Shown: in pieces, positions 1 through 64,000 of the stretch
Layout: each line of letters begins with the position of its first letter
Position numbering within the stretch: the first letter of the stretch is position 1
Source: Candidatus Flemingiibacterium sp.
Lineage (GTDB): Bacteria > Bacillota > Clostridia > Oscillospirales > CAG-272
Assembly (NCBI GenBank): GCA_045578725.1
Contig: JAZNKS010000096.1
Coordinates: 9,423 to 73,422, forward strand
Length of the DNA: 64,000 nt
Direction: 5' to 3'
Notes under the pieces: model-generated
What the model was told of the DNA's origin: nothing
Database searches by the model: none
Seen by the model: only the letters and a program-made list of their open reading frames with translations
Translations under genes and position numbers: made by a program

Positions 1-1439
1 TCCGAGAAGAGCGCCTTGAACCAGCCGCAGTATTCATCGTTTCGCGTCCGCCAGCCCTCGGGGCTGTCAAGCTGTGCATTGGTCAGCGCACCGGCCGACA
101 GATCAAAATCCCAGACGGGGCCCATCACCAGCTTCCCGCCTTTATCCTTATACAGATAAATACTGCTCTGCATATGCGAATCGGCATTCTTGAAGAGCTC
201 GTTGACGATGTACCAGTCGATAAAGGAATCCAGATCGATCAGCTCCTCCACCGATTTGTCGCGGGCGAGGATCCGGTCATTCACCTCCTGAAGATAACCG
301 GTGATGTACGCCTTCTGCTCATCGTTTGGATTCTCGGGCAGCTTGAACTGAAAATACAGCCGCCCGCCCTGATTGCCTCCGGAGGATCCGGCATTGCGGA
401 TGAAGGAGCTGGCTGTCCAGTTGGCACTTCCCTCCGTGCTCTCGGCCCAGACCCGGCCCGCAACCTCGAATTCGACCAGATAGCCGACATCCGGCTCCGT
501 CGAGCCCTCGTCGCCGCTCTCATCGATGGCAACCCGGATTTCGTTTGCCTGAAGCTGATCGCCCAGATCGTACAGGCCCTGATATTCGCCGTTGAGATAG
601 ACCTCAACCGGGCGCACCCGTGGCGCAAAGACCTCCGAGCCGGTGGATTTTGCGGTATCGGCGTTGATTTTTGCGGCCAGACCGAAGGCCAGCTGGCTCC
701 GGATGGCGGAGGGATCGAGGAAGCCCGCCAGCAGAACCCAGCTTTTAGCCTTGCCGAGGCCGAGCACATTCTGCTTTTTCTCGAACTTGATGCGGTAGGG
801 CTTCTTCGGATAGCGGCTGGTGGAGTTGCCGCGGAGCCGGATTCCGGCACTCTGACAGCGGATATCCTCCGCGCCGGTGCCGAGGATGGAAATCACCGCA
901 TCGGTATAATCGGTCCTTGATGCAATCTCCGCACCTTTTGTGTTGATCATCACCGTCGGCAGACCGTTTGACGTATCCTTCAGCGTGAGCGTGTATTCGG
1001 ATACGCCGCCGTCATAGCCGATCAGCGTGAGGGTATTGACCTCATGAAGCTCCGCATAACCGCCGTCCTTCAGCGGCTCGCCGTTGAAGAGGAGCACCCG
1101 GCCCGTGTGGACAATCTCGGGAATCGCCTCCTGCCCGATCAGGTTCGGGTGGCCAACCGAGGCCGTGAAGCTCTTTTCCCCGTCCGCTTCCATGGGAATA
1201 TCCCATCCGAGCCAGCCGTTGTCGGAAACCGTCAGGGCAATGTGTTCGATTTTGTCTGCTGTTTCAAAGGGCGTGGTGGATTCCATCGGCGGGGTGATGA
1301 TGAGCGTATCGTCAGGCCCCATCGCATCCGGAGCAGCAGAAGCCGGCCCGGGCCCCGTCCGGCTGCACCCGAAGACGAGAGCCGCGGCAAGGGCGGGAAG
1401 CAGCATCAGCGCCACAGCACGGCGCGCTTTTCTGTTCAT
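1..1439 (-). CDS. CotH kinase-family lipoprotein; the C-terminus runs off the left window edge
   Basis: ATG at 1437-1439 is preceded by GGAGG, and the frame stays open to position 3. It is absent from the ORF track because it has no in-window stop. The N-terminus MNRKARRAVALMLLPALAAALVFGC is a signal peptide with a lipobox. The strings RLRGNSTSRYPKKPYRIKF and IDWYIVNELFKNADS are typical of CotH. The ORFs 174..920(+) and 281..850(-) are shadow frames of this gene. Confidence 0.7.
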   Translation of the reverse strand, partial: MNRKARRAVALMLLPALAAALVFGCSRTGPGPASAAPDAMGPDDTLIITPPMESTTPFETADKIEHIALTVSDNGWLGWDIPMEADGEKSFTASVGHPNLIGQEAIPEIVHTGRVLLFNGEPLKDGGYAELHEVNTLTLIGYDGGVSEYTLTLKDTSNGLPTVMINTKGAEIASRTDYTDAVISILGTGAEDIRCQSAGIRLRGNSTSRYPKKPYRIKFEKKQNVLGLGKAKSWVLLAGFLDPSAIRSQLAFGLAAKINADTAKSTGSEVFAPRVRPVEVYLNGEYQGLYDLGDQLQANEIRVAIDESGDEGSTEPDVGYLVEFEVAGRVWAESTEGSANWTASSFIRNAGSSGGNQGGRLYFQFKLPENPNDEQKAYITGYLQEVNDRILARDKSVEELIDLDSFIDWYIVNELFKNADSHMQSSIYLYKDKGGKLVMGPVWDFDLSAGALTNAQLDSPEGWRTRNDEYCGWFKALFS

Positions 1440-1479
1440 GGGAGGATTCCTTTCATCGGAGGACATTTTCTGCCTAATA

Positions 1480-1560
1480 AGACGCAGATTATCGCCCTTT
1501 GTTCCCGGATCCGGCCATAAAATTCCATTATCCGGGAACTTTTTTTGATTTTCTGCGTCT
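1480..1560. repeat. Nested inverted repeat in the divergent intergenic region
   Basis: The outer arms AGACGCAGA (1480-1488) and TCTGCGTCT (1552-1560) enclose the inner arms GTTCCCGGAT (1501-1510) and ATCCGGGAAC (1530-1539), followed by T7. Confidence 0.6.
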
Positions 1561-1596
1561 AATCCCACGTAAACGAAATTCACGGAGGTAACGCTA

Positions 1597-3672
1597 TTGA
1601 AAAAAGCCGTTCTCATTCTTGTTCTCATCACTTCTCTTCTCATGACCGCACTCCTGTCCTCCTGCCATGCAGGCGCCGATACACCGCAGGATACCGATCC
1701 CGCTCCCGATGCCGCCCCCTCGCTGAGCGAGGAGGAAATCGCCGCCATTGTCGATGAGCAGCTCGCGCTCCTCGTCCCCGAGGCGCGTAAGGTAACATCC
1801 GAGGCGGAATATATCAGCAAAGCACCCGAGGCCTTCGATGCCATTCTCGCGCTCGGTCCGGATGCTGTTCCCTATCTGGAAAAGCTTGCCTCCGGCATTG
1901 CCGTGGGCGATGCCTCTGCCGACAATTACCGCCGGATTCTGGCCAAAGCCGCCTCCTATGCCATCGCACCGGAGCACTACGATGTCCTCTGGCCCTCCCC
2001 CGACGGAAGCCTTGCCGTCAAGGCCGTCCCGGACACCTTCCTTGGCATGGCCGAGCCGGACGGCTCCGTTGGCTACTCCCTCTCGCTGATCGATGCCTCA
2101 AACGGCATGATTAAAATCCCGACCTCCCTCACCGTCAGCGCCGAGGCGCTGCAGGAGGGTGTCAACGCCGTTTGGTCGCCCGATGGCCGGTATGCCGCCG
2201 TCCACCATACAGGCGAGCACGGCGGTACCGTCTATCTCTTTTCCGTCGAAGAACGTGCCTTCTTCCCGCTTCCGGGCAAGACCGAGCTGGATGCGGCTCT
2301 GGGTGAATTGATGGCCGCCTGGGATGCCGGATCCGGAAGCGTTCTCGCCTTTGTGCATCCCATCGTCACCGAATGGCCCGATGCCGACACCGTCCGGGTA
2401 TCCCTCACGCTGAAGGGAAGCGGCGATGCCTCGCTTGGTGCGGGCTTCTATACCTATCATCTGAAGAACCGCGCGATCACAGCCCTTGCCTATCACACCA
2501 CCGTCTTCTCCGACACAACGGAGGGCTGGTATACCGTTCCCCACCGATTTGTTTATCTCGTCCCCGATGCACCGACCAAAATCACCGCCTCCTATTTCCT
2601 GCTGGCCGGCCCGGATGCATCCGTCTGCGATGCCGTCAACACGCAGATTCTCGATTACATCCGTATGCTGTATGCGGCCGCTCCCGAAACGCCGACCCAA
2701 TCCGTGCTGAAGAGCGAGGTCATGCTGCTGGATGCCAATCGATTCAGTATCCATCTCTATGGCCAGCATACGCCGGCCGGCTCCGTCCAGCACATCAGCG
2801 ACGCCGGCTTTGTCTTTGATCTTCGCGACGGAAGCGCCCTTCCGCTCTCCGATCTCTTTGAACGGGAGGAGCTTAAAAAGATGCTCAGCCTGTATTTTGA
2901 CTCGCTGAAGGCGACCGATTATCCGACCACCTTCCTGCTGACAAAGCCCGAAGAGCTCCGCGCGGAATTTGAAAAACGCTTCCTTGAAGGCGGGGATTCC
3001 GTCCGCCTCTATGCATACTGGCTCGGCGAGGAGGCCCTGTATCTCTCGGCCGGCTGGTGCAAGGGCTACACCTTCGATACCGGCTTTGAATTTCAGGGCG
3101 ACCGCGGCTTTATCGCCGCCCTCCCCACCGGAAGCGGCTCCGCAGCGCGCGAGGTCGTCCTCTCCGCCTCCGATGACGGAAGCTATACCGTCGCAGGAAG
3201 CCTGACAGCGGGCGATGTCTGGTCCGGCTTCCGCCTCACGGATATGGCCTCCGGCCGTCTTCTCTGCCGCGCCGATCTCACCGGCAAATCCGCCTCCGTA
3301 TACTGGTCGCCCGATCATAAGCGAGCCGCCGTCACCTGCACCGTTCCCGGCATCACCACCGAAACGGTTCTGATGGATTCCGGCAAGGTCATGGCCATCC
3401 GTCTGCCCGATAAGACGGAGCTGTCCGAAAAAATCCGCGCTCTCCTTCCCGAGGACGGCATGGCAGAATCCTATGCGCGCTTCGCATCGGTTCTGCGCAG
3501 CTGGTATACCAATACTCCCACCGCGGCGATCATCGAATTCTGCCTCTCAAATCCCGGTGAAGCCACCGCCCTTGTCGGCAGCTACACCTTTGACACCACC
3601 ACGCTTGCCCTCACCAATCTCGAAGTTGCGCTCACTGTCGCCGAAAAAATCCCGCCGGCGCTGATTCCGTAA
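1597..3672 (+). CDS. Hypothetical lipoprotein, 691 aa
   Basis: TTG start is preceded by GGAGGT. MKKAVLILVLITSLLMTALLSSC is a lipoprotein signal. Repeated WSPDG/YWSPDH strings suggest beta-propeller-like blades. No family was recognised with confidence. Confidence 0.6.
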   Translation: MKKAVLILVLITSLLMTALLSSCHAGADTPQDTDPAPDAAPSLSEEEIAAIVDEQLALLVPEARKVTSEAEYISKAPEAFDAILALGPDAVPYLEKLASGIAVGDASADNYRRILAKAASYAIAPEHYDVLWPSPDGSLAVKAVPDTFLGMAEPDGSVGYSLSLIDASNGMIKIPTSLTVSAEALQEGVNAVWSPDGRYAAVHHTGEHGGTVYLFSVEERAFFPLPGKTELDAALGELMAAWDAGSGSVLAFVHPIVTEWPDADTVRVSLTLKGSGDASLGAGFYTYHLKNRAITALAYHTTVFSDTTEGWYTVPHRFVYLVPDAPTKITASYFLLAGPDASVCDAVNTQILDYIRMLYAAAPETPTQSVLKSEVMLLDANRFSIHLYGQHTPAGSVQHISDAGFVFDLRDGSALPLSDLFEREELKKMLSLYFDSLKATDYPTTFLLTKPEELRAEFEKRFLEGGDSVRLYAYWLGEEALYLSAGWCKGYTFDTGFEFQGDRGFIAALPTGSGSAAREVVLSASDDGSYTVAGSLTAGDVWSGFRLTDMASGRLLCRADLTGKSASVYWSPDHKRAAVTCTVPGITTETVLMDSGKVMAIRLPDKTELSEKIRALLPEDGMAESYARFASVLRSWYTNTPTAAIIEFCLSNPGEATALVGSYTFDTTTLALTNLEVALTVAEKIPPALIP

Positions 3673-3721
3673 GGACAGCTTCCGGAGCCGGAAGAATTTA
3701 TGGCCGAATTTGCACTTTCCT

Positions 3722-3750
3722 CTTGCAAAATCCGGCGAAATATGGTATAA
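3722..3750 (+). promoter_or_regulatory. Sigma-A-type promoter of the MATE gene
   Basis: TTGCAA (3722-3727), a 17-nt spacer, then TATAAT (3745-3750) with a TGG extended -10. Confidence 0.5.
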
Positions 3751-3791
3751 TAATCGGGTGTGCTCCGAAAGGCGCACCCGATTTTATTGAT

Positions 3792-5180
3792 ATGAGGTAT
3801 CGCCGCATGGCAAGAAGCATTTTCGCCCCTACGGATATGACGGTGGGCACCCCCTGGAAAAGCATCGTCATCTTCACCCTCCCCATGCTGATCGGCAATA
3901 TTGCCCAGCAGCTTTATAACACCGTTGACTCCATCGTGGTCGGCAAATATGTCGGCGACAACGCGCTGGCCGCCGTCGGAAGCGCCGCGCCCATTCTGAA
4001 TATGCTGCTGGTGCTCTTCATCGGCATCTCCGCCGGTGCGACCATCATGGTATCCCAGTATTTCGGCGCAAAGAGCCGCGAGGATCTTTCCGTCACCATC
4101 GGCAACTGCATCACCGTCACCGCCATCTGCTGTATTGCGCTGATTCTGGTTGCCTCGCCGCTGATAAGACCGGTGCTCGTTATGCTCAACACGCCCGAAT
4201 CCATCCTTGACTGGTGCGCCAATTATCTGCTCATTTCCCTTGTCGGCATGGCGGGCATGGCTTATTACAACATCCTCTCCGGCATCATCCGCGGCCTCGG
4301 CGACTCGGTATCCGCGCTGATCTATCTGCTGGTTGCCACCGTCATCAACATCATTCTCGACATTCTCTTCGTCGCGGGATTTGGCATGGGTGTTCCCGGC
4401 GTAGCGCTGGCCACCGTCATTGCGCAGATCACCTCCTCCGCCCTCTGCCTGATCAAGCTCTCAAGGATGCGGGAATTCTTCGATTTCAAAAAGGAATACC
4501 TTGTCCCGCGCGGCTCCTATGTGAAAACGATCGTCCGGCTGGGTCTGCCCTCCGGTCTGACTCAGGCGATCTTCTCCTCCGCCATGATTGTGGTGCAGTC
4601 GCTGACCAATCAGTTCGGCGAGCAGTTCATCGCCGCCAACGTTGTCGTCATGCGCGTGGACGGCTTTGCCATGATGCCGAACTTCTCCTTCGGCACCGCG
4701 CTGACCACCTATGCCGGTCAGAATGTGGGTGCCGGGCTTTATGACCGCGTCACCAAGGGCGCCAGGCAGGGCACGCTGATCGCCGTTGCCACCTCGGCCG
4801 CCATCACCGGCATCATCCTCCTCTTCGGCAAGGGCCTGATGGGCATCTTCACCGAAACCGCCGAGCTGGTGGAGCTCAGCTATCAGCTGATGATGATCCT
4901 CGCCGCAGGCTACATCGCCGTCGCCGTCACCCAGAGCCTTTCCGGCATCATGCGCGGCGCAGGCGATACCGTCACGCCCATGTGGATCTCGCTGATCACC
5001 ACGGTCGCCATCCGCGTGCCGATCGCTTACGGCATCTCGTACTTAACCCGCACCGCCGAGCTGCCCTACGGCCGTCAGGAGTGCATCCAGATCTCCCTGC
5101 TGCTGAGCTGGGTAATGGGTGCCGTGCTGACCGCCATCTTCTACCGCGCCGGCCGCTGGAAGAACAAGGCGCTGAAATAA
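3792..5180 (+). CDS. MATE family efflux transporter
   Basis: The start PWKSIVIFTLPMLIGNIAQQLYNTVDSIVVGKYVG is MATE-typical and the protein has about 12 hydrophobic segments. The start could be ATG 3792 or ATG 3807. The ORF-track start at 3723 lies inside the promoter. Confidence 0.85.
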   Translation: MRYRRMARSIFAPTDMTVGTPWKSIVIFTLPMLIGNIAQQLYNTVDSIVVGKYVGDNALAAVGSAAPILNMLLVLFIGISAGATIMVSQYFGAKSREDLSVTIGNCITVTAICCIALILVASPLIRPVLVMLNTPESILDWCANYLLISLVGMAGMAYYNILSGIIRGLGDSVSALIYLLVATVINIILDILFVAGFGMGVPGVALATVIAQITSSALCLIKLSRMREFFDFKKEYLVPRGSYVKTIVRLGLPSGLTQAIFSSAMIVVQSLTNQFGEQFIAANVVVMRVDGFAMMPNFSFGTALTTYAGQNVGAGLYDRVTKGARQGTLIAVATSAAITGIILLFGKGLMGIFTETAELVELSYQLMMILAAGYIAVAVTQSLSGIMRGAGDTVTPMWISLITTVAIRVPIAYGISYLTRTAELPYGRQECIQISLLLSWVMGAVLTAIFYRAGRWKNKALK

Positions 5181-5182
5181 CG

Positions 5183-5213
5183 AAAAAAATCCTCTCACCG
5201 AGAGGATTTTTTC
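5183..5213. terminator. Intrinsic terminator hairpin flanked by an A-run and a T-run
   Basis: AAAAAAATCCTCTC-acc-GAGAGGATTTTTT lies directly after the MATE stop codon. Confidence 0.7.
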
Positions 5214-5226
5214 TATGGATTTCCTC

Positions 5227-5255
5227 TTGACAAGCGGATAAAAACGTGATATACT
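5227..5255 (+). promoter_or_regulatory. Sigma-A-type promoter of the T-box leader and aspS-gatCAB
   Basis: TTGACA (5227-5232), a 17-nt spacer, then TATACT (5250-5255). Confidence 0.65.
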
Positions 5256-5269
5256 ATACATTGGAATAG

Positions 5270-5565
5270 TGCTTTGATGGAGCGAGTAGTACAGGGCCTT
5301 CATTTCCAGAGAGCCGCCGCAGGTGCGAGGGCGGCAATGAAGCTGTATGAAAAACACTCCGGAGCCGACGGAAGAAAACGCATCCTGTATGCGTCAGTAG
5401 AACCGTCCGTTCATCGCGTCAAGATGAGAATGAAGAGGGCATCCGACTCCGGTCGGAGGTCAATATGGGTGGTATCGCGGAAGCTGTCTTTCGTCCCATG
5501 GTGCAGAGAAATCTCTGCCGAACGGGCGAAATGCAGTTTTTTGTTTTTTCGCCGATCAATCTGTA
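5270..5565 (+). promoter_or_regulatory. T-box riboswitch leader with a probable Asn (AAC) specifier
   Basis: The canonical parts are present in order. These are the AG bulge AGAGAG (5308-5313), distal loop GGTGCGA (5322-5328) and specifier-loop string TGAAAAACA before the closing CTCC (5348-5360). They continue with stem III CCGAC/GTCGG (5443-5456), the T-box motif AATATGGGTGGTATCGCGG (5462-5480) and the terminator helix TTTCGTCC/GGGCGAAA followed by a T-run (5489-5542). Confidence 0.8.
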
Positions 5566-5587
5566 AATAATAAATGGAGGTTCTGCT

Positions 5588-7318
5588 ATGTTAAGAACAC
5601 ATACCTGCAACGAACTGCGCATCGATCACATCGGCCGGAACGTTACGCTGACCGGCTGGATCGACACCGTCCGCGACCACGGCGGCGTTCTCTTTGTTGA
5701 CCTGCGCGACCACTACGGCATCACCCAGATCGTCGTCAATGACGATTCCATGATCGCCGGTATGCCCAAGGAAACCGTCATCCTCGTGGAGGGTGAGGTC
5801 ACCAAGCGCGACGAGGAAACCGTCAATCCCAAGCTTGAAACCGGTCTGATCGAGGTCCGCGCTTCGAAAATCGAAGTCCTCGGCCCCGTCAAGCTGAATC
5901 TCCCCTTTGAAATCGATGCTTCCACCGAAACCCGCGAGGAAGTCCGCCTCAAGTACCGCTATCTCGATCTTCGCAACAGGAAGATCCATGACAATATCGT
6001 TCTGCGCTCGAGGATCCTCTCCTTCTTACGCTCCCAGATGGAGGAGCAGGGCTTCCTTGAAATCCAGACGCCCATTCTGACCGCCTCCTCCCCCGAGGGT
6101 GCCCGCGACTATCTGGTTCCCAGCCGCAAGCACAAGGGCAAGTTCTATGCTCTGCCCCAGGCTCCCCAGCAGTTCAAGCAGCTGCTGATGACCTCCGGCT
6201 TCGACCGCTATTTCCAGATTGGCCCCTGCTTCCGCGACGAGGATGCCCGTCAGGACCGCTCGCCCGGCGAATTCTATCAGCTCGACTTCGAGATGGCCTT
6301 CGCAACGCAGGAGGATGTCTTCGCCGTAGCCGAGAAGGTCGTCTACAACACCTTCACGAAATTCTCCGACAAGCCGGTATCCGCACCGCCCTTCCGCCGC
6401 ATCACCTTTGCGGATGCCATGCTCCATTACGGCTCCGACAAGCCCGATCTGCGCAACCCGCTGATTATCCAGGATCTTTCCGACTTCTTTGCGACCATCG
6501 ACTTCCCGCTCTTCAAGGGAAAGCCCGTCCGCGGCATCGTGGCAAACTGCGCCGGCCGCTCCAAGAAGTTCTTTGAGGATTCCCTCAAATTCGCCCTCTC
6601 CGTCGGCATGAAGGGTCTTGGTTATCTGACCCTGGCCGGCGATGAATTCAAGGGCCCGATTGCCAAGTTCCTCACCCCCGAAAAGCGTGACGAGCTGGTC
6701 AACCTCTGCGGCATTAAGGACGGCGAAACCGTCTTCTTCATCTGCGATGCGATTTCCGTTGTCAACAAGCTGGCCGGCGAGATCCGCACCTGGCTCGGTG
6801 AAACCCTCGGCATCGTCAACAAGGATTCCTATGAATTCTGCTTCATCGTGGACTTCCCGATGTACGAACGCAACGAGGAAACCGGCAAGATCGACTTTAC
6901 CCACAATCCCTTCTCGATGCCGCAGGGCGGCATGGATGCGCTGATGAACAAGGATCCGCTGGAGATCTTCGCTTATCAGTACGATATCGTCTGCAACGGC
7001 GTGGAGCTTTCCTCCGGCGCTGTCCGCAACCACAATCCCGAAATCATGCAGAAGGCCTTCGACATTGCCGGCTACGGCGAGGAAGAGCTGAAGGCCAAGT
7101 TCGGCGCTCTTTATACCGCCTTCCAGTACGGAGCACCGCCTCATGCCGGCATGGCTCCCGGCGTTGACCGCATGATTATGCTGATCGCCGGTGAGGAAAC
7201 CATCCGCGACGTCATCGCCTTCCCGCTCAACGGCAACGCGCAGGATCTGATGATGGGTGCTCCGGGTGAGGTCACCGAGCTTCAGCTCCGCGAAGTTCAC
7301 ATCAAGGTCCGCGACTGA
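5588..7318 (+). CDS. aspS: Aspartate--tRNA ligase, probably non-discriminating given the operon context
   Basis: MLRTHTCNELRIDHIGRNVTLTGWIDTVRDHGGVLFVDLRDHYG is a bacterial AspRS N-terminus. FRDED, QLDFEM and GMAPGVDR match the class II motifs. GGAGG precedes the ATG. Confidence 0.95.
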   Translation: MLRTHTCNELRIDHIGRNVTLTGWIDTVRDHGGVLFVDLRDHYGITQIVVNDDSMIAGMPKETVILVEGEVTKRDEETVNPKLETGLIEVRASKIEVLGPVKLNLPFEIDASTETREEVRLKYRYLDLRNRKIHDNIVLRSRILSFLRSQMEEQGFLEIQTPILTASSPEGARDYLVPSRKHKGKFYALPQAPQQFKQLLMTSGFDRYFQIGPCFRDEDARQDRSPGEFYQLDFEMAFATQEDVFAVAEKVVYNTFTKFSDKPVSAPPFRRITFADAMLHYGSDKPDLRNPLIIQDLSDFFATIDFPLFKGKPVRGIVANCAGRSKKFFEDSLKFALSVGMKGLGYLTLAGDEFKGPIAKFLTPEKRDELVNLCGIKDGETVFFICDAISVVNKLAGEIRTWLGETLGIVNKDSYEFCFIVDFPMYERNEETGKIDFTHNPFSMPQGGMDALMNKDPLEIFAYQYDIVCNGVELSSGAVRNHNPEIMQKAFDIAGYGEEELKAKFGALYTAFQYGAPPHAGMAPGVDRMIMLIAGEETIRDVIAFPLNGNAQDLMMGAPGEVTELQLREVHIKVRD

Positions 7319-7378
7319 TTATCCGTTTTCCACCCCGCAGGCGCTCTGCGTCTGCCTTTATGAAAGGAAGCCATTTAT

Positions 7379-7660
7379 ATGGATAAATCCACCTTTTCCC
7401 GTCTGTGCAGGCTGAATCAGCTTGCGCTGACAGAGGCTGAGGAAGCCCGCTTCCTCGCCTTCTTCGAGAGTCAGGAGGCCGCCATGGCCGAGCTTGATGC
7501 CATCGACACCGAAAATGTCGAGCGCATGGTTCATGTCATGCCGCTTTCCACCGTTGTCCGCGAGGACAAGGTCATCAAGCGCTTCACCCGCGACGAGCTA
7601 CAAAGGAGCGCGCCCGAAACCACCGATGGGTACTGGCAGGTACCGCGTCTGGTAGAATGA
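7379..7660 (+). CDS. gatC: Asp-tRNA(Asn)/Glu-tRNA(Gln) amidotransferase subunit C
   Basis: 93 aa. LALTEAEEARF...ELDAIDTENVERMVHVMP...REDK is GatC-like, and the gene sits between aspS and gatA/gatB. Confidence 0.85.
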   Translation: MDKSTFSRLCRLNQLALTEAEEARFLAFFESQEAAMAELDAIDTENVERMVHVMPLSTVVREDKVIKRFTRDELQRSAPETTDGYWQVPRLVE

Positions 7661-7670
7661 GGTGAACCGA

Positions 7671-8843
7671 ATGAAACTCTATCTTTCCGAAAATCCGTCC
7701 GCCGCAAAGAACAAGGTCGCGCTGGACGATATGATCCTGACTAAGGATCTTCCCACCACCGCCGGCTCGAAGATGCTGGACGGTTATATGAGCCTGTTTT
7801 CCGCCGAGGTCGCCGACAAATTGACGGCCGCCGGCTTTGATATTGCAGGCAAGGTGAACGTTGGCGAATTTGCCATCGACCTGCTCGGCGAAACCTCCCA
7901 CTACGGCGCTGTTACCTCCGATGGTAAGCTGAGCACCGCATCCGCCGAGCTGCTCCGTGCAGGAGAAGTCAAGGCCGTTATCCATCTGGATGTCAACGGT
8001 ATGCCCCGCCGCGCCGCCGCGCTGAACAATCTCGTCTTTGTCAAGCCCACCTACGGAACCGTTTCCCGCTACGGTACCGTTCCCGCCGCCTGCTCCGGTG
8101 AAACCGTCGGCGTACTGGCCGCAAGTGCCGGCGATGCGAAGGAAGTCCTCGCCGCCGTCATGGGCCACGATGACAAGGACGGCACCAGCCTTCCCGCCGA
8201 CAAGTGCTGTCTGCAGGACGGCAAAATTTCCAAGGTCGTCATCGCCAAAGCCTTCCTTGAAAATGTCGATGCCGCCACCGCCGAAAAGATCGATGCGGCC
8301 AAAGCAAAGCTCGAAGCGGCCGGCATCACCGTTGCGGAAATCGACGGCTCCCTTCTGAAGGCCGCCAGGCTCGCCTGGAACATCTGTATGTCCGCCGAGC
8401 TCTGCAACAACGTTTCCCGCTATGACGGCGTGAAATACGGCTACCGCTCGGCGAATTACACCAACATCGACGAGCTGTACACCAATTCCCGCACCGAGGC
8501 CTTCGGCGAGCTTACCAAGACCGCCATTCTCTACGGCTCCGAAACGCTGTCCACCGAGAATTATCAGAAGGTTTATGACAAGGCCCTGCGCATCCGCCGC
8601 GTGATTTCGGAGGAGCTTGCAAGAATTCTTGCCGATGCCGATGCGATTCTGCTTCCCGCCTGCTCGAAGGCTTCCTACACCGAGGCTGACACGGCGGCAA
8701 ACCTCACCCTGTCCTTCGATGAAGCGCTTTACACCGCTCCCGCCTCGCTGACCGGTCTTCCGGCTGTCGCCGCCGGCGGTGTTCAGCTGATCGGCCGTGC
8801 TTTCGGCGAATCCGCGCTTCTCGATGCGGCCGCTATTCTGTAA
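7671..8843 (+). CDS. gatA: GatA-like amidotransferase subunit A, short (390 aa), with a degenerate amidase signature
   Basis: GAGGTG lies 6 nt before ATG 7671. TKD..TTAGSKML and VKPTYGTVSRYG align to the GatA strings KDN..TTCSSKIL and LKPTYGRVSRYG. In place of GGSSGGS it has GKLSTAS, and in place of GSDTGGSIRQPA it has HLDVNGMPRRAA. Confidence 0.75.
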   Translation: MKLYLSENPSAAKNKVALDDMILTKDLPTTAGSKMLDGYMSLFSAEVADKLTAAGFDIAGKVNVGEFAIDLLGETSHYGAVTSDGKLSTASAELLRAGEVKAVIHLDVNGMPRRAAALNNLVFVKPTYGTVSRYGTVPAACSGETVGVLAASAGDAKEVLAAVMGHDDKDGTSLPADKCCLQDGKISKVVIAKAFLENVDAATAEKIDAAKAKLEAAGITVAEIDGSLLKAARLAWNICMSAELCNNVSRYDGVKYGYRSANYTNIDELYTNSRTEAFGELTKTAILYGSETLSTENYQKVYDKALRIRRVISEELARILADADAILLPACSKASYTEADTAANLTLSFDEALYTAPASLTGLPAVAAGGVQLIGRAFGESALLDAAAIL

Positions 8844-8856
8844 GGAGGAGAAGAAA

Positions 8857-10293
8857 ATGAGATACGAAACCGTCATCGGTCTGGAGGTTCATATCGAGCT
8901 TGCCACCGAATCGAAAATCTTCTGCTCCTGCTCGGCCAGGTTCGGCGGCGAACAGAACGATCATGTCTGCCCCGCCTGCTGCGGTATGCCCGGTATGCTC
9001 CCGATTGTCAACCGTCACGTTGTGGATCTCGGCATGACCGCCGGCCTGATGCTGAACTGCGACATCAACCGCACCACCACCTTCGATAAGAAATCCTACT
9101 ATTATCCGGATCTTCCCTGCTCCTATCAGACCACCCAGTGGTTCGCCCCCGTCGCTGTCAACGGCCTTGTGGAGATCGAAACCTCCAAGGGAAAGAAGGG
9201 CATCCGTATCAAGCAGATCCACATGGAGGAGGATGCCGGTAAGCTGGTTCACGATGATTGGACCGACACCACGCTGGTAGACTTCAACCGTACCTCCGTT
9301 CCGCTCTGCGAGATCGTTTCCCAGCCCGATCTGTCCTCGGCCGAGGAGGTTGTGGCCTATCTGGAGCGTCTGCGCTCGCTGCTGCGCTTTGCGAAGGTTT
9401 CCGACTGCCGTATGGAGCAGGGCTCCATGCGCTGCGACGTCAACCTGTCCGTCCGCCCCGAGGGCTCGGACAAGCTCGGCGTACGCACCGAGATGAAGAA
9501 CATGAACTCCCTCTCCGCCATCGTCCGCGCGATCGAGTATGAAACGGCCCGCCACATCGATGCCATCGAAAACGGCACCGAGGAGCTGGTTCAGGAAACC
9601 CGCCGCTGGGATGACATCAAGGGCAAATCCTTCGCCATGCGCACCAAGGAAACGGCCGGCGATTACCGCTACTTCCCCGATCCGAACATCATGCCCGTTG
9701 TCATCGATGACGAATGGTTCGGCCGCATCAAGGCATCCCTCCCCGAATTCCCCGAAGTCAAGAAGGCCCGCTACACCGGTGAGCTGGGACTCAGCGATTA
9801 CGATGCCGGCCTGCTTTCGGACAGCCGCGCCTTCTGCGATTGCTTTGAAGGGGCTCTCGCCGTCTGCGGCAATGCCAAGGAAGCGGCCAACTGGCTGATT
9901 TCCGATGTCATGACCATTCTCAACAAGAAGCAGATGACGGTCGATGAGCTGACCCTCGACGGAAGAGGGCTCGGCGAGCTGATCAAGCTCGTTATGGACG
10001 GCAAGGTTCAGCGCGGCAATGCCAAGAAGATCCTCTCCGTCATGTTTGAGGAGGAGATTGATCCCGCCTCTTATGCCGAGGCAAACGGCTTCATTGTATC
10101 CAACGATACCGGTGCGATTGAGGAAACCGTCAAGCGCATCGTAGCCGCCGATCCCAAGTCGGTCGCCGACTACAAGGGCGGCAAGGAGAAGGCGCTGATG
10201 GCGCTCTTCGGAAAGTGCATGAAGGAGCTGAAGGGCAACTGCGATCCGCAGGTTCTGCGCACCATGCTTCTTGACTGCATCAGCAAACAGTAA
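8857..10293 (+). CDS. gatB: Asp-tRNA(Asn)/Glu-tRNA(Gln) amidotransferase subunit B
   Basis: AAGGAGGAG precedes ATG 8857. MRYETVIGLEVHIELATESKIFCSCS and MEQGSMRCDVNLS are GatB hallmarks. Confidence 0.95.
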   Translation: MRYETVIGLEVHIELATESKIFCSCSARFGGEQNDHVCPACCGMPGMLPIVNRHVVDLGMTAGLMLNCDINRTTTFDKKSYYYPDLPCSYQTTQWFAPVAVNGLVEIETSKGKKGIRIKQIHMEEDAGKLVHDDWTDTTLVDFNRTSVPLCEIVSQPDLSSAEEVVAYLERLRSLLRFAKVSDCRMEQGSMRCDVNLSVRPEGSDKLGVRTEMKNMNSLSAIVRAIEYETARHIDAIENGTEELVQETRRWDDIKGKSFAMRTKETAGDYRYFPDPNIMPVVIDDEWFGRIKASLPEFPEVKKARYTGELGLSDYDAGLLSDSRAFCDCFEGALAVCGNAKEAANWLISDVMTILNKKQMTVDELTLDGRGLGELIKLVMDGKVQRGNAKKILSVMFEEEIDPASYAEANGFIVSNDTGAIEETVKRIVAADPKSVADYKGGKEKALMALFGKCMKELKGNCDPQVLRTMLLDCISKQ

Positions 10294-10306
10294 ACAAATA
10301 CCACCG

Positions 10307-10336
10307 GGCCCGCTGTCATCAGGCAGCGGGCCTTTT
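10307..10336 (+). terminator. Intrinsic terminator after gatB
   Basis: GGCCCGCTG-loop-CAGCGGGCC followed by TTTT. Confidence 0.75.
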
Positions 10337-10391
10337 CGTGATTTCATCCGAAAAGTCCCCGCGAAATCCCACAGAATCTCCCCCCTGCCGA

Positions 10392-10420
10392 TTGACTTTC
10401 CTGGCTGATTATGGTATAAT
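10392..10420 (+). promoter_or_regulatory. Sigma-A-type promoter of the DUF1538/P-II operon
   Basis: TTGACT (10392-10397), a 17-nt spacer, then TATAAT (10415-10420) with a TGG extended -10. Confidence 0.6.
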
Positions 10421-10496
10421 GATAGTAATTGCGGATCCGCGCAAAATCCTACAGACGGAAGGTGTTTATTTGAATCCAAAACTCAAGGAAAAAACG

Positions 10497-11993
10497 ATGG
10501 AATCCCTGTCCGCCGTTCTTCCGATCACCGGAATTGTTCTGCTGCTCTCCATCTTTCTGATCCCGATGGAGCTGGGACGGATGGTCATGTTCGTCACCGG
10601 TGCCGTCATGCTGATCATCGGCATGGGCTTTTTCCAGCTCGGTGCCGAAATGGCGATGACTCCGCTGGGCGAGGGCATCGGCGTTCAGCTTTCAAAATCG
10701 AAAAGGTTTATCTTCCTGCTTCTCATCGCCTTCCTGATGGGTGTAATCATCACGATCTCCGAGCCCGATCTGCAGGTTCTGGCCGAGCAGGTTCCCTCGG
10801 TGCCCAACATGGCGCTGATTCTCACCGTTGCGGTCGGTGTCGGTATCTTTCTTGCCATCGCCATCGCCCGTATTATCTTCAAAATCGATCTTTCGATCAT
10901 CCTGATCGCCTTCTATCTTCTGCTCATCGGCGCCTCCTTTCTGGTTCCCGGTGATTTTGTCGCGGTCGCCTTCGACTCCGGCGGCGTTACCACCGGACCG
11001 ATGACCGTTCCCTTCATCATGGCGCTCGGTGTCGGTATCGCCTCCATGCGAAGCGACAAGAATGCCGCCAGCGACTCCTTCGGTCTGGTCGCCCTCTCCA
11101 GCGTCGGCCCGATTCTGGCCGTGCTGATCCTCGGCTGCTTCTTCAAGCCCACCGAGGCCTCCTACAGCCTCTCGGATATGGCAGATGTATCCACGACGCA
11201 GGATGTTGCAAAGGTCTTCTTCCACGGCCTGCCCGAATATGCGGGTGAGGTTGCCATTTCACTGGCTCCCATCGTCGCGGTCTTTGCCCTCTTCCAGCTT
11301 TTAAGCCGCCGCTATCACCGCCGTCAGATCCTTCGGATCCTCGTCGGTATCGGCTATACATACCTGGGTCTTGTGCTCTTCCTCTGCGGCGTCAACATCG
11401 GCTTTGCACCGGTCGGCTCCTTCCTCGGCGGTGCACTCGCCTCCCTGCCCTACAAATGGATCCTCGTACCGATCGGTATGCTGATCGGTTACTTCATCGT
11501 CAAGGCCGAGCCGGCCATTCAGGTCCTCAACCGTCAGGTTGAATCGGTTACGGACGGCGCCATCTCCGCCCGCGCCATGAACCGCTGTATGTCCATCGGT
11601 GTTGCGGTTTCGGTCGGCCTTGCCATGTTCCGCGTACTGAGCGGTCTGGCCATCCAATGGATCATCATCCCCGGCTATCTGATCGCGCTGGTGCTCTCAC
11701 GCATCGTACCGAAAATCTTTGTCGGTATCGCCTTTGACTCGGGCGGAGTAGCCAGCGGCCCGATGACCACCACATTCCTGCTTCCGCTGAGCATTGGCGC
11801 CTGTCTGGCCGTCGGCGGCAATCTGATGACGGATGCCTTCGGTGTTGTCGCGCTGGTTGCCCTCACGCCGCTGATCGCCATCCAGATCATGGGCCTCGTC
11901 TTCCAGATCAAAACCGCCAAGGTGCAGAAGCATCTCGTCCCGACCGCGATTCCGGCCGATGCCGACGATATCCTTGTATTTGTGGAGGATTAA
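10497..11993 (+). CDS. DUF1538 family integral membrane protein with two internal repeats
   Basis: About 12 hydrophobic segments. The diagnostic repeats are VAFDSGGVTTGPMTVPF and IAFDSGGVASGPMTTTF. An alternative TTG start at 10470 lies behind GGAAGGTG. Confidence 0.75.
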   Translation: MESLSAVLPITGIVLLLSIFLIPMELGRMVMFVTGAVMLIIGMGFFQLGAEMAMTPLGEGIGVQLSKSKRFIFLLLIAFLMGVIITISEPDLQVLAEQVPSVPNMALILTVAVGVGIFLAIAIARIIFKIDLSIILIAFYLLLIGASFLVPGDFVAVAFDSGGVTTGPMTVPFIMALGVGIASMRSDKNAASDSFGLVALSSVGPILAVLILGCFFKPTEASYSLSDMADVSTTQDVAKVFFHGLPEYAGEVAISLAPIVAVFALFQLLSRRYHRRQILRILVGIGYTYLGLVLFLCGVNIGFAPVGSFLGGALASLPYKWILVPIGMLIGYFIVKAEPAIQVLNRQVESVTDGAISARAMNRCMSIGVAVSVGLAMFRVLSGLAIQWIIIPGYLIALVLSRIVPKIFVGIAFDSGGVASGPMTTTFLLPLSIGACLAVGGNLMTDAFGVVALVALTPLIAIQIMGLVFQIKTAKVQKHLVPTAIPADADDILVFVED

Positions 11994-11996
11994 CGT

Positions 11997-12692
11997 ATGG
12001 ATAACAACAACAAGCAAGCCTACCGGATGCTCGTGCTCATCACCAATCCCAAGCTGGCCGTGAAGGCCGAAGCGCTTCTGCGCTCCGCCTCGATCCCGGT
12101 TTCCTATCAGCTGAATGCCGAGGGCACCGCCTCCAGCGAGATCATGGATATGCTGGGTCTTGGCAGCATTGACAAGAGCCTGATTGTCAGCTTCTTAACC
12201 AAATCCGCCGCCGATGAAACCCTGCTCCGCCTCCGCCGCAAGCTGAGGCTCGGCAGTACCAACAGCGGCATCGCCTTCACGGTTCCACTCTCCGGAGCCA
12301 GCAAGGCCATCCTCGATATGATCGCCATGCGCAGCGATGTGTCCTCAAAGAATGAACGAAAGGGTGAGATTTCCTTGGAAGAAATGAATTTTATGCTGAT
12401 TGCCGCCATCGTACACCGCGGCTTTTCCGAAAACGTTATGGAAGCGGCCCGCTCGGCCGGTGCCAGCGGCGGAACCGTTCTCCACAGCCGCCAGATCGAC
12501 AGCGAGGCCATCACCAGCAAGTGGGGTCTGAACGGTCAGGAGGAAAAGGAGATCGTGCTGATTCTGGCCGGTGAAGCCAACAAGGCCGGCATCATGAAGG
12601 CCATCAGCGAAAAATGCGGTGTCCACAGCGAGGCCAAGGGGCTTGTGCTCTCCCTGCCTATCGATTCGGTCATCGGTCTCCAGATCTATTGA
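11997..12692 (+). CDS. P-II-like signalling protein with two tandem P-II-fold halves, 231 aa
   Basis: The start is 3 nt after the DUF1538 stop, behind GGAGGA. The two halves (YRMLVLITNPKLA... and NFMLIAAIVHRGFS...) have a beta-alpha-beta pattern. This is the usual genomic partner of DUF1538 proteins, as I recall. Confidence 0.6.
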   Translation: MDNNNKQAYRMLVLITNPKLAVKAEALLRSASIPVSYQLNAEGTASSEIMDMLGLGSIDKSLIVSFLTKSAADETLLRLRRKLRLGSTNSGIAFTVPLSGASKAILDMIAMRSDVSSKNERKGEISLEEMNFMLIAAIVHRGFSENVMEAARSAGASGGTVLHSRQIDSEAITSKWGLNGQEEKEIVLILAGEANKAGIMKAISEKCGVHSEAKGLVLSLPIDSVIGLQIY

Positions 12693-12718
12693 TTACCGCC
12701 AATCGGGAGGATTTGATT

Positions 12719-14647
12719 ATGGATAAGCTTCGCCGCGGAATCCATCTGGATTTCCATACTCTGCCCGGCATTTATGATTTTGCCGCCAATTTCGATGCGG
12801 ATGCCTTTGCATCCACCCTCGCCGATGCGCACGTTGAAATCATCAATGTCTTCGCGCGCTGCAACATCGGCTTCTCCTACTATCCCACGAAAATCGGCGT
12901 GCCCTATCCGGGCATGAAGATCGACCTGCTCGGCGAGATGATCCGGGCCTGCCATGCGCGTTCCATCAAGGTGGTTGCCTATGTCAATGCCGGCATCAAT
13001 CACGAACTCTGCCGTCTCCATCCCGAATGGTGCCAGATCAACGAAAACGGGCAGATCCGCACCGGCGATCCGGCCAACAACAACTGCTTCCGCACCCCCT
13101 GCTACAATACGGGCTGGGGTGAGCATCTGCTGGCCGAAATCCGCGAGATTGTCGAGAATTACGATGTGGACGGCATCTTCACCGACTGCATGATGCTCCG
13201 TCCCTGCTGGTGCGACAAGTGCACGGCCGATATGAAGGCTGAGGGGATCGACATCACCAACCGCGCCGCCGTCACCGAATTCGCTCACCGGCAGATTCTC
13301 GACACGGTGCGAAAAATCCGCGAAATCATTCCCGAGGGCAAGCTCTTCCATCCCAACAGCTTAAAGCACGATGAGGTGGATGCCTGGCAGACCCATGCCG
13401 AGGTGGAGGTTCTCCCCAGCGGCAGCTGCTGGAATTACGACAGCTTCCTGCCCGAAGCCTCCTATATGCGCACCCTCTATGGGCAGGTTCTCTATATGAC
13501 CGGCCGCTTCCAGTCCTCCTGGGGCGATTTCGGCGGCCTGCGCACGAAGGCATCCATCGAAAACGATATCTACGATGCCCTCACAGCCGGTGTTCAGTAT
13601 TCGGTTGGCGACCATATGCACCCCGCCGATGGTCTGATTGGCGATATGTACCGGATGCTCGGCGAGATCTATGCGCGCACAAAGCTGTACGAAGAATACA
13701 CCGATGAGGCGAAATACCTGGCCGAGGCGGCAATTCTGCTCCATAGGGGCGGCGGTATGCCGCAGGCTGTGACCGGCGCGGTCCGGATGCTGGCCGAATT
13801 GAAGGTCGGCTTCGATGTCATCAACGAGGACCGTGATTTCTCCCTCTACCGGCTGCTGATCGTTCCGGAAAATATCGGCATGACCGACACGCTGATGACA
13901 AAGCTCCGCGCCTTTGCCGATCACGGCGGCAAGCTGATTTTCGCCGGCGGCAGTATGCTGAATCCCGCACGGAACGGCTTTGCGCTTCGTGAGCTGGATT
14001 CCCTGCTCTCCTATCACGGCCCGGACAACTCCAACGCCTCCTATTACATCACCCGCGAGGCGATCACCGGCGTGCGGATGAAGTATTCGACCTATTCCGG
14101 CGGCATTCTCATCAAGGCGGCGGACGATGCATCTGTCATCGCCGATCGCGTGGCCCCCTATTTTGACCGGCACTGGGACGGACAGCACGGCTATTTCTAC
14201 ACGCCGCCCGCCAAAGAGGACGGCTTCACAGCCGCCGCGCTCCGTGAAAATCTCGGCGTGATCAGCTTCGGCATCTTCTCCGCCTACTGCCGCAAGGCCT
14301 CCGTCTTCCACAAAAAGCTGGTTGCGCGGATGCTCGATGAGCTTCTGCCCGACCGGCAGATTCTCGCGCCGTCCCTTCCGTCCACCTCGCGCCTGACGCT
14401 GACCGGCACCGATTCCTACCGCCTGCTCCATGTGAAGGTCACCTTCCCCGAGCCGCGCGGCCCTGTCATGGATGCGATCGAGGAGCACGTCACCCTGCCC
14501 GCCGGCCGCGAAGTCACCGTGCGCGGCGAATGCGGTGAGGTTCTCCGTCTGCCGGACAAAACGCCGATTCCCTTTGTCGCCGAAAACGGCTGCACCCGTA
14601 TCACCCTCCCCGAAATCACCGGCTACGATATGTTCCTGCTCCGGTAA
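12719..14647 (+). CDS. Putative glycoside hydrolase; GHL6-like N-terminal TIM barrel with a beta-galactosidase-trimerisation-like C-terminal part
   Basis: GGGAGG precedes ATG 12719. RGIHLDFHTLPGIYDF...NVFARCNIGFSYYPT is what I recall for the hypothetical glycosyl hydrolase 6 family. The subfamily was not verified. Confidence 0.55.
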   Translation: MDKLRRGIHLDFHTLPGIYDFAANFDADAFASTLADAHVEIINVFARCNIGFSYYPTKIGVPYPGMKIDLLGEMIRACHARSIKVVAYVNAGINHELCRLHPEWCQINENGQIRTGDPANNNCFRTPCYNTGWGEHLLAEIREIVENYDVDGIFTDCMMLRPCWCDKCTADMKAEGIDITNRAAVTEFAHRQILDTVRKIREIIPEGKLFHPNSLKHDEVDAWQTHAEVEVLPSGSCWNYDSFLPEASYMRTLYGQVLYMTGRFQSSWGDFGGLRTKASIENDIYDALTAGVQYSVGDHMHPADGLIGDMYRMLGEIYARTKLYEEYTDEAKYLAEAAILLHRGGGMPQAVTGAVRMLAELKVGFDVINEDRDFSLYRLLIVPENIGMTDTLMTKLRAFADHGGKLIFAGGSMLNPARNGFALRELDSLLSYHGPDNSNASYYITREAITGVRMKYSTYSGGILIKAADDASVIADRVAPYFDRHWDGQHGYFYTPPAKEDGFTAAALRENLGVISFGIFSAYCRKASVFHKKLVARMLDELLPDRQILAPSLPSTSRLTLTGTDSYRLLHVKVTFPEPRGPVMDAIEEHVTLPAGREVTVRGECGEVLRLPDKTPIPFVAENGCTRITLPEITGYDMFLLR

Positions 14648-14665
14648 AACCGCGAAAGGCATTCC

Positions 14666-15868
14666 ATGAAAAAGAAAAACCTTCCCCTGATCTTTGTAAT
14701 CCTCTATCTTGCCTACACCTCGATCTACATCGCGCGGCTGAATCTTTCGATGGCCTCGCACGATCTCACCGTTGGGACCGGGCTTCTCACCACGGAGCAG
14801 TACGGCATTCTCTCCGGCGCATTTTTAGTCATCTACGCCCTCGGCCGGCTCATCAACGGCGGCCTGAGCGACCGGATCCGTCCGTGGATCATGCTCTGCA
14901 CCGGACTTGGCGGCGCGGGTCTTGCCAATCTGCTCTTCTCCCTCTTCCCGCCATTTATCGGGATGCTGATTCTCTGGTGCGCCAATGCCTGGGCCCAATC
15001 GATGCTCTGGAGCTCGGTACTCTGCGTTGTCGCCGCCAGCTGGGAGGAATCGAAGGCAAAAAAGATCACCTCCTATGTGGTCACCTCGGTAACCGTCGGC
15101 AACCTGATCGCCATCCCGCTGAGCAGCCTGATTATCACCAGCCTCGGTCTTGCCTATGCTTTTCTGCTCCCCGGCGGCCTCACGCTCGTGATGGGTGCTG
15201 CGGTCTTCTTCACGCTCCGCCACATAGGCCTTCCGACCGCGAAAGCGGATTCAGCCGCAGCTGATACGCCGCAGAGTGCTCCGGTATCCGAGCTTCTGAA
15301 GAAGCCGGATATCCGCCTCACCGTGCCGAGCGCCTTCCTGCACGGCATCATGAAGGACAACATCACCGGCTGGATGACGAAATTCTTCATTTTCACCTTC
15401 GCCATCGATCTGACCGAAGCCTCGCTGTTCGTCTTCTTCATCCCGCTGGTCGGATTCGTCGGCCGGATGATCTATCCGCTGATCTATCGGCTCTGCGGCG
15501 AAAAGGAGCATACGGTCAGCCTGCTCGGCTTTGCGATCTGTACCGTTTCCTCGCTCCCGCTGATTTTCGGATTCGGCGGCCCGATCCTTGCCATGATCTG
15601 CCTCTCGCTGATGTATGCGGCGGTTTCGCTGATCAACACGACCCTGCTTTCGATCTATCCGATTGAATATGCCAAATCCGGACGCGTCGCCACGGTCAGC
15701 GGCATCATGGATTTTGCCACTTATCTCGGTGCCGGACTCGGCTCGATGGTTTACGGCACGGTAATCGAAAACTTCGGCTATGCACCGATGTTCGCCAGCT
15801 GGGCGGCGGTATCCGTCCTGTCGATTTTCCTGACCGGCCGGCTGATCCGCGTTCTGAAAAAAATGTAA
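14666..15868 (+). CDS. MFS transporter, possibly of the organophosphate/sugar-phosphate antiporter type
   Basis: 400 aa with about 12 TM segments. The N-terminal YIARLNLSMAS string resembles the GlpT/UhpC-type motif. Confidence 0.7.
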   Translation: MKKKNLPLIFVILYLAYTSIYIARLNLSMASHDLTVGTGLLTTEQYGILSGAFLVIYALGRLINGGLSDRIRPWIMLCTGLGGAGLANLLFSLFPPFIGMLILWCANAWAQSMLWSSVLCVVAASWEESKAKKITSYVVTSVTVGNLIAIPLSSLIITSLGLAYAFLLPGGLTLVMGAAVFFTLRHIGLPTAKADSAAADTPQSAPVSELLKKPDIRLTVPSAFLHGIMKDNITGWMTKFFIFTFAIDLTEASLFVFFIPLVGFVGRMIYPLIYRLCGEKEHTVSLLGFAICTVSSLPLIFGFGGPILAMICLSLMYAAVSLINTTLLSIYPIEYAKSGRVATVSGIMDFATYLGAGLGSMVYGTVIENFGYAPMFASWAAVSVLSIFLTGRLIRVLKKM

Positions 15869-15870
15869 AA

Positions 15871-15905
15871 AAGGGGCTGTTGCATTTCGATGCAGCAGCC
15901 CCTTG
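15871..15905. terminator. Terminator-like hairpin of the GGGGCTGTTGCAT family
   Basis: AAGGGGCTGTTGCAT-ttcg-ATGCAGCAGCCCCTT forms a 15-bp stem with one G-U pair, directly after the MFS stop. Confidence 0.65.
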
Positions 15906-15967
15906 ATACTGGCTTCCCAATGCTCTATAATAAAACAAAATCATCCGCCGCCGGGAGGGACGCACTG

Positions 15968-16822
15968 TTGGATAAAAAAATCACCGATTCCCTCATCTTT
16001 TTCTATCAGAAGAATGAGGCTGTCTGCGCCGATGCGAATCACTATCCGCACACCCATTCCTTCTGTGAGCTGTATTTTTATCTTGGCGGCCGATGCTCCT
16101 ATATGATTGAGGAGGGCGTGTATCAGCTCTCCTACGGCACGGTCATCTTCACCCGTCCGGGCGAGCTGCACAGCGTCATGATCAACGAGGCCTGCACCTA
16201 TGAGCGGGCTTATTATCAGATTCATCCCCACGCGCTGGATTATCTGGGCGCGGGATCGGCCATGCGGTGCTTTCTGGAGCGCCCCTTCGGTCAGGAGAAC
16301 ACCCTGATTCTGGAGCGGCCGCTCATGGATGACTGCCTTTCGCGGATCCTTCGCACCGACGGTCGGTTTCTGAACGGCGATCCGGACCGCAATATGCTGG
16401 CGATGGCCGATTTTCTGGAGATTCTGCACACGGTGAACCGCGCCTTCGACGAGCGTACCGGCTCCCTTTGCAATGTTCCGAAGAATGAGCTTGTCAACCG
16501 CGCGCTCCGGTACATCAATCTGCATCTGCCCGAGCTGACAACCGTGGCCGATCTGGCCGACCGGCTGTTTGTCAGCCGCGAATATCTCTCCCGGCTCTTC
16601 TCCGAGGCGATGGGCATCACGCTGATCCGCTACATCACGCGCAAGCGGATCGAGATGGCCAAATCCCTTCTTGCGCAGGGAAAATCGCTGGAGGAGGTCT
16701 GCAGCGCCTGCGGCTGGCAGGATTATTCCTATTTCATCTCGGTCTTCCGCCGCGAAACCGGCATCACACCGCTCAAATTCCAGCAGACCAACCGTCTGCT
16801 GACCCAAGGAATCGAGATATGA
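15968..16822 (+). CDS. AraC family transcriptional regulator (cupin plus HTH)
   Basis: The C-terminal YINLH...SREYLSRLFSEAMGITLIRYITRKRIEMAKSLL...ISVFRRETGITPLKF is an AraC HTH. I chose the TTG start at 15968 behind GGGAGGGA because the ORF-track start at 15890 lies inside the preceding terminator hairpin. Confidence 0.8.
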   Translation: MDKKITDSLIFFYQKNEAVCADANHYPHTHSFCELYFYLGGRCSYMIEEGVYQLSYGTVIFTRPGELHSVMINEACTYERAYYQIHPHALDYLGAGSAMRCFLERPFGQENTLILERPLMDDCLSRILRTDGRFLNGDPDRNMLAMADFLEILHTVNRAFDERTGSLCNVPKNELVNRALRYINLHLPELTTVADLADRLFVSREYLSRLFSEAMGITLIRYITRKRIEMAKSLLAQGKSLEEVCSACGWQDYSYFISVFRRETGITPLKFQQTNRLLTQGIEI

Positions 16823-16974
16823 GAAAAATCATCACCGCCCTTCTGTTAACCGCTTCCCTGCCCGCAGACGGCTCCTGATCCATAACAGTCCCACCGCCCA
16901 TTTCGGCGGGGGCGTTCTATTCCCGCCCTCCTTCGCATATAGTATAGCAAAATCCCCGAAGGAGGTATTTTTTC

Positions 16975-18585
16975 ATGAATCCGTCTGCAAGTCCGTCGCA
17001 AAAATGGTTGATGCCCCGCTTTGAAGGCTCCGTGCCGACCGAGCTGTCCGGCGATTATATCCTGCCCGATACCTTCCCCGATGTCAAGCGGATCCTGCGA
17101 ACAACCGCCCGCCCGATGCTCATCAGCCGCTATGCATCCGGCAAGCGGCTGGAATACACAGGCGCCGTCGATTACACCGTCCTCTTTTCCTCCGATGAAA
17201 GCCGGGAGGGTGAGCCGGCCCCCGAAAGCCTGCACGCCGTCCATTTTGCCGAGGAATTCAGCGGTGTGCTGAACGAGATTGCCGGCCTCGACGGCGGTGA
17301 GATTTCCATCGATCCCGTCATGCAGTCCTGCACCGCCCGGCTCCAGAATCCCCGCAAGCTGTCCATCAAGGCATCCCTGACATCCGCCATCTGCGTCGCA
17401 TCCCCGACAGCATTGGCGCCGGTCATCGACGGCCCGATGACCCTTGAAGAGGAGCTGTCGCTGGAAAAGCTGACCGCCGTTCTGCCGACTCTGAAGCAGA
17501 AGCGCTTCCTGGCCGGGCCTTATCACATCAGCGAGAATCTGGAGCCGGACGGCTCCCAGCCCGCGATTGATGAGCTGGTATCCTGCGAGGCATCGATCCA
17601 TTTCAACGAGGCGCGGCCCTCCCTTGACGGCGGTCTGCGGATCGCGCTCAAGGGCGAAGCCGTCATCGACTGCCTTTACATGGCGCAGGGCGAGGCCTCC
17701 GATTGGCGTTCCTTCACCCGGAAGCTCCCGATCAGCGCTTCGGTCGACGGCTCGGAATACGCCGCCTTCTTCGACGGCGCAAAGGAGGAAACGCTTGCGG
17801 CCGCCGTTCTCGGCACCGTCACCGAGGTTTCTGCCGCCGTCGGCGAGAATTCCTATGGGGAGCGGCGGGTGGTCGAGCTGGATCTCGCCTATGAGATGGA
17901 CTGCCGCCTGCTGGCTGATACCGATACGCTGTTCACGATGGATGTTTATGCCACCGATCGGGAAGCTGTCTGCGACCGGCGGATGCTGGAGCTGACCTCC
18001 CTCGGCAAGGTGGTGAACGCCAATTTTTCGGTCAGCGAGAGCTTTGACGGGGACGGTCTTCTGCCCGCCGCCGTGATCGGGGCCAGCGCCGAGGCCGGGC
18101 TTTCCTGCACATCGGCGGATCGCGGCCGCGCGATTCTGACGGGCGAGGCAGAGCTGTCCGTTCTCCTTCGCCGGGACGGCGGCTTTCATCCGGCCCTCTT
18201 CACCCTTCCCCTCAAATGTGAGCTGAATACCGGCGAGATCGGAAATACATCTGTCTGCGAGTGTACCTGCCATGTCACGGATCTGCGCGTTCGCGCCGAT
18301 TCGGGACGGCTGCTCTGTGATTTCGAGGTCGCCCTCACCGCCGTTTTTCTGAAGAAGCACCGCATGGAAGCGGTGGAAACGGTACACTGCGATCGGGAGG
18401 CCTCCCCTGCCTGCGAGCCGGCGGGCGGGATCACGCTCTGCTATCCGTCGGAAGGCGAGAGCCTCTGGTCGATCGCCAAGCGATACAAAACCACGGCGGC
18501 GGCCATCGAAGCGGCTAATCCCGATGCCGCCGACAGCCGCGTCCTCTTTATTCCCCGCCGCACGCCGCTCGGAAAGGTCATATAA
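16975..18585 (+). CDS. DUF3794 (SPOCS) domain protein with a C-terminal LysM domain
   Basis: GGAGG precedes the ATG. YILPDTFPDVKRIL and repeated beta-rich modules are typical of DUF3794. The C-terminal CYPSEGESLWSIAKRYKTTAAAIEAAN is LysM-like. Confidence 0.7.
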   Translation: MNPSASPSQKWLMPRFEGSVPTELSGDYILPDTFPDVKRILRTTARPMLISRYASGKRLEYTGAVDYTVLFSSDESREGEPAPESLHAVHFAEEFSGVLNEIAGLDGGEISIDPVMQSCTARLQNPRKLSIKASLTSAICVASPTALAPVIDGPMTLEEELSLEKLTAVLPTLKQKRFLAGPYHISENLEPDGSQPAIDELVSCEASIHFNEARPSLDGGLRIALKGEAVIDCLYMAQGEASDWRSFTRKLPISASVDGSEYAAFFDGAKEETLAAAVLGTVTEVSAAVGENSYGERRVVELDLAYEMDCRLLADTDTLFTMDVYATDREAVCDRRMLELTSLGKVVNANFSVSESFDGDGLLPAAVIGASAEAGLSCTSADRGRAILTGEAELSVLLRRDGGFHPALFTLPLKCELNTGEIGNTSVCECTCHVTDLRVRADSGRLLCDFEVALTAVFLKKHRMEAVETVHCDREASPACEPAGGITLCYPSEGESLWSIAKRYKTTAAAIEAANPDAADSRVLFIPRRTPLGKVI

Positions 18586-18590
18586 ACAAA

Positions 18591-18622
18591 AAGGTGCCCT
18601 GCTTTGAACTGCAGAGCACCTT
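18591..18622 (+). terminator. Terminator-like hairpin after the DUF3794 gene
   Basis: AAGGTGCCCTGC-loop-GCAGAGCACCTT with one mismatch. Confidence 0.5.
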
Positions 18623-18662
18623 CTTGATTGAATGCCGGCAGGATTCCCCGCCCTCAAAGAGG

Positions 18663-18690
18663 CATCCCGCAGACCGGAGTCTGCGGGATG
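18663..18690 (-). terminator. Terminator-like hairpin after pyrB
   Basis: CATCCCGCAGAC-cgga-GTCTGCGGGATG forms a perfect 12-bp stem 6 nt past the pyrB stop. Confidence 0.6.
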
Positions 18691-18695
18691 AAGGA

Positions 18696-19766
18696 TTATT
18701 GCGAAATCGAATGGTCGCAGTAGCAGCAGCGCTCCTCGCCGCCGATTACCTTGGTCAACTTTGGCAGATACTTCTCATGATTGGAGATGCAGCGCGGATT
18801 CTGACAGAAGGCCTTCTCGGGGAGCGGATACGCGGGGCCGCGGCCGGTCTTTTCGGCATCGATCAGACGGGCAATCAGCGCCATGCGGATGTACATACCG
18901 TTCTCCGCCTGCTCGAAGTACTGCGTTCTGGGATCGTCGTCCACATCGTAGGCGATCTCATCCACCTTCGGCAGGGGATGAAGCACCGCCAGATCCGGGG
19001 AAGCCAGCGCCATCTTATCGGCGGTCAGGCGATAAACGCCGGACTGTCTGGCATACTCCTCCTGGGAGCGGAAGCGCTCCTTCTGGATGCGGGTCATATA
19101 GAGAATATCCAGCTCGCCGATGCATTCCTCCAGCGTATCGCATTCGGTGAAGCTGTTGCCGGCCGCCGTCAGCTCGGAAATGACATAGGCGGGAAGCTTC
19201 AGCTCGGGCGTGGAGATCAGAACAAAGCGGTTATTCTTAAAGCGGGCCATGGCGCGCAGAAGCGAATGAACCGTGCGGCCGTTGAGCAGGTCGCCGCAGA
19301 AGCCGATGGTCAGCCCCTCCAGCGTACCCTTGCGCTCGTAGATGGTCATCAGGTCGGTGAGCGTCTGGGTCGGATGCAGATGGCCGCCGTCACCGGCATT
19401 GATGACCGGCACACGGGAGTAAAGCCCGGCCGCATAAGCCGCGCCCTCAACGGGATTGCGGATAACCAGAATGTCCGAATAGGCGCTGACGATCTTGACC
19501 GTATCGCGCAGGGTTTCGCCCTTGGAAACCGAGCTGGATCCGGGATCGGAGAAGCCGATGACCTTGCCGCCCAGCCGCATCATCGCGGTCTGGAAGGACA
19601 TCTGCGTGCGGGTGGACGGCTCATAGAACAGGGTTGCCATGATCCGGCCCTTGCAGACATCGCGGAACTGTGCGGGATTTTTCTTGATGCGGAAGGCGAG
19701 GTCGCGCAGATCCTCCCATTCCTCCAGCGAGATATCGTTGAAATCAATCAGATTTCGGATTTTCAT
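18696..19766 (-). CDS. pyrB: Aspartate carbamoyltransferase catalytic chain with a fused C-terminal PyrI-type zinc domain
   Basis: FYEPSTRTQMSF, HPTQ and HPLP are ATCase motifs. The extra C-terminal ~50 aa, CQNPRCISNHEKYLP...RCCYCDHSI, matches the C-x4-C...C-x2-C zinc domain of the regulatory chain. Confidence 0.85.
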   Translation of the reverse strand: MKIRNLIDFNDISLEEWEDLRDLAFRIKKNPAQFRDVCKGRIMATLFYEPSTRTQMSFQTAMMRLGGKVIGFSDPGSSSVSKGETLRDTVKIVSAYSDILVIRNPVEGAAYAAGLYSRVPVINAGDGGHLHPTQTLTDLMTIYERKGTLEGLTIGFCGDLLNGRTVHSLLRAMARFKNNRFVLISTPELKLPAYVISELTAAGNSFTECDTLEECIGELDILYMTRIQKERFRSQEEYARQSGVYRLTADKMALASPDLAVLHPLPKVDEIAYDVDDDPRTQYFEQAENGMYIRMALIARLIDAEKTGRGPAYPLPEKAFCQNPRCISNHEKYLPKLTKVIGGEERCCYCDHSISQ

Positions 19767-19805
19767 GAGATGCGATTCCCCTTTCAGCGGGATATTTGGG
19801 ACTTC

Positions 19806-20225
19806 TTATTTAACAACACCCTTCTTGAGGATCAGGTTGGCATACAGAGCCGGCTCGCCGGTCGCGATGACGCAGTAAGCCTTCTCGGCGCGCTCATAGA
19901 ATGCATAGCGCTCGATGAACTCCACATCCTCCTCGGTGTGGGGAGCAACCAGAGCCCTGTAGGTATCCCAGATGGGGGTTTCAACGGTATCGCCGGGAAC
20001 CTTCGCCATCAGATAAACCGGCTTTGCATAGGTGTCCAGCGGGAAGAGCTCGAGGATGGCTTCGACCAGTTCGGGAGCGCCGTGACCGTCGGCGCGTACA
20101 CAGCGCTGACCGATCCGCTCGGACGGGAAGTTGCCGTCCGCGATAACCAGCTCATCGCCGTGGCCCATCTCCATCAGAATCTTGACAAGCTCCGGGGAAA
20201 GGATTTTCGGAATTTTCTTTAACAT
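19806..20225 (-). CDS. fucU: L-fucose mutarotase (RbsD/FucU family)
   Basis: SPELVKILMEMGHGDELVIADGNFP...YAFYERAEKAYCVIATGE...YANLILKKGV is collinear with E. coli FucU as I recall it. Confidence 0.85.
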   Translation of the reverse strand: MLKKIPKILSPELVKILMEMGHGDELVIADGNFPSERIGQRCVRADGHGAPELVEAILELFPLDTYAKPVYLMAKVPGDTVETPIWDTYRALVAPHTEEDVEFIERYAFYERAEKAYCVIATGEPALYANLILKKGVVK

Positions 20226-20267
20226 GACAGTTTCTCCTTTATGAAAAATATTTTTGACAGAATGATT

Positions 20268-20795
20268 TCAGTCCTCCCGCGCCAGAACCCTGGAGGCGAT
20301 CAGCGCCGCCGTCCGCTGGGGGAAGGTGTTGAAGAAGGAATGCTCGGCCGTGGAGCGGTAGATCGGATAGCGCTTGCCAAGCAGCCGCTTGTAATTCTCG
20401 ATGTCGCCGTTGATCGGCGGACGGCTCAGAATTTCGCTGTCCTTGCCGATGCTCTCCACGCTTCTGCGGAGCCAGATAACGGTGGTCTGCGCCTTCAGGA
20501 CGGCCCGCGAGCGGGCAAAGGTCGGCACACCGCCGCCGCAGGAAAGAATCGTGATCCCCTCCCCCGATTTTGCTTCATTTACAACATCGCAGAGGGTTTC
20601 GTATTCCAGCACGCGGAAGGCTGCCTCGCCCTTTTCGGCGAAGATGGTCTTGATGGGGCCGTATCGACTGACAATCACCGCGTCAAGATCGATGAATCGG
20701 GCATCCAGTTTTTTTGCGAGGAGCTTGCCCACACTCGTCTTGCCGCAGCCGGTCATGCCGATCAGCGACAGAATGTTGTTTTTGATCCCGGTCAT
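20268..20795 (-). CDS. aroK: Shikimate kinase
   Basis: It has the Walker A motif GMTGCGKTSVGKLLA, followed by FIDLD and FRVLE. Confidence 0.85.
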   Translation of the reverse strand: MTGIKNNILSLIGMTGCGKTSVGKLLAKKLDARFIDLDAVIVSRYGPIKTIFAEKGEAAFRVLEYETLCDVVNEAKSGEGITILSCGGGVPTFARSRAVLKAQTTVIWLRRSVESIGKDSEILSRPPINGDIENYKRLLGKRYPIYRSTAEHSFFNTFPQRTAALIASRVLARED

Positions 20796-21373
20796 AAGTA
20801 CTTCCTTATATATTCATCCGACAGTATCGAACAGGTTCCGATGTCGCGGTAGCCTCCCCGGATGTAAAGCGAGGAGCGGCGCACGCCTTCAAAGGCCATG
20901 CCGCACCGTTCCATCACGCGGCGGCTCTTATCGTTGCCCATCATGTAGCGGGCCTCGATCCGGTGGACATTCAGCTGCATGAAGCCGAAGGACAGCACGC
21001 AGGCTACCGCCTCGGAGGCAAGCCCCCTGCCCCAGTACGCGGGGTTCAGCACATAGCCGATTTCAGCGGAATTGTTGGTGAAATCCAGCGTTGTGAAGCC
21101 GCAGGTGCCGATCATTTTTTTCTGCTCGCGCAGAATGAGCGCCCAGTCATAAAATTCACCGGCCCGGTAGCGGGACTGAATATATTCCAGATACCCCAGT
21201 GTCTGCTTTTCATCGGTATGCGGCTCCCAGAGCAAATACTCGGTCACCCTCGACTGGCAGGCATATTCATACATATCCCGATAATCGGAAGGCTTCATCC
21301 GACGAAGCAGCAGGCGGTCGGTTTCCAGCGTCGGAATCTTTGAAAAGATCCGCCCAATCTGTTCCTTTTTCAT
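20792..21373 (-). CDS. GNAT family N-acetyltransferase (RimJ/RimL-like)
   Basis: ETDRLLLRRM...IGYVLNPAYWGRGLASEA...HRIEA is the typical pattern. I chose the start MKKEQ at 21373. Its stop overlaps the aroK start (ATGA). Confidence 0.8.
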   Translation of the reverse strand: MKKEQIGRIFSKIPTLETDRLLLRRMKPSDYRDMYEYACQSRVTEYLLWEPHTDEKQTLGYLEYIQSRYRAGEFYDWALILREQKKMIGTCGFTTLDFTNNSAEIGYVLNPAYWGRGLASEAVACVLSFGFMQLNVHRIEARYMMGNDKSRRVMERCGMAFEGVRRSSLYIRGGYRDIGTCSILSDEYIRKYL

Positions 21374-21526
21374 CACACAGCCCCTCCAGCTTCCGTCGCG
21401 GGCGACAGTTGTCGGCCCTTTCCTATCATTATACACCATTTCTCATTATTTTGCAAGAGCTGTGCCGAAGTTTTCCGCATTTTTTGCAGCCGGCAAAAAA
21501 AATCCGAATTTTTTTCAAAAAACCCC

Positions 21527-21555
21527 TTGACAAAACGGAAAGGATCGTGTATAAT
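21527..21555 (+). promoter_or_regulatory. Sigma-A-type promoter of the rrf2-rubrerythrin unit
   Basis: TTGACA (21527-21532), a 17-nt spacer, then TATAAT (21550-21555), preceded by an A/T-rich block. Confidence 0.65.
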
Positions 21556-21592
21556 TAAATCGTACCAAAAAGGTATAGATTGAGGTGCCGAC

Positions 21593-22033
21593 ATGAGAAT
21601 CACTCAGGAAGCAGACTATGCTCTGCGCATCACCTACACACTTGCGGCAAACGGACGGCGCATGGATGCCCGATCGATTGCCGCGGCAACGGGAGTCCCG
21701 GAGCGGTTCACGGTCAAAATACTCCGGAAGCTGAATCTGGGCGGGCTGATACGTTCCCAGAAAGGCGTGGCCGGCGGATATGTTCTGAACCTCCCCCCGC
21801 AGGAAATCAGTATGCGGCGGGTGGTGGAGATCATCGACGGACCGCTGCTTCTCTCACGGTGTCTGGAGGACAGCTATGAATGTTCCCGCACCGGTGCGTG
21901 CAAAAAAAGCTGCACCTTCCACCGCATTTTTGAAAAGCTCAACGAAACGCTTCTTGAAAAGCTGGATCAGGTCACGCTGGATACTGTAATCGACGAGGGC
22001 ATCCCAACCGAAGAAATCCTGTCAAAAATTTAA
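21593..22033 (+). CDS. Rrf2 family transcriptional regulator with a Cys cluster
   Basis: [18 protein letters not shown]...[15 protein letters not shown] is an Rrf2 wHTH. The Cys residues in [20 protein letters not shown] suggest Fe-S ligation. Confidence 0.85.
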
Positions 22034-22058
22034 TTCATTTATCACGGAGGAAAAAATC

Positions 22059-22604
22059 ATGGCAAAGTACATCTGCAAAATCTGCGGCTACGTTCACGAG
22101 GGAGATGCTGCTCCCGAAAAATGTCCCCAGTGCAAGGCTCCCGCTTCCAAGTTTGAGGAGCAGAAGACCGGCGAAATGGCATGGGCTGCCGAGCACACCG
22201 TAGGAGTTGCCGCAGGCGCTCCCGCCGAGATCATCGAAGGCCTTCGCGCCAACTTCACCGGTGAGTGCACCGAGGTTGGTATGTATCTGGCAATGGCCCG
22301 CGTTGCACACCGCGAGGGTTATCCGGAAATCGGTCTGTATTGGGAAAAGGCCGCTTACGAAGAGGCTGAGCACGCCGCAAAGTTTGCCGAGCTGCTGGGC
22401 GAGGTCGTAACCGACTCCACCAAGAAGAATCTCGAAATGCGCGTTGAGGCCGAGAACGGCGCAACCGCCGGCAAGACCGATCTTGCCAAGCTTGCCAAGG
22501 AGCTGGGTCTGGATGCCATCCATGACACCGTTCACGAAATGGCTCGCGACGAAGCAAGACACGGCAAGGCTTTCGCAGGCCTGCTGGCTCGCTACTTCGG
22601 CTGA
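22059..22604 (+). CDS. rbr: Reverse rubrerythrin (N-terminal rubredoxin, C-terminal ferritin-like domain)
   Basis: The CKICGY...CPQCK rubredoxin knuckles come first. The E..EH di-iron motifs follow ([17 protein letters not shown]). Confidence 0.85.
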
Positions 22605-22618
22605 GTATAGGAATCAAA

Positions 22619-22646
22619 CAGGAGCGGTCCGCCGCTCCTGTTTTTT
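22619..22646 (+). terminator. Intrinsic terminator after rbr
   Basis: CAGGAGCGG-tccg-CCGCTCCTG followed by TTTTTT. Confidence 0.8.
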
Positions 22647-22664
22647 GAGAAAGGGGTTTTTTCC

Positions 22665-23006
22665 GTGAAAACCATCGATGTTTACCGTCAGTATTTTTCC
22701 GCCGCCTGCACCTATAACGGGGTGGAGCGCCGCGCGGCGCTGGTCTGGCTGACAGCTGAAAGCGACTGCGGCACCATCCGCTATGAAGCAGGCGTGACCT
22801 TCTTCCCACATCGCGAGGAAACCGATTACGGCGTCAGCTACGATGCCTGTGCATCCAAGGAGCTTCTTCGCACAAACGGCCGCCGCTCCAAAAAGCGGGA
22901 TGCCCAGTACCTGGCTGAGCTTCGCGGTGCGGTGGATGCGCTTTCCGCCGGCCTTGGCGGAACCGTTTATTGGGACAAGCCGCTTCGTGAGGCTCAGTAC
23001 GGCTGA
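22665..23006 (+). CDS. Hypothetical protein, 113 aa
   Basis: GTG start behind AAAGGGG. Coding-like composition. No family recognised. Confidence 0.45.
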   Translation: MKTIDVYRQYFSAACTYNGVERRAALVWLTAESDCGTIRYEAGVTFFPHREETDYGVSYDACASKELLRTNGRRSKKRDAQYLAELRGAVDALSAGLGGTVYWDKPLREAQYG

Positions 23007-23101
23007 TCCGGATCCGGTGAACGAAAATAAAATTTGAACGGGAAGCGCGCGAGGGAGGCTCCTTTGATGCGCATTTCAATTTCGATGTCCGCAATCTGAC
23101 C

Positions 23102-23125
23102 GGCGCGGGGCTTGCGCCCCGCGCC
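23102..23125. terminator. GC-rich hairpin between convergent genes
   Basis: GGCGCGGGGC-ttgc-GCCCCGCGCC. Confidence 0.5.
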
Positions 23126-23145
23126 TATAAAATCACTGCTTTTTA

Positions 23146-23676
23146 TTATTCCGTTTCCTTTACAAAACAAGGTTCACCCGCAAACGCATCTGTTAAAGCA
23201 CCACATTCAGGGCATACGCATAGATAATATATTGTATTCTCAATATTATCTGCATCTGTATCAATGTACAATTCTACCACAGACTGCATTTCATTTATAT
23301 ACCATTTGATAATCGGAAAAGAATTAACTTCCCCGTTCTCAGACAAATTGACTGTTCCTGTCTCATCTGCATTTAATTCAAAGTTTAGCAAAGATTTTTC
23401 GAGTTCCTTATCTTTTTCATGCCTTACCCATACACCAGTCAAACATTCCGCATCTAAAGTAACGACTATGGCTTCTTCTGTAGCATTGTCACTTGATACA
23501 TTATCAGTCGATTCGATGGTTTCCTTTTGCGAATCACTTTCGCTTGTCTCTGTCTCACTATTGGTAGTTTCGTTTGTCTGCGGCTCGTTATTGCTGCTCG
23601 TTTCTTCATCCCCGTCACAAGCAACAAGAGAGAAACACATTACCGCCGCCAAAAGCAGCGCGAAAATTCTCTTCAT
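23146..23676 (-). CDS. Hypothetical lipoprotein encoded in a low-GC islet
   Basis: MKRIFALLLAAVMCFSLVAC is a lipobox. An acidic S/T/E/N-rich linker follows, then a ~110-aa C-terminal domain ending CVCPECG...EPCF. Local GC is clearly below the flanks. Confidence 0.7.
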   Translation of the reverse strand: MKRIFALLLAAVMCFSLVACDGDEETSSNNEPQTNETTNSETETSESDSQKETIESTDNVSSDNATEEAIVVTLDAECLTGVWVRHEKDKELEKSLLNFELNADETGTVNLSENGEVNSFPIIKWYINEMQSVVELYIDTDADNIENTIYYLCVCPECGALTDAFAGEPCFVKETE

Positions 23677-23706
23677 TATTTTACTTCCTTTCAGAATTAC
23701 AGTGAT

Positions 23707-25044
23707 TCAGTCACAGCGAACCTCGGCCGTACCGTCCTCGCGGTACAGAATCCGGTCACCCGCACAGTTCAGCCCTTCAATATAGGCAAGATATTCCTCC
23801 TTCGAGGCAAAGAGCGGCTGATAGTCAGCCAGAATCTTCCTTGCGCGCGCCGCCCCGTCGGACAGCAGGAGCAGGAGCATACCGAGCTGCCACTTGGCCG
23901 AATCCACGCAGGCCGCATCGGGATCGACAATTTCATAATCGTTTCCGTGGGATTTGCCTGCGGCACCGCCCGCGTAGGGATGGATAACCGGCATCAGGCC
24001 GGACAGATCCCCCATATCCGTACTTCCGGAGCTGATGCGATCGTTGACACGCATCTCCCGCTCCGGGATGACGGCCGCCGCCGCATCCGCCGCCAGAAGA
24101 CGCATTCCCTCATCGTTCTTCAGCGGGCCGTATCCGGGCACATCGATGATCTCGATGTTCGTGCCGACGGACAGCGCCGCCCCGGTCAGCGCACGGTTGA
24201 CCTTTTTGTTGGCCTTCACAATCGCATCGAAGCTGCTTCCGCGCACATAGCTCTCCAGCGTGACCGTTTCCGGGATCGCGTTGACCATATCACCGCCGCG
24301 GGTGATGATCGGATGCACGCGGATGATATCCGGCTCGGCGAAGGTTTCGCGGATGGCATTGACGGCGTTGATGCCGCAGGTGGCGGCGTAGAGGGCATTC
24401 CGACCGGCCCACGGCGATCCGCCCGCATGAGCGGCCGTGCCCTTATAGAGAATCTTCTTGGTGATACAGCCGACCGAGCCTCCTGTGATGACAAAGGATG
24501 ACGAGGTGTGTACCATGAAGGCGATATCCACGCCGTCAAAATAGCCGCGGGCGAGGAATTCGGTCTTGCCGCCGAGATAGCGGATTTTCCCCTCATCGCG
24601 CAGGCGGCTGCGGTATTCAATCTCCAGCAGCTCCTCGGCGGGAACGGCGCAGAGACGGATCCGGCCGCATAAGCCGTCCAGCATTCCATCCTCCTTCAGC
24701 GCGGCGGCAATACCGAGCAGGGCCGCACATTGGGCATTGTGGCCGCAGGAATGGACCGCGCCGGTCACAGGATCGGCATCCTTGTGCGCGGGGCAGATGA
24801 TGGAATCCAGTTCCCCCATGACAAGAATCTCGGGGCCGGGCCGGCCGGTATCGATAACGGTATAGAAGCCGGTGATGCCGTCGGCATAGGTGAGGCTGAA
24901 GCCGAGGGCTTCAAACTGCTCCGCCATGTAGGCCGAGGTCTTGTATTCCTTGAAGCCGGTTTCCGGATGCGACCAGATCCGCCGCTCGGCCTCCAGAATC
25001 AGCGCGCGATGCTTTTCCACCGCTGTAACGATTTTTTCTTTCAT
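23707..25044 (-). CDS. M20-family amidohydrolase / peptidase
   Basis: IWSHPETGFKEYKTS...HSCGHNAQ...AEE is typical of M20D amidohydrolases. Confidence 0.8.
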   Translation of the reverse strand: MKEKIVTAVEKHRALILEAERRIWSHPETGFKEYKTSAYMAEQFEALGFSLTYADGITGFYTVIDTGRPGPEILVMGELDSIICPAHKDADPVTGAVHSCGHNAQCAALLGIAAALKEDGMLDGLCGRIRLCAVPAEELLEIEYRSRLRDEGKIRYLGGKTEFLARGYFDGVDIAFMVHTSSSFVITGGSVGCITKKILYKGTAAHAGGSPWAGRNALYAATCGINAVNAIRETFAEPDIIRVHPIITRGGDMVNAIPETVTLESYVRGSSFDAIVKANKKVNRALTGAALSVGTNIEIIDVPGYGPLKNDEGMRLLAADAAAAVIPEREMRVNDRISSGSTDMGDLSGLMPVIHPYAGGAAGKSHGNDYEIVDPDAACVDSAKWQLGMLLLLLSDGAARARKILADYQPLFASKEEYLAYIEGLNCAGDRILYREDGTAEVRCD

Positions 25045-25156
25045 AATTCAATCCGGCGCGCGAATGTGCGCCGCCTCCTTGCTTTGAAGATACAATCAGT
25101 ATGTGTATATTATAGCATGACAATTCCTTCCTGTCAAGAAAATTTCGCCCCGCCTC

Positions 25157-25185
25157 TTGACAAAGTGCCGCTTCTGTGCTATAAT
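25157..25185 (+). promoter_or_regulatory. Sigma-A-type promoter of the GH36 gene pair
   Basis: TTGACA (25157-25162), a 17-nt spacer, then TATAAT (25180-25185). It is followed by the partially palindromic GGTAAGCGTTTTCC (25194-25207). Confidence 0.6.
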
Positions 25186-25242
25186 GCCAGTAAGGTAAGC
25201 GTTTTCCTAAACGTCTCAAACTTTCCGAAAGGAAGCATTGTT

Positions 25243-27393
25243 ATGAAAGCATCTGCACATTTCACCGATCTGATTGTCAAAGGAAGCAACCCGCCCGGCT
25301 TCTGTTACCGCAGCGGCCTGACGGTCTATGAGGAGGGCTTCGGCAATGGCATTCTTGCCTCCCGCGGCTGGAACGGCGCCGGCTTCCCGCTGAATATTCT
25401 CGACGATTTTCCGTCCTATCTGAATGCCGGAGACTTCCCCGTCTGCGAGGTCTTCAAAATCGAGGCAAACGGCGTTTCCCTACTCGGAAGCTGGGAATAC
25501 GTTTCCCATACCCACAGCACGGAGGACGGCTGCATCCATGCCCGCCTCACGCTGAAATCCTCCGCCGTACCGCTTACGGTCACCCTGCACACTTATCTTG
25601 ACGGCACCGCTGTCCTCATGCGCTGGCTGACCCTTCACAACACCGGAAGCACCCCGCTCAACATCAGCCATATCACCGTCATGGGCGGCGGTATGGAAAG
25701 CATTGCCCGGTGGGCCGATTATACCGACAACAGCGAAAAGCTCTATTCCGTCGGCTATTTTGAGCGCGCCCAATGGGGCCATGAGGGCACCTTCCGCTGG
25801 CATGACATCGGCACGGCCCGCATGAGCATTTCCAGCCGCTATGACCGTGACCGCCACCGCCATCCGATGTTCATGGTAAAAAACAATGCGCTCGGCACCA
25901 TCTGGTTTGGCCAGCTGGGCTATTCGGGCAGCTATGCCTTCGATTTCGATCTCAACACCGACAACAACAACGGCACATCTCATTTCTCCTTTGCGGCACG
26001 GCTGGAGGGCGATGCCCCCACGCTGATCCTCGAGCCGGATGAGTGCTGGGATTCGCCGAAGATGCATCTTGGCATGATGAACGGCGATCTTGATGACATC
26101 GTCAACGAGATGCACCGCCATACCCGCAAATCGGTCTTCACTCTGCCCGAGACGGCCGGCCTTTCGGACAATGGCCGCTACGGCGGTCTGATTGAGGGCG
26201 GCATGGGCCCGGAGCGCCCGATGACCGTCGAGGCCACCAGGCATTACGCCGATACCATTGCGGCCATCGGCGGCGAAACGCTGATTATCGATGCCGGCTG
26301 GTACTGCCCAAACGGCGAGGAGAGCAAGGGCTGGTCGCGCCAGGTCGGCGACTGGGAATACAATCCCGAAAAATACCCGAACGGCATCGAAGAGATCCGC
26401 GATTACATCCATTCGAAGGGCCTGCTGTTCGGTCTGTGGGGCGAAATTGAGCGCGCCGGCGTGAATTCCAGGGTTTACAGCGAGCATCCCGACTGGTTCG
26501 CCGTCGACCGGGCCGGCAATCGCACCACCCTGCTTGATATGTCCAATCCCGAGGCCGTGCAGTTTGCGGAAAACGCCGTGATTCATCTTGTCGAGGATTA
26601 CAAAATCGACCTCTTCCGGCTGGACTACAATGTGGACTACCGGATCTGGCACCACAAAAACAAGCGCGGCGAAAGCGTTCCGGCCCGTTATTACGATAAT
26701 CTCTACGCCATGTTCGGCCGCCTGCGGAGCCGCTTCCCGGATGTCATCTTTGAAAACTGCGCCTCCGGCGGCTCCCGCACCGATCTCGGCCTGAATGCCT
26801 ATTTCACCCATACATGGGTATCCGACCATCAGAATCAGCCGCGCGGCGTCGCTATCACCAACGGCATGACGATGGTTCTGCCGCCCGAGCGGGTGGACCG
26901 CCTCGCCAGCGGCATGGGCTCCCACGCCTTCGGCACGCTGGATGCGATCATCCGCCACACCCTGTTCGGCCGTCCGACCACCAATTCCTATAACTGCGCC
27001 GGTACCGAAATGAATCCGAATCAGATCGAATTCGTCCGTCACAGCTATGAGCTATACAAGAATCATATCCGGCCGTGGGCATCAGAGGGCCTCATCTTCC
27101 ATCACACGCCCGAATGCTGGGACCTCCAGACAAAGGGCACGCTGATTTTAGAGCGCGCGGCCGCCGATGCTTCGACATCCGTCATCGGAATCTTCCGCCT
27201 TTGCGGCGACAATCCCGATGAAACGGTGGTCTATCCCCGCGGCATCGATGCCTCGGCCCTGTACGAGGTCACCTTTGATAACAGCCGCGCATCCGCAAAG
27301 CTGTCCGGCTTTGAGATGATCAACAACGGCCTTCGCGTACGCATCACAAACAATCTGTCAAGTGAGCTGATTCTGATAAAGAAGCTCGGATAA
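25243..27393 (+). CDS. GH36-family alpha-galactosidase-like glycoside hydrolase
   Basis: AAAGGAAG precedes ATG 25243. IIDAGWY, KIDLFRLDYN and FENCASGGSRTD resemble GH36 catalytic-domain motifs. The ORF-track start at 24730 overlaps the divergent M20 gene. Confidence 0.75.
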   Translation: MKASAHFTDLIVKGSNPPGFCYRSGLTVYEEGFGNGILASRGWNGAGFPLNILDDFPSYLNAGDFPVCEVFKIEANGVSLLGSWEYVSHTHSTEDGCIHARLTLKSSAVPLTVTLHTYLDGTAVLMRWLTLHNTGSTPLNISHITVMGGGMESIARWADYTDNSEKLYSVGYFERAQWGHEGTFRWHDIGTARMSISSRYDRDRHRHPMFMVKNNALGTIWFGQLGYSGSYAFDFDLNTDNNNGTSHFSFAARLEGDAPTLILEPDECWDSPKMHLGMMNGDLDDIVNEMHRHTRKSVFTLPETAGLSDNGRYGGLIEGGMGPERPMTVEATRHYADTIAAIGGETLIIDAGWYCPNGEESKGWSRQVGDWEYNPEKYPNGIEEIRDYIHSKGLLFGLWGEIERAGVNSRVYSEHPDWFAVDRAGNRTTLLDMSNPEAVQFAENAVIHLVEDYKIDLFRLDYNVDYRIWHHKNKRGESVPARYYDNLYAMFGRLRSRFPDVIFENCASGGSRTDLGLNAYFTHTWVSDHQNQPRGVAITNGMTMVLPPERVDRLASGMGSHAFGTLDAIIRHTLFGRPTTNSYNCAGTEMNPNQIEFVRHSYELYKNHIRPWASEGLIFHHTPECWDLQTKGTLILERAAADASTSVIGIFRLCGDNPDETVVYPRGIDASALYEVTFDNSRASAKLSGFEMINNGLRVRITNNLSSELILIKKLG

Positions 27394-27402
27394 GGAGTCA
27401 TT

Positions 27403-29421
27403 ATGAAAAAGAATTACACAAATCCCGAGGCCGATCGCTTCTATGCCTCTCTGCTGGAGGATCCCGCCAAAATCCCCTTCTCCTTCACCTATGCCGGCAG
27501 GGATTATACCGGCCTTGGCGGCGATGTGCGCATCACGCCCGCAGATACCGGGGACAGCCGCGAATCGGCCGAGCTTTGCATGGCACTCGATGAATCGCTG
27601 GAGCTCTGTCTGCTCATCACCCATTATCCGACCCACGGTGTCACGGAATGGACGGCCCGCTTCACTAATCCCTCCGATCATGACAGCGGACTGCTCGAGA
27701 ATCCCCATGTAAAGCTCTCCTTTGCGGGCGCGTATCCGACCCTCAAGGGCATTCTCGGCGACCATGTGAATCAGTACCGCCCCTACAGCGTGGATCTTAC
27801 CTCCATGCCCGCCTCCTTTGAATCGTCAAGCGGCCGCGCGACGCATATCAACTTCCCCTACTTCAATCTGGAGTACGGCGACGGCGGCGTAATGCTCGCC
27901 ATCGGCTGGGCCGGCACCTGGCGCGCCGATTTCATTTATGATGGCGGAGCGACCGCATACACCGCCCGCTCGGTCAACAATCTCCGCACCGTACTGCGCC
28001 CCGGCGAGGAAATCCGTACCGCGCTCTTTGTTGTGGCTCCGTACACCGTGCGAAACGAAAACTACGCCGTCAATTACTGGCGCGATTGGTTCATCGGCTG
28101 GAATCTTCCGAAGGCTGATGCCGACGGGCATCCTCTTGCGCCCTTCTCCACCTGCTGTCTGTGCTCGGATACCGGCCTTCCCAATTCCGACGGAAGCATC
28201 TCCGAAAACCACGCCAGCTGGCGGCCGAGTCTTGAAAAGATGATCGCCGAGAACTGCAAGGTCGATTTCCGCTGGTTCGATGCCGGCTGGTATATGGCCC
28301 CCGACAAAAGCTCCGCCGTTTCTTATGAAAAGGGGCACGATTGGTGGGACACCGTCGGCACATGGGAGCTGGATCCCGCCAAGTGGCCGGGCGACAGCTT
28401 CCGAAAATCCACCGATTTCGCCCGCGAAAACGGCATGAAGACCCTGATGTGGTTCGAGCCGGAGCGGGTCACCGATCCCGAATCGCTGGCAGAGAATTTC
28501 GGCTACAATCCCGAATGGGCGATTCGCCGGGAGGGCGTGCGCGCGATCTCCAACAACATCGGCGATGAAGCCTGCTATAACTGGACGGTCAGTCGGATCA
28601 CGAAGACCCTTAGGGAAAACCGGGTCGAAATGTACCGCGAGGACAACAACTGCGATGCCGCCGGGCTTTGGAAGTGGCTGGATGAACGCGAGGGTGAAAA
28701 CCGGCAGGGCATCACCGAATGCAAATTCATCGGCGCGCACTACCGGATGTGGGATGACATCATCGCCTGCACGCTTTCGCACGGCGGATGCGGCTTTGTG
28801 GATTCCTGCGCCAGCGGCGGCGGCCGGAACGATCTGGAATCCATGCGCCGGGGTGTACCGCTTCTGCGAAGCGATGCCGACCGCGAATCGACCGGACTGC
28901 GGCTTTCGATGACCACCGCCTTCAATGCGTGGATCCCCTTCTGCGGCGCCAATACCAAGGAGAAGAAGTATCAGCTGGACAAAACCGGCATCAGCGACGT
29001 CTATGTCTGGCGCGCCTCCTATCTGCCGATTCTGAACGTGGATTCCCAGTTTGTCTATGATGAAAGTCAGAATTTCGATATCCTCCGCCTCGGCCTTGAT
29101 GAGTGGAAACGGGTCCGGCCCTATCTGCTCTGCGATTTCTATCGGCTGACTCCGTGGCACGGCCCGGCCGATACCAGCGGCTTTACCGCCTTCGCCTACT
29201 ATGACGAGGAATCGAAAAAGGGCGTTCTGCTGGCCTTCCGGCAGGAAAAGTGCGCCGAGGCAGAGCTGCGTGTCCGCCTTCCCTTCCTTGATGCGGGCGG
29301 ATGCTTTGTCCTGCGCGATGAGGACAGCGGCGAGATGTATGCCATCAGCCGCGGCGAGGATCTTTCGCTCACCTTCGATGCGCCGCGCACGGCACGGCTT
29401 CTCTGGATCGACGGAAACTGA
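27403..29421 (+). CDS. Second GH36-like glycoside hydrolase, a distant paralog of the preceding gene
   Basis: AAGGAG precedes the ATG. FRWFDAGWYM, VEMYREDNN and DSCASGGGRNDLE parallel the motifs of the upstream gene. Confidence 0.7.
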   Translation: MKKNYTNPEADRFYASLLEDPAKIPFSFTYAGRDYTGLGGDVRITPADTGDSRESAELCMALDESLELCLLITHYPTHGVTEWTARFTNPSDHDSGLLENPHVKLSFAGAYPTLKGILGDHVNQYRPYSVDLTSMPASFESSSGRATHINFPYFNLEYGDGGVMLAIGWAGTWRADFIYDGGATAYTARSVNNLRTVLRPGEEIRTALFVVAPYTVRNENYAVNYWRDWFIGWNLPKADADGHPLAPFSTCCLCSDTGLPNSDGSISENHASWRPSLEKMIAENCKVDFRWFDAGWYMAPDKSSAVSYEKGHDWWDTVGTWELDPAKWPGDSFRKSTDFARENGMKTLMWFEPERVTDPESLAENFGYNPEWAIRREGVRAISNNIGDEACYNWTVSRITKTLRENRVEMYREDNNCDAAGLWKWLDEREGENRQGITECKFIGAHYRMWDDIIACTLSHGGCGFVDSCASGGGRNDLESMRRGVPLLRSDADRESTGLRLSMTTAFNAWIPFCGANTKEKKYQLDKTGISDVYVWRASYLPILNVDSQFVYDESQNFDILRLGLDEWKRVRPYLLCDFYRLTPWHGPADTSGFTAFAYYDEESKKGVLLAFRQEKCAEAELRVRLPFLDAGGCFVLRDEDSGEMYAISRGEDLSLTFDAPRTARLLWIDGN

Positions 29422-29428
29422 CAAAAAA

Positions 29429-29462
29429 GATTGCCGCAATCCAACGTCGGATTGCGGCAATC
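29429..29462. terminator. Bidirectional terminator hairpin
   Basis: GATTGCCGCAATCC-aacgtc-GGATTGCGGCAATC forms a perfect 14-bp stem with an upstream A-run. Confidence 0.7.
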
Positions 29463-29467
29463 CCTGC

Positions 29468-29731
29468 TTATACTTTATCACCGTGATCGGGGAGCGCCAG
29501 TACCATAAACCAGCCAATCGGCCCGAACAGGAAGGGAATCCAGAAATAGCGCATCCAGGGAAATCCCTTCATCTTTGCCACATTGTAAAACTGCTTGGCC
29601 AGCAGAATGTTGATGACAAGCGCCGCAATCAGGACGATCAGCACCGCAATCAGCGCGCCGAAACCGGCCTGCTCAGCCATGAAGATGGCGGTCGGTCCGT
29701 CCGCACCGCCGATAATTCCGATATCACCCAT
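29468..29731 (-). CDS. Small membrane protein, 87 aa; paralog of the upstream gene
   Basis: AGGAGG RBS. It shares a block with its neighbour: FYNVAKMKGFPWMRYFWIPFLFGPIGWFMVLALPD versus FYKIAKLKGHAKLRYFFIPFLFGIMGWILVAALPD. Confidence 0.65.
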   Translation of the reverse strand: MGDIGIIGGADGPTAIFMAEQAGFGALIAVLIVLIAALVINILLAKQFYNVAKMKGFPWMRYFWIPFLFGPIGWFMVLALPDHGDKV

Positions 29732-29745
29732 GTCATTTTTCCTCC

Positions 29746-30129
29746 TCAGTCAATAATGGTCGGCGAATAGCTGTTGGTGCTTACCGCGCCGGACGGCGGA
29801 TTCACGGGGACATTGCCTGCCGTGATTACGGGCGCCTTCGGGGCCTCGCTGACACCCGAACGGTCGGGCAGAGCCGCAACCAGAATCCATCCCATAATTC
29901 CGAACAGGAACGGGATGAAGAAGTAGCGGAGCTTGGCGTGTCCCTTCAGCTTGGCGATCTTGTAGAACTGCAAGGCCAGCAGGATGCTGATGATCAGCGA
30001 CACCAACAGGCCGATGCCGACCGGTGCGGCCGCCGCAAGAATCCCCTCTGCCAGCTGATCCATGGGATTTGCCGCCGATCCGCCAAGCAAAAGCTCGGCC
30101 ATTTCCGGGTTTTCCAGAATTTCTTCCAT
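29746..30129 (-). CDS. Small membrane protein, 127 aa; paralog of the downstream gene
   Basis: GGAGGT RBS, two hydrophobic segments and a shared C-terminal block with the 87-aa neighbour. Confidence 0.65.
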   Translation of the reverse strand: MEEILENPEMAELLLGGSAANPMDQLAEGILAAAAPVGIGLLVSLIISILLALQFYKIAKLKGHAKLRYFFIPFLFGIMGWILVAALPDRSGVSEAPKAPVITAGNVPVNPPSGAVSTNSYSPTIID

Positions 30130-30144
30130 AGGATGTTACCTCCG

Positions 30145-31194
30145 ATGATAAAAGATTTGTCTTGTATCGTTCAGCCGCTCTGCGGCTGGTACCGATCAAA
30201 TAAGAAGCCGCTTCCCTGGCGGCTCGATCCGACGCCCTATCACGTCTGGATCTCCGAAATCATGCTTCAGCAGACCCGCATCGAAGCCGTGATTCCCTAC
30301 TATGCCCGCTTTCTCGAAGCCTTTCCTTCTGTGTCGGCGCTCGCCGAAGCCGACGATGACCGGCTGATGAAGCTCTGGGAGGGGCTGGGCTATTATTCCC
30401 GGGCCCGCAATCTGAAGCGGGCGGCTATCGAAATATGCGATCGCTTCGGCGGTCAGCTTCCGGCGGATGCGGCGTTACTGCGAAGCCTTCCCGGCATCGG
30501 CGATTACACCGCAGGCGCGATTGCTTCCATCGCCTTCGGGCTCCCGGAGCCGGCTGTGGACGGCAATGTTCTGCGGGTGCTCTCCCGCCTCGCGGCATGG
30601 GATGCGAATATCGCAAAGCCCGCCGCAAAGCGTGCGGCCGCCGACTGGCTCCGTGCGGTTTATCCTTCCGGCGATGAGGCCGGCCTTTTCACCGAGGGCC
30701 TGATGGAGCTCGGCGAAAATGTCTGCATCCCGAACGGTCTGCCGAAATGCGAAGCCTGCCCGCTTGCATCCTTCTGCGAGGCCAACCGATCCGGCCGCAC
30801 CGGGGATTATCCCGTGCGCTCCCAAAAGGCCGCGCGGCGGATGGAGGTGCGTACCGTTCTGCTTATCGAATGGGATAACCGCATCGCCGTCCAAAAAAGG
30901 CCGGAGAGGGGACTTCTTGCCGGGCTGTGGGAGTTTCCTTCTCTTGATGGGGAGGCGGATGAGTCCGCCGTCCGCGATTACCTCCGCCAAAACGGGCTTG
31001 AGGCCCGGCATATCACGCCGGTCGGATCCGCCGTCCATATTTTCAGCCATGTCGAATGGCATATGAAGGGTCTGAAAATCGAGGCGGAGCCGCTGGCAGA
31101 TGCCGTCTGCCCGCTTGTATTTGCCTCCCGTGAGGAGCGTGGGGACATCTATGCGATTCCCTCCGCCTTCCGTTATTTTTCGTCCTTGCTCTGA
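30145..31194 (+). CDS. mutY: A/G-specific adenine DNA glycosylase
   Basis: WYRSNKKPLPWR...PYHVWISEIMLQQTRIEAVIPYY, GLGYYSRARNL and VDGNVLRVLSR are present. So is the Fe-S Cys cluster C..C..C....C and a Nudix-like C-terminal domain. The start could be 30145 or 30133. Confidence 0.9.
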   Translation: MIKDLSCIVQPLCGWYRSNKKPLPWRLDPTPYHVWISEIMLQQTRIEAVIPYYARFLEAFPSVSALAEADDDRLMKLWEGLGYYSRARNLKRAAIEICDRFGGQLPADAALLRSLPGIGDYTAGAIASIAFGLPEPAVDGNVLRVLSRLAAWDANIAKPAAKRAAADWLRAVYPSGDEAGLFTEGLMELGENVCIPNGLPKCEACPLASFCEANRSGRTGDYPVRSQKAARRMEVRTVLLIEWDNRIAVQKRPERGLLAGLWEFPSLDGEADESAVRDYLRQNGLEARHITPVGSAVHIFSHVEWHMKGLKIEAEPLADAVCPLVFASREERGDIYAIPSAFRYFSSLL

Positions 31195-31499
31195 CGGAGC
31201 AGAATCAGCCGCACAAGACCGAGCAGCAGCGACAGACCGAGCATTCCGAGGAAGACAAAGGATGCCCCATAGCCGAGAATCGCTTCCGCAAAATAGGTCA
31301 GCCCCGGCATGAAGCCGGATCCCGGCAGGCTATCGTAATGCCTTCCGATGAGATAGGAGCCCGCACCGGACACAATCTCCAAAAGATACAGAATCGCAAA
31401 GCTCCGGATGCACGGCTTTTTCATGGCGATAACCAGCCAGACAATCTGAAGCGCCAGTAAAAGAAGATAGACAATCAGCCAGAAGATATCCAAAATCAT
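31173..31499 (-). CDS. Hypothetical membrane protein, 108 aa
   Basis: GGAGGG RBS and 3-4 hydrophobic segments. The 3' end overlaps the mutY 3' end by 22 nt. Confidence 0.55.
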   Translation of the reverse strand: MILDIFWLIVYLLLLALQIVWLVIAMKKPCIRSFAILYLLEIVSGAGSYLIGRHYDSLPGSGFMPGLTYFAEAILGYGASFVFLGMLGLSLLLGLVRLILLRQSKDEK

Positions 31500-31637
31500 C
31501 CCTCCGTCCGTTTTCCTACATTATAGCACAAGCGGCGGCACTTGTCAAGAGACGTTCCGCTTGGCGGGCGCTGAAAGCCGTTGGTTCCCAAAGCAAACAA
31601 ATTCCTTTGTGCAGAATGACGAAAATAAAATTCCCTC

Positions 31638-31666
31638 TTGCGTTTGCTCGACGGTTATGGTATACT
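31638..31666 (+). promoter_or_regulatory. Sigma-A-type promoter of SBP-like paralog 1
   Basis: TTGCGT (31638-31643), a 17-nt spacer, then TATACT (31661-31666) with a TGG extended -10. Confidence 0.5.
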
Positions 31667-31714
31667 GAATACAGCGAAAGCTCTACAGAATACCAACGAA
31701 AGGATGAACCCGCT

Positions 31715-33211
31715 ATGAAACCGAGCATCACCTCCCGCATCAGCCTCATTCTCGCGCTTATTCTGAGCACCTCCGCCCTCTTTGCCTGCGGCGGCGACAC
31801 GCCATCCGGCGACACCACCGCCCCCGGCGACACGACACCGGCCGTCACCGATCCGGAGAATGAACGTCTTGGCATCGATGACGGGCTTCCCGCCAAGGAT
31901 TTCGGCGGATACGAATTCCGCATCATGCATCAGGGCAGCGCCAGCCCGACCGATGCCTATGTTCCCGAAGCCACCAACGGCGACATCGTGAACGATGCCA
32001 TCTTTGAGCGCAATCAGGCCATCGAGGAGCGCTTCAATGTTGACATCACCGTTATCCCCAACGGTCTTGCCTATCAGGAGCATATGCAGAAGATCCAGCA
32101 GCACATTCTGGCCAATGACGATGCCTTCGATGTCAGCCTGAACCACATCGTGGCCGGCCCGAACTATGTACTGGAGGGCCTCTTCCTCAATATGTACGAT
32201 CTGCCCTACGTCGATTTCTCCAAGCCCTGGTGGGGCGATCAGATGGTCGATGAAATGACCGTGCTGGGTCAGCTCTATCTCGCCCTCGATGTCATCGGTA
32301 TGGGCGGTCTGACCTCGGCCAAGGTTCACTTCCTGAATCTGCAGAAGTTCGACGAATACAAGCTGGAGCTTCCCTATCAGCAGGTTCTGGACGGCACCTG
32401 GACCTTTGACAAGCTGATCGCGCTGACCAAGGATGTCTACGCCGATCTCAACGGCAACTCCAAGAGCGATACGGAGGACTTCTTCGGCTATGTTTCCCAC
32501 GCCTCGCAGAACGGCTTCTTCACCTCCTTTGAGGCGCCTGTCCTGCTCAAGGACGAGGACGAAACGCTGGTGCTCGGCGTACAGTCCGACAAGATGGCCG
32601 CCATTATCGAAAAGATGTACAGCTGGTACTATGAATCCGTCGGCTCCTGCATCGTAAACGGCCAGGATCCCGTATCGGGTCTGGATCAGGTTGCATGGCA
32701 GGCCCAGCTCTTTGCGGACGGTCATGCACTGGTCGCCTTCTCCAAGCTCGGCTCCGCATCCTCCACCTTCCGCGAATCCAATGTCGAGTACGGCATCATT
32801 CCCTTCCCGAAGTGGGATGAGAATCAGGAAGCCTACCGCACCTTCTGCGGCTCCAATCTGCTCGGCGTACCGGTCACCTGCTCCGATCTTGAGCGCACCT
32901 CGATCATTCTGGAAGCAATGGTTGCCGAAAACTACAAGACGGTTATGCCGACCTACTTTGAAACGGCTCTGAAGGAGAAATTCTCCTTTGACAGCGAAAC
33001 CGGCCAGATGCTGGATATCATCAACGACTCGCTGACCATCAGCTTCGCCTACGCTTACGATAACTGGAAGGGATTCGGCCATATGTGCAGCACGCTGTTC
33101 GGCGGCTCCAATCCCAGCGGCGATTTCGCCTCCTTCTATGCAACCCGTCTGCCCAGCGCCGAGGAGCGCCTGAAGCTGATCGTCGACTTCTACGAAGCCA
33201 ACGCGGAGTAA
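31715..33211 (+). CDS. Extracellular solute-binding-protein-like lipoprotein (paralog 1 of 4)
   Basis: MKPSITSRISLILALILSTSALFAC is a lipobox, followed by a T/P/D-rich linker. DFGGYEFRIM, DVSLNH, NGNSKSD and FPKWDENQEAY are shared with the genes at 48995, 50619 and 52169. Confidence 0.7.
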   Translation: MKPSITSRISLILALILSTSALFACGGDTPSGDTTAPGDTTPAVTDPENERLGIDDGLPAKDFGGYEFRIMHQGSASPTDAYVPEATNGDIVNDAIFERNQAIEERFNVDITVIPNGLAYQEHMQKIQQHILANDDAFDVSLNHIVAGPNYVLEGLFLNMYDLPYVDFSKPWWGDQMVDEMTVLGQLYLALDVIGMGGLTSAKVHFLNLQKFDEYKLELPYQQVLDGTWTFDKLIALTKDVYADLNGNSKSDTEDFFGYVSHASQNGFFTSFEAPVLLKDEDETLVLGVQSDKMAAIIEKMYSWYYESVGSCIVNGQDPVSGLDQVAWQAQLFADGHALVAFSKLGSASSTFRESNVEYGIIPFPKWDENQEAYRTFCGSNLLGVPVTCSDLERTSIILEAMVAENYKTVMPTYFETALKEKFSFDSETGQMLDIINDSLTISFAYAYDNWKGFGHMCSTLFGGSNPSGDFASFYATRLPSAEERLKLIVDFYEANAE

Positions 33212-33364
33212 GACTGCGCCGATTCCCGCTTCAGAAAGGACTTAGCGTGAAAAATACTTTTTCACGCATGGTTTTGTGGCTTTCATGTCTCTTTGAGCCA
33301 TGATTTTGCTTCGCAAAACCAGCCCCAATTCCCAAATAAGGAAGTTTTCGCTGACGCGAAAGCC

Positions 33365-34081
33365 ATGATGATTAATATGAACGAGAAGAACCGTCATTTC
33401 CATCGGATCGCCCTTGCCGCTTTTGCGGTGATCTCGGCACTCTGTCTGATCGGGATGGCGGTTCTTTATCCTTACAATCCTGCGGAGTACACGGTTATTC
33501 ATTTCGACAAGCACATGACCATGTCCGACCCGGTGATCGCCAAGGCGATTCTGAAATCGTTCTGGCGCACCTACCGTCCCGGCGATACCTTCTGGCATCT
33601 GATGGATGCCCAAGCGGAAAACATCTATCTGCGCGGGCCGTTTCCGATGTATTCGGTCTGTGAAGACAACACCATCCGTCAGACCTGTATGCGGTACTCG
33701 GTGAAAACAGCAGACGGCCGGTTCGGTATTGTGGTTTATCCCTACTGGATGGCAGACGGCTCCTTTACCGACTGGGGACGGTTCTTTCTTGCCAAAAGCA
33801 AGGAATTCTATCCGCCGGAATACACCGATGAGAACAACGTTTCCCTCGCCTATAACGGTGGGGAAATCTTCGGCGACGACTACATGGTCACCAAAGATGG
33901 AATCACCCTCGAAGAGCTGTACAATGTCCCGCCCTACAGCGAAGCGGACGATGCCGTTAACATGACCGAGCTGGAGCGTGTCGCGCTTGTGTACGGTCCC
34001 GCTCTGCTGGAGCACGCGATCCCCTTCATCGAGGAATACACGCTGGCCGAGGTCATAACCTTCGCCGAGTCCGCCGAATAA
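33365..34081 (+). CDS. Hypothetical N-terminally anchored protein
   Basis: There is one hydrophobic segment (IALAAFAVISALCLIGMAVL). The start is uncertain among ATGs at 33365, 33368 and 33377. Confidence 0.5.
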   Translation: MMINMNEKNRHFHRIALAAFAVISALCLIGMAVLYPYNPAEYTVIHFDKHMTMSDPVIAKAILKSFWRTYRPGDTFWHLMDAQAENIYLRGPFPMYSVCEDNTIRQTCMRYSVKTADGRFGIVVYPYWMADGSFTDWGRFFLAKSKEFYPPEYTDENNVSLAYNGGEIFGDDYMVTKDGITLEELYNVPPYSEADDAVNMTELERVALVYGPALLEHAIPFIEEYTLAEVITFAESAE

Positions 34082-34083
34082 GC

Positions 34084-34115
34084 AAAAAAATCCACCCTGC
34101 CGGGTGGATTTTTTC
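34084..34115. terminator. Bidirectional intrinsic terminator
   Basis: AAAAAAATCCACCC-tgcc-GGGTGGATTTTTT lies between convergent genes. Confidence 0.8.
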
Positions 34116-34373
34116 TTATTTCTTCTTGAACATATTCAGGATGCCGCCGATGGCGTCCTTCACATCGTCGGCCTTATCCTTGGCATCGTCGATGGCCATC
34201 TTTGCCTTGACGCCGTCGATGATGCTCTGGATTTTCTCGTCGGGCAGATCGATGCCGATCAGCTCCTCGATAACCTTGATCGGAGAAGCCTTGAACTTCG
34301 CCAGCAGATCGTCGCTGTTCTTCAGCTTTTCCACGATTTCTTCAATTTTTTCCTTGATCTCGTCCATTTTCAT
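34116..34373 (-). CDS. Small highly charged helical protein, 85 aa
   Basis: GGAGGC RBS. The sequence is K/E/D-rich (MKMDEIKEKIEEIVEKLK...). No family recognised. Confidence 0.5.
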   Translation of the reverse strand: MKMDEIKEKIEEIVEKLKNSDDLLAKFKASPIKVIEELIGIDLPDEKIQSIIDGVKAKMAIDDAKDKADDVKDAIGGILNMFKKK

Positions 34374-34469
34374 GCCTCCGAAGCAATAAATTTTACGTTA
34401 CCATTATACCACACCGCGCTCCGGATTGCAAGAGGCGGCGGCAAATTTCAGCAAAAATTCACTTCCCCG

Positions 34470-35252
34470 TCACCTTGCCGGCCGATCCCGCCAGGCGGAT
34501 GGGGTCATGCCGACCTCGCGCTTAAAGAGCCGGGTGAAGCTTTCGGGATCCGAAAATCCGGTGATCCGCGCCGCCTCTCCCACGGTGATGCCGCTCCGGG
34601 AATGCAGCAGCTCCTTGGCCTGCCCGATCCGCACCGAGCCGATATACCGCCCCGGCGATACCAGGTAAACCTTCTTGAAAAGCCGCCGGAACTGGGACTC
34701 GCAAAGCCCGGCCGCGCCCGCAAGGCCGGCGGTATCCAGCGCCGGATCGCCGATATGCAGGCGCATATATTCGATGGCCGGCGCGAGGATCCGCTTCTCC
34801 GGGAGCGCCGTTTCCGACAGACTCCGGGCGAGCATGGCCAGCACGCGGTAGGTATAGGACAGGCAGTTGAGCCGATGGGCGTGATCCTTGAACAGCCATT
34901 CCTCGGCACACTTGGAAAAGAGCGAATACAGCCCCGAATGATTCTCAAAGCGGGCCACGAAAATCCCATCGGCGGGATACTCCGCCGCCGTATCGAAATT
35001 GATGATGATATACCGCCCGTCCGACTTCTGGCAGGAGCGGTAGGTCATCCCCCTTGGGATATAGACGATCTCGTTTTCGGTGAATTCCACGCACCGGTCC
35101 TCATAATAGCAGGCCATCGTGCCCGACACCTTGTAGATCAGCGCATGGTGCGGCCGATTGTAGAAATAATTCATCCCATGCCGGGAATCGTCGGCGATGA
35201 CGGATGCGATCGAGGTCACCACGAGCTCGGAGGTAAAGATGGACGGGAGCAT
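34470..35252 (-). CDS. AraC family transcriptional regulator
   Basis: A cupin-like N-terminal half is followed by the C-terminal HTH GLCESQFRRLFKKVYLVSPGRYI...GFSDPESFTRLFKREVGMTPSAW. Confidence 0.85.
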   Translation of the reverse strand: MLPSIFTSELVVTSIASVIADDSRHGMNYFYNRPHHALIYKVSGTMACYYEDRCVEFTENEIVYIPRGMTYRSCQKSDGRYIIINFDTAAEYPADGIFVARFENHSGLYSLFSKCAEEWLFKDHAHRLNCLSYTYRVLAMLARSLSETALPEKRILAPAIEYMRLHIGDPALDTAGLAGAAGLCESQFRRLFKKVYLVSPGRYIGSVRIGQAKELLHSRSGITVGEAARITGFSDPESFTRLFKREVGMTPSAWRDRPAR

Positions 35253-35274
35253 ACCCTTCTCCTTTCAGGAGGCA

Positions 35275-35298
35275 CAGGGGGCGCGTACGCGCCCCCTG
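35275..35298 (-). terminator. GC-rich palindromic hairpin after the ABC operon
   Basis: CAGGGGGCGCG-ta-CGCGCCCCCTG lies 10 nt past the stop of the 746-aa ABC gene. Confidence 0.5.
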
Positions 35299-35307
35299 CC
35301 GTTATGC

Positions 35308-37548
35308 TTATTTGGCTTCGGCAATTCCCTGCTGTTCGATGACCGACTGCGCCATCTTGCGCTGTGCCATGACCAGCTTGTAGTAAATGCCCTTATTTTC
35401 CAGAAGCTCGCTGTGCGTGCCGAATTCGGCGACGCGGCCCTTATCGAGCACCAGCAGCTTATCCGCATTGCGCAGAGTCGAAAGACGGTGCGCGATGGCA
35501 AATACCGTGCGGTTCTCGGTCAGCTTGTTCAGCGAATCCTGAATCAGCTTCTCGGTTTCGGTATCCAGCGCGGCCGTCGCCTCATCGAGGATCAGAATCC
35601 GCGGATTGTGGATAACCGCGCGGGCGATGGCGATTCTCTGGCGCTCACCGCCGGAGAGGCTGTAGCCCTTTTCGCCGACCATCGTATTGTAGCCCTCGGG
35701 CAGATTCAGGATGAAATCGTGCGCGTTGGCAATCCGGGCGGCGGCAATGACCTGCTCATCGGTGGCGTGCGGCATCGCATATTTGATGTTGTCGCGGATG
35801 GTTCCCGAGAAGAGGAAGGTTTCCTGCAGAACGATACCGATCTGGGTGCGGAGCGCGTTCTGGGAGATATCCTTGATGTTGACGGCATCGATCTCGATGG
35901 AGCCCTCGTTGACATCGTACAGACGCATGAGCAGATTGATCAGCGTGGTCTTTCCGGAGCCGGAGTGGCCGACAATACCGATCATTTCACCGGGATTGAC
36001 ATGGAAGGAAACGTTCTCCAGCACGGGATTGTAGCTCTCGTAGCCGAAGGTGACATTCTTTACGTCCACTTCGCCCTCGATACGGATATCCAGCGGGAGG
36101 TCGATATCCTGCACCTCGGCGTTCTCCTCGACGATCTCGAAGATCTTGGAAAGGCTGGTTAAGAAGTTGGAGATGTTTCTCGGGATGAAGGTGATGTACA
36201 GCAGCGGCGCGTAGATGATGTTGGAATAGGAGTTGATCTGATGGAGCGTACCGACCAGCATATCGCCGTGGAAGAGCAGATAGTTGCCGTACAGCAGGAT
36301 CAGATAGCTGCCAAGGCGCATTCCGAAGCCCAGCAGCGGGAAGATCGTATCGAAGATCTTCGCAGTGGCTTCATTCTGCGTGGCATGATTCTGCGAGGCG
36401 GTCATGAAGCGCTTGATCTCGCTCTTTTCGCGGCCGAAGCACTTGACCACGCGGATACCGTTGAGGATATCCTGCAGCAGGTGATTGGTTCTCTGACCGA
36501 GCACCCAGAGGCGGCGGTTGCGCATCTGGACGAAGGCCCAGAATTTCGTCAGAATGAAGACGATGAAGGGAATCGGCACGAAGATGAAGAGCGCCATGAT
36601 CGGGCTGATGATCAGCATGACAATCAGACCGATGAGGAAGGACGACAGCTGCACAAAGAGTGAGGGCATCTGGTTAACCACAAAGTCCTGTGCTACCGCA
36701 ACGTCGCTGTTGACGCGGGCCATCAGATCACCGGTGGATTTTCTCTGAATCGAAGAGAGGGAAAGCGACTGGATTTTTTCATAGAGCACGGCGCGCATCA
36801 TCAGCGTGAATTTATTGCCGGTGATGGCGGAGAGGCGGCTCTGGAGAACGGCCAGCGCCCGGTGCAGAAGATCCAGCGAAATGATCGCCAGAACGATCAG
36901 CGCGAATTTGGTCATCTCGCTTGCCTGTCCGTGGGTCGCGGTATTCAGAATGTAATTATTCAGCGCGGTCTTCTGAATCTGCGGGACGAGGAACTGGAAG
37001 ATGACATTGAAGATGGCGACGATGAACGGGAAGCACATCATCAGCCGCAGACCCTTGGTCATGGCGAACAGCTTCTTGTAAACCACCATCGGATTGAGGC
37101 AGTAGGGGCAGATGCTGGTGCCGCGCACGAACGGGCGGCCGCACTTCGGGCAGAAGCGCTCCTGCTCGGAGTTGGTGATCGGCTCGTCCTTTTCGGGAGT
37201 CTCGGCCAGAATCTCGCAGGCCTTGACCAGCACCGAATAGCGGGGCAGATGGCGGCCGGATACGAACTGGCAGATCAGCGTGGTTCCCTCTCCGAAGTTG
37301 GCATAGAAGCCGCAGCTTCCGTACATGACCTCGGTGCGGAAATCGGTGGCGCCGCGGATTTCATACGAGGCCAGCAGCCGATCGTCCAGGATCTTGTAGA
37401 TTTTTGTATTGGTGACGGCGATGAAGCCGGAGACGAAACGGTCCTCGAGAATGTTGAAGGGCATACAGTACATGAGCTTTTCGCCCGCCTGCATCGCACC
37501 GTCGAGAACGCCTTTTTCGGTCTCGGGCAGATCAAACAGAAGTTTCAT
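35308..37548 (-). CDS. ABC exporter half-transporter (TMD-NBD) with a ~170-aa N-terminal cytoplasmic extension ending in a zinc ribbon
   Basis: Walker A GHSGSGKTT, signature LSGGERQRIAIARA and Walker B ILILDEATAALD are present, with 6 TM segments. The N-terminal extension carries CPKCGRPFVRGTSICPYC. Confidence 0.85.
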   Translation of the reverse strand: MKLLFDLPETEKGVLDGAMQAGEKLMYCMPFNILEDRFVSGFIAVTNTKIYKILDDRLLASYEIRGATDFRTEVMYGSCGFYANFGEGTTLICQFVSGRHLPRYSVLVKACEILAETPEKDEPITNSEQERFCPKCGRPFVRGTSICPYCLNPMVVYKKLFAMTKGLRLMMCFPFIVAIFNVIFQFLVPQIQKTALNNYILNTATHGQASEMTKFALIVLAIISLDLLHRALAVLQSRLSAITGNKFTLMMRAVLYEKIQSLSLSSIQRKSTGDLMARVNSDVAVAQDFVVNQMPSLFVQLSSFLIGLIVMLIISPIMALFIFVPIPFIVFILTKFWAFVQMRNRRLWVLGQRTNHLLQDILNGIRVVKCFGREKSEIKRFMTASQNHATQNEATAKIFDTIFPLLGFGMRLGSYLILLYGNYLLFHGDMLVGTLHQINSYSNIIYAPLLYITFIPRNISNFLTSLSKIFEIVEENAEVQDIDLPLDIRIEGEVDVKNVTFGYESYNPVLENVSFHVNPGEMIGIVGHSGSGKTTLINLLMRLYDVNEGSIEIDAVNIKDISQNALRTQIGIVLQETFLFSGTIRDNIKYAMPHATDEQVIAAARIANAHDFILNLPEGYNTMVGEKGYSLSGGERQRIAIARAVIHNPRILILDEATAALDTETEKLIQDSLNKLTENRTVFAIAHRLSTLRNADKLLVLDKGRVAEFGTHSELLENKGIYYKLVMAQRKMAQSVIEQQGIAEAK

Positions 37549-37575
37549 AGCGGAGCTTTCTCCATTTCCCGGGAT

Positions 37576-38271
37576 TTACAGGTAAATCTCGATTTTCTTG
37601 AGGCTTACGGGGTCCAGCTTCTGGGGATCGAGAATCTGGAATACGTTTCCGTCGATATCGTTGATGAAGATGCGGCCGTCCTCCAGCGTACGGATGTTGG
37701 AGAAGGGATTGTTCAGAACGAAGGTAACATGGCCGGCCGTGGTCAGCACATCCCAGTACAGATAGCCGAACTTGTCCTTGACCGAGGTGATCTTCTGGAT
37801 CTGCGGCGTGAAGTAGCGGCGGTCCAGCTCCTCAAGCAGCAGCGCCTGCGTACCTTCATCGAAATCGCTCATCCGGCGGATCATGCCGATCTCCTTGCCG
37901 CGGCCCTGCTTTTTGGAGTCGGGCTGACGGACGGAGAGAAATTCATCCGGATTGGTGACCGGGAAGGAGCGCAGTACAATGACACGCTCAAAGCTCTCCT
38001 CTTCCCCCTTGTCATTGATAATGTCCAGCGAAATCAGATCGCCGCCGGAACGCTTGAATTTCGCATTCTCGGGGGTCAGATTGATGGAAACACGCTCGTT
38101 TTCCAGAATCAGATCACCGTCATCGCTGCCGTCACCCATGATGTCGTTCTTGGCCTTTGCCTTGGGCTTTGCTTCAGCGGCGGGCTTTGTATCCTTCTTT
38201 TCTTCTGCAGGTTTCTCTGCTGCAGGTTTCTCTTCCTTTACTTCAACCTGCTTGTTCTCATTTTCTGCCAT
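37576..38271 (-). CDS. DUF1854 domain protein with a K/E/A/P-rich N-terminal tail
   Basis: It sits between two ABC genes. The core SFPVTNPDEFLSVR...IGMIRRM...LEELDRRYFTPQIQKI...YLYWDV.T..G matches DUF1854 as I recall it. The first ~50 aa are low-complexity. Confidence 0.65.
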   Translation of the reverse strand: MAENENKQVEVKEEKPAAEKPAEEKKDTKPAAEAKPKAKAKNDIMGDGSDDGDLILENERVSINLTPENAKFKRSGGDLISLDIINDKGEEESFERVIVLRSFPVTNPDEFLSVRQPDSKKQGRGKEIGMIRRMSDFDEGTQALLLEELDRRYFTPQIQKITSVKDKFGYLYWDVLTTAGHVTFVLNNPFSNIRTLEDGRIFINDIDGNVFQILDPQKLDPVSLKKIEIYL

Positions 38272-38313
38272 GATGTTAGTCTCCTTTATGATCGGGATTG
38301 ATGATTGCGGCAG

Positions 38314-40785
38314 TTACATACCGGCGATGATCTTCTTGTTCGCCTCACTCTGCAGCATATACAGACGGTAGAATACGCCCTTCTTAGCCAGCAGTTCGGC
38401 GTGCGAGCCCTCCTCGGCAATCTCGCCGTTTTCGATAACGAAGAGGCGGTTGCAGTCCTTGAGGGTGGACAGGCGGTGCGCGATGGTGATCGTCGTGCGG
38501 CCCTCAATCAGCGAGGACAGCGCATCCTGAATCAGGCGCTCGGTTTCGGTATCCATGGCCGCGGTCGCCTCATCGAGGATAAGGATCGACGGGGCCAGCA
38601 GCAGTGCACGCGCAATGGAAATACGCTGCTGCTCACCGCCGGACAGCGACCGGCATCCGGTGCCGACCAGCGTTTCGTAGCCCTCGGGCAGGCGCAGGAT
38701 GAAGTCATGGGCATTCGCGGCCTTGGCGGCGGCGATGACCTCCTCCATCGTGGCATCCGGCCTTGCGTAGCGGATGTTGTCGGCGATGGTTCCCTTGAAC
38801 AGGAAGATTTCCTGGGATACGATCGAGATATTCTTGCGGAGCGATTCGGTGAGAATCTGCTTGACATTCACACCGTCGATGGTGATCGTGCCGCTGATGG
38901 TGTCATACAGACGGTTGATCAGGTTGGCGATGGTCGATTTGCCGCTTCCCGTGTGGCCGACCAGACCGATGTGATCGCCGGCGTTTATCTTCAGCGATAC
39001 ATTCTTCAGAATCGGGCGGTTGGGAGCGTAGTGGAAGCAGACATTGCTGAATTCGATATCGCCGGCCAGCCGCTCAAAGGCAACCGGCTCCTTGGCATCG
39101 GTAATCTCGGGGATCGCATCGACGATCTCGAACATACGCTGTGCGCAGTTGGCGGTATCGGTCACCATGTTGGTGAAGTTGGTGAAGAAGTTCAGCGGGC
39201 CGAAAATCATGCCGATGTAGCTGAGGTAGGTGGCGAATTCACCGTAGGTCATCTCCTGGGACATGACCTTGAGGCCGCCGAATCCCCAGATGGCCTGCGA
39301 GGACAGACCGATCAGCAGACCGACCAGCGGGAAGATGGTCAGCGAAACGAGGTTGACCTGCAGGTTTGCCTGGGTCAGCTTTTCGGCATAGCCGTAGAAG
39401 CGGTTGGTTTCCTCGGCCTCCTTGGAGAAGGCCTTGACCACGCGGATACCGGTCAGGGAGTCGCCCAGCATCGCATTGAGGCTGGAGGAGCGGCGCCATT
39501 GCTTGGAATACATCCGCCAGAGTTTTGGGAGCATGAACTTGAAGATGCAGACGATGATCGGCACGGGAATGAAGACGATCAGAGTCAGCTGCCAGTTCAG
39601 GCTGAAGAGGAAGATCGTCAGACCGATGAAGTTGAGCGCATTGATGACGAAGTTCGGCACACCGTCAATGAAGAAGGCGCGGATCCGGTCGGCATCATAG
39701 TTGACGCGGGTGATCAGACGGCCGGTCTGGTTGTTGTTGAAGAAGGAAAGCGAGAGATTCTGGAGCGCGGTGAAGATCTCCATCTTCATGTTCAGCGTTA
39801 CGCGGGTGGACATGGTGGCGTTGGCGCGGTTCTGGAGGATCGAGATTCCCAGCGACAGAATCGCAATGCCGAAGATGACACCGATGAGGATGAAGAGCCA
39901 GTGCTCGCTGTGCATCGTACCGACCGCCTTGTCGCCGACCATACCGGGCTTTGTGATAACCTGGTCGAAGAGGATGCGGTTGGAGATGATCGGATTGACA
40001 AGATTGATGGCCGAGGTGGCGACCATGCAGAAAAGGACGGTGGTAAGCTGAAGCTTGAAGGGCTTGAAATAGCCCATCAGGCGTACGAATACGGCATTCT
40101 GGTTGGTGCAGTATTCGCAGATCTTGCGGTCCTGATCGGAATAGACCCGTCCGCACTTGGGGCAGCGGGCGTTGAACTGATCGAAGATAGGATCGTCGTC
40201 CTTCACCGTGTCGCCGCGCAGCAGGCGGTTCATGATGTCGATGAAGGCAAACAGCTTCCGTTTGCGTGCGTTGGTGCAGAAGGCGATGACAATGGTGGTG
40301 GCATCCGCATCCCGCTCCTTCTGAAGGCGTTTTTCCTCGTCAAAGTCGAGCCGCACACCGGCCGGCGTCCTCTCGATTTCACGCGGATGATCCTTGGCCA
40401 GCAGCCGGTTGGACGATACGAAGTTGTCCACATACGGATCCGTGACACGCTTCATGTCGAAGGTCTGTACAACAGCGTTTTTGAACAGATCGGGAATGAA
40501 GGCGGCCTTGGCGGCCTTCTCGGCAGCCTTATCTCCCTTTTTGGAGCTTTTGGCGGCCTCGGCCTGCTGCCTTGCCTTTTTGCGCTTCTGTTCGGTTTCG
40601 TTGTCCGAGGTGACCGACATGGTGTAGAGCTTCATGGCCTTGGCATCCAGCGCCAGCCAGCTCTCACCGAAGTTGCCCTCGTGGTCAAGGTCCAGCTCCA
40701 GCACCATATCGAGGCTCTCGGTATCGATGCTGTGCTCCTTGAATCCGATGGCCGCTTCCCCGGTCAGTTTTTCAAGTGGAAGCAT
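38314..40785 (-). CDS. ABC exporter half-transporter (TMD-NBD) with a ~250-aa N-terminal cytoplasmic extension ending in a zinc ribbon
   Basis: I chose the start MLPLEKL at 40785 behind AAGGA. Walker A GHTGSGKST and signature LSGGEQQRISIARA are present. The N-terminal extension contains a K/A/E-rich insert and CPKCGRVYSDQDRKICEYC. Confidence 0.85.
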   Translation of the reverse strand: MLPLEKLTGEAAIGFKEHSIDTESLDMVLELDLDHEGNFGESWLALDAKAMKLYTMSVTSDNETEQKRKKARQQAEAAKSSKKGDKAAEKAAKAAFIPDLFKNAVVQTFDMKRVTDPYVDNFVSSNRLLAKDHPREIERTPAGVRLDFDEEKRLQKERDADATTIVIAFCTNARKRKLFAFIDIMNRLLRGDTVKDDDPIFDQFNARCPKCGRVYSDQDRKICEYCTNQNAVFVRLMGYFKPFKLQLTTVLFCMVATSAINLVNPIISNRILFDQVITKPGMVGDKAVGTMHSEHWLFILIGVIFGIAILSLGISILQNRANATMSTRVTLNMKMEIFTALQNLSLSFFNNNQTGRLITRVNYDADRIRAFFIDGVPNFVINALNFIGLTIFLFSLNWQLTLIVFIPVPIIVCIFKFMLPKLWRMYSKQWRRSSSLNAMLGDSLTGIRVVKAFSKEAEETNRFYGYAEKLTQANLQVNLVSLTIFPLVGLLIGLSSQAIWGFGGLKVMSQEMTYGEFATYLSYIGMIFGPLNFFTNFTNMVTDTANCAQRMFEIVDAIPEITDAKEPVAFERLAGDIEFSNVCFHYAPNRPILKNVSLKINAGDHIGLVGHTGSGKSTIANLINRLYDTISGTITIDGVNVKQILTESLRKNISIVSQEIFLFKGTIADNIRYARPDATMEEVIAAAKAANAHDFILRLPEGYETLVGTGCRSLSGGEQQRISIARALLLAPSILILDEATAAMDTETERLIQDALSSLIEGRTTITIAHRLSTLKDCNRLFVIENGEIAEEGSHAELLAKKGVFYRLYMLQSEANKKIIAGM

Positions 40786-41131
40786 AGAGGTCCTTGCGGT
40801 CCGCCCGCTTTGGAAATCCGGGCAGACCTCTCCTTTCAGAGGATTTTCGCATATGACGGCAAAAATTTTCAAAAAGAGATCAAAAAAGAGATTGCAGGAT
40901 TCGCCGCTATATGTTATAATAAATATATCATAATATCCCAAAGTTTCAAGAGGGTTTCGGAAATTTGTTCAATTTCGGTTATCTGCACAAATTTGCGCGC
41001 GAATTTCGTGGAATTTTCTGGCGATATTTTTGTACAAATTTCGTTTCGATTTTCCGGAAGCTTTTGTGTCATCCGACAAACCCCAAAAAATTGCAACGAT
41101 TTTTGTAAATAATTAACAAAGGAGAACTGTC

Positions 41132-41476
41132 ATGGCCGGCTTCCTCAAACGGCTCTTCAAAAACAAGAACGAAAACTCAAAATCCTTCCGGATTGATATG
41201 GCAAAGCATCTGTCCGGGCGCGCCATCAAATACTGCACCGAGCGCAACATGGAGGACAATACCGACCTGGTCATCGGCCGTTCGGGCTGTCTTTCCATCA
41301 AGGATGACGAATTTCTGGTGCTCTCCAGTGCCGATATCGTTTTCCGCTGCAAAATCACGGAGCTGAAGGCATGGGAGCTGATGAGCAATGACGGCGCGAT
41401 GCTCACCGGTCCCGATCTCACGCACGGCGGAAAAGAGCGCACGATTATGGTTTACTATACCTATTATATTAAGTAG
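41132..41476 (+). CDS. Hypothetical small protein, 114 aa
   Basis: AAGGAG lies 7 nt before the ATG. Coding-like composition. No family recognised. Confidence 0.55.
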   Translation: MAGFLKRLFKNKNENSKSFRIDMAKHLSGRAIKYCTERNMEDNTDLVIGRSGCLSIKDDEFLVLSSADIVFRCKITELKAWELMSNDGAMLTGPDLTHGGKERTIMVYYTYYIK

Positions 41477-41614
41477 GCCTTCCGGCAATGGGGCAGTTTC
41501 CCCCCAAAGCAAGACTTTTTGTCCGGAATTCACGCAATTTCCCGGAAGGAAAATCTGCATTTTTGTACAGAACGCCAAAAGACGAAAATTGGCCAAAAAA
41601 ATTTGCAAAATGTC

Positions 41615-41643
41615 TTGCAATTTTCCCGCAAAACGTTTATTAT
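41615..41643 (+). promoter_or_regulatory. Candidate promoter of the oxidoreductase/TIM-barrel operon
   Basis: TTGCAA (41615-41620), a 17-nt spacer containing the palindrome AAACGTTT, then TATTAT (41638-41643). Confidence 0.45.
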
Positions 41644-41744
41644 ATACATGAGCGGCAATTCCGCTCGTGTGCGGTAAAGACCGTCACGGTTATGGACGGC
41701 AATCTTTGCCGTAATGTTGAAATCTATTTTTGGAGGTAGTTATT

Positions 41745-42848
41745 ATGGCTACAATCATCGGTGCAAACGACACCATCCGCGTGGGCATCATCGGCTGCGG
41801 CGGCATCGCCAACGGCAAGCATATGCCCAACATCAAAAAGGTTCCCGGCGTTGAGATGGTTGCATTCTGCGACATCATCATCGAAAAGGCCGAGAAGGCA
41901 AAGAAGAACTACGGTACGCCCGATGCCGCTGTTTACGAGGATTACAAGCAGCTGCTCGAGGACAAGACAATCGATGTCGTTCATGTCTGCACCCCCAACC
42001 GTGCACACAGCTTCATCACCGTTGACGCGCTGAACGCCGGCAAGCACGTTATGTGCGAAAAGCCCATGGCCATCAACTCCGCTGAGGCTCTCAAGATGAT
42101 CGAAGCCGCCAAGAAGAGCGGCAAGAAGCTCACCATCGGCTACCAGAGCCGTCAGAGAGCAAACTCCCGGTTCATGAAGGCAGAGGCCGAGAAGGGCACC
42201 TTCGGTGATATCTACTACGCTGAAGCCATCGCCATCCGCCGCCGCGCCGTTCCGACCTGGGGCGTATTCCTCAACGAATACGAGCAGGGCGGCGGTCCGC
42301 TGATCGATATCGGCACCCATGCTCTGGACCTCACTCTCTGGATGATGGACAACTACAAGCCGAAGTACTGCCTCGGCACTACCTACCATGCACTCAATAA
42401 CCAGACCCAGACCGGCAACGCATGGGGCGACTGGGATCCCGAAAAATTCACCGTTGAGGATGCTGCATTCGGTATGGTTGTCATGGAGAACGGCGCTACC
42501 ATCAATCTGCGTGCTACCTGGGCTCTCAACTATGCCGATCCGGCGGAAGCCATCACCACCATCTGCGGCACCAAGGCCGGTGCGGACATGAAGGGCGGCA
42601 GCGGTATGCGCATCAACCATATCATCAACGGCCGTCAGTCCATCACCGATGTCAACATGAGCGCCGGCGGCGTTGCCTTCTATGAGGGTGCCTCCGATGA
42701 CATGGCTCACCTGGAGCAGCTCCAGTGGTACGATGCCATCCGCAAGGACAAGAATCCCTGCGTTCTGCCCGAGCAGGCTTACTGCGTAACCCAGATTCTG
42801 GAAGGCATCTACACCTCCGCCAAGACCGGCGATATCTATCGTTTCTGA
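41745..42848 (+). CDS. Gfo/Idh/MocA family oxidoreductase
   Basis: GGAGG lies 8 nt before ATG 41745. It has the Rossmann motif IRVGIIGCGGIANGKH, then EKP and GGGPLIDIGTH. Confidence 0.85.
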   Translation: MATIIGANDTIRVGIIGCGGIANGKHMPNIKKVPGVEMVAFCDIIIEKAEKAKKNYGTPDAAVYEDYKQLLEDKTIDVVHVCTPNRAHSFITVDALNAGKHVMCEKPMAINSAEALKMIEAAKKSGKKLTIGYQSRQRANSRFMKAEAEKGTFGDIYYAEAIAIRRRAVPTWGVFLNEYEQGGGPLIDIGTHALDLTLWMMDNYKPKYCLGTTYHALNNQTQTGNAWGDWDPEKFTVEDAAFGMVVMENGATINLRATWALNYADPAEAITTICGTKAGADMKGGSGMRINHIINGRQSITDVNMSAGGVAFYEGASDDMAHLEQLQWYDAIRKDKNPCVLPEQAYCVTQILEGIYTSAKTGDIYRF

Positions 42849-42910
42849 TCATACATCCGCGGCGGAGATTCCCCGCTCCGCCGCATCAATTCTGAAAGGA
42901 AGAATTTCAA

Positions 42911-43879
42911 ATGAAACTTTCCGTTCTTGCCAACTGCTACGGCAGCAAGACGCTTGACGAAACGCTCTCCATCTTCTCGAAGATGGGCGTTGAAGCCGTT
43001 GAAATCGGCGCCGGCGGCTATCCCGGCAAAGCACACTGCAATCCCGCTGTTCTTCTGAAGGACGAGGCCGAATTCAAGAAATTCATGGCCACCTTTGAAA
43101 AGTACGGCATTGAGCCCTGCGCTCTGGCCTGCCACGGCAACCCCGTTCATCCGAACAAGGAGATCGCCGCTTCCTTTGAGGCCGATTTCCGCGATGCCGT
43201 TCTGCTGGCTGAAAAGATGGGCCTTGACACCGTTATCACCTTCTCCGGCTGCCCCGGCGACTTCGAGGGCGCCAAGTATCCGAACTGGGTCACCTGCCCC
43301 TGGCCGGACGATTTCCTCTCGATTCTCGACTATCAGTGGAACGAGGTTCTTATCCCCTACTGGAAGGAAGAGGTCAAGTTTGCCAACGCTCACGGCGTAA
43401 CCAAGATTGCGCTGGAGATGCACCCCGGCTTCTGCGTTTACAATCCCGAAACCCTGCTGAAGCTCCGTGCGGCCGTCGGCCCGACCATCGGCGCCAACTT
43501 CGACCCGTCCCACCTGATCTGGCAGGGCATCGATCCCGTTGCGGCCATCCGCGAGCTGGAGGGTGCCATCTACCACTTCCATGCCAAGGACACCAAGGTT
43601 GACCAGATCAACACCGCGAAGTTCGGTGTTCTGGACACCAAGCATTACGGCGATGAGCTCCATCGCTCCTGGGTCTTCCGTGCCATCGGCTACGGCAACG
43701 ATATCGCTTACTGGAAGGATATCGCCTCCGCTCTCCGTCTGGTCGGCTATGATAAGGTTATGTCCATCGAGCACGAGGATTCCCTCATGAGCATCGACGA
43801 GGGTCTTGCCAAGGCTGTCGAGGTATTGAAGCAGGTTATCATCAAGGATCCCAAGCCGGGATCGATGGCCTGGGCCTGA
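42911..43879 (+). CDS. Sugar phosphate isomerase/epimerase (xylose-isomerase-like TIM barrel)
   Basis: VEAVEIGAGG, ALEMHPG, NFDPSHL and SIEHED give the metal-ligand pattern of the AP-endonuclease-2 / xylose isomerase-like fold. Confidence 0.8.
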   Translation: MKLSVLANCYGSKTLDETLSIFSKMGVEAVEIGAGGYPGKAHCNPAVLLKDEAEFKKFMATFEKYGIEPCALACHGNPVHPNKEIAASFEADFRDAVLLAEKMGLDTVITFSGCPGDFEGAKYPNWVTCPWPDDFLSILDYQWNEVLIPYWKEEVKFANAHGVTKIALEMHPGFCVYNPETLLKLRAAVGPTIGANFDPSHLIWQGIDPVAAIRELEGAIYHFHAKDTKVDQINTAKFGVLDTKHYGDELHRSWVFRAIGYGNDIAYWKDIASALRLVGYDKVMSIEHEDSLMSIDEGLAKAVEVLKQVIIKDPKPGSMAWA

Positions 43880-44027
43880 AGCTGGGCCTGAAGCCCTGCA
43901 TCTGCAGCGCCGCTTTGCGGCGTTATGAGTCCGGCCTGAAAGGCTCCGGGATATGCGGCGGGCGATTCGCAAGTCGTCCCTGCTGCAAATTTATTGATAG
44001 ACTGATTTACTTTCAGAGGTCATACTT

Positions 44028-45065
44028 ATGAAAAACTTAGTTGTTATCGGCTACGGCGGAATGGGCGGCTGGCACGTTGAGCGCGCGCTCAAGAGTGATG
44101 TTGTCCGCCTGAAGGGCATTTATGACATCAAGGAGGAGCGCAGCGAGCTCGCACGCTCCCGCGGCATCTATGCCTACGATTCCTTTGAGGCGGTTCTCGC
44201 CGATCCGGAAGTTGATATGGTCACCGTTGCCATCCCCAACGATCAGCATGAGCCGGTCGTTATCAAGGCTCTGGAAGCCGGCAAGAACGTCATCTGCGAA
44301 AAGCCGGTTACCCTCTGCTCCGAATCCCTGCAGAGAATGATCGATGCCGCCAACAAGGCCGGTAAGATCTTCTCCGTTCATCAGAACCGCCGCTGGGATG
44401 TGGATACCCTTGCCATGAAGAAGCTCTACGAAACCGGTGAGCTGGGCGAGGTCTTCAACATTGAATCCCGCGTGCACGGTTCCCGCGGCATTCCCTCCGA
44501 CTGGCGCGGCATGAAGGAGTACGGCGGCGGCATGATCTATGACTGGGGCATCCACCTCATCGACCAGATCCTGCAGATCGTTCCCTCGAAGATCGACACC
44601 GTCTTCTGCCGCCTCGATCACCTCACCAACACCGAGGTTGATGACGGCTTCAAGCTGGAGCTGATGTTCGAAAACGGCTGCCGCGCTTACATTGAGCTTG
44701 GTACCTATAACTTCATCGCCCTGCCCCGTTTCTATATGCAGGGCCGCAAGGGCACCGCGCTGATCACCGACTGGCGCGAGAACTGCAAGGTTGTCAGGTG
44801 CAAGGCATGGCATGAATCCGATGTCATCCCGGTTGAAACCGCCGCCGGTCTTACCAAGACCATGGCACCCCGCGATGAAATCACCACAGATACCTACGAG
44901 ATCGACCGTCCGGTATCGGATGTTCACGATTATTACCGCAACTTCGTCAAGGCCATCGACGGCATCGAAACCCAGCTCGTTACCCACGAGCAGATGATGC
45001 TGGACATGAAGGTCATGGAGGCTGCGTTCAAGTCGGCCGAGCTTGGTCAGGTCATCAAATTCTGA
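44028..45065 (+). CDS. Gfo/Idh/MocA family oxidoreductase (second copy, divergent)
   Basis: VVIGYGGMGGWH, CEKP and GGGMIYDWGIH are present. Confidence 0.85.
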   Translation: MKNLVVIGYGGMGGWHVERALKSDVVRLKGIYDIKEERSELARSRGIYAYDSFEAVLADPEVDMVTVAIPNDQHEPVVIKALEAGKNVICEKPVTLCSESLQRMIDAANKAGKIFSVHQNRRWDVDTLAMKKLYETGELGEVFNIESRVHGSRGIPSDWRGMKEYGGGMIYDWGIHLIDQILQIVPSKIDTVFCRLDHLTNTEVDDGFKLELMFENGCRAYIELGTYNFIALPRFYMQGRKGTALITDWRENCKVVRCKAWHESDVIPVETAAGLTKTMAPRDEITTDTYEIDRPVSDVHDYYRNFVKAIDGIETQLVTHEQMMLDMKVMEAAFKSAELGQVIKF

Positions 45066-45142
45066 TCCAACCGTACATTTAACGGCGGGCGGCTGCATCA
45101 TCGCGGCGGCCCGCCAATTTTTCACAGAAAGTGAGTATCTTT

Positions 45143-46027
45143 ATGAAAGCAACCGAATGGAAGGTCGGTATGTCCTCCTGCTGCCGGGGACCGCTCGACC
45201 GCACATTATTTGAAGATTACGCGAAGGCCCGCATTGACTGCATGGAGGTTTCCTTCGGCGGTAAGCATCAGGCGGATGGAGCCGACTGGAAGCAGATCGA
45301 AAAGGATGCCCGCGACACCGGCATCCGCCTCTGGTCCCTGCACATTCCCTTCTATCCCTTTGAAATCATCAACATCGCATCCCTTGATAAGGATATCCGC
45401 CGCCAGAGTGTTGAGCTGATCGGCGAATGGATCAAAAAAGGCGGAGATATCGGCATTCCGGTTGCGGTTATTCATCCCAGCGGTGAGCCGAACGAGGATC
45501 ACGAACGTCCCGACCGGCTGAAATATGCCGGCGAGTGCTTATCCGAGCTTGCCGAAATCGCGGCCTGCTCCGGCGTAACCGTCGCCGTCGAGGATCTGCC
45601 CCGCACCTGCCTCGGCAATCATTCTGACGATATCCTTGCCATGCTGGCCGCCGATGATCGCCTGCGTGTCTGCTTCGACACCAATCATCTGCTGATTCAG
45701 GACAACCTCGACTTTGTCAAGGCGGTCGGCGATAAGATCATCACCCTCCATGTATCCGATTACGATAAGCGCAACGAGCGCCATTGGCTCCCCGGCGAAG
45801 GCCTTATCGATTGGCCCGCGCTGGTCACGGCGCTGGAGGACTGCGGCTATACCGGCCCGTGGATGTATGAAATCAGCCTGAAGGCCCCGAAATCCATCAC
45901 GCGCGAGCGGGAGCTGACCTTTGCGGATTTCCGTGAGAATTATGAGCTCTGCACGAATAAGCAGCCGCTGAAGGTCATCGGCAAGCCCGTCGAGGCCGAA
46001 TGCCTGGCCAACGCTTACATCAAATGA
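45143..46027 (+). CDS. Sugar phosphate isomerase/epimerase (TIM barrel)
   Basis: WSLHIPF, AVIHPS, VEDL, FDTNH and HVSDY are present. The start is uncertain between 45143 and 45131. Confidence 0.75.
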   Translation: MKATEWKVGMSSCCRGPLDRTLFEDYAKARIDCMEVSFGGKHQADGADWKQIEKDARDTGIRLWSLHIPFYPFEIINIASLDKDIRRQSVELIGEWIKKGGDIGIPVAVIHPSGEPNEDHERPDRLKYAGECLSELAEIAACSGVTVAVEDLPRTCLGNHSDDILAMLAADDRLRVCFDTNHLLIQDNLDFVKAVGDKIITLHVSDYDKRNERHWLPGEGLIDWPALVTALEDCGYTGPWMYEISLKAPKSITRERELTFADFRENYELCTNKQPLKVIGKPVEAECLANAYIK

Positions 46028-46920
46028 AGACTCTGCCCATCGGAATCTCCTCCTGCTGCATTCAGGATGTGACCCGCGCGCTTTTTGAAGAATACCGGGA
46101 AGCGGGGATCTCCCATATGGAGATCTCCGTGCCGCCCGCCATACTTTCAGCGCTGGATTTTCCGGCCATCCGCCGGTTTGCCGATGAATACGGCGTAACG
46201 CTCTGGTCGGTGCATCTTCCCTTCTATCCCGCCTCCAAGGTCAATCTTTCCGATCCCGATCCCGCCGTGCGCGATCATGCCATCCGATCGCACGGGGAAC
46301 ATATCCGCCGCGCCGGGGATGCCGGAGTCGCCGTCGCTGTGGTCCATCCCAGCAGCGGCCCGATTGATCCGGATGCCGACCGCGCCGAGAGGCTGAAGTA
46401 TGCAAAAGATTCGCTGTCCCGCCTTGCCGCTGCCGCCGATGCGGCCGGGATGAAGCTCGCCGTGGAGAATATGGTCCGTACCGGCCTTGGCAACCGCTCG
46501 GCGGAGATGCAGGCCCTGCTTTCGGACGATGAGCGGCTCGGCATGACCTTCGATATCAATCATCCGCTTTATGAGAATCCCATCGAATTCATAAAGCCGC
46601 TGCTTCCCCGCCTCACCACGATCCATGTTTCGGATTATGACGGTTACAACGAGCGGCATTGGATGCCGGGCGAGGGAATCATCGATTGGAATGGCCTTTT
46701 CCGGACTCTGACGGAGGGCGGATACACAAGCCCGTGGATGTATGAGCTTCGCTACGAATGTCCGAAAACCATCGCCCGCCGGACGCTTAAAGCCGCCGAT
46801 TACCGCAAAAACGCCGAAACCATCTTCAGCGGCCGGATTCCGGAGCCGATCGGACAGCCAATCCCGGAGGTCTGCCGCGAGGAGGCCTTCCTCGATAAAC
46901 CGGCCTGGCTTCAAAAATGA
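46024..46920 (+). CDS. Sugar phosphate isomerase/epimerase (TIM barrel), paralog of the preceding gene
   Basis: The ATG overlaps the previous stop (ATGA). WSVHLPF, VVHPS, VENM, FDINH and HVSDY are collinear with the upstream paralog. Confidence 0.75.
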   Translation: MKTLPIGISSCCIQDVTRALFEEYREAGISHMEISVPPAILSALDFPAIRRFADEYGVTLWSVHLPFYPASKVNLSDPDPAVRDHAIRSHGEHIRRAGDAGVAVAVVHPSSGPIDPDADRAERLKYAKDSLSRLAAAADAAGMKLAVENMVRTGLGNRSAEMQALLSDDERLGMTFDINHPLYENPIEFIKPLLPRLTTIHVSDYDGYNERHWMPGEGIIDWNGLFRTLTEGGYTSPWMYELRYECPKTIARRTLKAADYRKNAETIFSGRIPEPIGQPIPEVCREEAFLDKPAWLQK

Positions 46921-47486
46921 AAGGAACACGCTTTATGGTCGATCTGCTTGATCTGCACAAATATTTCATCCTCCAGCATCTGAAGGAGGGCGACACCGCC
47001 GTCGATTACACGATGGGCAACGGTCACGATACCGCGTTTCTGTCGAATACCGTCGGCGCAAGCGGCAAGGTTTTCGCCTTCGATGTTCAGCTGGATGCGC
47101 TGAATTCCACCCGGAAGACCCTTGAAAAAGAGGGCTGTCCCGACAATTATACCCTGCTCTGCGCCTCCCATCACCGGGCCGAGGAATTCGTGACGGGCAA
47201 GGTCAAGGCCGGAATGTTCAATCTCGGCTATCTGCCCGGAAGCGACAAAAGCATCACCACCATGCATGAAACCACGCTTCCCGCCATCGATGCCGCCATC
47301 CGGCTGATGGATAAGGATGCGATCGTGCTGATCGCCGTTTATCCGGGCCATGCGGAGGGCGAGCTGGAGGGCCGTCTGGTGCAGGAAAAGCTGTCCGGAC
47401 TTGACCGCCGCCTGTATACGGTCGCCTGCTTCAAAATGGTGAATTCTCCCACCAGCCCCTTCTTCTACATCATCGAGGGCCGCTGA
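46917..47486 (+). CDS. mnmM: YtqB/MnmM-type SAM-dependent methyltransferase; tRNA (mnm5s2U34)-methyltransferase family
   Basis: DYTMGNGHDTAFL...VFAFDVQ...FNLGYLPGSDKSITT...YPGHAEG is collinear with B. subtilis YtqB as I recall it. The ATG overlaps the previous stop (ATGA). Confidence 0.65.
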   Translation: MKGTRFMVDLLDLHKYFILQHLKEGDTAVDYTMGNGHDTAFLSNTVGASGKVFAFDVQLDALNSTRKTLEKEGCPDNYTLLCASHHRAEEFVTGKVKAGMFNLGYLPGSDKSITTMHETTLPAIDAAIRLMDKDAIVLIAVYPGHAEGELEGRLVQEKLSGLDRRLYTVACFKMVNSPTSPFFYIIEGR

Positions 47487-47881
47487 TGACCTCGTTTCTC
47501 AATCTGATCGATATCCCGACCGGCCGCGAGATCCGGCTGGCGGAGCTTGGCTTCACGGCCGGCGATCCCTCCTTTGCGGACGGCGGCATCGTCTTTTCGC
47601 GCGGGGAGAATTGGCTCCGCTTTGATCTTGAATCCGGTCGGATCATCCCCGCCACGGGGATCCCGGATGCCAGCCCGGAGGATAACGGCCCGCATCTCCG
47701 CTTTGCCAATCCGGCCGGCGGCGGCCTTTTCTACACCGAGCTTGTGTATGCGGGCCGGACGCTCGTGCACTTTATGGGAAGCGGGCATTCCATCGGCTCC
47801 AATCCCCTCTCCCCGGACGGTCGGCAGATCGTCTTTGTCGGATACCCCTCCCCCGCCGGCTTCGGGCCGGACGAGGGATAA
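47486..47881 (+). CDS. Hypothetical protein, 131 aa, with PD40/beta-propeller-blade-like strings
   Basis: The ATG shares 1 nt with the previous stop (TGATG). LSPDGRQIVFVG resembles a PD40 repeat. It is too short for a full propeller. Confidence 0.45.
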   Translation: MTSFLNLIDIPTGREIRLAELGFTAGDPSFADGGIVFSRGENWLRFDLESGRIIPATGIPDASPEDNGPHLRFANPAGGGLFYTELVYAGRTLVHFMGSGHSIGSNPLSPDGRQIVFVGYPSPAGFGPDEG

Positions 47882-47903
47882 ATTCAAGTCAAGGAGAAGT
47901 GTT

Positions 47904-48899
47904 ATGGAAAACATTCAGGACATTGTAGATCATATCCGCGCACGGGTGGAAGCCCACCGAATCGCCGACGGTCAGTACGCCCGCTATCTCTGGCAGAATA
48001 AAGCCGGCACCCGCGAGATGGGCACCAATCCCTACGGATGCGCCGATGCCGCCAACATTCTCTACACAATCGGCGATTTTCCCGCCGATCCGATCAGGCG
48101 CGCCGCATGGGTTGAAACGATGCAGGCCATGCAGGATCCCGAAACCGGTCTGTTCACGGAATCGACCCACCACACGATTCACACCACCGCACACGTTATC
48201 GCCGCGATGGAGCTTTTCGATGCCGTCCCCCTTCATCCGCTGACGGCCCTGCTGGATCTGAAAAAAGAGGCGCGCCTTGAGACATTTCTCGATCATCTGG
48301 ACTGGTATGGGGCGCCGTGGAGCCAATCCCATCAGGGGGCCGGCCTGTATGCCGCGCTGTCGCTGACGGGAGATGCCGACCGCGATTGGACCGGGCGCTA
48401 TTTTTCCTGGCTCTGGGATAACGCCGATCCGGTGACCGGCTTCTGGCGGGTCGGACAGACCGACCGCGAGGGAACAAGGCCGCTGTATGAGCATATGGCC
48501 GGCTCCTTCCATTATCTCTTCAATCATGAATATGCCCGCCGTCCACTCCGCTATCCCGAGGCTGTGATCGACAGCTGTCTGCCGATGCGCCCCACGATGC
48601 CGTCATCCTTCGGACGGGAGGCCAACTTCCTTGAAATCGACTGGATCTTCTGCATGACCCGCGCGGCCCGGCAGACACCCCACCGGTTTGAGGAAATCCG
48701 CGATACCCTGCGCGCCTTCACGGCGGATTATCTGCATTTCTGGCGGGAAGCCGATTGGGAAACGAACGAATCGCTCAACGATCTGCATATGCTCTTCGGC
48801 GGTGTCTGCGCACTGGCCGAGCTGCAGCAGTTCCTGCGCGGCGAGCTTGTCACCGACAAGCCACTCCGCCTGGTACTGGACCGGCGCCCGTTCATCTGA
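47904..48899 (+). CDS. Hypothetical protein, 331 aa, helical-repeat (possibly an alpha/alpha-toroid)
   Basis: AAGGAGAAG precedes ATG 47904. The ORF-track start at 47547 overlaps the upstream gene in another frame and was rejected. No family recognised. Confidence 0.5.
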   Translation: MENIQDIVDHIRARVEAHRIADGQYARYLWQNKAGTREMGTNPYGCADAANILYTIGDFPADPIRRAAWVETMQAMQDPETGLFTESTHHTIHTTAHVIAAMELFDAVPLHPLTALLDLKKEARLETFLDHLDWYGAPWSQSHQGAGLYAALSLTGDADRDWTGRYFSWLWDNADPVTGFWRVGQTDREGTRPLYEHMAGSFHYLFNHEYARRPLRYPEAVIDSCLPMRPTMPSSFGREANFLEIDWIFCMTRAARQTPHRFEEIRDTLRAFTADYLHFWREADWETNESLNDLHMLFGGVCALAELQQFLRGELVTDKPLRLVLDRRPFI

Positions 48900-48951
48900 T
48901 TTCAGACTCCGGTGAGCGCACCGGCCAAGGTCCCGGCAAAGCAAAAAAAGA

Positions 48952-48984
48952 GTGCTGCAGCAAGCATCCGGCTTGCTGCAGCAC
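48952..48984. terminator. Bidirectional terminator hairpin
   Basis: GTGCTGCAGCAAGC-atccg-GCTTGCTGCAGCAC forms a perfect 14-bp stem with an A-run upstream and a T-rich tract downstream. Confidence 0.75.
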
Positions 48985-48994
48985 CTTATTTATT

Positions 48995-50419
48995 TCAGCT
49001 GTTGGCATCGAGAATTTCCTGATAGGTCGCTTCATATGCAGCCTGGCAGGCGGTTTTGAGGGATGCAAAGGTCGATGCGGAGGTATCGGAGGTGCCGTGC
49101 AGAACCTTAGTAAGATTGCGCACCTTTCCGAAGTTGAAGACATAGGCCAGATCGAAGACACGGTTCTCGGACAGCAAATCGAGGATCGCCTCCGATTCAT
49201 CGTCACGGGAGTACTTTCTCGTCAGCTGGACATCGTAGTAGGCGGGGATGACATAATACTCCGATGCGGAGGCCATCGCTTCCAGAATAATGGAGGTACG
49301 CTCGGGATCCGGAGCCGTACGCGGGACAAGGAGCATGGTTCCCGACCATTCCTGCATATTGGAAATGTAGTTCTCCTGATGCTCATCGAGCTTGGGATTC
49401 GGCAGATAACCGAACTCCTGCTCCATGTCACGGAAGAGGCTGAGAGAATAGAGACAGCCCTCATAGAACAGCGCCCGACCGTCATTGAACATCTTCGGCG
49501 CGTAATCGTAATTACTCAGACCTTCCACGCTGTCCGGAATGTCCCGGTCGATGACCAGCACCTCACCGGATGAAAAGAGATCGAAAACCTTGGAGAGCGC
49601 TTTTACATTGCGGCTGTCGTCAACGGTCAGAGTCAGCGAGCCGTCCTCCTCCAGCGTGGACAGACACGCACCGGCCGACCAGAACATAGCACCGCCTGCA
49701 CCGCGCGAAGCCACGAGTCCCCACTGATCCAGATAATCCAGCTTGCTGTCGCCGTTCAGGTCCTGCTTTACATCGGCGCAGAGCTTCTTCAGCATATCCA
49801 GTGTCCACTTGCCGTCATAGACCATCTGATACAGATCGCCGACCTTATTTTCTTCTGCCAGCTCCTTGTTGAAAAAGAGCAGCCATGTGGAGTTGTCATC
49901 CACCAGATTGATAGAACCGGACAGGCCGTAATTCGCACCGCCGATTGCCGCCTTTTCCATCAGATCCCCATCCCACCATTCGCGGGTGAGATCGACATAC
50001 GGCAGCTCCGTTACATCAAGACCGATTTTGTAACCGGATTTCAGCACGGCATCGGCCTGCGTCACCAGCAGATCATAGCTGTCATCGTCGGCCATAACCG
50101 AAGCCGTGAAGGTCTTCTGATAAGTATCCTTCGCATCCCGGATCTCGGTGATCTGTACACCGAGCGCATCCTCCACCGCCGCATTGCGGTAGAAAATGGC
50201 ATCGTTCAGATGATCGCCGTTCTGCCCTTCCACGTCGATTTCAAACACCGTGCGCATATGGTTGCTTTCATCCGATGTGAGGATGCGGAATTCAAATCCG
50301 CCGTAATCCTTTTCGGGAAGTGCACGGCTGATAATCTCCGGCTGTGTTTCGGGCGGCGTATCCGTGTCCCCCGACTGTGCGGTTGTGTCGATCGGATCGG
50401 CCGCCCCGCCGCACCGCAT
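48995..50419 (-). CDS. SBP-like protein (paralog 2 of 4) lacking the signal peptide; possibly a 5'-truncated or decaying copy
   Basis: It is about two-thirds identical by eye to the 52169..53647 product. The ORF begins MRCGGAADPIDTT, which is at the position of the lipobox Cys of its paralogs. The in-frame upstream sequence back to the stop has no hydrophobic segment. Confidence 0.6.
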   Translation of the reverse strand: MRCGGAADPIDTTAQSGDTDTPPETQPEIISRALPEKDYGGFEFRILTSDESNHMRTVFEIDVEGQNGDHLNDAIFYRNAAVEDALGVQITEIRDAKDTYQKTFTASVMADDDSYDLLVTQADAVLKSGYKIGLDVTELPYVDLTREWWDGDLMEKAAIGGANYGLSGSINLVDDNSTWLLFFNKELAEENKVGDLYQMVYDGKWTLDMLKKLCADVKQDLNGDSKLDYLDQWGLVASRGAGGAMFWSAGACLSTLEEDGSLTLTVDDSRNVKALSKVFDLFSSGEVLVIDRDIPDSVEGLSNYDYAPKMFNDGRALFYEGCLYSLSLFRDMEQEFGYLPNPKLDEHQENYISNMQEWSGTMLLVPRTAPDPERTSIILEAMASASEYYVIPAYYDVQLTRKYSRDDESEAILDLLSENRVFDLAYVFNFGKVRNLTKVLHGTSDTSASTFASLKTACQAAYEATYQEILDANS

Positions 50420-50556
50420 CGATTGCTTATTTCCGTCGGGTCTTCCGCAGTGTAACCGGCCGCTCGCCCCGCGATTACCACCGGAGCGAGTTTTCCTGAA
50501 GCCCCCGGATTAGCAGAATCCCACCGTATTCTGCACCAAATACAGAATTTTTTCCT

Positions 50557-50585
50557 TTGACAAGCTTTCGGGCGTATGGTAGAAT
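50557..50585 (+). promoter_or_regulatory. Sigma-A-type promoter of SBP-like paralog 3
   Basis: TTGACA (50557-50562), a 17-nt spacer, then TAGAAT (50580-50585) with a TGG extended -10. Confidence 0.55.
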
Positions 50586-50618
50586 GGTATTGAATAAACT
50601 ACCGGAAAGGATACGCTT

Positions 50619-52103
50619 ATGAAATTCCAACGCTTTACTGCCGGCTCGATGAGCCTTCTGATGGCGCTGACGCTTATCACCGGATGCGGCCAGACGGCTT
50701 CGGGCAATACCGATACCTCCGCCGATCCATCGACTGACACCACCCTTCCCGCCGATACCGAGCCCGCCGAAACCGGCCGCGCCGCCTACAAGGACGGGGT
50801 CCCGGATCTGGATTTCGGCAACGCCGACTTCCGTATCTCCGTCACCGACCGCTATTCCTATGAAATCGATGTGGAATCGGCTACCGGCGATGTCTGCGAC
50901 GATGCCATCTACAACCGGAATCTTGCCATTGAGGACCGCTTCAATGTCAATATCGTTCCCGTCATCACCGAGATGGATGCCGCCAATGACAAATCCCTCC
51001 AGCCGACCGCCATCCGCACAGCCGTCATGTCCGGCGAGAGCGAGTACGATCTGACCGCCGTTATGGTCTACAAGGCCGGCGGCCTGATCCTCGAGGAATG
51101 CTTCCTCAACTGGCGCGATCTGCCCTACATCAATTACGATCAGCCGTGGTGGCCCGAGGAGGTCAACAACACCTTCACCATCGACGGCAAGCAGTATGCG
51201 GCGGTCAGCGACCTCTGCATCACCACGCTTCAGCTCTCCTATGCCTTCCTGTTCAACAAGCAGATCGCCGAGGAAGCCAAGCTGGAGGATCTCTATCAGG
51301 TTGTCCGCGACGGCAAATGGACGATGGAGTATCTGACGAAGGCCACCGCCGATGTCTACAAGGATCTGAACGGCAACACCACCGCCGATGAAGCGGACCG
51401 CTACGGATTCGTCGGCGATACCGTTACCGGTATCGATGTCTGGCTCCCCGCCTTCGGCATCCAGACCGTTGCCAAGAGCGGCGATGACCTCACCCTCGCG
51501 CTGAACAGCGACAAGACCGTCGATACGCTTGCCAAGGTGCTGAACCTCTACTACGGCTCCACCAATTCCTTCACCGTCTACTACAACGAGAAGCTGGATA
51601 TGTTCAAGCAGAACCAGGCACTCTTCATCCCTGTCCGCATCATCGCCCTCTTCAATGAGCTCCGCGATATGGACGTTGACTTCGGCGTACTTCCCTACCC
51701 CAAGTACGATGAGGCACAGGAGAAGTATCTGGGAAGCTCGCTGGACAACTACTCGGTTCTCTCCATCCCGACCACCGCTCCCGATCCCGAAATGAGCGCG
51801 GCGATTGTCGAGGCGCTGAGCTGTGAAAGCTACAAATCCGTCGTTCCCGCCTACTATGAGATCGCGCTGGAAAGCAAGTACACCCGCGATGACAGCTCCA
51901 TCGAGATGCTGGATCTGATCATGGCCGGCCGCAACTACGATATTTCGATCCTGCACAACGATATCATGGCGGATCTCCCCTATCTCTTCCGCTCGCTGGT
52001 TGCCAACAAGATCGACAACTTCGCCTCTGCCTATGCTACCAATCAGGCCGCCTATCAGGCCGGTATTGAGTCGCTCATCGAAGGCTACGAGGCAATGGAA
52101 TAA
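50619..52103 (+). CDS. Extracellular solute-binding-protein-like lipoprotein (paralog 3 of 4)
   Basis: MKFQRFTAGSMSLLMALTLITGC is a lipobox. DFGNADFRIS and YPKYDEAQEKY match the paralog motifs. Confidence 0.7.
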   Translation: MKFQRFTAGSMSLLMALTLITGCGQTASGNTDTSADPSTDTTLPADTEPAETGRAAYKDGVPDLDFGNADFRISVTDRYSYEIDVESATGDVCDDAIYNRNLAIEDRFNVNIVPVITEMDAANDKSLQPTAIRTAVMSGESEYDLTAVMVYKAGGLILEECFLNWRDLPYINYDQPWWPEEVNNTFTIDGKQYAAVSDLCITTLQLSYAFLFNKQIAEEAKLEDLYQVVRDGKWTMEYLTKATADVYKDLNGNTTADEADRYGFVGDTVTGIDVWLPAFGIQTVAKSGDDLTLALNSDKTVDTLAKVLNLYYGSTNSFTVYYNEKLDMFKQNQALFIPVRIIALFNELRDMDVDFGVLPYPKYDEAQEKYLGSSLDNYSVLSIPTTAPDPEMSAAIVEALSCESYKSVVPAYYEIALESKYTRDDSSIEMLDLIMAGRNYDISILHNDIMADLPYLFRSLVANKIDNFASAYATNQAAYQAGIESLIEGYEAME

Positions 52104-52120
52104 TCCGGACATTATAAAAG

Positions 52121-52156
52121 TGCCGCCGCAGGTTTTCGCCTGCAGCGGCATTTTTC
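52121..52156. terminator. Terminator hairpin between convergent paralogs
   Basis: TGCCGCCGCAGG-ttttcg-CCTGCAGCGGCA (one mismatch) followed by TTTTT. Confidence 0.65.
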
Positions 52157-52168
52157 TTTCTGCGGCGC

Positions 52169-53647
52169 TTATTCAGCGTCGAGAATACTCTGATAGATGT
52201 CTTCGTAGACGGTTTGTGCCCACGGCTCGAGGGCAGCCAGCTCCGAGGTAATCGTGTTGGTTGTTTTCATCAGCGCATTTGCGATGCTTCTCGCGCCGCC
52301 GAAGTTGAAGGTGTAAACCAGATCAAACACGCGGTTCTCAAACAGAATGTCCAGAATCGCCTCCGATTCGTCATCGCGGGCGCGCTTGCGCGTCAGCTGT
52401 ACATCATAGAAAGCGGGAATGATGTAATACTCTGCCGACGATGCCATCGCTTCCAGAATGACGGAGGTGCGCTCGGGATCGGGCGCGGTACGCGGAACCA
52501 TCCACATGGAGGACTTCCATTCCTGTGTGGTGGAAATGTAGCCATCCTGCGCCTCATCATATTTGGGATTGGGCAGGAATCCGAAGTCCGCATCCATATC
52601 GCGGAATTGATTCAGCGAGTTCAGGCATCCGCCGAAGAAGAGCGCACGGGATTCATTGAACACCTTGTACGCATAATTCCAGTTTGACAAATCATCCACT
52701 TTGCTCGGGATATCCCGGTTCGTGATGAGAACCTGTCCGGAGGAGAAGATATCATAAATCTTCATCAGCGCATTGATATTGCGCTCGGAATTGATGGTGA
52801 GGGTCAGCGAACCGTCGTCCTCCAGCGTGCCGAGCATACCGCCGGCCGGCCAGAGCATGGCGGCGGCTGAATTGCCCGAGGCTACCATTCCCCACTGATC
52901 CAGATAATCCACCTTGCTGTCGCCGTTGATGTCGCGGGTGAGATCGGAGCAGATCTTCTTCATGACATCGAGCGTCCATTTACCGTCATAGACCAGAGCA
53001 TAGAGATCCTCGACCTTGTTCTCCTTCGCCAGCTCTTTGTTGAAGAAGATCGTCCAGGTTGCGTTGTCATCGACCAGATTGATCGAGCCGGCCATACCGT
53101 AATTCACGCCGCCAAGCGCCGCCTGATCCATGATAACGGAGTCCCAGTATTCGCGGGAAGTATCGATATAGGGCAGATCCTCTACCGCCAGGCCGTATAA
53201 GTATCCGTTCTGCATAATCTTGTCTGCCGTATGAACCAGCACATCGTAGCTGTCATCCCCGGCCATGACCGACTGAGAAAAGAGACTCAGTAAGCTTGAG
53301 TTGGCTTCGAGGATCTGCGTGATCGTAATACCGTAAGCATCCTCAACGGCGGTATTGCGGTTATAAACCGCATCGTTGAGCGCATCGCCGTTCAATTCCT
53401 CGGTGTCAATTTCAAAGCTGTAATCGAGAGCGCCCTTGCTGTCGGTGGTCAGAATGCGGAATTCGTGCCCGCTGTAATCCTTTTTGGGAAGCGCATGGCT
53501 GATAATCTCCGGCTGTGTTTCGACCGTCGGTTCGGTGGTGGAATCCGCCGATGAAGTGTCGGTCACGCTCACCGCTTCACCACAGGATGCGAGTGTCAGC
53601 GCGCCGAGCAGGGCAAGAGCCAAAACGCGCCTTTTTTCTGTTTTCAT
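52169..53647 (-). CDS. Extracellular solute-binding-protein-like lipoprotein (paralog 4 of 4)
   Basis: AGGAGG RBS. MKTEKRRVLALALLGALTLASC is a lipobox. It is closely related to the 48995..50419 product. Confidence 0.7.
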   Translation of the reverse strand: MKTEKRRVLALALLGALTLASCGEAVSVTDTSSADSTTEPTVETQPEIISHALPKKDYSGHEFRILTTDSKGALDYSFEIDTEELNGDALNDAVYNRNTAVEDAYGITITQILEANSSLLSLFSQSVMAGDDSYDVLVHTADKIMQNGYLYGLAVEDLPYIDTSREYWDSVIMDQAALGGVNYGMAGSINLVDDNATWTIFFNKELAKENKVEDLYALVYDGKWTLDVMKKICSDLTRDINGDSKVDYLDQWGMVASGNSAAAMLWPAGGMLGTLEDDGSLTLTINSERNINALMKIYDIFSSGQVLITNRDIPSKVDDLSNWNYAYKVFNESRALFFGGCLNSLNQFRDMDADFGFLPNPKYDEAQDGYISTTQEWKSSMWMVPRTAPDPERTSVILEAMASSAEYYIIPAFYDVQLTRKRARDDESEAILDILFENRVFDLVYTFNFGGARSIANALMKTTNTITSELAALEPWAQTVYEDIYQSILDAE

Positions 53648-53707
53648 TTTGCTTTCCTCCTTGATCCGGAATATTTCCGGCGTTTTTTGCAGTTCTATTA
53701 TAGCATA

Positions 53708-53736
53708 TTGACTTTTAAGAAAAAAGGTAGTATAAT
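53708..53736 (+). promoter_or_regulatory. Sigma-A-type promoter of the AraC gene
   Basis: TTGACT (53708-53713), a 17-nt spacer, then TATAAT (53731-53736). Confidence 0.6.
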
Positions 53737-53772
53737 ATAAAAAACCGCTCCGATTATCTGATTGAGGTCATT

Positions 53773-54543
53773 ATGAACATACAAAAAGAAGTCATTACCC
53801 ATCTGCGCGTAAACCGTTACCGTGAAGCTTCCGTTGTCAACCTGCCGCCGCGTCCGACCGCTTCCGTCGGTTATTTTGAAAGCGGGGAGGCGCGCTATAC
53901 CGTCGGGCAGGAATCCTTCACCGTGCGCGCCGGGGACTGCGTGTTCGTACCGCGCGGCTGTCAGTACCGGATTTCGCATCTCGGCCCGACCGTCTACCTT
54001 TCCGCCCACTTCAATTTTATCTCCTCCAGCTCCTTCTTTGAGGGCCGGCGGATCCCGATTCAGGTTGTCCCCCATACAGACGGTGTGCATCCGCTGCTCT
54101 GCGGCATGAAGCAGGATCAGCAGGATCCCGCCCGCGTTCTGTCCTTTCTGTCGAAGTTTTACGCCCTCTGCGATGCGGTTCTGCCGCAGCTTGCCTGGGA
54201 GCCGCTTCCGAAGCACGATCCCCGCATCGAGAAAGCGCTGGAAATTCTGGATCGCGGCTACCGCGAAAAGATCAACATCGATGAGCTGGCCCGGCTCTGC
54301 TGCATGAGCGTTTCCCATTTTCACGCGCTGTTCAAAAAAGAAACCGGCACAACGCCGGTGGAATATCGGAACCACGCGGCCATTCTGAATGCCCAGCAGC
54401 TCCTGCTGGATGACCCTTCCCTTCCGATTGAAGAAGCCGCCTACGCCTGCGGATTTGAAAATACCGCCTATTTCCGCCGCGTTTTTCACGCCGAGACCGG
54501 TCTCTCCCCCCGCGCATACCGAAAAAGCGAGCTGTACCGATAA
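53773..54543 (+). CDS. AraC family transcriptional regulator (cupin plus HTH)
   Basis: The cupin-like string FTVRAGDCVFVPRGCQYRI is followed by the HTH CMSVSHFHALFKKETGTTPVEYR...GFENTAYFRRVFHAETGLSP. Confidence 0.85.
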   Translation: MNIQKEVITHLRVNRYREASVVNLPPRPTASVGYFESGEARYTVGQESFTVRAGDCVFVPRGCQYRISHLGPTVYLSAHFNFISSSSFFEGRRIPIQVVPHTDGVHPLLCGMKQDQQDPARVLSFLSKFYALCDAVLPQLAWEPLPKHDPRIEKALEILDRGYREKINIDELARLCCMSVSHFHALFKKETGTTPVEYRNHAAILNAQQLLLDDPSLPIEEAAYACGFENTAYFRRVFHAETGLSPRAYRKSELYR

Positions 54544-54549
54544 AAAAGG

Positions 54550-54582
54550 GAGCTGTTGCAAGTTGAAAACTTGCAACAGCTC
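54550..54582 (-). terminator. Intrinsic terminator; the T-run is on the minus strand, so it serves radA-direction transcription
   Basis: GAGCTGTTGCAAGTT-gaa-AACTTGCAACAGCTC is preceded on the plus strand by AAAAAA. Confidence 0.6.
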
Positions 54583-54684
54583 TGGGCGTAAACGCGCAGG
54601 CGCTTTTGCGCCCGAATACATCGGTTTTTGTGTGCAAAGCACACAAAAATGGAACCCTCAATGGGTTCCAAGATGTATTTACTG

Positions 54685-54720
54685 GGGGCTGTTGCATCTA
54701 AATGCAACAGCCCCTCCTTT
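54685..54720 (+). terminator. Intrinsic terminator; the T-run is on the plus strand, so it serves araC-direction transcription
   Basis: GGGGCTGTTGCAT-ctaa-ATGCAACAGCCCC followed by TCCTTTTTT. Confidence 0.65.
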
Positions 54721-54725
54721 TTTGC

Positions 54726-56111
54726 TTATTCCTTTCCCACGCTGATCGAATCGAAGATGCTTCTTACCGGCACCAGCTTCACGCCGTCAAAGGACAGCGG
54801 CCGCCGGTCCAGATTGCGCGCAGGAACGATGATCCGCCGAAAGCCCAGGCGCACCGCCTCGCTGACCCGCTGTTCAAAATTCTGCACCGCCCGGCATTCA
54901 CCGGCCAGACCGATCTCGCCAATGGCGATCAGATCGTCGGCTACCGGCTCATCCTTGATCGAGGAGATCAGCGCCATCGCCATGGCTAAATCCGCTGCCG
55001 GTTCATCGATATGCAGACCGCCGATAACATTCAGATAGACATCGTTCACCGAGAAGCGGTATCCCAGCCGTTTTTCCAGCACGGCTAATATCAGGCACAT
55101 CCGGTTGTAATCGATGCCGTTGGAGGTGCGGCGGGGAGATGGATAGGAGGTCTGCGCCACCAGCGCCTGCACCTCCGCGATGATCGGCCGCGTGCCCTCC
55201 ATCACGCAGACCGCACAGCTTCCCGATACGCCGACCGGCCGGCCCGCCAGCAGAGCCTCGGAGGGGTTGGCAACCTCATCAAGCCCGCAGTCGGACATTT
55301 CAAACATACCGATCTCGTTGGTGGAGCCGAAGCGGTTCTTGATCGCCCGGATGATCCGGTAAGAGCGGAGCTTTTCACCCTCGAAATAGAGGACCGCGTC
55401 CACCATATGCTCCAGTACCTTCGGGCCGGCGATTCCGCCCTCCTTGTTGACATGGCCGACCATGATGACCGAGATTCCTTCGTTCTTGGCCTTGGAGATG
55501 AAGGCAAGCGCCGATTCCCGCACCTGCGTCACGCTTCCGGGAGCGCTTGCAACGTGCTCATCGTACATCGTCTGAATGGAGTCGATGATCAGCACATCGG
55601 GATGGAGCTTGTCAATCTGCGGCAGAATCCGCGCCACATTGGTTTCGGTCAGCACATACAGACCGCCGCCCGATACCCCAAGCCGCTTGGCGCGGAGCTT
55701 GAGCTGGCCCTGTGATTCCTCACCGGAGATATAGAGCACCTTTCGCTTGTCGCCGCCGCTCAGGGATGAGCAGATCTGTAAAAGGAGCGTGGATTTACCG
55801 ATACCCGGCTCACCGGCCAAAAGAACCGCTGATCCGTGCACCAGACCGCCGCCCAGCACCCGATCCAGCTCGCCCATTCCGGTTGTGGTACGGATGAACG
55901 AGGGAAGCTCCAGATCGTCGAAGCGGATGACCTCGGATTCGTATTCGGGCGCGATCCGCTTGACGCGGCGGCCGGCGGCCGGAGCCTCTTCGATAATCGG
56001 CTCGCCCTCCTCCATCGTATTCCAGGCACCGCATCCGGGGCATTTGCCGTACCACTTGGTGGTGGAATGACCGCATTCGGTGCAGGTGTAGATCGTTTTG
56101 GGTGATTTCAT
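54726..56111 (-). CDS. radA: DNA repair protein RadA/Sms
   Basis: It has the N-terminal zinc ribbon [25 protein letters not shown], the Walker [14 protein letters not shown] and a Lon-like C-terminal domain. Confidence 0.95.
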
Positions 56112-56214
56112 GGGATAGGCTCCTCATTTCTGTCATTTCTGCTATTATTATACCGCAGATCGCCCCTCTTGTCAACGAAGGATCTCACTTTTTCAAAAAT
56201 ATTTCAAAAACCCC

Positions 56215-56243
56215 TTGACAAACGCTCCCAAATGGTGTATAAT
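56215..56243 (+). promoter_or_regulatory. Consensus sigma-A promoter of tRNA-Leu
   Basis: TTGACA (56215-56220), a 17-nt spacer, then TATAAT (56238-56243). The upstream block TTTCAAAAA occurs twice. Confidence 0.7.
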
Positions 56244-56272
56244 AATATTCGTTGCAAGAGCAGCGCTCATAT

Positions 56273-56357
56273 GCGAGAGTGGCGGAACTGGCAGACGCGC
56301 ACGTTTGAGGGGCGTGTAGTTTACACTGTACGGGTTCAAGTCCCGTTTCTCGCACCA
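56273..56357 (+). tRNA. tRNA-Leu (anticodon GAG), CCA-encoded
   Basis: I folded the cloverleaf by hand. The acceptor is GCGAGAG/TTCTCGC, the anticodon stem is CACGT/GCGTG and the loop is TTGAGGG. It has a long variable arm, a T arm ACGGG-TTCAAGT-CCCGT and the discriminator A followed by CCA. Length is 85 nt. Confidence 0.9.
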
Positions 56358-56381
56358 GCAGGTCGCCGGTGGCGACCTGCG

Positions 56382-56412
56382 AAAAAAAACACCCCACCGG
56401 GGTGTTTTTTGT
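56382..56412 (+). terminator. Intrinsic terminator after tRNA-Leu
   Basis: AAAAAAAACACCCC-acc-GGGGTGTTTTTTGTTTT. It is preceded by a second hairpin GCAGGTCGCC-ggt-GGCGACCTGC (56358-56380). Confidence 0.8.
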
Positions 56413-56453
56413 TTTCCGATTTCATTATATCCAGACAGGAGATAACCATAGCC

Positions 56454-57548
56454 ATGGGAAAAATCATTTTAACCGGTGACCGTCCGACCGGTCGTCTTCA
56501 CATCGGCCACTATGTCGGCTCGCTCCGCCGCCGTGTCGAGCTTCAGAATTCCGGCGCATACGATAAAATTTACATCATGATCGCCGATGCACAGGCGCTG
56601 ACCGACAACGCCGACAATCCCGAAAAGGTCCGCCAGAACATCATCGAGGTCGCCCTCGACTATCTCTCCTGCGGTCTGGATCCGGCCAAGTCCACTCTGT
56701 TCATCCAGTCGCAGATCCCCGAGCTGACCGAGCTTTCCTTCTATTACATGAATTTAGTCACAGTATCCCGCCTCCAGCGCAATCCCACCGTCAAGGCGGA
56801 AATCCAGATGCGCAACTTTGAAACGAGCATCCCCGTCGGCTTCTTCACCTATCCGATCAGCCAGGCGGCCGACATCACCGCCTTCAAGGCGACCACCGTT
56901 CCGGTCGGTGAGGATCAGCTGCCCATGATTGAGCAGACCCGCGAGATCGTCCGCAAGTTCAATGATGTCTACGGCGGCGGCCAAACCGTCCTCGTGGAAC
57001 CCGATGCCCTTCTGCCCACCGAAGCGGCCGCACGCCGGCTTCCCGGCACCGACGGCTCGGCCAAGATGTCCAAGTCCCTCGGCAACTGCATCTATCTGTC
57101 CGACACCCCGGCCGATCTGAAGACCAAGGTCATGAGTATGTTCACCGACCCCGATCACATCAGGATCACCGATCCGGGCAAGATCGAAGGCAACACCGTC
57201 TTCACTTATCTCGATGCCTTTGCAAAGGATGCACACTTTGCCGAGTATCTGCCCGATTATGCCAACCTCGATGAATTGAAGGCCCACTATCAGCGCGGCG
57301 GCCTTGGCGATGTCAAGGTCAAGAAGTTCCTTCTGGCCGTGCTGGAGGAAACCCTCGCCCCGATCCGCGCCCGCCGCGCCGAATATCAGAAGGATATCGC
57401 CGGCGTGTACGGGATTCTGAAAAAAGGCAGCGAGGCTGCACGCGAAACGGCCGCCGCTACCCTGTCGGATGTCAAGGCCGCCATGCGCATCAATTATTTC
57501 GATGACGATGCACTGATCGCCGCCCAGGCCGAAAAATATCAGGCCTGA
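56454..57548 (+). CDS. trpS: Tryptophan--tRNA ligase
   Basis: [18 protein letters not shown] provides the HIGH motif and KMSKS is present (AKMSKSLGN). The ORF-track start at 56169 would run through the tRNA gene and was rejected. Confidence 0.9.
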
Positions 57549-57585
57549 CCGGACACATAATTCCCGCACGAAAGGAGCTGAACCG

Positions 57586-58320
57586 ATGCGCCGGGAGTCA
57601 ACTGGTTTCCCCTTCTGCGACCGCACGTTTGCCGAATCCCTGCTTGGGGAGCGGCCGGAATGTAAGGTCTACCGCACCCACGGCTCAACCGCACAGGGTA
57701 TCGCCATGCTGCGCGGCGGCGCCTGCCCTGCCTATATTCTGGACGGCGGGAGCGAGATCGTCGCCGTCATCTGCCGCCGGGGAAATGGTGAATTCAAGCC
57801 CGTGCTCGGAGATCCCACGCGCCGGCTGTCCCAATCGGACATTGCCGAGGCCGTGGATTTCTGGGAGAAGGACAACGATAATCAGTTCTTCAGTCTGTAC
57901 GAAAAATCCTGCGGCGCGGTGATCTTCACCGACCGCGTCACCGACGGCAAAAAGGAGCGGCTCTTTCTGCTGATCCGCATGAATCTCGGCCATTGCGGCC
58001 TTCCCAAGGGTCATGTAGAGAAGTTCGAAACCGAGGAGCAGGCCGCCATCCGCGAAATCGCGGAGGAAACCGGTGTCCATGCCAAGCTCTATGAAGGCTT
58101 CCGCGAGGTTGTCAGCTATCACATCACCCCCAAAACCGTCAAGGATTCGGTCTATTTCGTCGGCCGGTTCGACGATTCCGAGAGCGTGACCATCCAGCCC
58201 TCCGAAATCCGATCCTATCGCCTCTGTCCCTATGCCGAGGCGCGCGAGGCCATCACACACGATAATGACCGCGCCATGTTCGACCGCGCCGCCAAATGGC
58301 TGGCCGATCACGGAATCTGA
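57586..58320 (+). CDS. NUDIX hydrolase with a ~110-aa N-terminal extension of unknown type
   Basis: The Nudix box GLPKGHVEKFETEEQAAIREIAEETG is present. AAAGGAG precedes the ATG. Confidence 0.75.
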   Translation: MRRESTGFPFCDRTFAESLLGERPECKVYRTHGSTAQGIAMLRGGACPAYILDGGSEIVAVICRRGNGEFKPVLGDPTRRLSQSDIAEAVDFWEKDNDNQFFSLYEKSCGAVIFTDRVTDGKKERLFLLIRMNLGHCGLPKGHVEKFETEEQAAIREIAEETGVHAKLYEGFREVVSYHITPKTVKDSVYFVGRFDDSESVTIQPSEIRSYRLCPYAEAREAITHDNDRAMFDRAAKWLADHGI

Positions 58321-58322
58321 TT

Positions 58323-58658
58323 ATGAAGCGTATTCTGCCCCTGCTTTGTCCCATCGGCTACGGATTCTTCGCATCCCTCGGCATCCATTGCCTGATTAAC
58401 CTCTTCGGTCTGGGCGCCTCCTTTGCACCGGCGCTGGGGCATCCGCTCCGCTATCTGGCCCTCTGCGGCTTTCTGCTGCTTCTGTCCGCCGCTGCCATTA
58501 TTGGCCTGCTGATTCTGAACACAAGCCTGCTGGATGCGCATCCGAAGCCGGATTTCATCCCTCTTATTGAGCTGCTGTCGGGGCTGATTCTCACCGCCGT
58601 CGGCTGTGCACTCTGGCCGATCTTCTTTGACTGGCTCCGCACCCTGTTTTTTGGATAA
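58323..58658 (+). CDS. Hypothetical membrane protein, 111 aa
   Basis: The ATG lies 2 nt after the Nudix stop. There are 3-4 hydrophobic segments. Confidence 0.5.
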   Translation: MKRILPLLCPIGYGFFASLGIHCLINLFGLGASFAPALGHPLRYLALCGFLLLLSAAAIIGLLILNTSLLDAHPKPDFIPLIELLSGLILTAVGCALWPIFFDWLRTLFFG

Positions 58659-58660
58659 AG

Positions 58661-58717
58661 AAAGCCTGTACCCGGGCGTGATACTCGTAACGAGCCGCAC
58701 GCCTGCGTACAGGCTTT
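58661..58717. terminator. Long composite hairpin between convergent genes
   Basis: The outer stem is AAAGCCTGTAC/GTACAGGCTTT and the inner stem is GGCGTG/CACGCC. It is flanked by A-rich and T-rich runs. Confidence 0.6.
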
Positions 58718-58719
58718 TT

Positions 58720-59151
58720 CTATTCTTCTGCTTTCCAATACCGATCCCCCAGCCGCTCGGCCTGCGCTTCAAACCAGATCGCGCTGTAGGGTGTTTTCGG
58801 CGGATGGCCGGACCGGATCCGATGCCGACGGAAATGGTAGCGGATCGCGCTGGGAATCGTCACGAGCGGCAGCATCAGCACGCCAAAGCGGATATTCTGA
58901 AGGCCGTGGCCCATCTCATGGGTCAGCAATTCCTCCCGCGGCTCCCGGTTCACAAGGAAGATCGGGCCCATTTCAAGCCCACCCCAATTCTCGCCCACCT
59001 CAAAATACAGACAGCAGCCCCATTTTTTCGGGCGTCTGCCGGACAGGATGAGAATCAGCGCCGTGACCAGGCCGATCGCCGTCAGCGGCAAGCCCCACGT
59101 CAGCGAAAGCGCCCAGAACAGCCGGGGATCCATTTGCCGATTATGCTTCAT
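58720..59151 (-). CDS. Membrane protein with an HExxH motif (putative zincin-like)
   Basis: AGGAGG RBS and two N-terminal TM segments. The motif is LTHEMGHGLQN. Confidence 0.5.
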   Translation of the reverse strand: MKHNRQMDPRLFWALSLTWGLPLTAIGLVTALILILSGRRPKKWGCCLYFEVGENWGGLEMGPIFLVNREPREELLTHEMGHGLQNIRFGVLMLPLVTIPSAIRYHFRRHRIRSGHPPKTPYSAIWFEAQAERLGDRYWKAEE

Positions 59152-59350
59152 TGGCGCCTCCTTTCGATCAATAGCTTCCCCAATACCACCAAATTCGCTT
59201 CCTTTCGGGATTTTCGCGTATCAGCAAAAAAAATATTTGCATTCACCGAAAATTCGACAATTTCCGCACATTGGATGTGGTATAATAATGCCATCACCAA
59301 AAACAACGCCGATTCCGGCGAAATCTGTCAAACAGGAAAGGAAATTAACG

Positions 59351-59842
59351 ATGAATCAAAACAAACTCTGTGCCATTCTTGGCGAAACCCCGGACGAACT
59401 CCCCTTCGGTTACGATGAGGATTACCCCACCTGTCTGCTGATGAAGCAGCAGCTGGTCGCCTCGATTTTCGAGCTTTTCCAGCGCGGTGTGCGCAATTTT
59501 GTCTGTACCGGACGGCAGGGTGTCGAAATGTGGGCGGCCGAAGCCTGCATCGCCATGCGCGAGCTTGGCATGAAGCTCACGCTCACCTGCGTGCGTGAGG
59601 ATGAATCGCTGGCGGACCGCTGGCATCCGGAGCGCCGCGAGCGCTATTTCCGGATACTGGAGGAAGCCGATCAAACCGTCGAGCGGCATCTGAACCCCGC
59701 GTCGGAGGATGAAAATCCCGAAACCTACATAAGCGATCACTTTGACTGCCTGCTGGTGATGGGAAATCCCGGCACCACCGATCTGATTGCCGAGGCCGAG
59801 CGGCGGAATCTCCCGATTCTGAAGCTCGATTACACCAAATAA
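59351..59842 (+). CDS. DUF1273 / SLOG-family (YpsA-like) protein
   Basis: GVRNFVCTGRQGVEMWAAEA...RW...Y..IL..AD pattern. I chose the start MNQNK at 59351 behind GGAAAGGA. Confidence 0.55.
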   Translation: MNQNKLCAILGETPDELPFGYDEDYPTCLLMKQQLVASIFELFQRGVRNFVCTGRQGVEMWAAEACIAMRELGMKLTLTCVREDESLADRWHPERRERYFRILEEADQTVERHLNPASEDENPETYISDHFDCLLVMGNPGTTDLIAEAERRNLPILKLDYTK

Positions 59843-59843
59843 A

Positions 59844-60698
59844 TCATTGCTCGCCGCCGCTTATCCGCTCGATCAGATCGCCAATCGCGCCGTCATCGCA
59901 GCGGCAGAGATGAATCTTTGCGACACTCTTGACGGAATCGATAGCATTCTCCGGGCAGGCGGGGATATCGCAGGCCTTGAGCATTTCGAGGTCATTTTCG
60001 AAATCGCCGGCGGCATAGACGGTCAGTTTATCGCTGTCGGCGATTTCCTGTTCCCCCAGCACGCGGCGGAGACGGGCGATCGCCGTCCCCTTTGTCGCAT
60101 TTTTTGCCTGGAATTCATAAATCGTCGGCTCAGCCAGCGAAAAGGCGAATTCGCCGCCGAACTTCGATTCCACCGCTTCGCGGACCTCTTTCAGCTGAGC
60201 GGGATCGGCGCGGAAGGCCAGCCGATACCAGGCGTGGGATTCAAACCGTTCCAGCGTGCCGGGCTCATCACAGCGGATGTAGGAATCCGGCGTGTCCGCA
60301 TAGCGGATTTCGCCCTCCATATAGGAATTCATCCGGAGCACCAGCGCTCCGATATCGGAGGAAATCCGGATACCGATTCCGGGAAAGCGTGCGCTCGCAT
60401 AGCGGTAAACCTCCCGTACCCGGTCATGCTTGAGCGTGACCTCGCCGAGGCGCCGTCCGGCCCGGTGATCGTAGAGATACGCACCGTTGCAATGGATGCA
60501 GGGGGCGTTGCAGAGTCCGGCGACCAGCGGACGGAGCTGTCCCATTACCGAGCTGTCCCGGCCGGTGGCAAGGGCAAACAGTCCGCCCTCCGCCTTAAAG
60601 GCTTCCACTGCCTTCAGATTGCGTTCCACCAGCCTCCGGTTGGAATCGGTGAAGGTGAAATCGATATCGCTGAGAATGATTTTGCCCGTGAATTTCAT
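59844..60698 (-). CDS. Cof-type HAD-IIB family hydrolase
   Basis: It has the catalytic start ILSDIDFTF, then ATGR and a C-terminal GDFENDLEM. Confidence 0.8.
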   Translation of the reverse strand: MKFTGKIILSDIDFTFTDSNRRLVERNLKAVEAFKAEGGLFALATGRDSSVMGQLRPLVAGLCNAPCIHCNGAYLYDHRAGRRLGEVTLKHDRVREVYRYASARFPGIGIRISSDIGALVLRMNSYMEGEIRYADTPDSYIRCDEPGTLERFESHAWYRLAFRADPAQLKEVREAVESKFGGEFAFSLAEPTIYEFQAKNATKGTAIARLRRVLGEQEIADSDKLTVYAAGDFENDLEMLKACDIPACPENAIDSVKSVAKIHLCRCDDGAIGDLIERISGGEQ

Positions 60699-61630
60699 TT
60701 TGTATTTTCCTCAAGTCTGTGTAAAATGGTTTGGAAGTAATCCGGCAGCTCGCCCTCCAGCCGTAGGAAGCGGCCATCGGCGGGATGACGGAAGCCGATG
60801 AGCTTTGCGTACAGGCATTGACCCGAAATCTGATCGCAGCACCGCTTTTCAAAGGCGGTGTGATTGGCTCCGTACACCTCATCGCCCAGCACCGGATGGC
60901 CGAGGGAGGCCATATGCACGCGGATCTGATGGGTGCGGCCGGTTTCCAGAATCAGCTTCACATAGGTAAAGCTGCTGCCCATCGCCGTGTAGCGGCCGAG
61001 CACCTCATAATGGGTGCGGGCGGGACGTCCGCCGGCCACAACGGCCATTTTCTTGCGATCCTTGGGATGACGGCCGATCGGTGCATCGACCGTTCCGCGA
61101 TCCTCGCGCAGGGCGCCGACAACAATCGCGCGGTATTCCCGCTCAAAATCGTGGATCTGAATCTGCTCGGCCAGCGCAAGATGCGCCGTATCCGTCTTGG
61201 CGACGATCAGCAGACCGGCGGTATCCTTGTCGATCCGGTGAACGATGCCGGGGCGGATCACGCCGTTGATGCCCGACAGCGAATCGCGGCAATGCCAGAG
61301 AAGCGCATTGACCAGCGTGCCGTCCGGATTGCCGGGCGCGGGATGCACCACCATGCCGCGCGGCTTATTGACCACCAGCAGATCGGCATCCTCATAAACA
61401 ATATCCAGCGGGATATCCTGCGGGACGGCATCGTCGGCCACCGGCTCGGGCAATTCAGCCTCGATTTCATCGCCGGCACGCAGACGTGTATTTTTGGCGG
61501 CAGGCTTGCCGTTCACCGTGACATCGCCGTCGGTGATCAGCTTCTGTGATGCCGAGCGGGTGATTCCCTCATTCTCGGACAGCCAGACATCCAGCCGCTT
61601 GCCGGCATCGGCTGTTGGTACGATTGTCAT
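60695..61630 (-). CDS. rluD: RluA-family 23S rRNA pseudouridine synthase (RluD-like, with an S4 domain)
   Basis: KRLDVWL marks the S4-like N-terminus. The catalytic HRIDKDTAGLLIVAKT is present. The gene lies downstream of lspA, as in Bacillus. It has ATGA overlaps with both neighbours. Confidence 0.85.
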   Translation of the reverse strand: MTIVPTADAGKRLDVWLSENEGITRSASQKLITDGDVTVNGKPAAKNTRLRAGDEIEAELPEPVADDAVPQDIPLDIVYEDADLLVVNKPRGMVVHPAPGNPDGTLVNALLWHCRDSLSGINGVIRPGIVHRIDKDTAGLLIVAKTDTAHLALAEQIQIHDFEREYRAIVVGALREDRGTVDAPIGRHPKDRKKMAVVAGGRPARTHYEVLGRYTAMGSSFTYVKLILETGRTHQIRVHMASLGHPVLGDEVYGANHTAFEKRCCDQISGQCLYAKLIGFRHPADGRFLRLEGELPDYFQTILHRLEENTK

Positions 61631-62163
61631 TTCTTCAGCTTTTCCTTTACAAATGATTCAAACTTCTCCGGGTCGCCTACTGTGAAGCCTTCCCGATCAA
61701 TAAGAAGATAGAGCCGGGCATCCAGCTCCAGCAGCCAGAGATGCTTGGTTTTGCGGAGCCTTCGCACCTGATCCCAGCGAAGGGTCAGCGCCTTGTCAAC
61801 CATCGGATTCACGCTCGTCAACGAATCCTCGAAGAATTCCGTGCGGCCGGTAACAAGCATTCCGACCGGCCCGTCCGAGGAATCGGCACCGCTCATCACG
61901 GCATAACGCCGGATGGTCTGTTTCACCGCCAGAATCGGCTGGATGAAAGCCGTGAAAATCAGCAGAAATGCCATCAGAAGCATCACGGTGCCGAGCGCCC
62001 ATTCGCCGGCTCCCAGCAGCAGGATACCGGTCAGAATCGCAAACAGGCTGACAACGGTATTCAGCAGCATCCGGATCCGTCCGCGGGCGGCAAACTGCAT
62101 CTCGGTCAGATTTCGCTGGGAATGCGCGCAGATATTGACAAATACAGGCATTTTTTCGTCCAT
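61627..62163 (-). CDS. YcxB-like membrane protein
   Basis: Two central TM segments are followed by a beta-rich C-terminal part (HLWLLELDARLYLLIDREGF). The family call is tentative. Confidence 0.45.
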   Translation of the reverse strand: MDEKMPVFVNICAHSQRNLTEMQFAARGRIRMLLNTVVSLFAILTGILLLGAGEWALGTVMLLMAFLLIFTAFIQPILAVKQTIRRYAVMSGADSSDGPVGMLVTGRTEFFEDSLTSVNPMVDKALTLRWDQVRRLRKTKHLWLLELDARLYLLIDREGFTVGDPEKFESFVKEKLKK

Positions 62164-62181
62164 ACGATCCTCCTAAAAGGA

Positions 62182-62203
62182 CTCCCCCGCATAAGCGGGG
62201 GAG
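62182..62203 (-). terminator. Hairpin between lspA and the next gene
   Basis: CTCCCCCGC-ataa-GCGGGGGAG, followed on the minus strand by TCCTTTT. Confidence 0.5.
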
Positions 62204-62210
62204 AGTTTGT

Positions 62211-62702
62211 TTATTCGGTAAGCCCGGTCGGCTTTTCCCTGCCCTTCCCCTCGAGGAACAGGACATACAGGATCACCAGCCCCGCTCCGACGCAAACAAA
62301 GCTGTCCGCTCCGTTGAAGATGGCGAAGTTGATGAGCCGGAAATCGATGAAATCCACCACATAGCCAAGCGCGATCCGGTCAATCATATTGCCGATTCCG
62401 CCGCCGACGATGAAGGTCAGTCCGGTGTACAGCAGGGGGTGATAATACTTTCGGAAGCCGACAATCAGAAAAACGGTAATTCCGATGATCGCCGCGGTGG
62501 AGGTGACCATAAACACCCAGCGGTGATCCTTCAGCATCCCGAATGCCGCGCCGCGGTTTTCAAGATACGTCAGGTGCAGAACGCCTTCCCAGAGCGGTTT
62601 GGTATCGATCGGCTTCAGATGCGTCACAGCCAGAAACTTGGTCAGCTGATCGATTCCGATCACAGCTGCCGTCAGAAGCGTCCAGAATACAGCGGCGGCC
62701 AT
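62211..62702 (-). CDS. lspA: Lipoprotein signal peptidase II
   Basis: DQLTK, NRGAAFG, GGGIGNMIDR and FNGADSFV are present. The start MAAAVFW at 62702 shares 1 nt with the ileS stop (TAATG). Confidence 0.9.
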   Translation of the reverse strand: MAAAVFWTLLTAAVIGIDQLTKFLAVTHLKPIDTKPLWEGVLHLTYLENRGAAFGMLKDHRWVFMVTSTAAIIGITVFLIVGFRKYYHPLLYTGLTFIVGGGIGNMIDRIALGYVVDFIDFRLINFAIFNGADSFVCVGAGLVILYVLFLEGKGREKPTGLTE

Positions 62703-64000
62703 TATTTCGCGATCGCGGCCTTGCAGCGTGCGCAGAGGCAATCGTCGCCCTCGCGGTGATTGTCTGCCGACCACTTCCAGCAGCGGTCGCAGCGCTCACC
62801 GTCGGCAGGCTCAACCTTGATGCCTAGCGCGCCGTCCTCGGTGACATATACGCCCTCGGGGATCGCATCACCGGATACGGATACGCCGGATACGATGAAG
62901 ACATCCTCCAGCTGGGATGCGAACTCGTTGAAGGTTGCAAGCGTTTCACCGTCGGGTGCCCAGATGGTCAGCTTCGCATCGAGCGACTTGCCGATCTTCT
63001 TGTCCGCACGGGCCAGCTCCAGCGCCTTCATGACCTCGTCACGCAGATCAAAGAGCTTCTCCCACTTTTCGTCGAGGCCGTCGAAGTCGAAGGCTTCGTC
63101 GTACCTTGGCAGATCGTTGAGGAACACGCTTCTCGTATCATCGGAAACAATGTGCTTCATCGAAGCCCAGATTTCCTCGGCGGTGTAGGAGATGATCGGT
63201 GCGGCCAGACGGGTCAGCGCGGACAGGATGATGTACATCGCGGTCTGTGCGGCGCGGCGGGTCTTGGCATCCACAGCCTCGGTGTAGAGGCGGTCCTTGG
63301 TGATGTCGATGTAAAGCTTCGACATATCGATGGTGCAGAAGTTGGTGATGGCATGAACCACGATATGGAAATCATAATTCTCGTATGCCGCGGTGGCTTC
63401 CTTCACCAGCTTGTTCAGCCGTGCCAGCGCCCACTTGTCGATCTCGGCAAGCTCGGCGATGGGAAGCATATCGGTATCGGGATTGAAGTCCTCACCCGCC
63501 TTGCCGAGGTTGGCCAGAAGGATGCGGGCGGTGTTGCGGAATTTGCGGTAGGTTTCGGAGAGCTGCTTGAAGATGTTGTCGGAGCAGCGGACATCGGCCT
63601 GATAATCAGCGGAAGCGGCCCACAGACGGAGCAGATCGCCGCCGTACTTCTTAATGATATCCTCGGGATAAACCGAGTTTCCGAGGGACTTGTGCATAGC
63701 CTTGCCCTCGCCGTCAACAACCCAGCCGTGGGTCAGGATCTGCTTGTAGGGAGCACCGGCATCCTTGGCACCGACAGCGGTCAGAAGCGAAGACTGGAAC
63801 CAGCCGCGGTACTGGTCGGCACCCTCAAGATAGAGGTCAGCCGGCCATTCCATGCCGCTCCACTTGGACAGCTCGCCGTCCTCCAGAACCGCGAAATGGG
63901 TGGATCCGGAGTCGAACCAGCAGTCAAGCGTATCGGTTTCCTTGGTCATCTCCTTATCGGAGCCGCAGTGCGGGCACTTGAAGCCCTCGCCGAGCAGCTC
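62702..64000 (-). CDS. ileS: Isoleucine--tRNA ligase, C-terminal part; the N-terminus is beyond the right window edge
   Basis: WFDSGSTH and the KMSKS-equivalent KAMHKSLGN are present. So is the C-terminal zinc finger CDRCWKW...CLCARC. The frame stays open to position 64000. Confidence 0.9.
   Translation of the reverse strand, partial: ELLGEGFKCPHCGSDKEMTKETDTLDCWFDSGSTHFAVLEDGELSKWSGMEWPADLYLEGADQYRGWFQSSLLTAVGAKDAGAPYKQILTHGWVVDGEGKAMHKSLGNSVYPEDIIKKYGGDLLRLWAASADYQADVRCSDNIFKQLSETYRKFRNTARILLANLGKAGEDFNPDTDMLPIAELAEIDKWALARLNKLVKEATAAYENYDFHIVVHAITNFCTIDMSKLYIDITKDRLYTEAVDAKTRRAAQTAMYIILSALTRLAAPIISYTAEEIWASMKHIVSDDTRSVFLNDLPRYDEAFDFDGLDEKWEKLFDLRDEVMKALELARADKKIGKSLDAKLTIWAPDGETLATFNEFASQLEDVFIVSGVSVSGDAIPEGVYVTEDGALGIKVEPADGERCDRCWKWSADNHREGDDCLCARCKAAIAK

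Follow-up and report, generated by a model that had tools for sequence, protein, structure and literature searches.

An operon behind a predicted asparagine-specific T-box leader in uncultured Clostridia encodes a GatA homologue lacking the glutaminase catalytic triad

Within the window, by which we mean the whole 64-kb stretch of DNA that was analysed, a putative promoter and a T-box leader precede four genes in the order aspS-gatC-gatA'-gatB (Table 1), where gatA' denotes the gene for an N-terminally shortened, triad-less homologue of GatA. The three gat genes are tightly spaced. Specifically, the ATG of gatA' lies 10 nt past the gatC stop codon and has an AGGTGA ribosome-binding site, and a 13-nt spacer separates gatA' from gatB. 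Across 40 species, this gene order recurs in essentially every uncut locus, and promoter, Asn-specific T-box, aspS, gatC, gatA' and gatB would form one transcription unit.

Table 1. Positions in the window of the operon, its leader and the altered active-site segments of gatA'.
Feature	Positions	Strand	Remarks
Putative sigma-70-like promoter, TTGACA-17-TATACT, extended TG	5227..5255	+	11/12 consensus matches; directly upstream of leader
T-box leader, RF00230	5265..5501	+	103.7 bits vs gathering score 93; full model covered
Specifier AAC (Asn)	5353-5355, within GAAAAACA	+	AAC, then purine
T-box core, GGGTGGTATCGCG	5467-5479	+	T-box core sequence
aspS, bacterial-type with GAD domain	5588..7318	+	tRNA-synt_2, tRNA_anti-codon and GAD domains
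gatC	7379..7660	+	93 aa; PF02686
gatA' (GatA homologue, N-terminally shortened, triad-less)	7671..8843	+	390 aa
Asp19 codon, column of catalytic Lys79	7725..7727	+	From alignments
GKLSTAS, GGSSGGS remnant, Leu87 in cis-Ser154 column	7923..7943	+	From alignments
LDVNGMPRRAA, SDTGGSIRQPA remnant, Met111 in nucleophile Ser178 column	7986..8018	+	From alignments
Trp236 codon, column of Gln-binding Tyr309	8376..8378	+	From alignments
Ala285 codon, Arg358 column	8523-8525	+	From alignments
Ala352 codon, Asp425 column	8724-8726	+	From alignments
gatB, kinase/transamidase subunit	8857..10293	+	478 aa; GatB_N (377 bits) and GatB_Yqey

The score of the leader against the T-box model, its AAC specifier followed by a purine, and its core sequence mark it as an Asn-specific T-box predicted to bind tRNA(Asn), in agreement with the initial annotation. 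These features are conserved in relatives: the specifier-loop sequence is identical in all eight loci of the window's clade, and AAC specifiers occur in both clades of the family. The T-boxes of the Acutalibacteraceae clade go undetected at the Rfam gathering threshold and were picked up by searching with a motif and with an E-value cut-off. Core motifs of a T-box precede aspS in 33 of 34 loci. Given these motifs and the AAC specifiers of both clades, the output of the operon must, on this predicted specificity, be Asn-tRNA(Asn).

Three of the encoded proteins score as members of their families. The AspRS exceeds its NCBIfam equivalog cut-off (NF001750, 772 bits vs 443) and is 64-88% identical in related operons; operon context and T-box specificity suggest that it is non-discriminating, as we presume here. 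GatC (TIGR00135, 69.2 bits vs a cut-off of 47.1) and GatB (NF004012, 589 bits vs 338) likewise pass curated equivalog cut-offs, so that the earlier impression of two intact subunits is correct. GatB aligns full-length to solved GatB structures, keeps 90 of 111 canonical near-invariant positions and has intact kinase residues. It also carries fixed small changes adjoining Lys79 (R78K, F82Y and S93T), a pattern that suggests co-adaptation with GatA'. No conserved neighbour that might supply nitrogen accompanies the operon: a DUF1538 membrane protein and the next ORF (downstream) and a MATE pump (upstream) are unlinked in relatives. Pfam scans of 30 further ORFs of the window found no asnS, glnS, asnA, asnB or glnA.

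The 390-residue product of gatA' had been described as a GatA, and profile, structural and model comparisons all agree. It matches the Pfam Amidase family (PF01425) at 167.8 bits (gathering score 27). TIGR00132, the GatA equivalog, is its top NCBIfam match by a wide margin, although its score of 239.3 bits lies below the cut-off of 481.1. Its closest PDB relatives are all GatA, the solved GatA structures being its best sequence relatives with E values of 1e-54 to 1e-72. An AF2 model with a pLDDT of 90 has S. aureus GatA (2df4_A, TM 0.90) as its top Foldseek match; TM-scores are 0.74-0.90 across amidase-signature structures, which places the protein in the amidase family, and 0.88-0.90 for the canonical GatA structures 2DF4, 3AL0 (T. 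maritima) and 4WJ3 (P. aeruginosa). GatA' further shares with canonical GatA the position between gatC and gatB, the GatA-specific motifs SR(F/Y)DG..YG and SR.E.FG, and Arg200, and it retains 54 of 89 canonical near-invariant positions. We take T175, D211 and R200 to be residues of the GatA tunnel. Judged by its sequence and predicted model, GatA' is a GatA homologue that has retained the fold.

This homologue is nevertheless cut back relative to canonical GatA. Because the PF01425 match begins at profile column 52 (columns 52-445 of 445), the N-terminus is missing, and the absence of about 60 N-terminal residues pointed out initially is real. The accompanying claim that the rest aligns to canonical GatA free of gaps is incorrect, since two loops are deleted: one of 6-7 residues before the GGSS motif, including Asn143-Pro144, and one of 7-9 residues near the C-terminus (Pro442 to Pro450).

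The catalytic columns were located by aligning GatA' to five solved GatA structures (HMMER) and by MAFFT alignments, and the two approaches agree; canonical columns are numbered by S. aureus GatA, the leading Ser of GGSS being cis-Ser154. Catalytic Lys79 (IKDN in canonical GatA) is matched by Asp19 (LDDM) in GatA', and Asp occurs in this column in 119 of 120 homologues. The initial annotation had assigned the catalytic lysine to a TKD string, but K25 of this string falls in a non-conserved column (K86/T19/A7/S7). Where the amidase signature GGSS(G/A/S)GS carries catalytic serines, GatA' reads GKLSTAS (G85-K-L87-S-T-A-S91), with the cis-Ser154 column occupied by Leu in 116 of 120 homologues. 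A shifted register with Ser88 as the cis-Ser was considered and rejected; the Ser88 column is T/S/V/A/L across the family. Similarly, DTGGSIRQPA has become D107-V-N-G-M111-P-R-R-A-A. The nucleophile Ser178 column is variable among homologues (A48/T43/M13/S13), whereas D107, N109, G110, R113 and R114 beside it are invariant in the family. Both serine replacements, by Leu87 and Met111, had been called correctly from the single sequence, as had the lack of a GGS string anywhere in the protein.

The glutamine site has been replaced as well. Across the family, Tyr309 has become an invariant Trp, Arg358 is most often Ala (55%), and Asp425 is Ala in 49%. The S. aureus structure of Nakamura et al. 2006 is reportedly a further basis for the roles of these Gln-binding residues. 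For Arg358 and Asp425, the roles are based on the homologous Gln-site residues R334 and D418 of the yeast enzyme (PMC4027206). The columns that have turned variable are exactly those of the nucleophile, Arg358 and Asp425; many neighbouring columns have become newly invariant, and at roughly a dozen of the replaced active-site positions, 93-100% of members share one new residue. In canonical GatA, the Lys, cis-Ser and nucleophile columns read K/S/S in all 67 representatives, a set so selected, and in 39 of 40 canonical genome loci that are independent of it. In the family they read D/L/x in 37 of 40 genome loci, and the other three have a gap at the cis-Ser column while the Lys column is still Asp. 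On these alignments, the replacement pattern is not chance. Because the whole triad and three Gln-binding residues are gone, GatA' cannot, as far as its aligned residues reveal, be a Ser-cisSer-Lys glutaminase. The proposal of a dead glutaminase is thus upheld and strengthened: with the Lys lost and two loops deleted, GatA' is more degenerate than was first claimed.

The substitutions that had been read in this one protein are common to its relatives, with 120 protein clusters and at least 120 species-level genomes carrying the family motif. All listed family genomes are metagenome-assembled genomes (MAGs), and where a source is named, it is an animal gut or rumen sample or an anaerobic bioreactor. 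The dN/dS of gatA' is 0.06-0.15 (0.02-0.08 when the same pairs of genomes are compared at aspS and gatB), and its protein alignment has 99 invariant columns over 37 diverse members. These values, together with the preserved operon order, bear out the initial view that this is not simple decay: gatA' is under purifying selection in uncultured gut Clostridia, in at least 120 species-level genomes. Dead GatAs beside gatC and gatB also occur in other, independent lineages. The layout itself is familiar. The T-box(Asn)-aspS-gatCAB operon of C. acetobutylicum, described by Saad et al. (2012) as cited in PMC4206432, has the same architecture and regulatory logic, and versions with a live GatA and AAC specifiers are present in loci L072, L089 and L090. 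In these live operons, presumably that of C. acetobutylicum included, GatA has the intact K/S/S triad, whereas that of the window is a dead form.

Why, then, is a subunit conserved after its chemistry has been lost? Because the glutamine-splitting site is gone while GatA' is conserved, nitrogen would arrive by another route, most likely as free ammonia. We lean towards a reading in which the operon encodes an Asp-tRNA(Asn) amidotransferase fed by free ammonia, with GatA' as its non-catalytic scaffold. When uncharged tRNA(Asn) accumulates, the T-box would permit transcription read-through. AspRS would then charge tRNA(Asn) with Asp, and GatB would phosphorylate the Asp side chain and amidate it to Asn, with free NH3/NH4+ as the source of the amide nitrogen; gut, rumen and digester habitats are rich in it. 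GatA' would no longer make ammonia; as a pseudo-glutaminase it would serve as the structural partner required by GatB and GatC, and it probably continues to provide the GatA portion of the ammonia tunnel. Complex formation, amidation and ammonia as the donor are all three inferred.

Published biochemistry offers precedents for this arrangement. GatA-GatC is required for folding and for GatB binding (PMC2330236). In vitro, NH4Cl substitutes for glutamine in GatCAB and GatFAB, bypassing GatA; 20 mM NH4Cl supports transamidation by yeast GatFAB, and more so once truncations have loosened the surroundings of the GatA site (PMC4027206). By analogy with this NH4Cl-driven transamidation, use of free ammonia by GatB appears the most economical explanation. 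In the in vitro reaction, a working glutaminase is circumvented by the experimenter, whereas in GatA' the glutaminase has been genetically abolished and this state is naturally conserved. Canonical enzymes need millimolar NH4+, which counts against the model. So do several hydrophobic substitutions in the old pocket (S154L, T175V, Y309W and E354L); instead of opening the entrance in GatA they may block it, and ammonia might then need another route to GatB.

Other readings of the same data have to be weighed. We give almost no credence to an origin in pseudogene decay, misassembly or sequencing error. Failure to reach the GatA equivalog cut-off and the missing catalytic residues are what such an origin would predict, but gatA' has an intact frame with a ribosome-binding site, a confidently predicted fold and a dN/dS of about 0.1, far from the value near 1 of a pseudogene, and its substitutions recur in 120 protein clusters and in at least 120 independent genome assemblies; the shared substitutions and dN/dS refute it. 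Rather better founded, if still unlikely, is a specialised second set, in which a canonical GatA or another glutaminase encoded elsewhere supplies ammonia or swaps into the complex, and the part of GatA' in an Asn-specific transamidosome is confined to scaffolding or regulation. A Clostridiaceae MAG has gatC-gatA(dead)-gatB followed directly by gatC-gatA(live)-gatB, and dead gatCAB sets therefore need not act alone. Moreover, C. acetobutylicum is reported, in the account cited above (Saad 2012, as cited in PMC4206432), to possess a pair of gatCAB sets, of which one lies in a T-box operon, and pathway genes can be duplicated, as in locus L008, where a second AspRS gene adjoins the operon. Against this, the operon has its own tightly spaced gatC, gatA' and gatB, all under purifying selection, and tblastn searches of the window and of the flanks (roughly 12 kb) of 40 related loci, with GatA', canonical GatA and GatB as queries, turned up no further gatA or gatB; a second aspS was likewise absent from these regions except for the AspRS fragment in L008. 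A scan of the genome collection with a canonical Oscillospiraceae GatA says little either way: matches to the universal NMDEFAMG pattern overwhelmed it, and none of its 80 loci shares an assembly with a family member. Finally, because live GatA occupies the identical T-box(Asn)-aspS-gatCAB context in related Oscillospirales, GatA' looks like a positional orthologue rather than an extra copy.

Two further possibilities, which we regard as improbable to about the same degree, concern what the complex does. The remodelled pocket of GatA' might have acquired another mechanism and bind or hydrolyse a nitrogen donor other than glutamine. That the replaced active-site positions are fixed rather than drifting, and that the pocket has gained invariant residues (Asp19, Asp70, Asn109, Arg114, Trp236, Asn246, Cys141 and His166), would fit such a change, but most new pocket residues are hydrophobic or small and the old catalytic columns hold no new conserved nucleophile, the nucleophile column being A/T/M/S. 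Alternatively, the complex might bind or phosphorylate Asp-tRNA(Asn) for a non-amidating role, for example to sequester or proofread mischarged tRNA. Loss of the ammonia source and the intact GatB kinase residues would be compatible with this; GatB nevertheless keeps transamidase-type conservation, and the Asn T-box co-induces the AspRS that makes Asp-tRNA(Asn), such that without amidation mistranslation would rise when Asn is short.

The ammonia-fed scaffold also has partial parallels among known systems. AtzE-AtzG (6C62), derived from GatA/GatC and among the structural matches of GatA', demonstrates that a GatA-GatC pair can be repurposed, although AtzE has an active amidase site and no GatB partner, whereas GatA' has kept GatB and lost the active site. 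AsnA, compared with AsnB, and the one-domain NAD synthetase (PMC3376133) retain amidation but take their nitrogen from free ammonia instead of glutamine; in these enzymes the glutaminase module is absent, and in GatA' it is retained as a non-catalytic subunit. Tse8, a type VI toxin of P. aeruginosa, is a GatA homologue that acts via transamidosome interaction and not as a housekeeping glutaminase (bioRxiv 10.1101/733030), but it is a secreted toxin from an unrelated context and GatA' is an operon-encoded subunit.

Textbook GatCAB is glutamine-dependent, with glutaminase and transamidase sites coupled by an ammonia tunnel. In full-text literature searches, no account of a GatA without the triad came up. 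We tentatively suggest, as a possibility that falls somewhat short of our confidence in the scaffold itself, that these operons represent a widespread amidotransferase class of uncultured anaerobic Clostridia, undescribed in the searched literature, in which GatA is a scaffold or ammonia conduit and Asn-tRNA(Asn), and hence asparagine, is made from free ammonia under T-box control. Several GatA lineages would have undergone this conversion, more than once within aspS-gatCAB operons dedicated to Asn.

The dead GatAs are at present poorly served by annotation. Some are named hypothetical protein or amidase family protein, labels that hide the pathway, and one full-length dead form is named GatA, a label that implies glutamine dependence; for gut and rumen Clostridia, genome annotations and metabolic models alike mislabel these genes. 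The family also provides a natural experiment on the non-catalytic roles of GatA for GatB, such as folding, tRNA handling and tunnel gating. If the proposed model is correct, these organisms can bring nitrogen into asparaginyl-tRNA by a different path, one that would save the ATP of glutamine synthesis in ammonia-rich, energy-poor habitats.

Alignment of GatA′, the product of gatA′, to five solved GatA structures reveals that all three residues of the Ser-cisSer-Lys triad have been replaced. Specifically, phmmer and profile alignments, concordant with MAFFT alignments, match the catalytic Lys79 (S. aureus numbering) to Asp19 (LDDM), the cis-serine Ser154, which is the first serine of GGSSGGS, to Leu87 (GKLSTAS), and the nucleophile Ser178 to Met111 (DVNGMPRR). 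The loss of both serines proposed in the initial annotation is thus borne out by both kinds of alignment. Its proposal that the catalytic lysine is retained as TKD is incorrect, because that lysine lies six residues downstream of the Lys79 column in a non-conserved column. The alignment also indicates that the residues that hold glutamine are replaced (Tyr309 by Trp236, Arg358 by Ala285 and Asp425 by Ala352); R334 and D418 of the yeast protein, counterparts of glutamine-site residues, have been described (PMC4027206). Two loops are deleted, one comprising Asn143-Pro144 and their neighbours and the other spanning Pro442 to Pro450. Judged from its sequence, GatA′ cannot hydrolyze glutamine by the amidase-signature mechanism.

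A set of 67 canonical GatA sequences, compared with the family, yields a similar picture of the pocket. Canonical GatA has 89 near-invariant positions, of which the GatA′ family keeps 54 and changes 35, with the changed ones concentrated around the catalytic pocket. The columns of the nucleophile, Arg358 and Asp425 are now variable, and new invariant residues appear near the pocket (Asp19, Gly65, Asp70, Leu87, Ala90, Asn109, Arg114, Glu144, Trp236, Asn246, Val248 and Leu281). Variable catalytic columns with new invariant neighbours are the pattern expected if catalysis is lost while packing is kept.

About 60 N-terminal residues are missing from GatA′, as initially noted, and its Pfam Amidase domain covers only profile column 52 onward. 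This absence is a real property of the gene rather than a start-codon miscall, because the ATG lies 10 nt past the gatC stop codon and is served by the ribosome-binding site AGGTGA. The start is common to relatives, with Met1 invariant and Leu3 and Tyr4 at least 90% conserved. Against TIGR00132, GatA′ scores 239 bits where 481 are needed for an equivalog call, yet this is by far its best NCBIfam family. AspRS, GatC and GatB of the window all exceed their equivalog cut-offs, and the window's GatB matches solved structures over its full length, in agreement with the earlier reading of GatB and GatC as intact. GatA′ sits within the GatCAB frame, yet fails three features that define GatA: equivalog score, triad and glutamine site. 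Records should not list it as a glutaminase subunit; a more accurate name is "GatA-like pseudo-glutaminase subunit".

The altered active site is widely shared. The 120 closest protein clusters (60-72% identical, 383-420 aa) carry Asp in 119 and Leu in 116 at the first two triad columns, with A, T, M or S at the third. In 40 species-level genome loci gathered with the family profile, 37 read D/L/x, and the remaining three have a gap in the cis-Ser column and still have Asp in the Lys column; that scan also gathered 40 canonical loci, of which 39 read K/S/S. The 13-residue family-specific motif CNNVSRYDGVKYG is present in at least 120 species genomes. Among the matches listed, all genomes are MAGs, with labels such as Acutalibacteraceae, Oscillospiraceae, Ruminococcus, Candidatus Flemingiibacterium, Candidatus Copromorpha and Monoglobaceae; where a source is named, it is the gut of ruminants or horses, feces or an anaerobic bioreactor. 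An artefact is rejected by this recurrence across 40 loci and at least 120 species genomes. For genome pairs with dS of 0.6-1.0, dN/dS is 0.06-0.15 for gatA′ and 0.02-0.08 for aspS and gatB. The AlphaFold2 model is confident (pLDDT 90, pTM 0.91), and the solved structures closest to it are GatA chains, the first being 2df4_A (TM 0.90, rmsd 2.5 Å). The shared substitutions, low dN/dS and confident fold uphold the initial view that this is not simple decay: selection maintains GatA′ together with intact GatC and GatB. Full-text literature searches found no description of triad-less GatA-like proteins. Relatives are named hypothetical protein or amidase family protein in public records, where one full-length dead (triad-less) form is named GatA.

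Coordinates of features in the window and in related loci (gatA*, triad-less gene)
Feature	Position	Strand	Remark
Sigma-70-like promoter	5227-5255		5′ of operon
T-box leader	5265-5501		full-length; 5′ of aspS
aspS	5588-7318	+	AspRS; gene 1 of 4, tightly spaced
gatC	7379-7660	+	gene 2 of 4
gatA′	7671-8843	+	390 aa; gene 3 of 4
gatB	8857-10293	+	gene 4 of 4
DUF1538 membrane protein gene and adjacent 231-aa ORF	10338-12692		551 aa, 456 bits (DUF1538 protein); 3′ of gatB
Promoter-like site of these two	10392-10420
Class I Trp/Tyr-type tRNA synthetase gene	56169-57548		longest ORF
tRNA-Leu(GAG)	56273-56357		in 5′ part of that ORF
Pfam-less long ORFs	1597-3672, 31607-33211, 47547-48899, 48995-50419, 50619-52103, 52169-53647
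L011, T-box	3653-3846		Acutalibacteraceae clade; reduced
L008, second AspRS-like gene	44-931		C-terminal part
L156, aspS-gatA(live)-gatB	417-5333		Caproiciproducens sp. MAG
P0165 (L088)			T-box-like motif with AAC, aspS-gatC-gatA*-gatB; gatB cut by contig end
P0145 (L289)			T-box-like motif with AAC, aspS-gatC-gatA*-gatB
P0270 (L086)	5888-9431		T-box core motif and ..GAAGAACA.. with AAC, 699-aa AspRS-GatC fusion, adjoining full-length gatA*
P0146 (L084)			gatC-gatA*-gatB
P0251 (L087)			gatC-gatA*-gatB
P0180 (L288)			gatC-gatA*-gatB
P0279 (L081)	9681-16247		gatC-gatA*-gatB-gatC-gatA(live)-gatB; six genes head to tail

The T-box initially placed ahead of the operon scores 103.7 bits (cut-off 93), and at the Rfam gathering score it is the only one in the window. 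The order aspS-gatC-gatA′-gatB is kept in essentially all loci uncut by a contig end, the flanking genes are not conserved among relatives, and a T-box core motif precedes aspS in 33 of 34 loci. The specifier loop is GAAAAACAC in all eight loci of the window's clade. Leaders of the Acutalibacteraceae type (L011 and about 26 equivalents, L007 to L040) are reduced T-boxes that keep the core and AAC plus a purine. The one scored, L011, reaches 49.7 bits (E = 5.5e-10), with AAC then A aligned to the specifier position; a standard scan misses such leaders because about 50 bits is far under the gathering score. As read from these leaders, the operon is predicted to be under tRNA(Asn) control. Uncharged tRNA(Asn) would switch on AspRS and the amidotransferase, which only makes sense if the operon's product is Asn-tRNA(Asn). 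Other Clostridia (L072, L089 and L090) have the same architecture and AAC specifier, but with live GatA (intact K/S/S triad), and an operon of this architecture is reported from C. acetobutylicum (Saad 2012, cited in PMC4206432). The operon type is thus a known one, of which the dead form is a derived state.

Two loci differ in their AspRS genes. In L008, T-box-aspS-gatCA′B is immediately preceded by another AspRS-like gene, whose product shares 37% identity with the operon AspRS, so at least this genome has two AspRS genes. L156 pairs an orthologous-looking aspS (AspRS 66% identical to the window's) with a divergent gatAB, encoding a live GatA and a GatB that shares only 44% identity with the window's; no T-box core motif occurs within the 416 nt present upstream. 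Elsewhere in the window, the DUF1538 gene and the 231-aa ORF, which has no Pfam match, are linked to the operon in no relative. Given the tRNA-Leu(GAG) gene, the true tRNA synthetase gene must begin further 3′ than its longest ORF does. Pfam matches nothing at E <= 1e-5 in six long ORFs of 450-690 aa whose GC3 is coding-like.

Dead GatAs also occur in other lineages. When 1.8 billion cluster representatives were searched exhaustively with a profile, 136 of the best 150 matches were long enough for scoring; 62 of these lack a live triad, a few of them only through N-terminal truncation. Triad-less forms among the matches listed include short (~345-430 aa) and full-length (450-500 aa) proteins. 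In a rough neighbour-joining tree, where long-branch effects are possible, they fall into two large clades made up entirely of dead forms (20 and 17 representatives) and some smaller groups. The contexts of seven lineages indicate that dead GatAs always neighbour GatC and GatB, often in Asn-specific operons. The dead GatA of L086 has 476 aa and triad columns T/L/D. In at least one lineage a dead GatA adjoins a live set: L081 (also L082 and L083), from a Clostridiaceae MAG (JAAYCT010000040.1), encodes a dead GatA (VDD, DTGGAL) and a live one (IKDN, GGSSGG, DTGGSIRQP) that are 47% identical, with GatBs 63% identical. L081 has no T-box at the Rfam gathering score and no core motif 5′ of the first gatC.

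How might a complex with such a subunit function? We infer that GatC-GatA′-GatB acts as an Asp-tRNA(Asn) amidotransferase dependent on ammonia, which would replace glutamine, and that GatA′ would serve as scaffold, perhaps as ammonia conduit. Arg200, Asp211 and Thr175, which we take to be tunnel residues from work on S. aureus and H. pylori, align with a retained Arg, a conservative Glu and a Val, respectively. GatB retains 90 of the 111 positions that hardly vary in canonical GatB. The GatB partners of dead GatA (the window and L001-L040, the family's species-level loci) share fixed R78K, F82Y and S93T next to Lys79, as well as A65M, G147S, Q233H and D277N, which may reflect co-adaptation of tunnel or interface. 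Ammonia is expected to be abundant in the habitats named for these genomes. GatC is required for GatA folding and GatB binding (PMC2330236), NH4Cl can drive transamidation without the glutaminase step, and ammonia use rises when structure around the GatA site is loosened (PMC4027206). A mycobacterial non-discriminating AspRS has been reported to have glutaminase activity (a 2020 FEBS Letters paper, cited as reference 32 in PMC8406222); if this activity is general, the operon AspRS could be another ammonia source for the GatA-dead complex. The GatA′ family is of clear interest for the aminoacyl-tRNA field and is directly testable, and skipping glutamine would save its hosts one ATP per asparagine.
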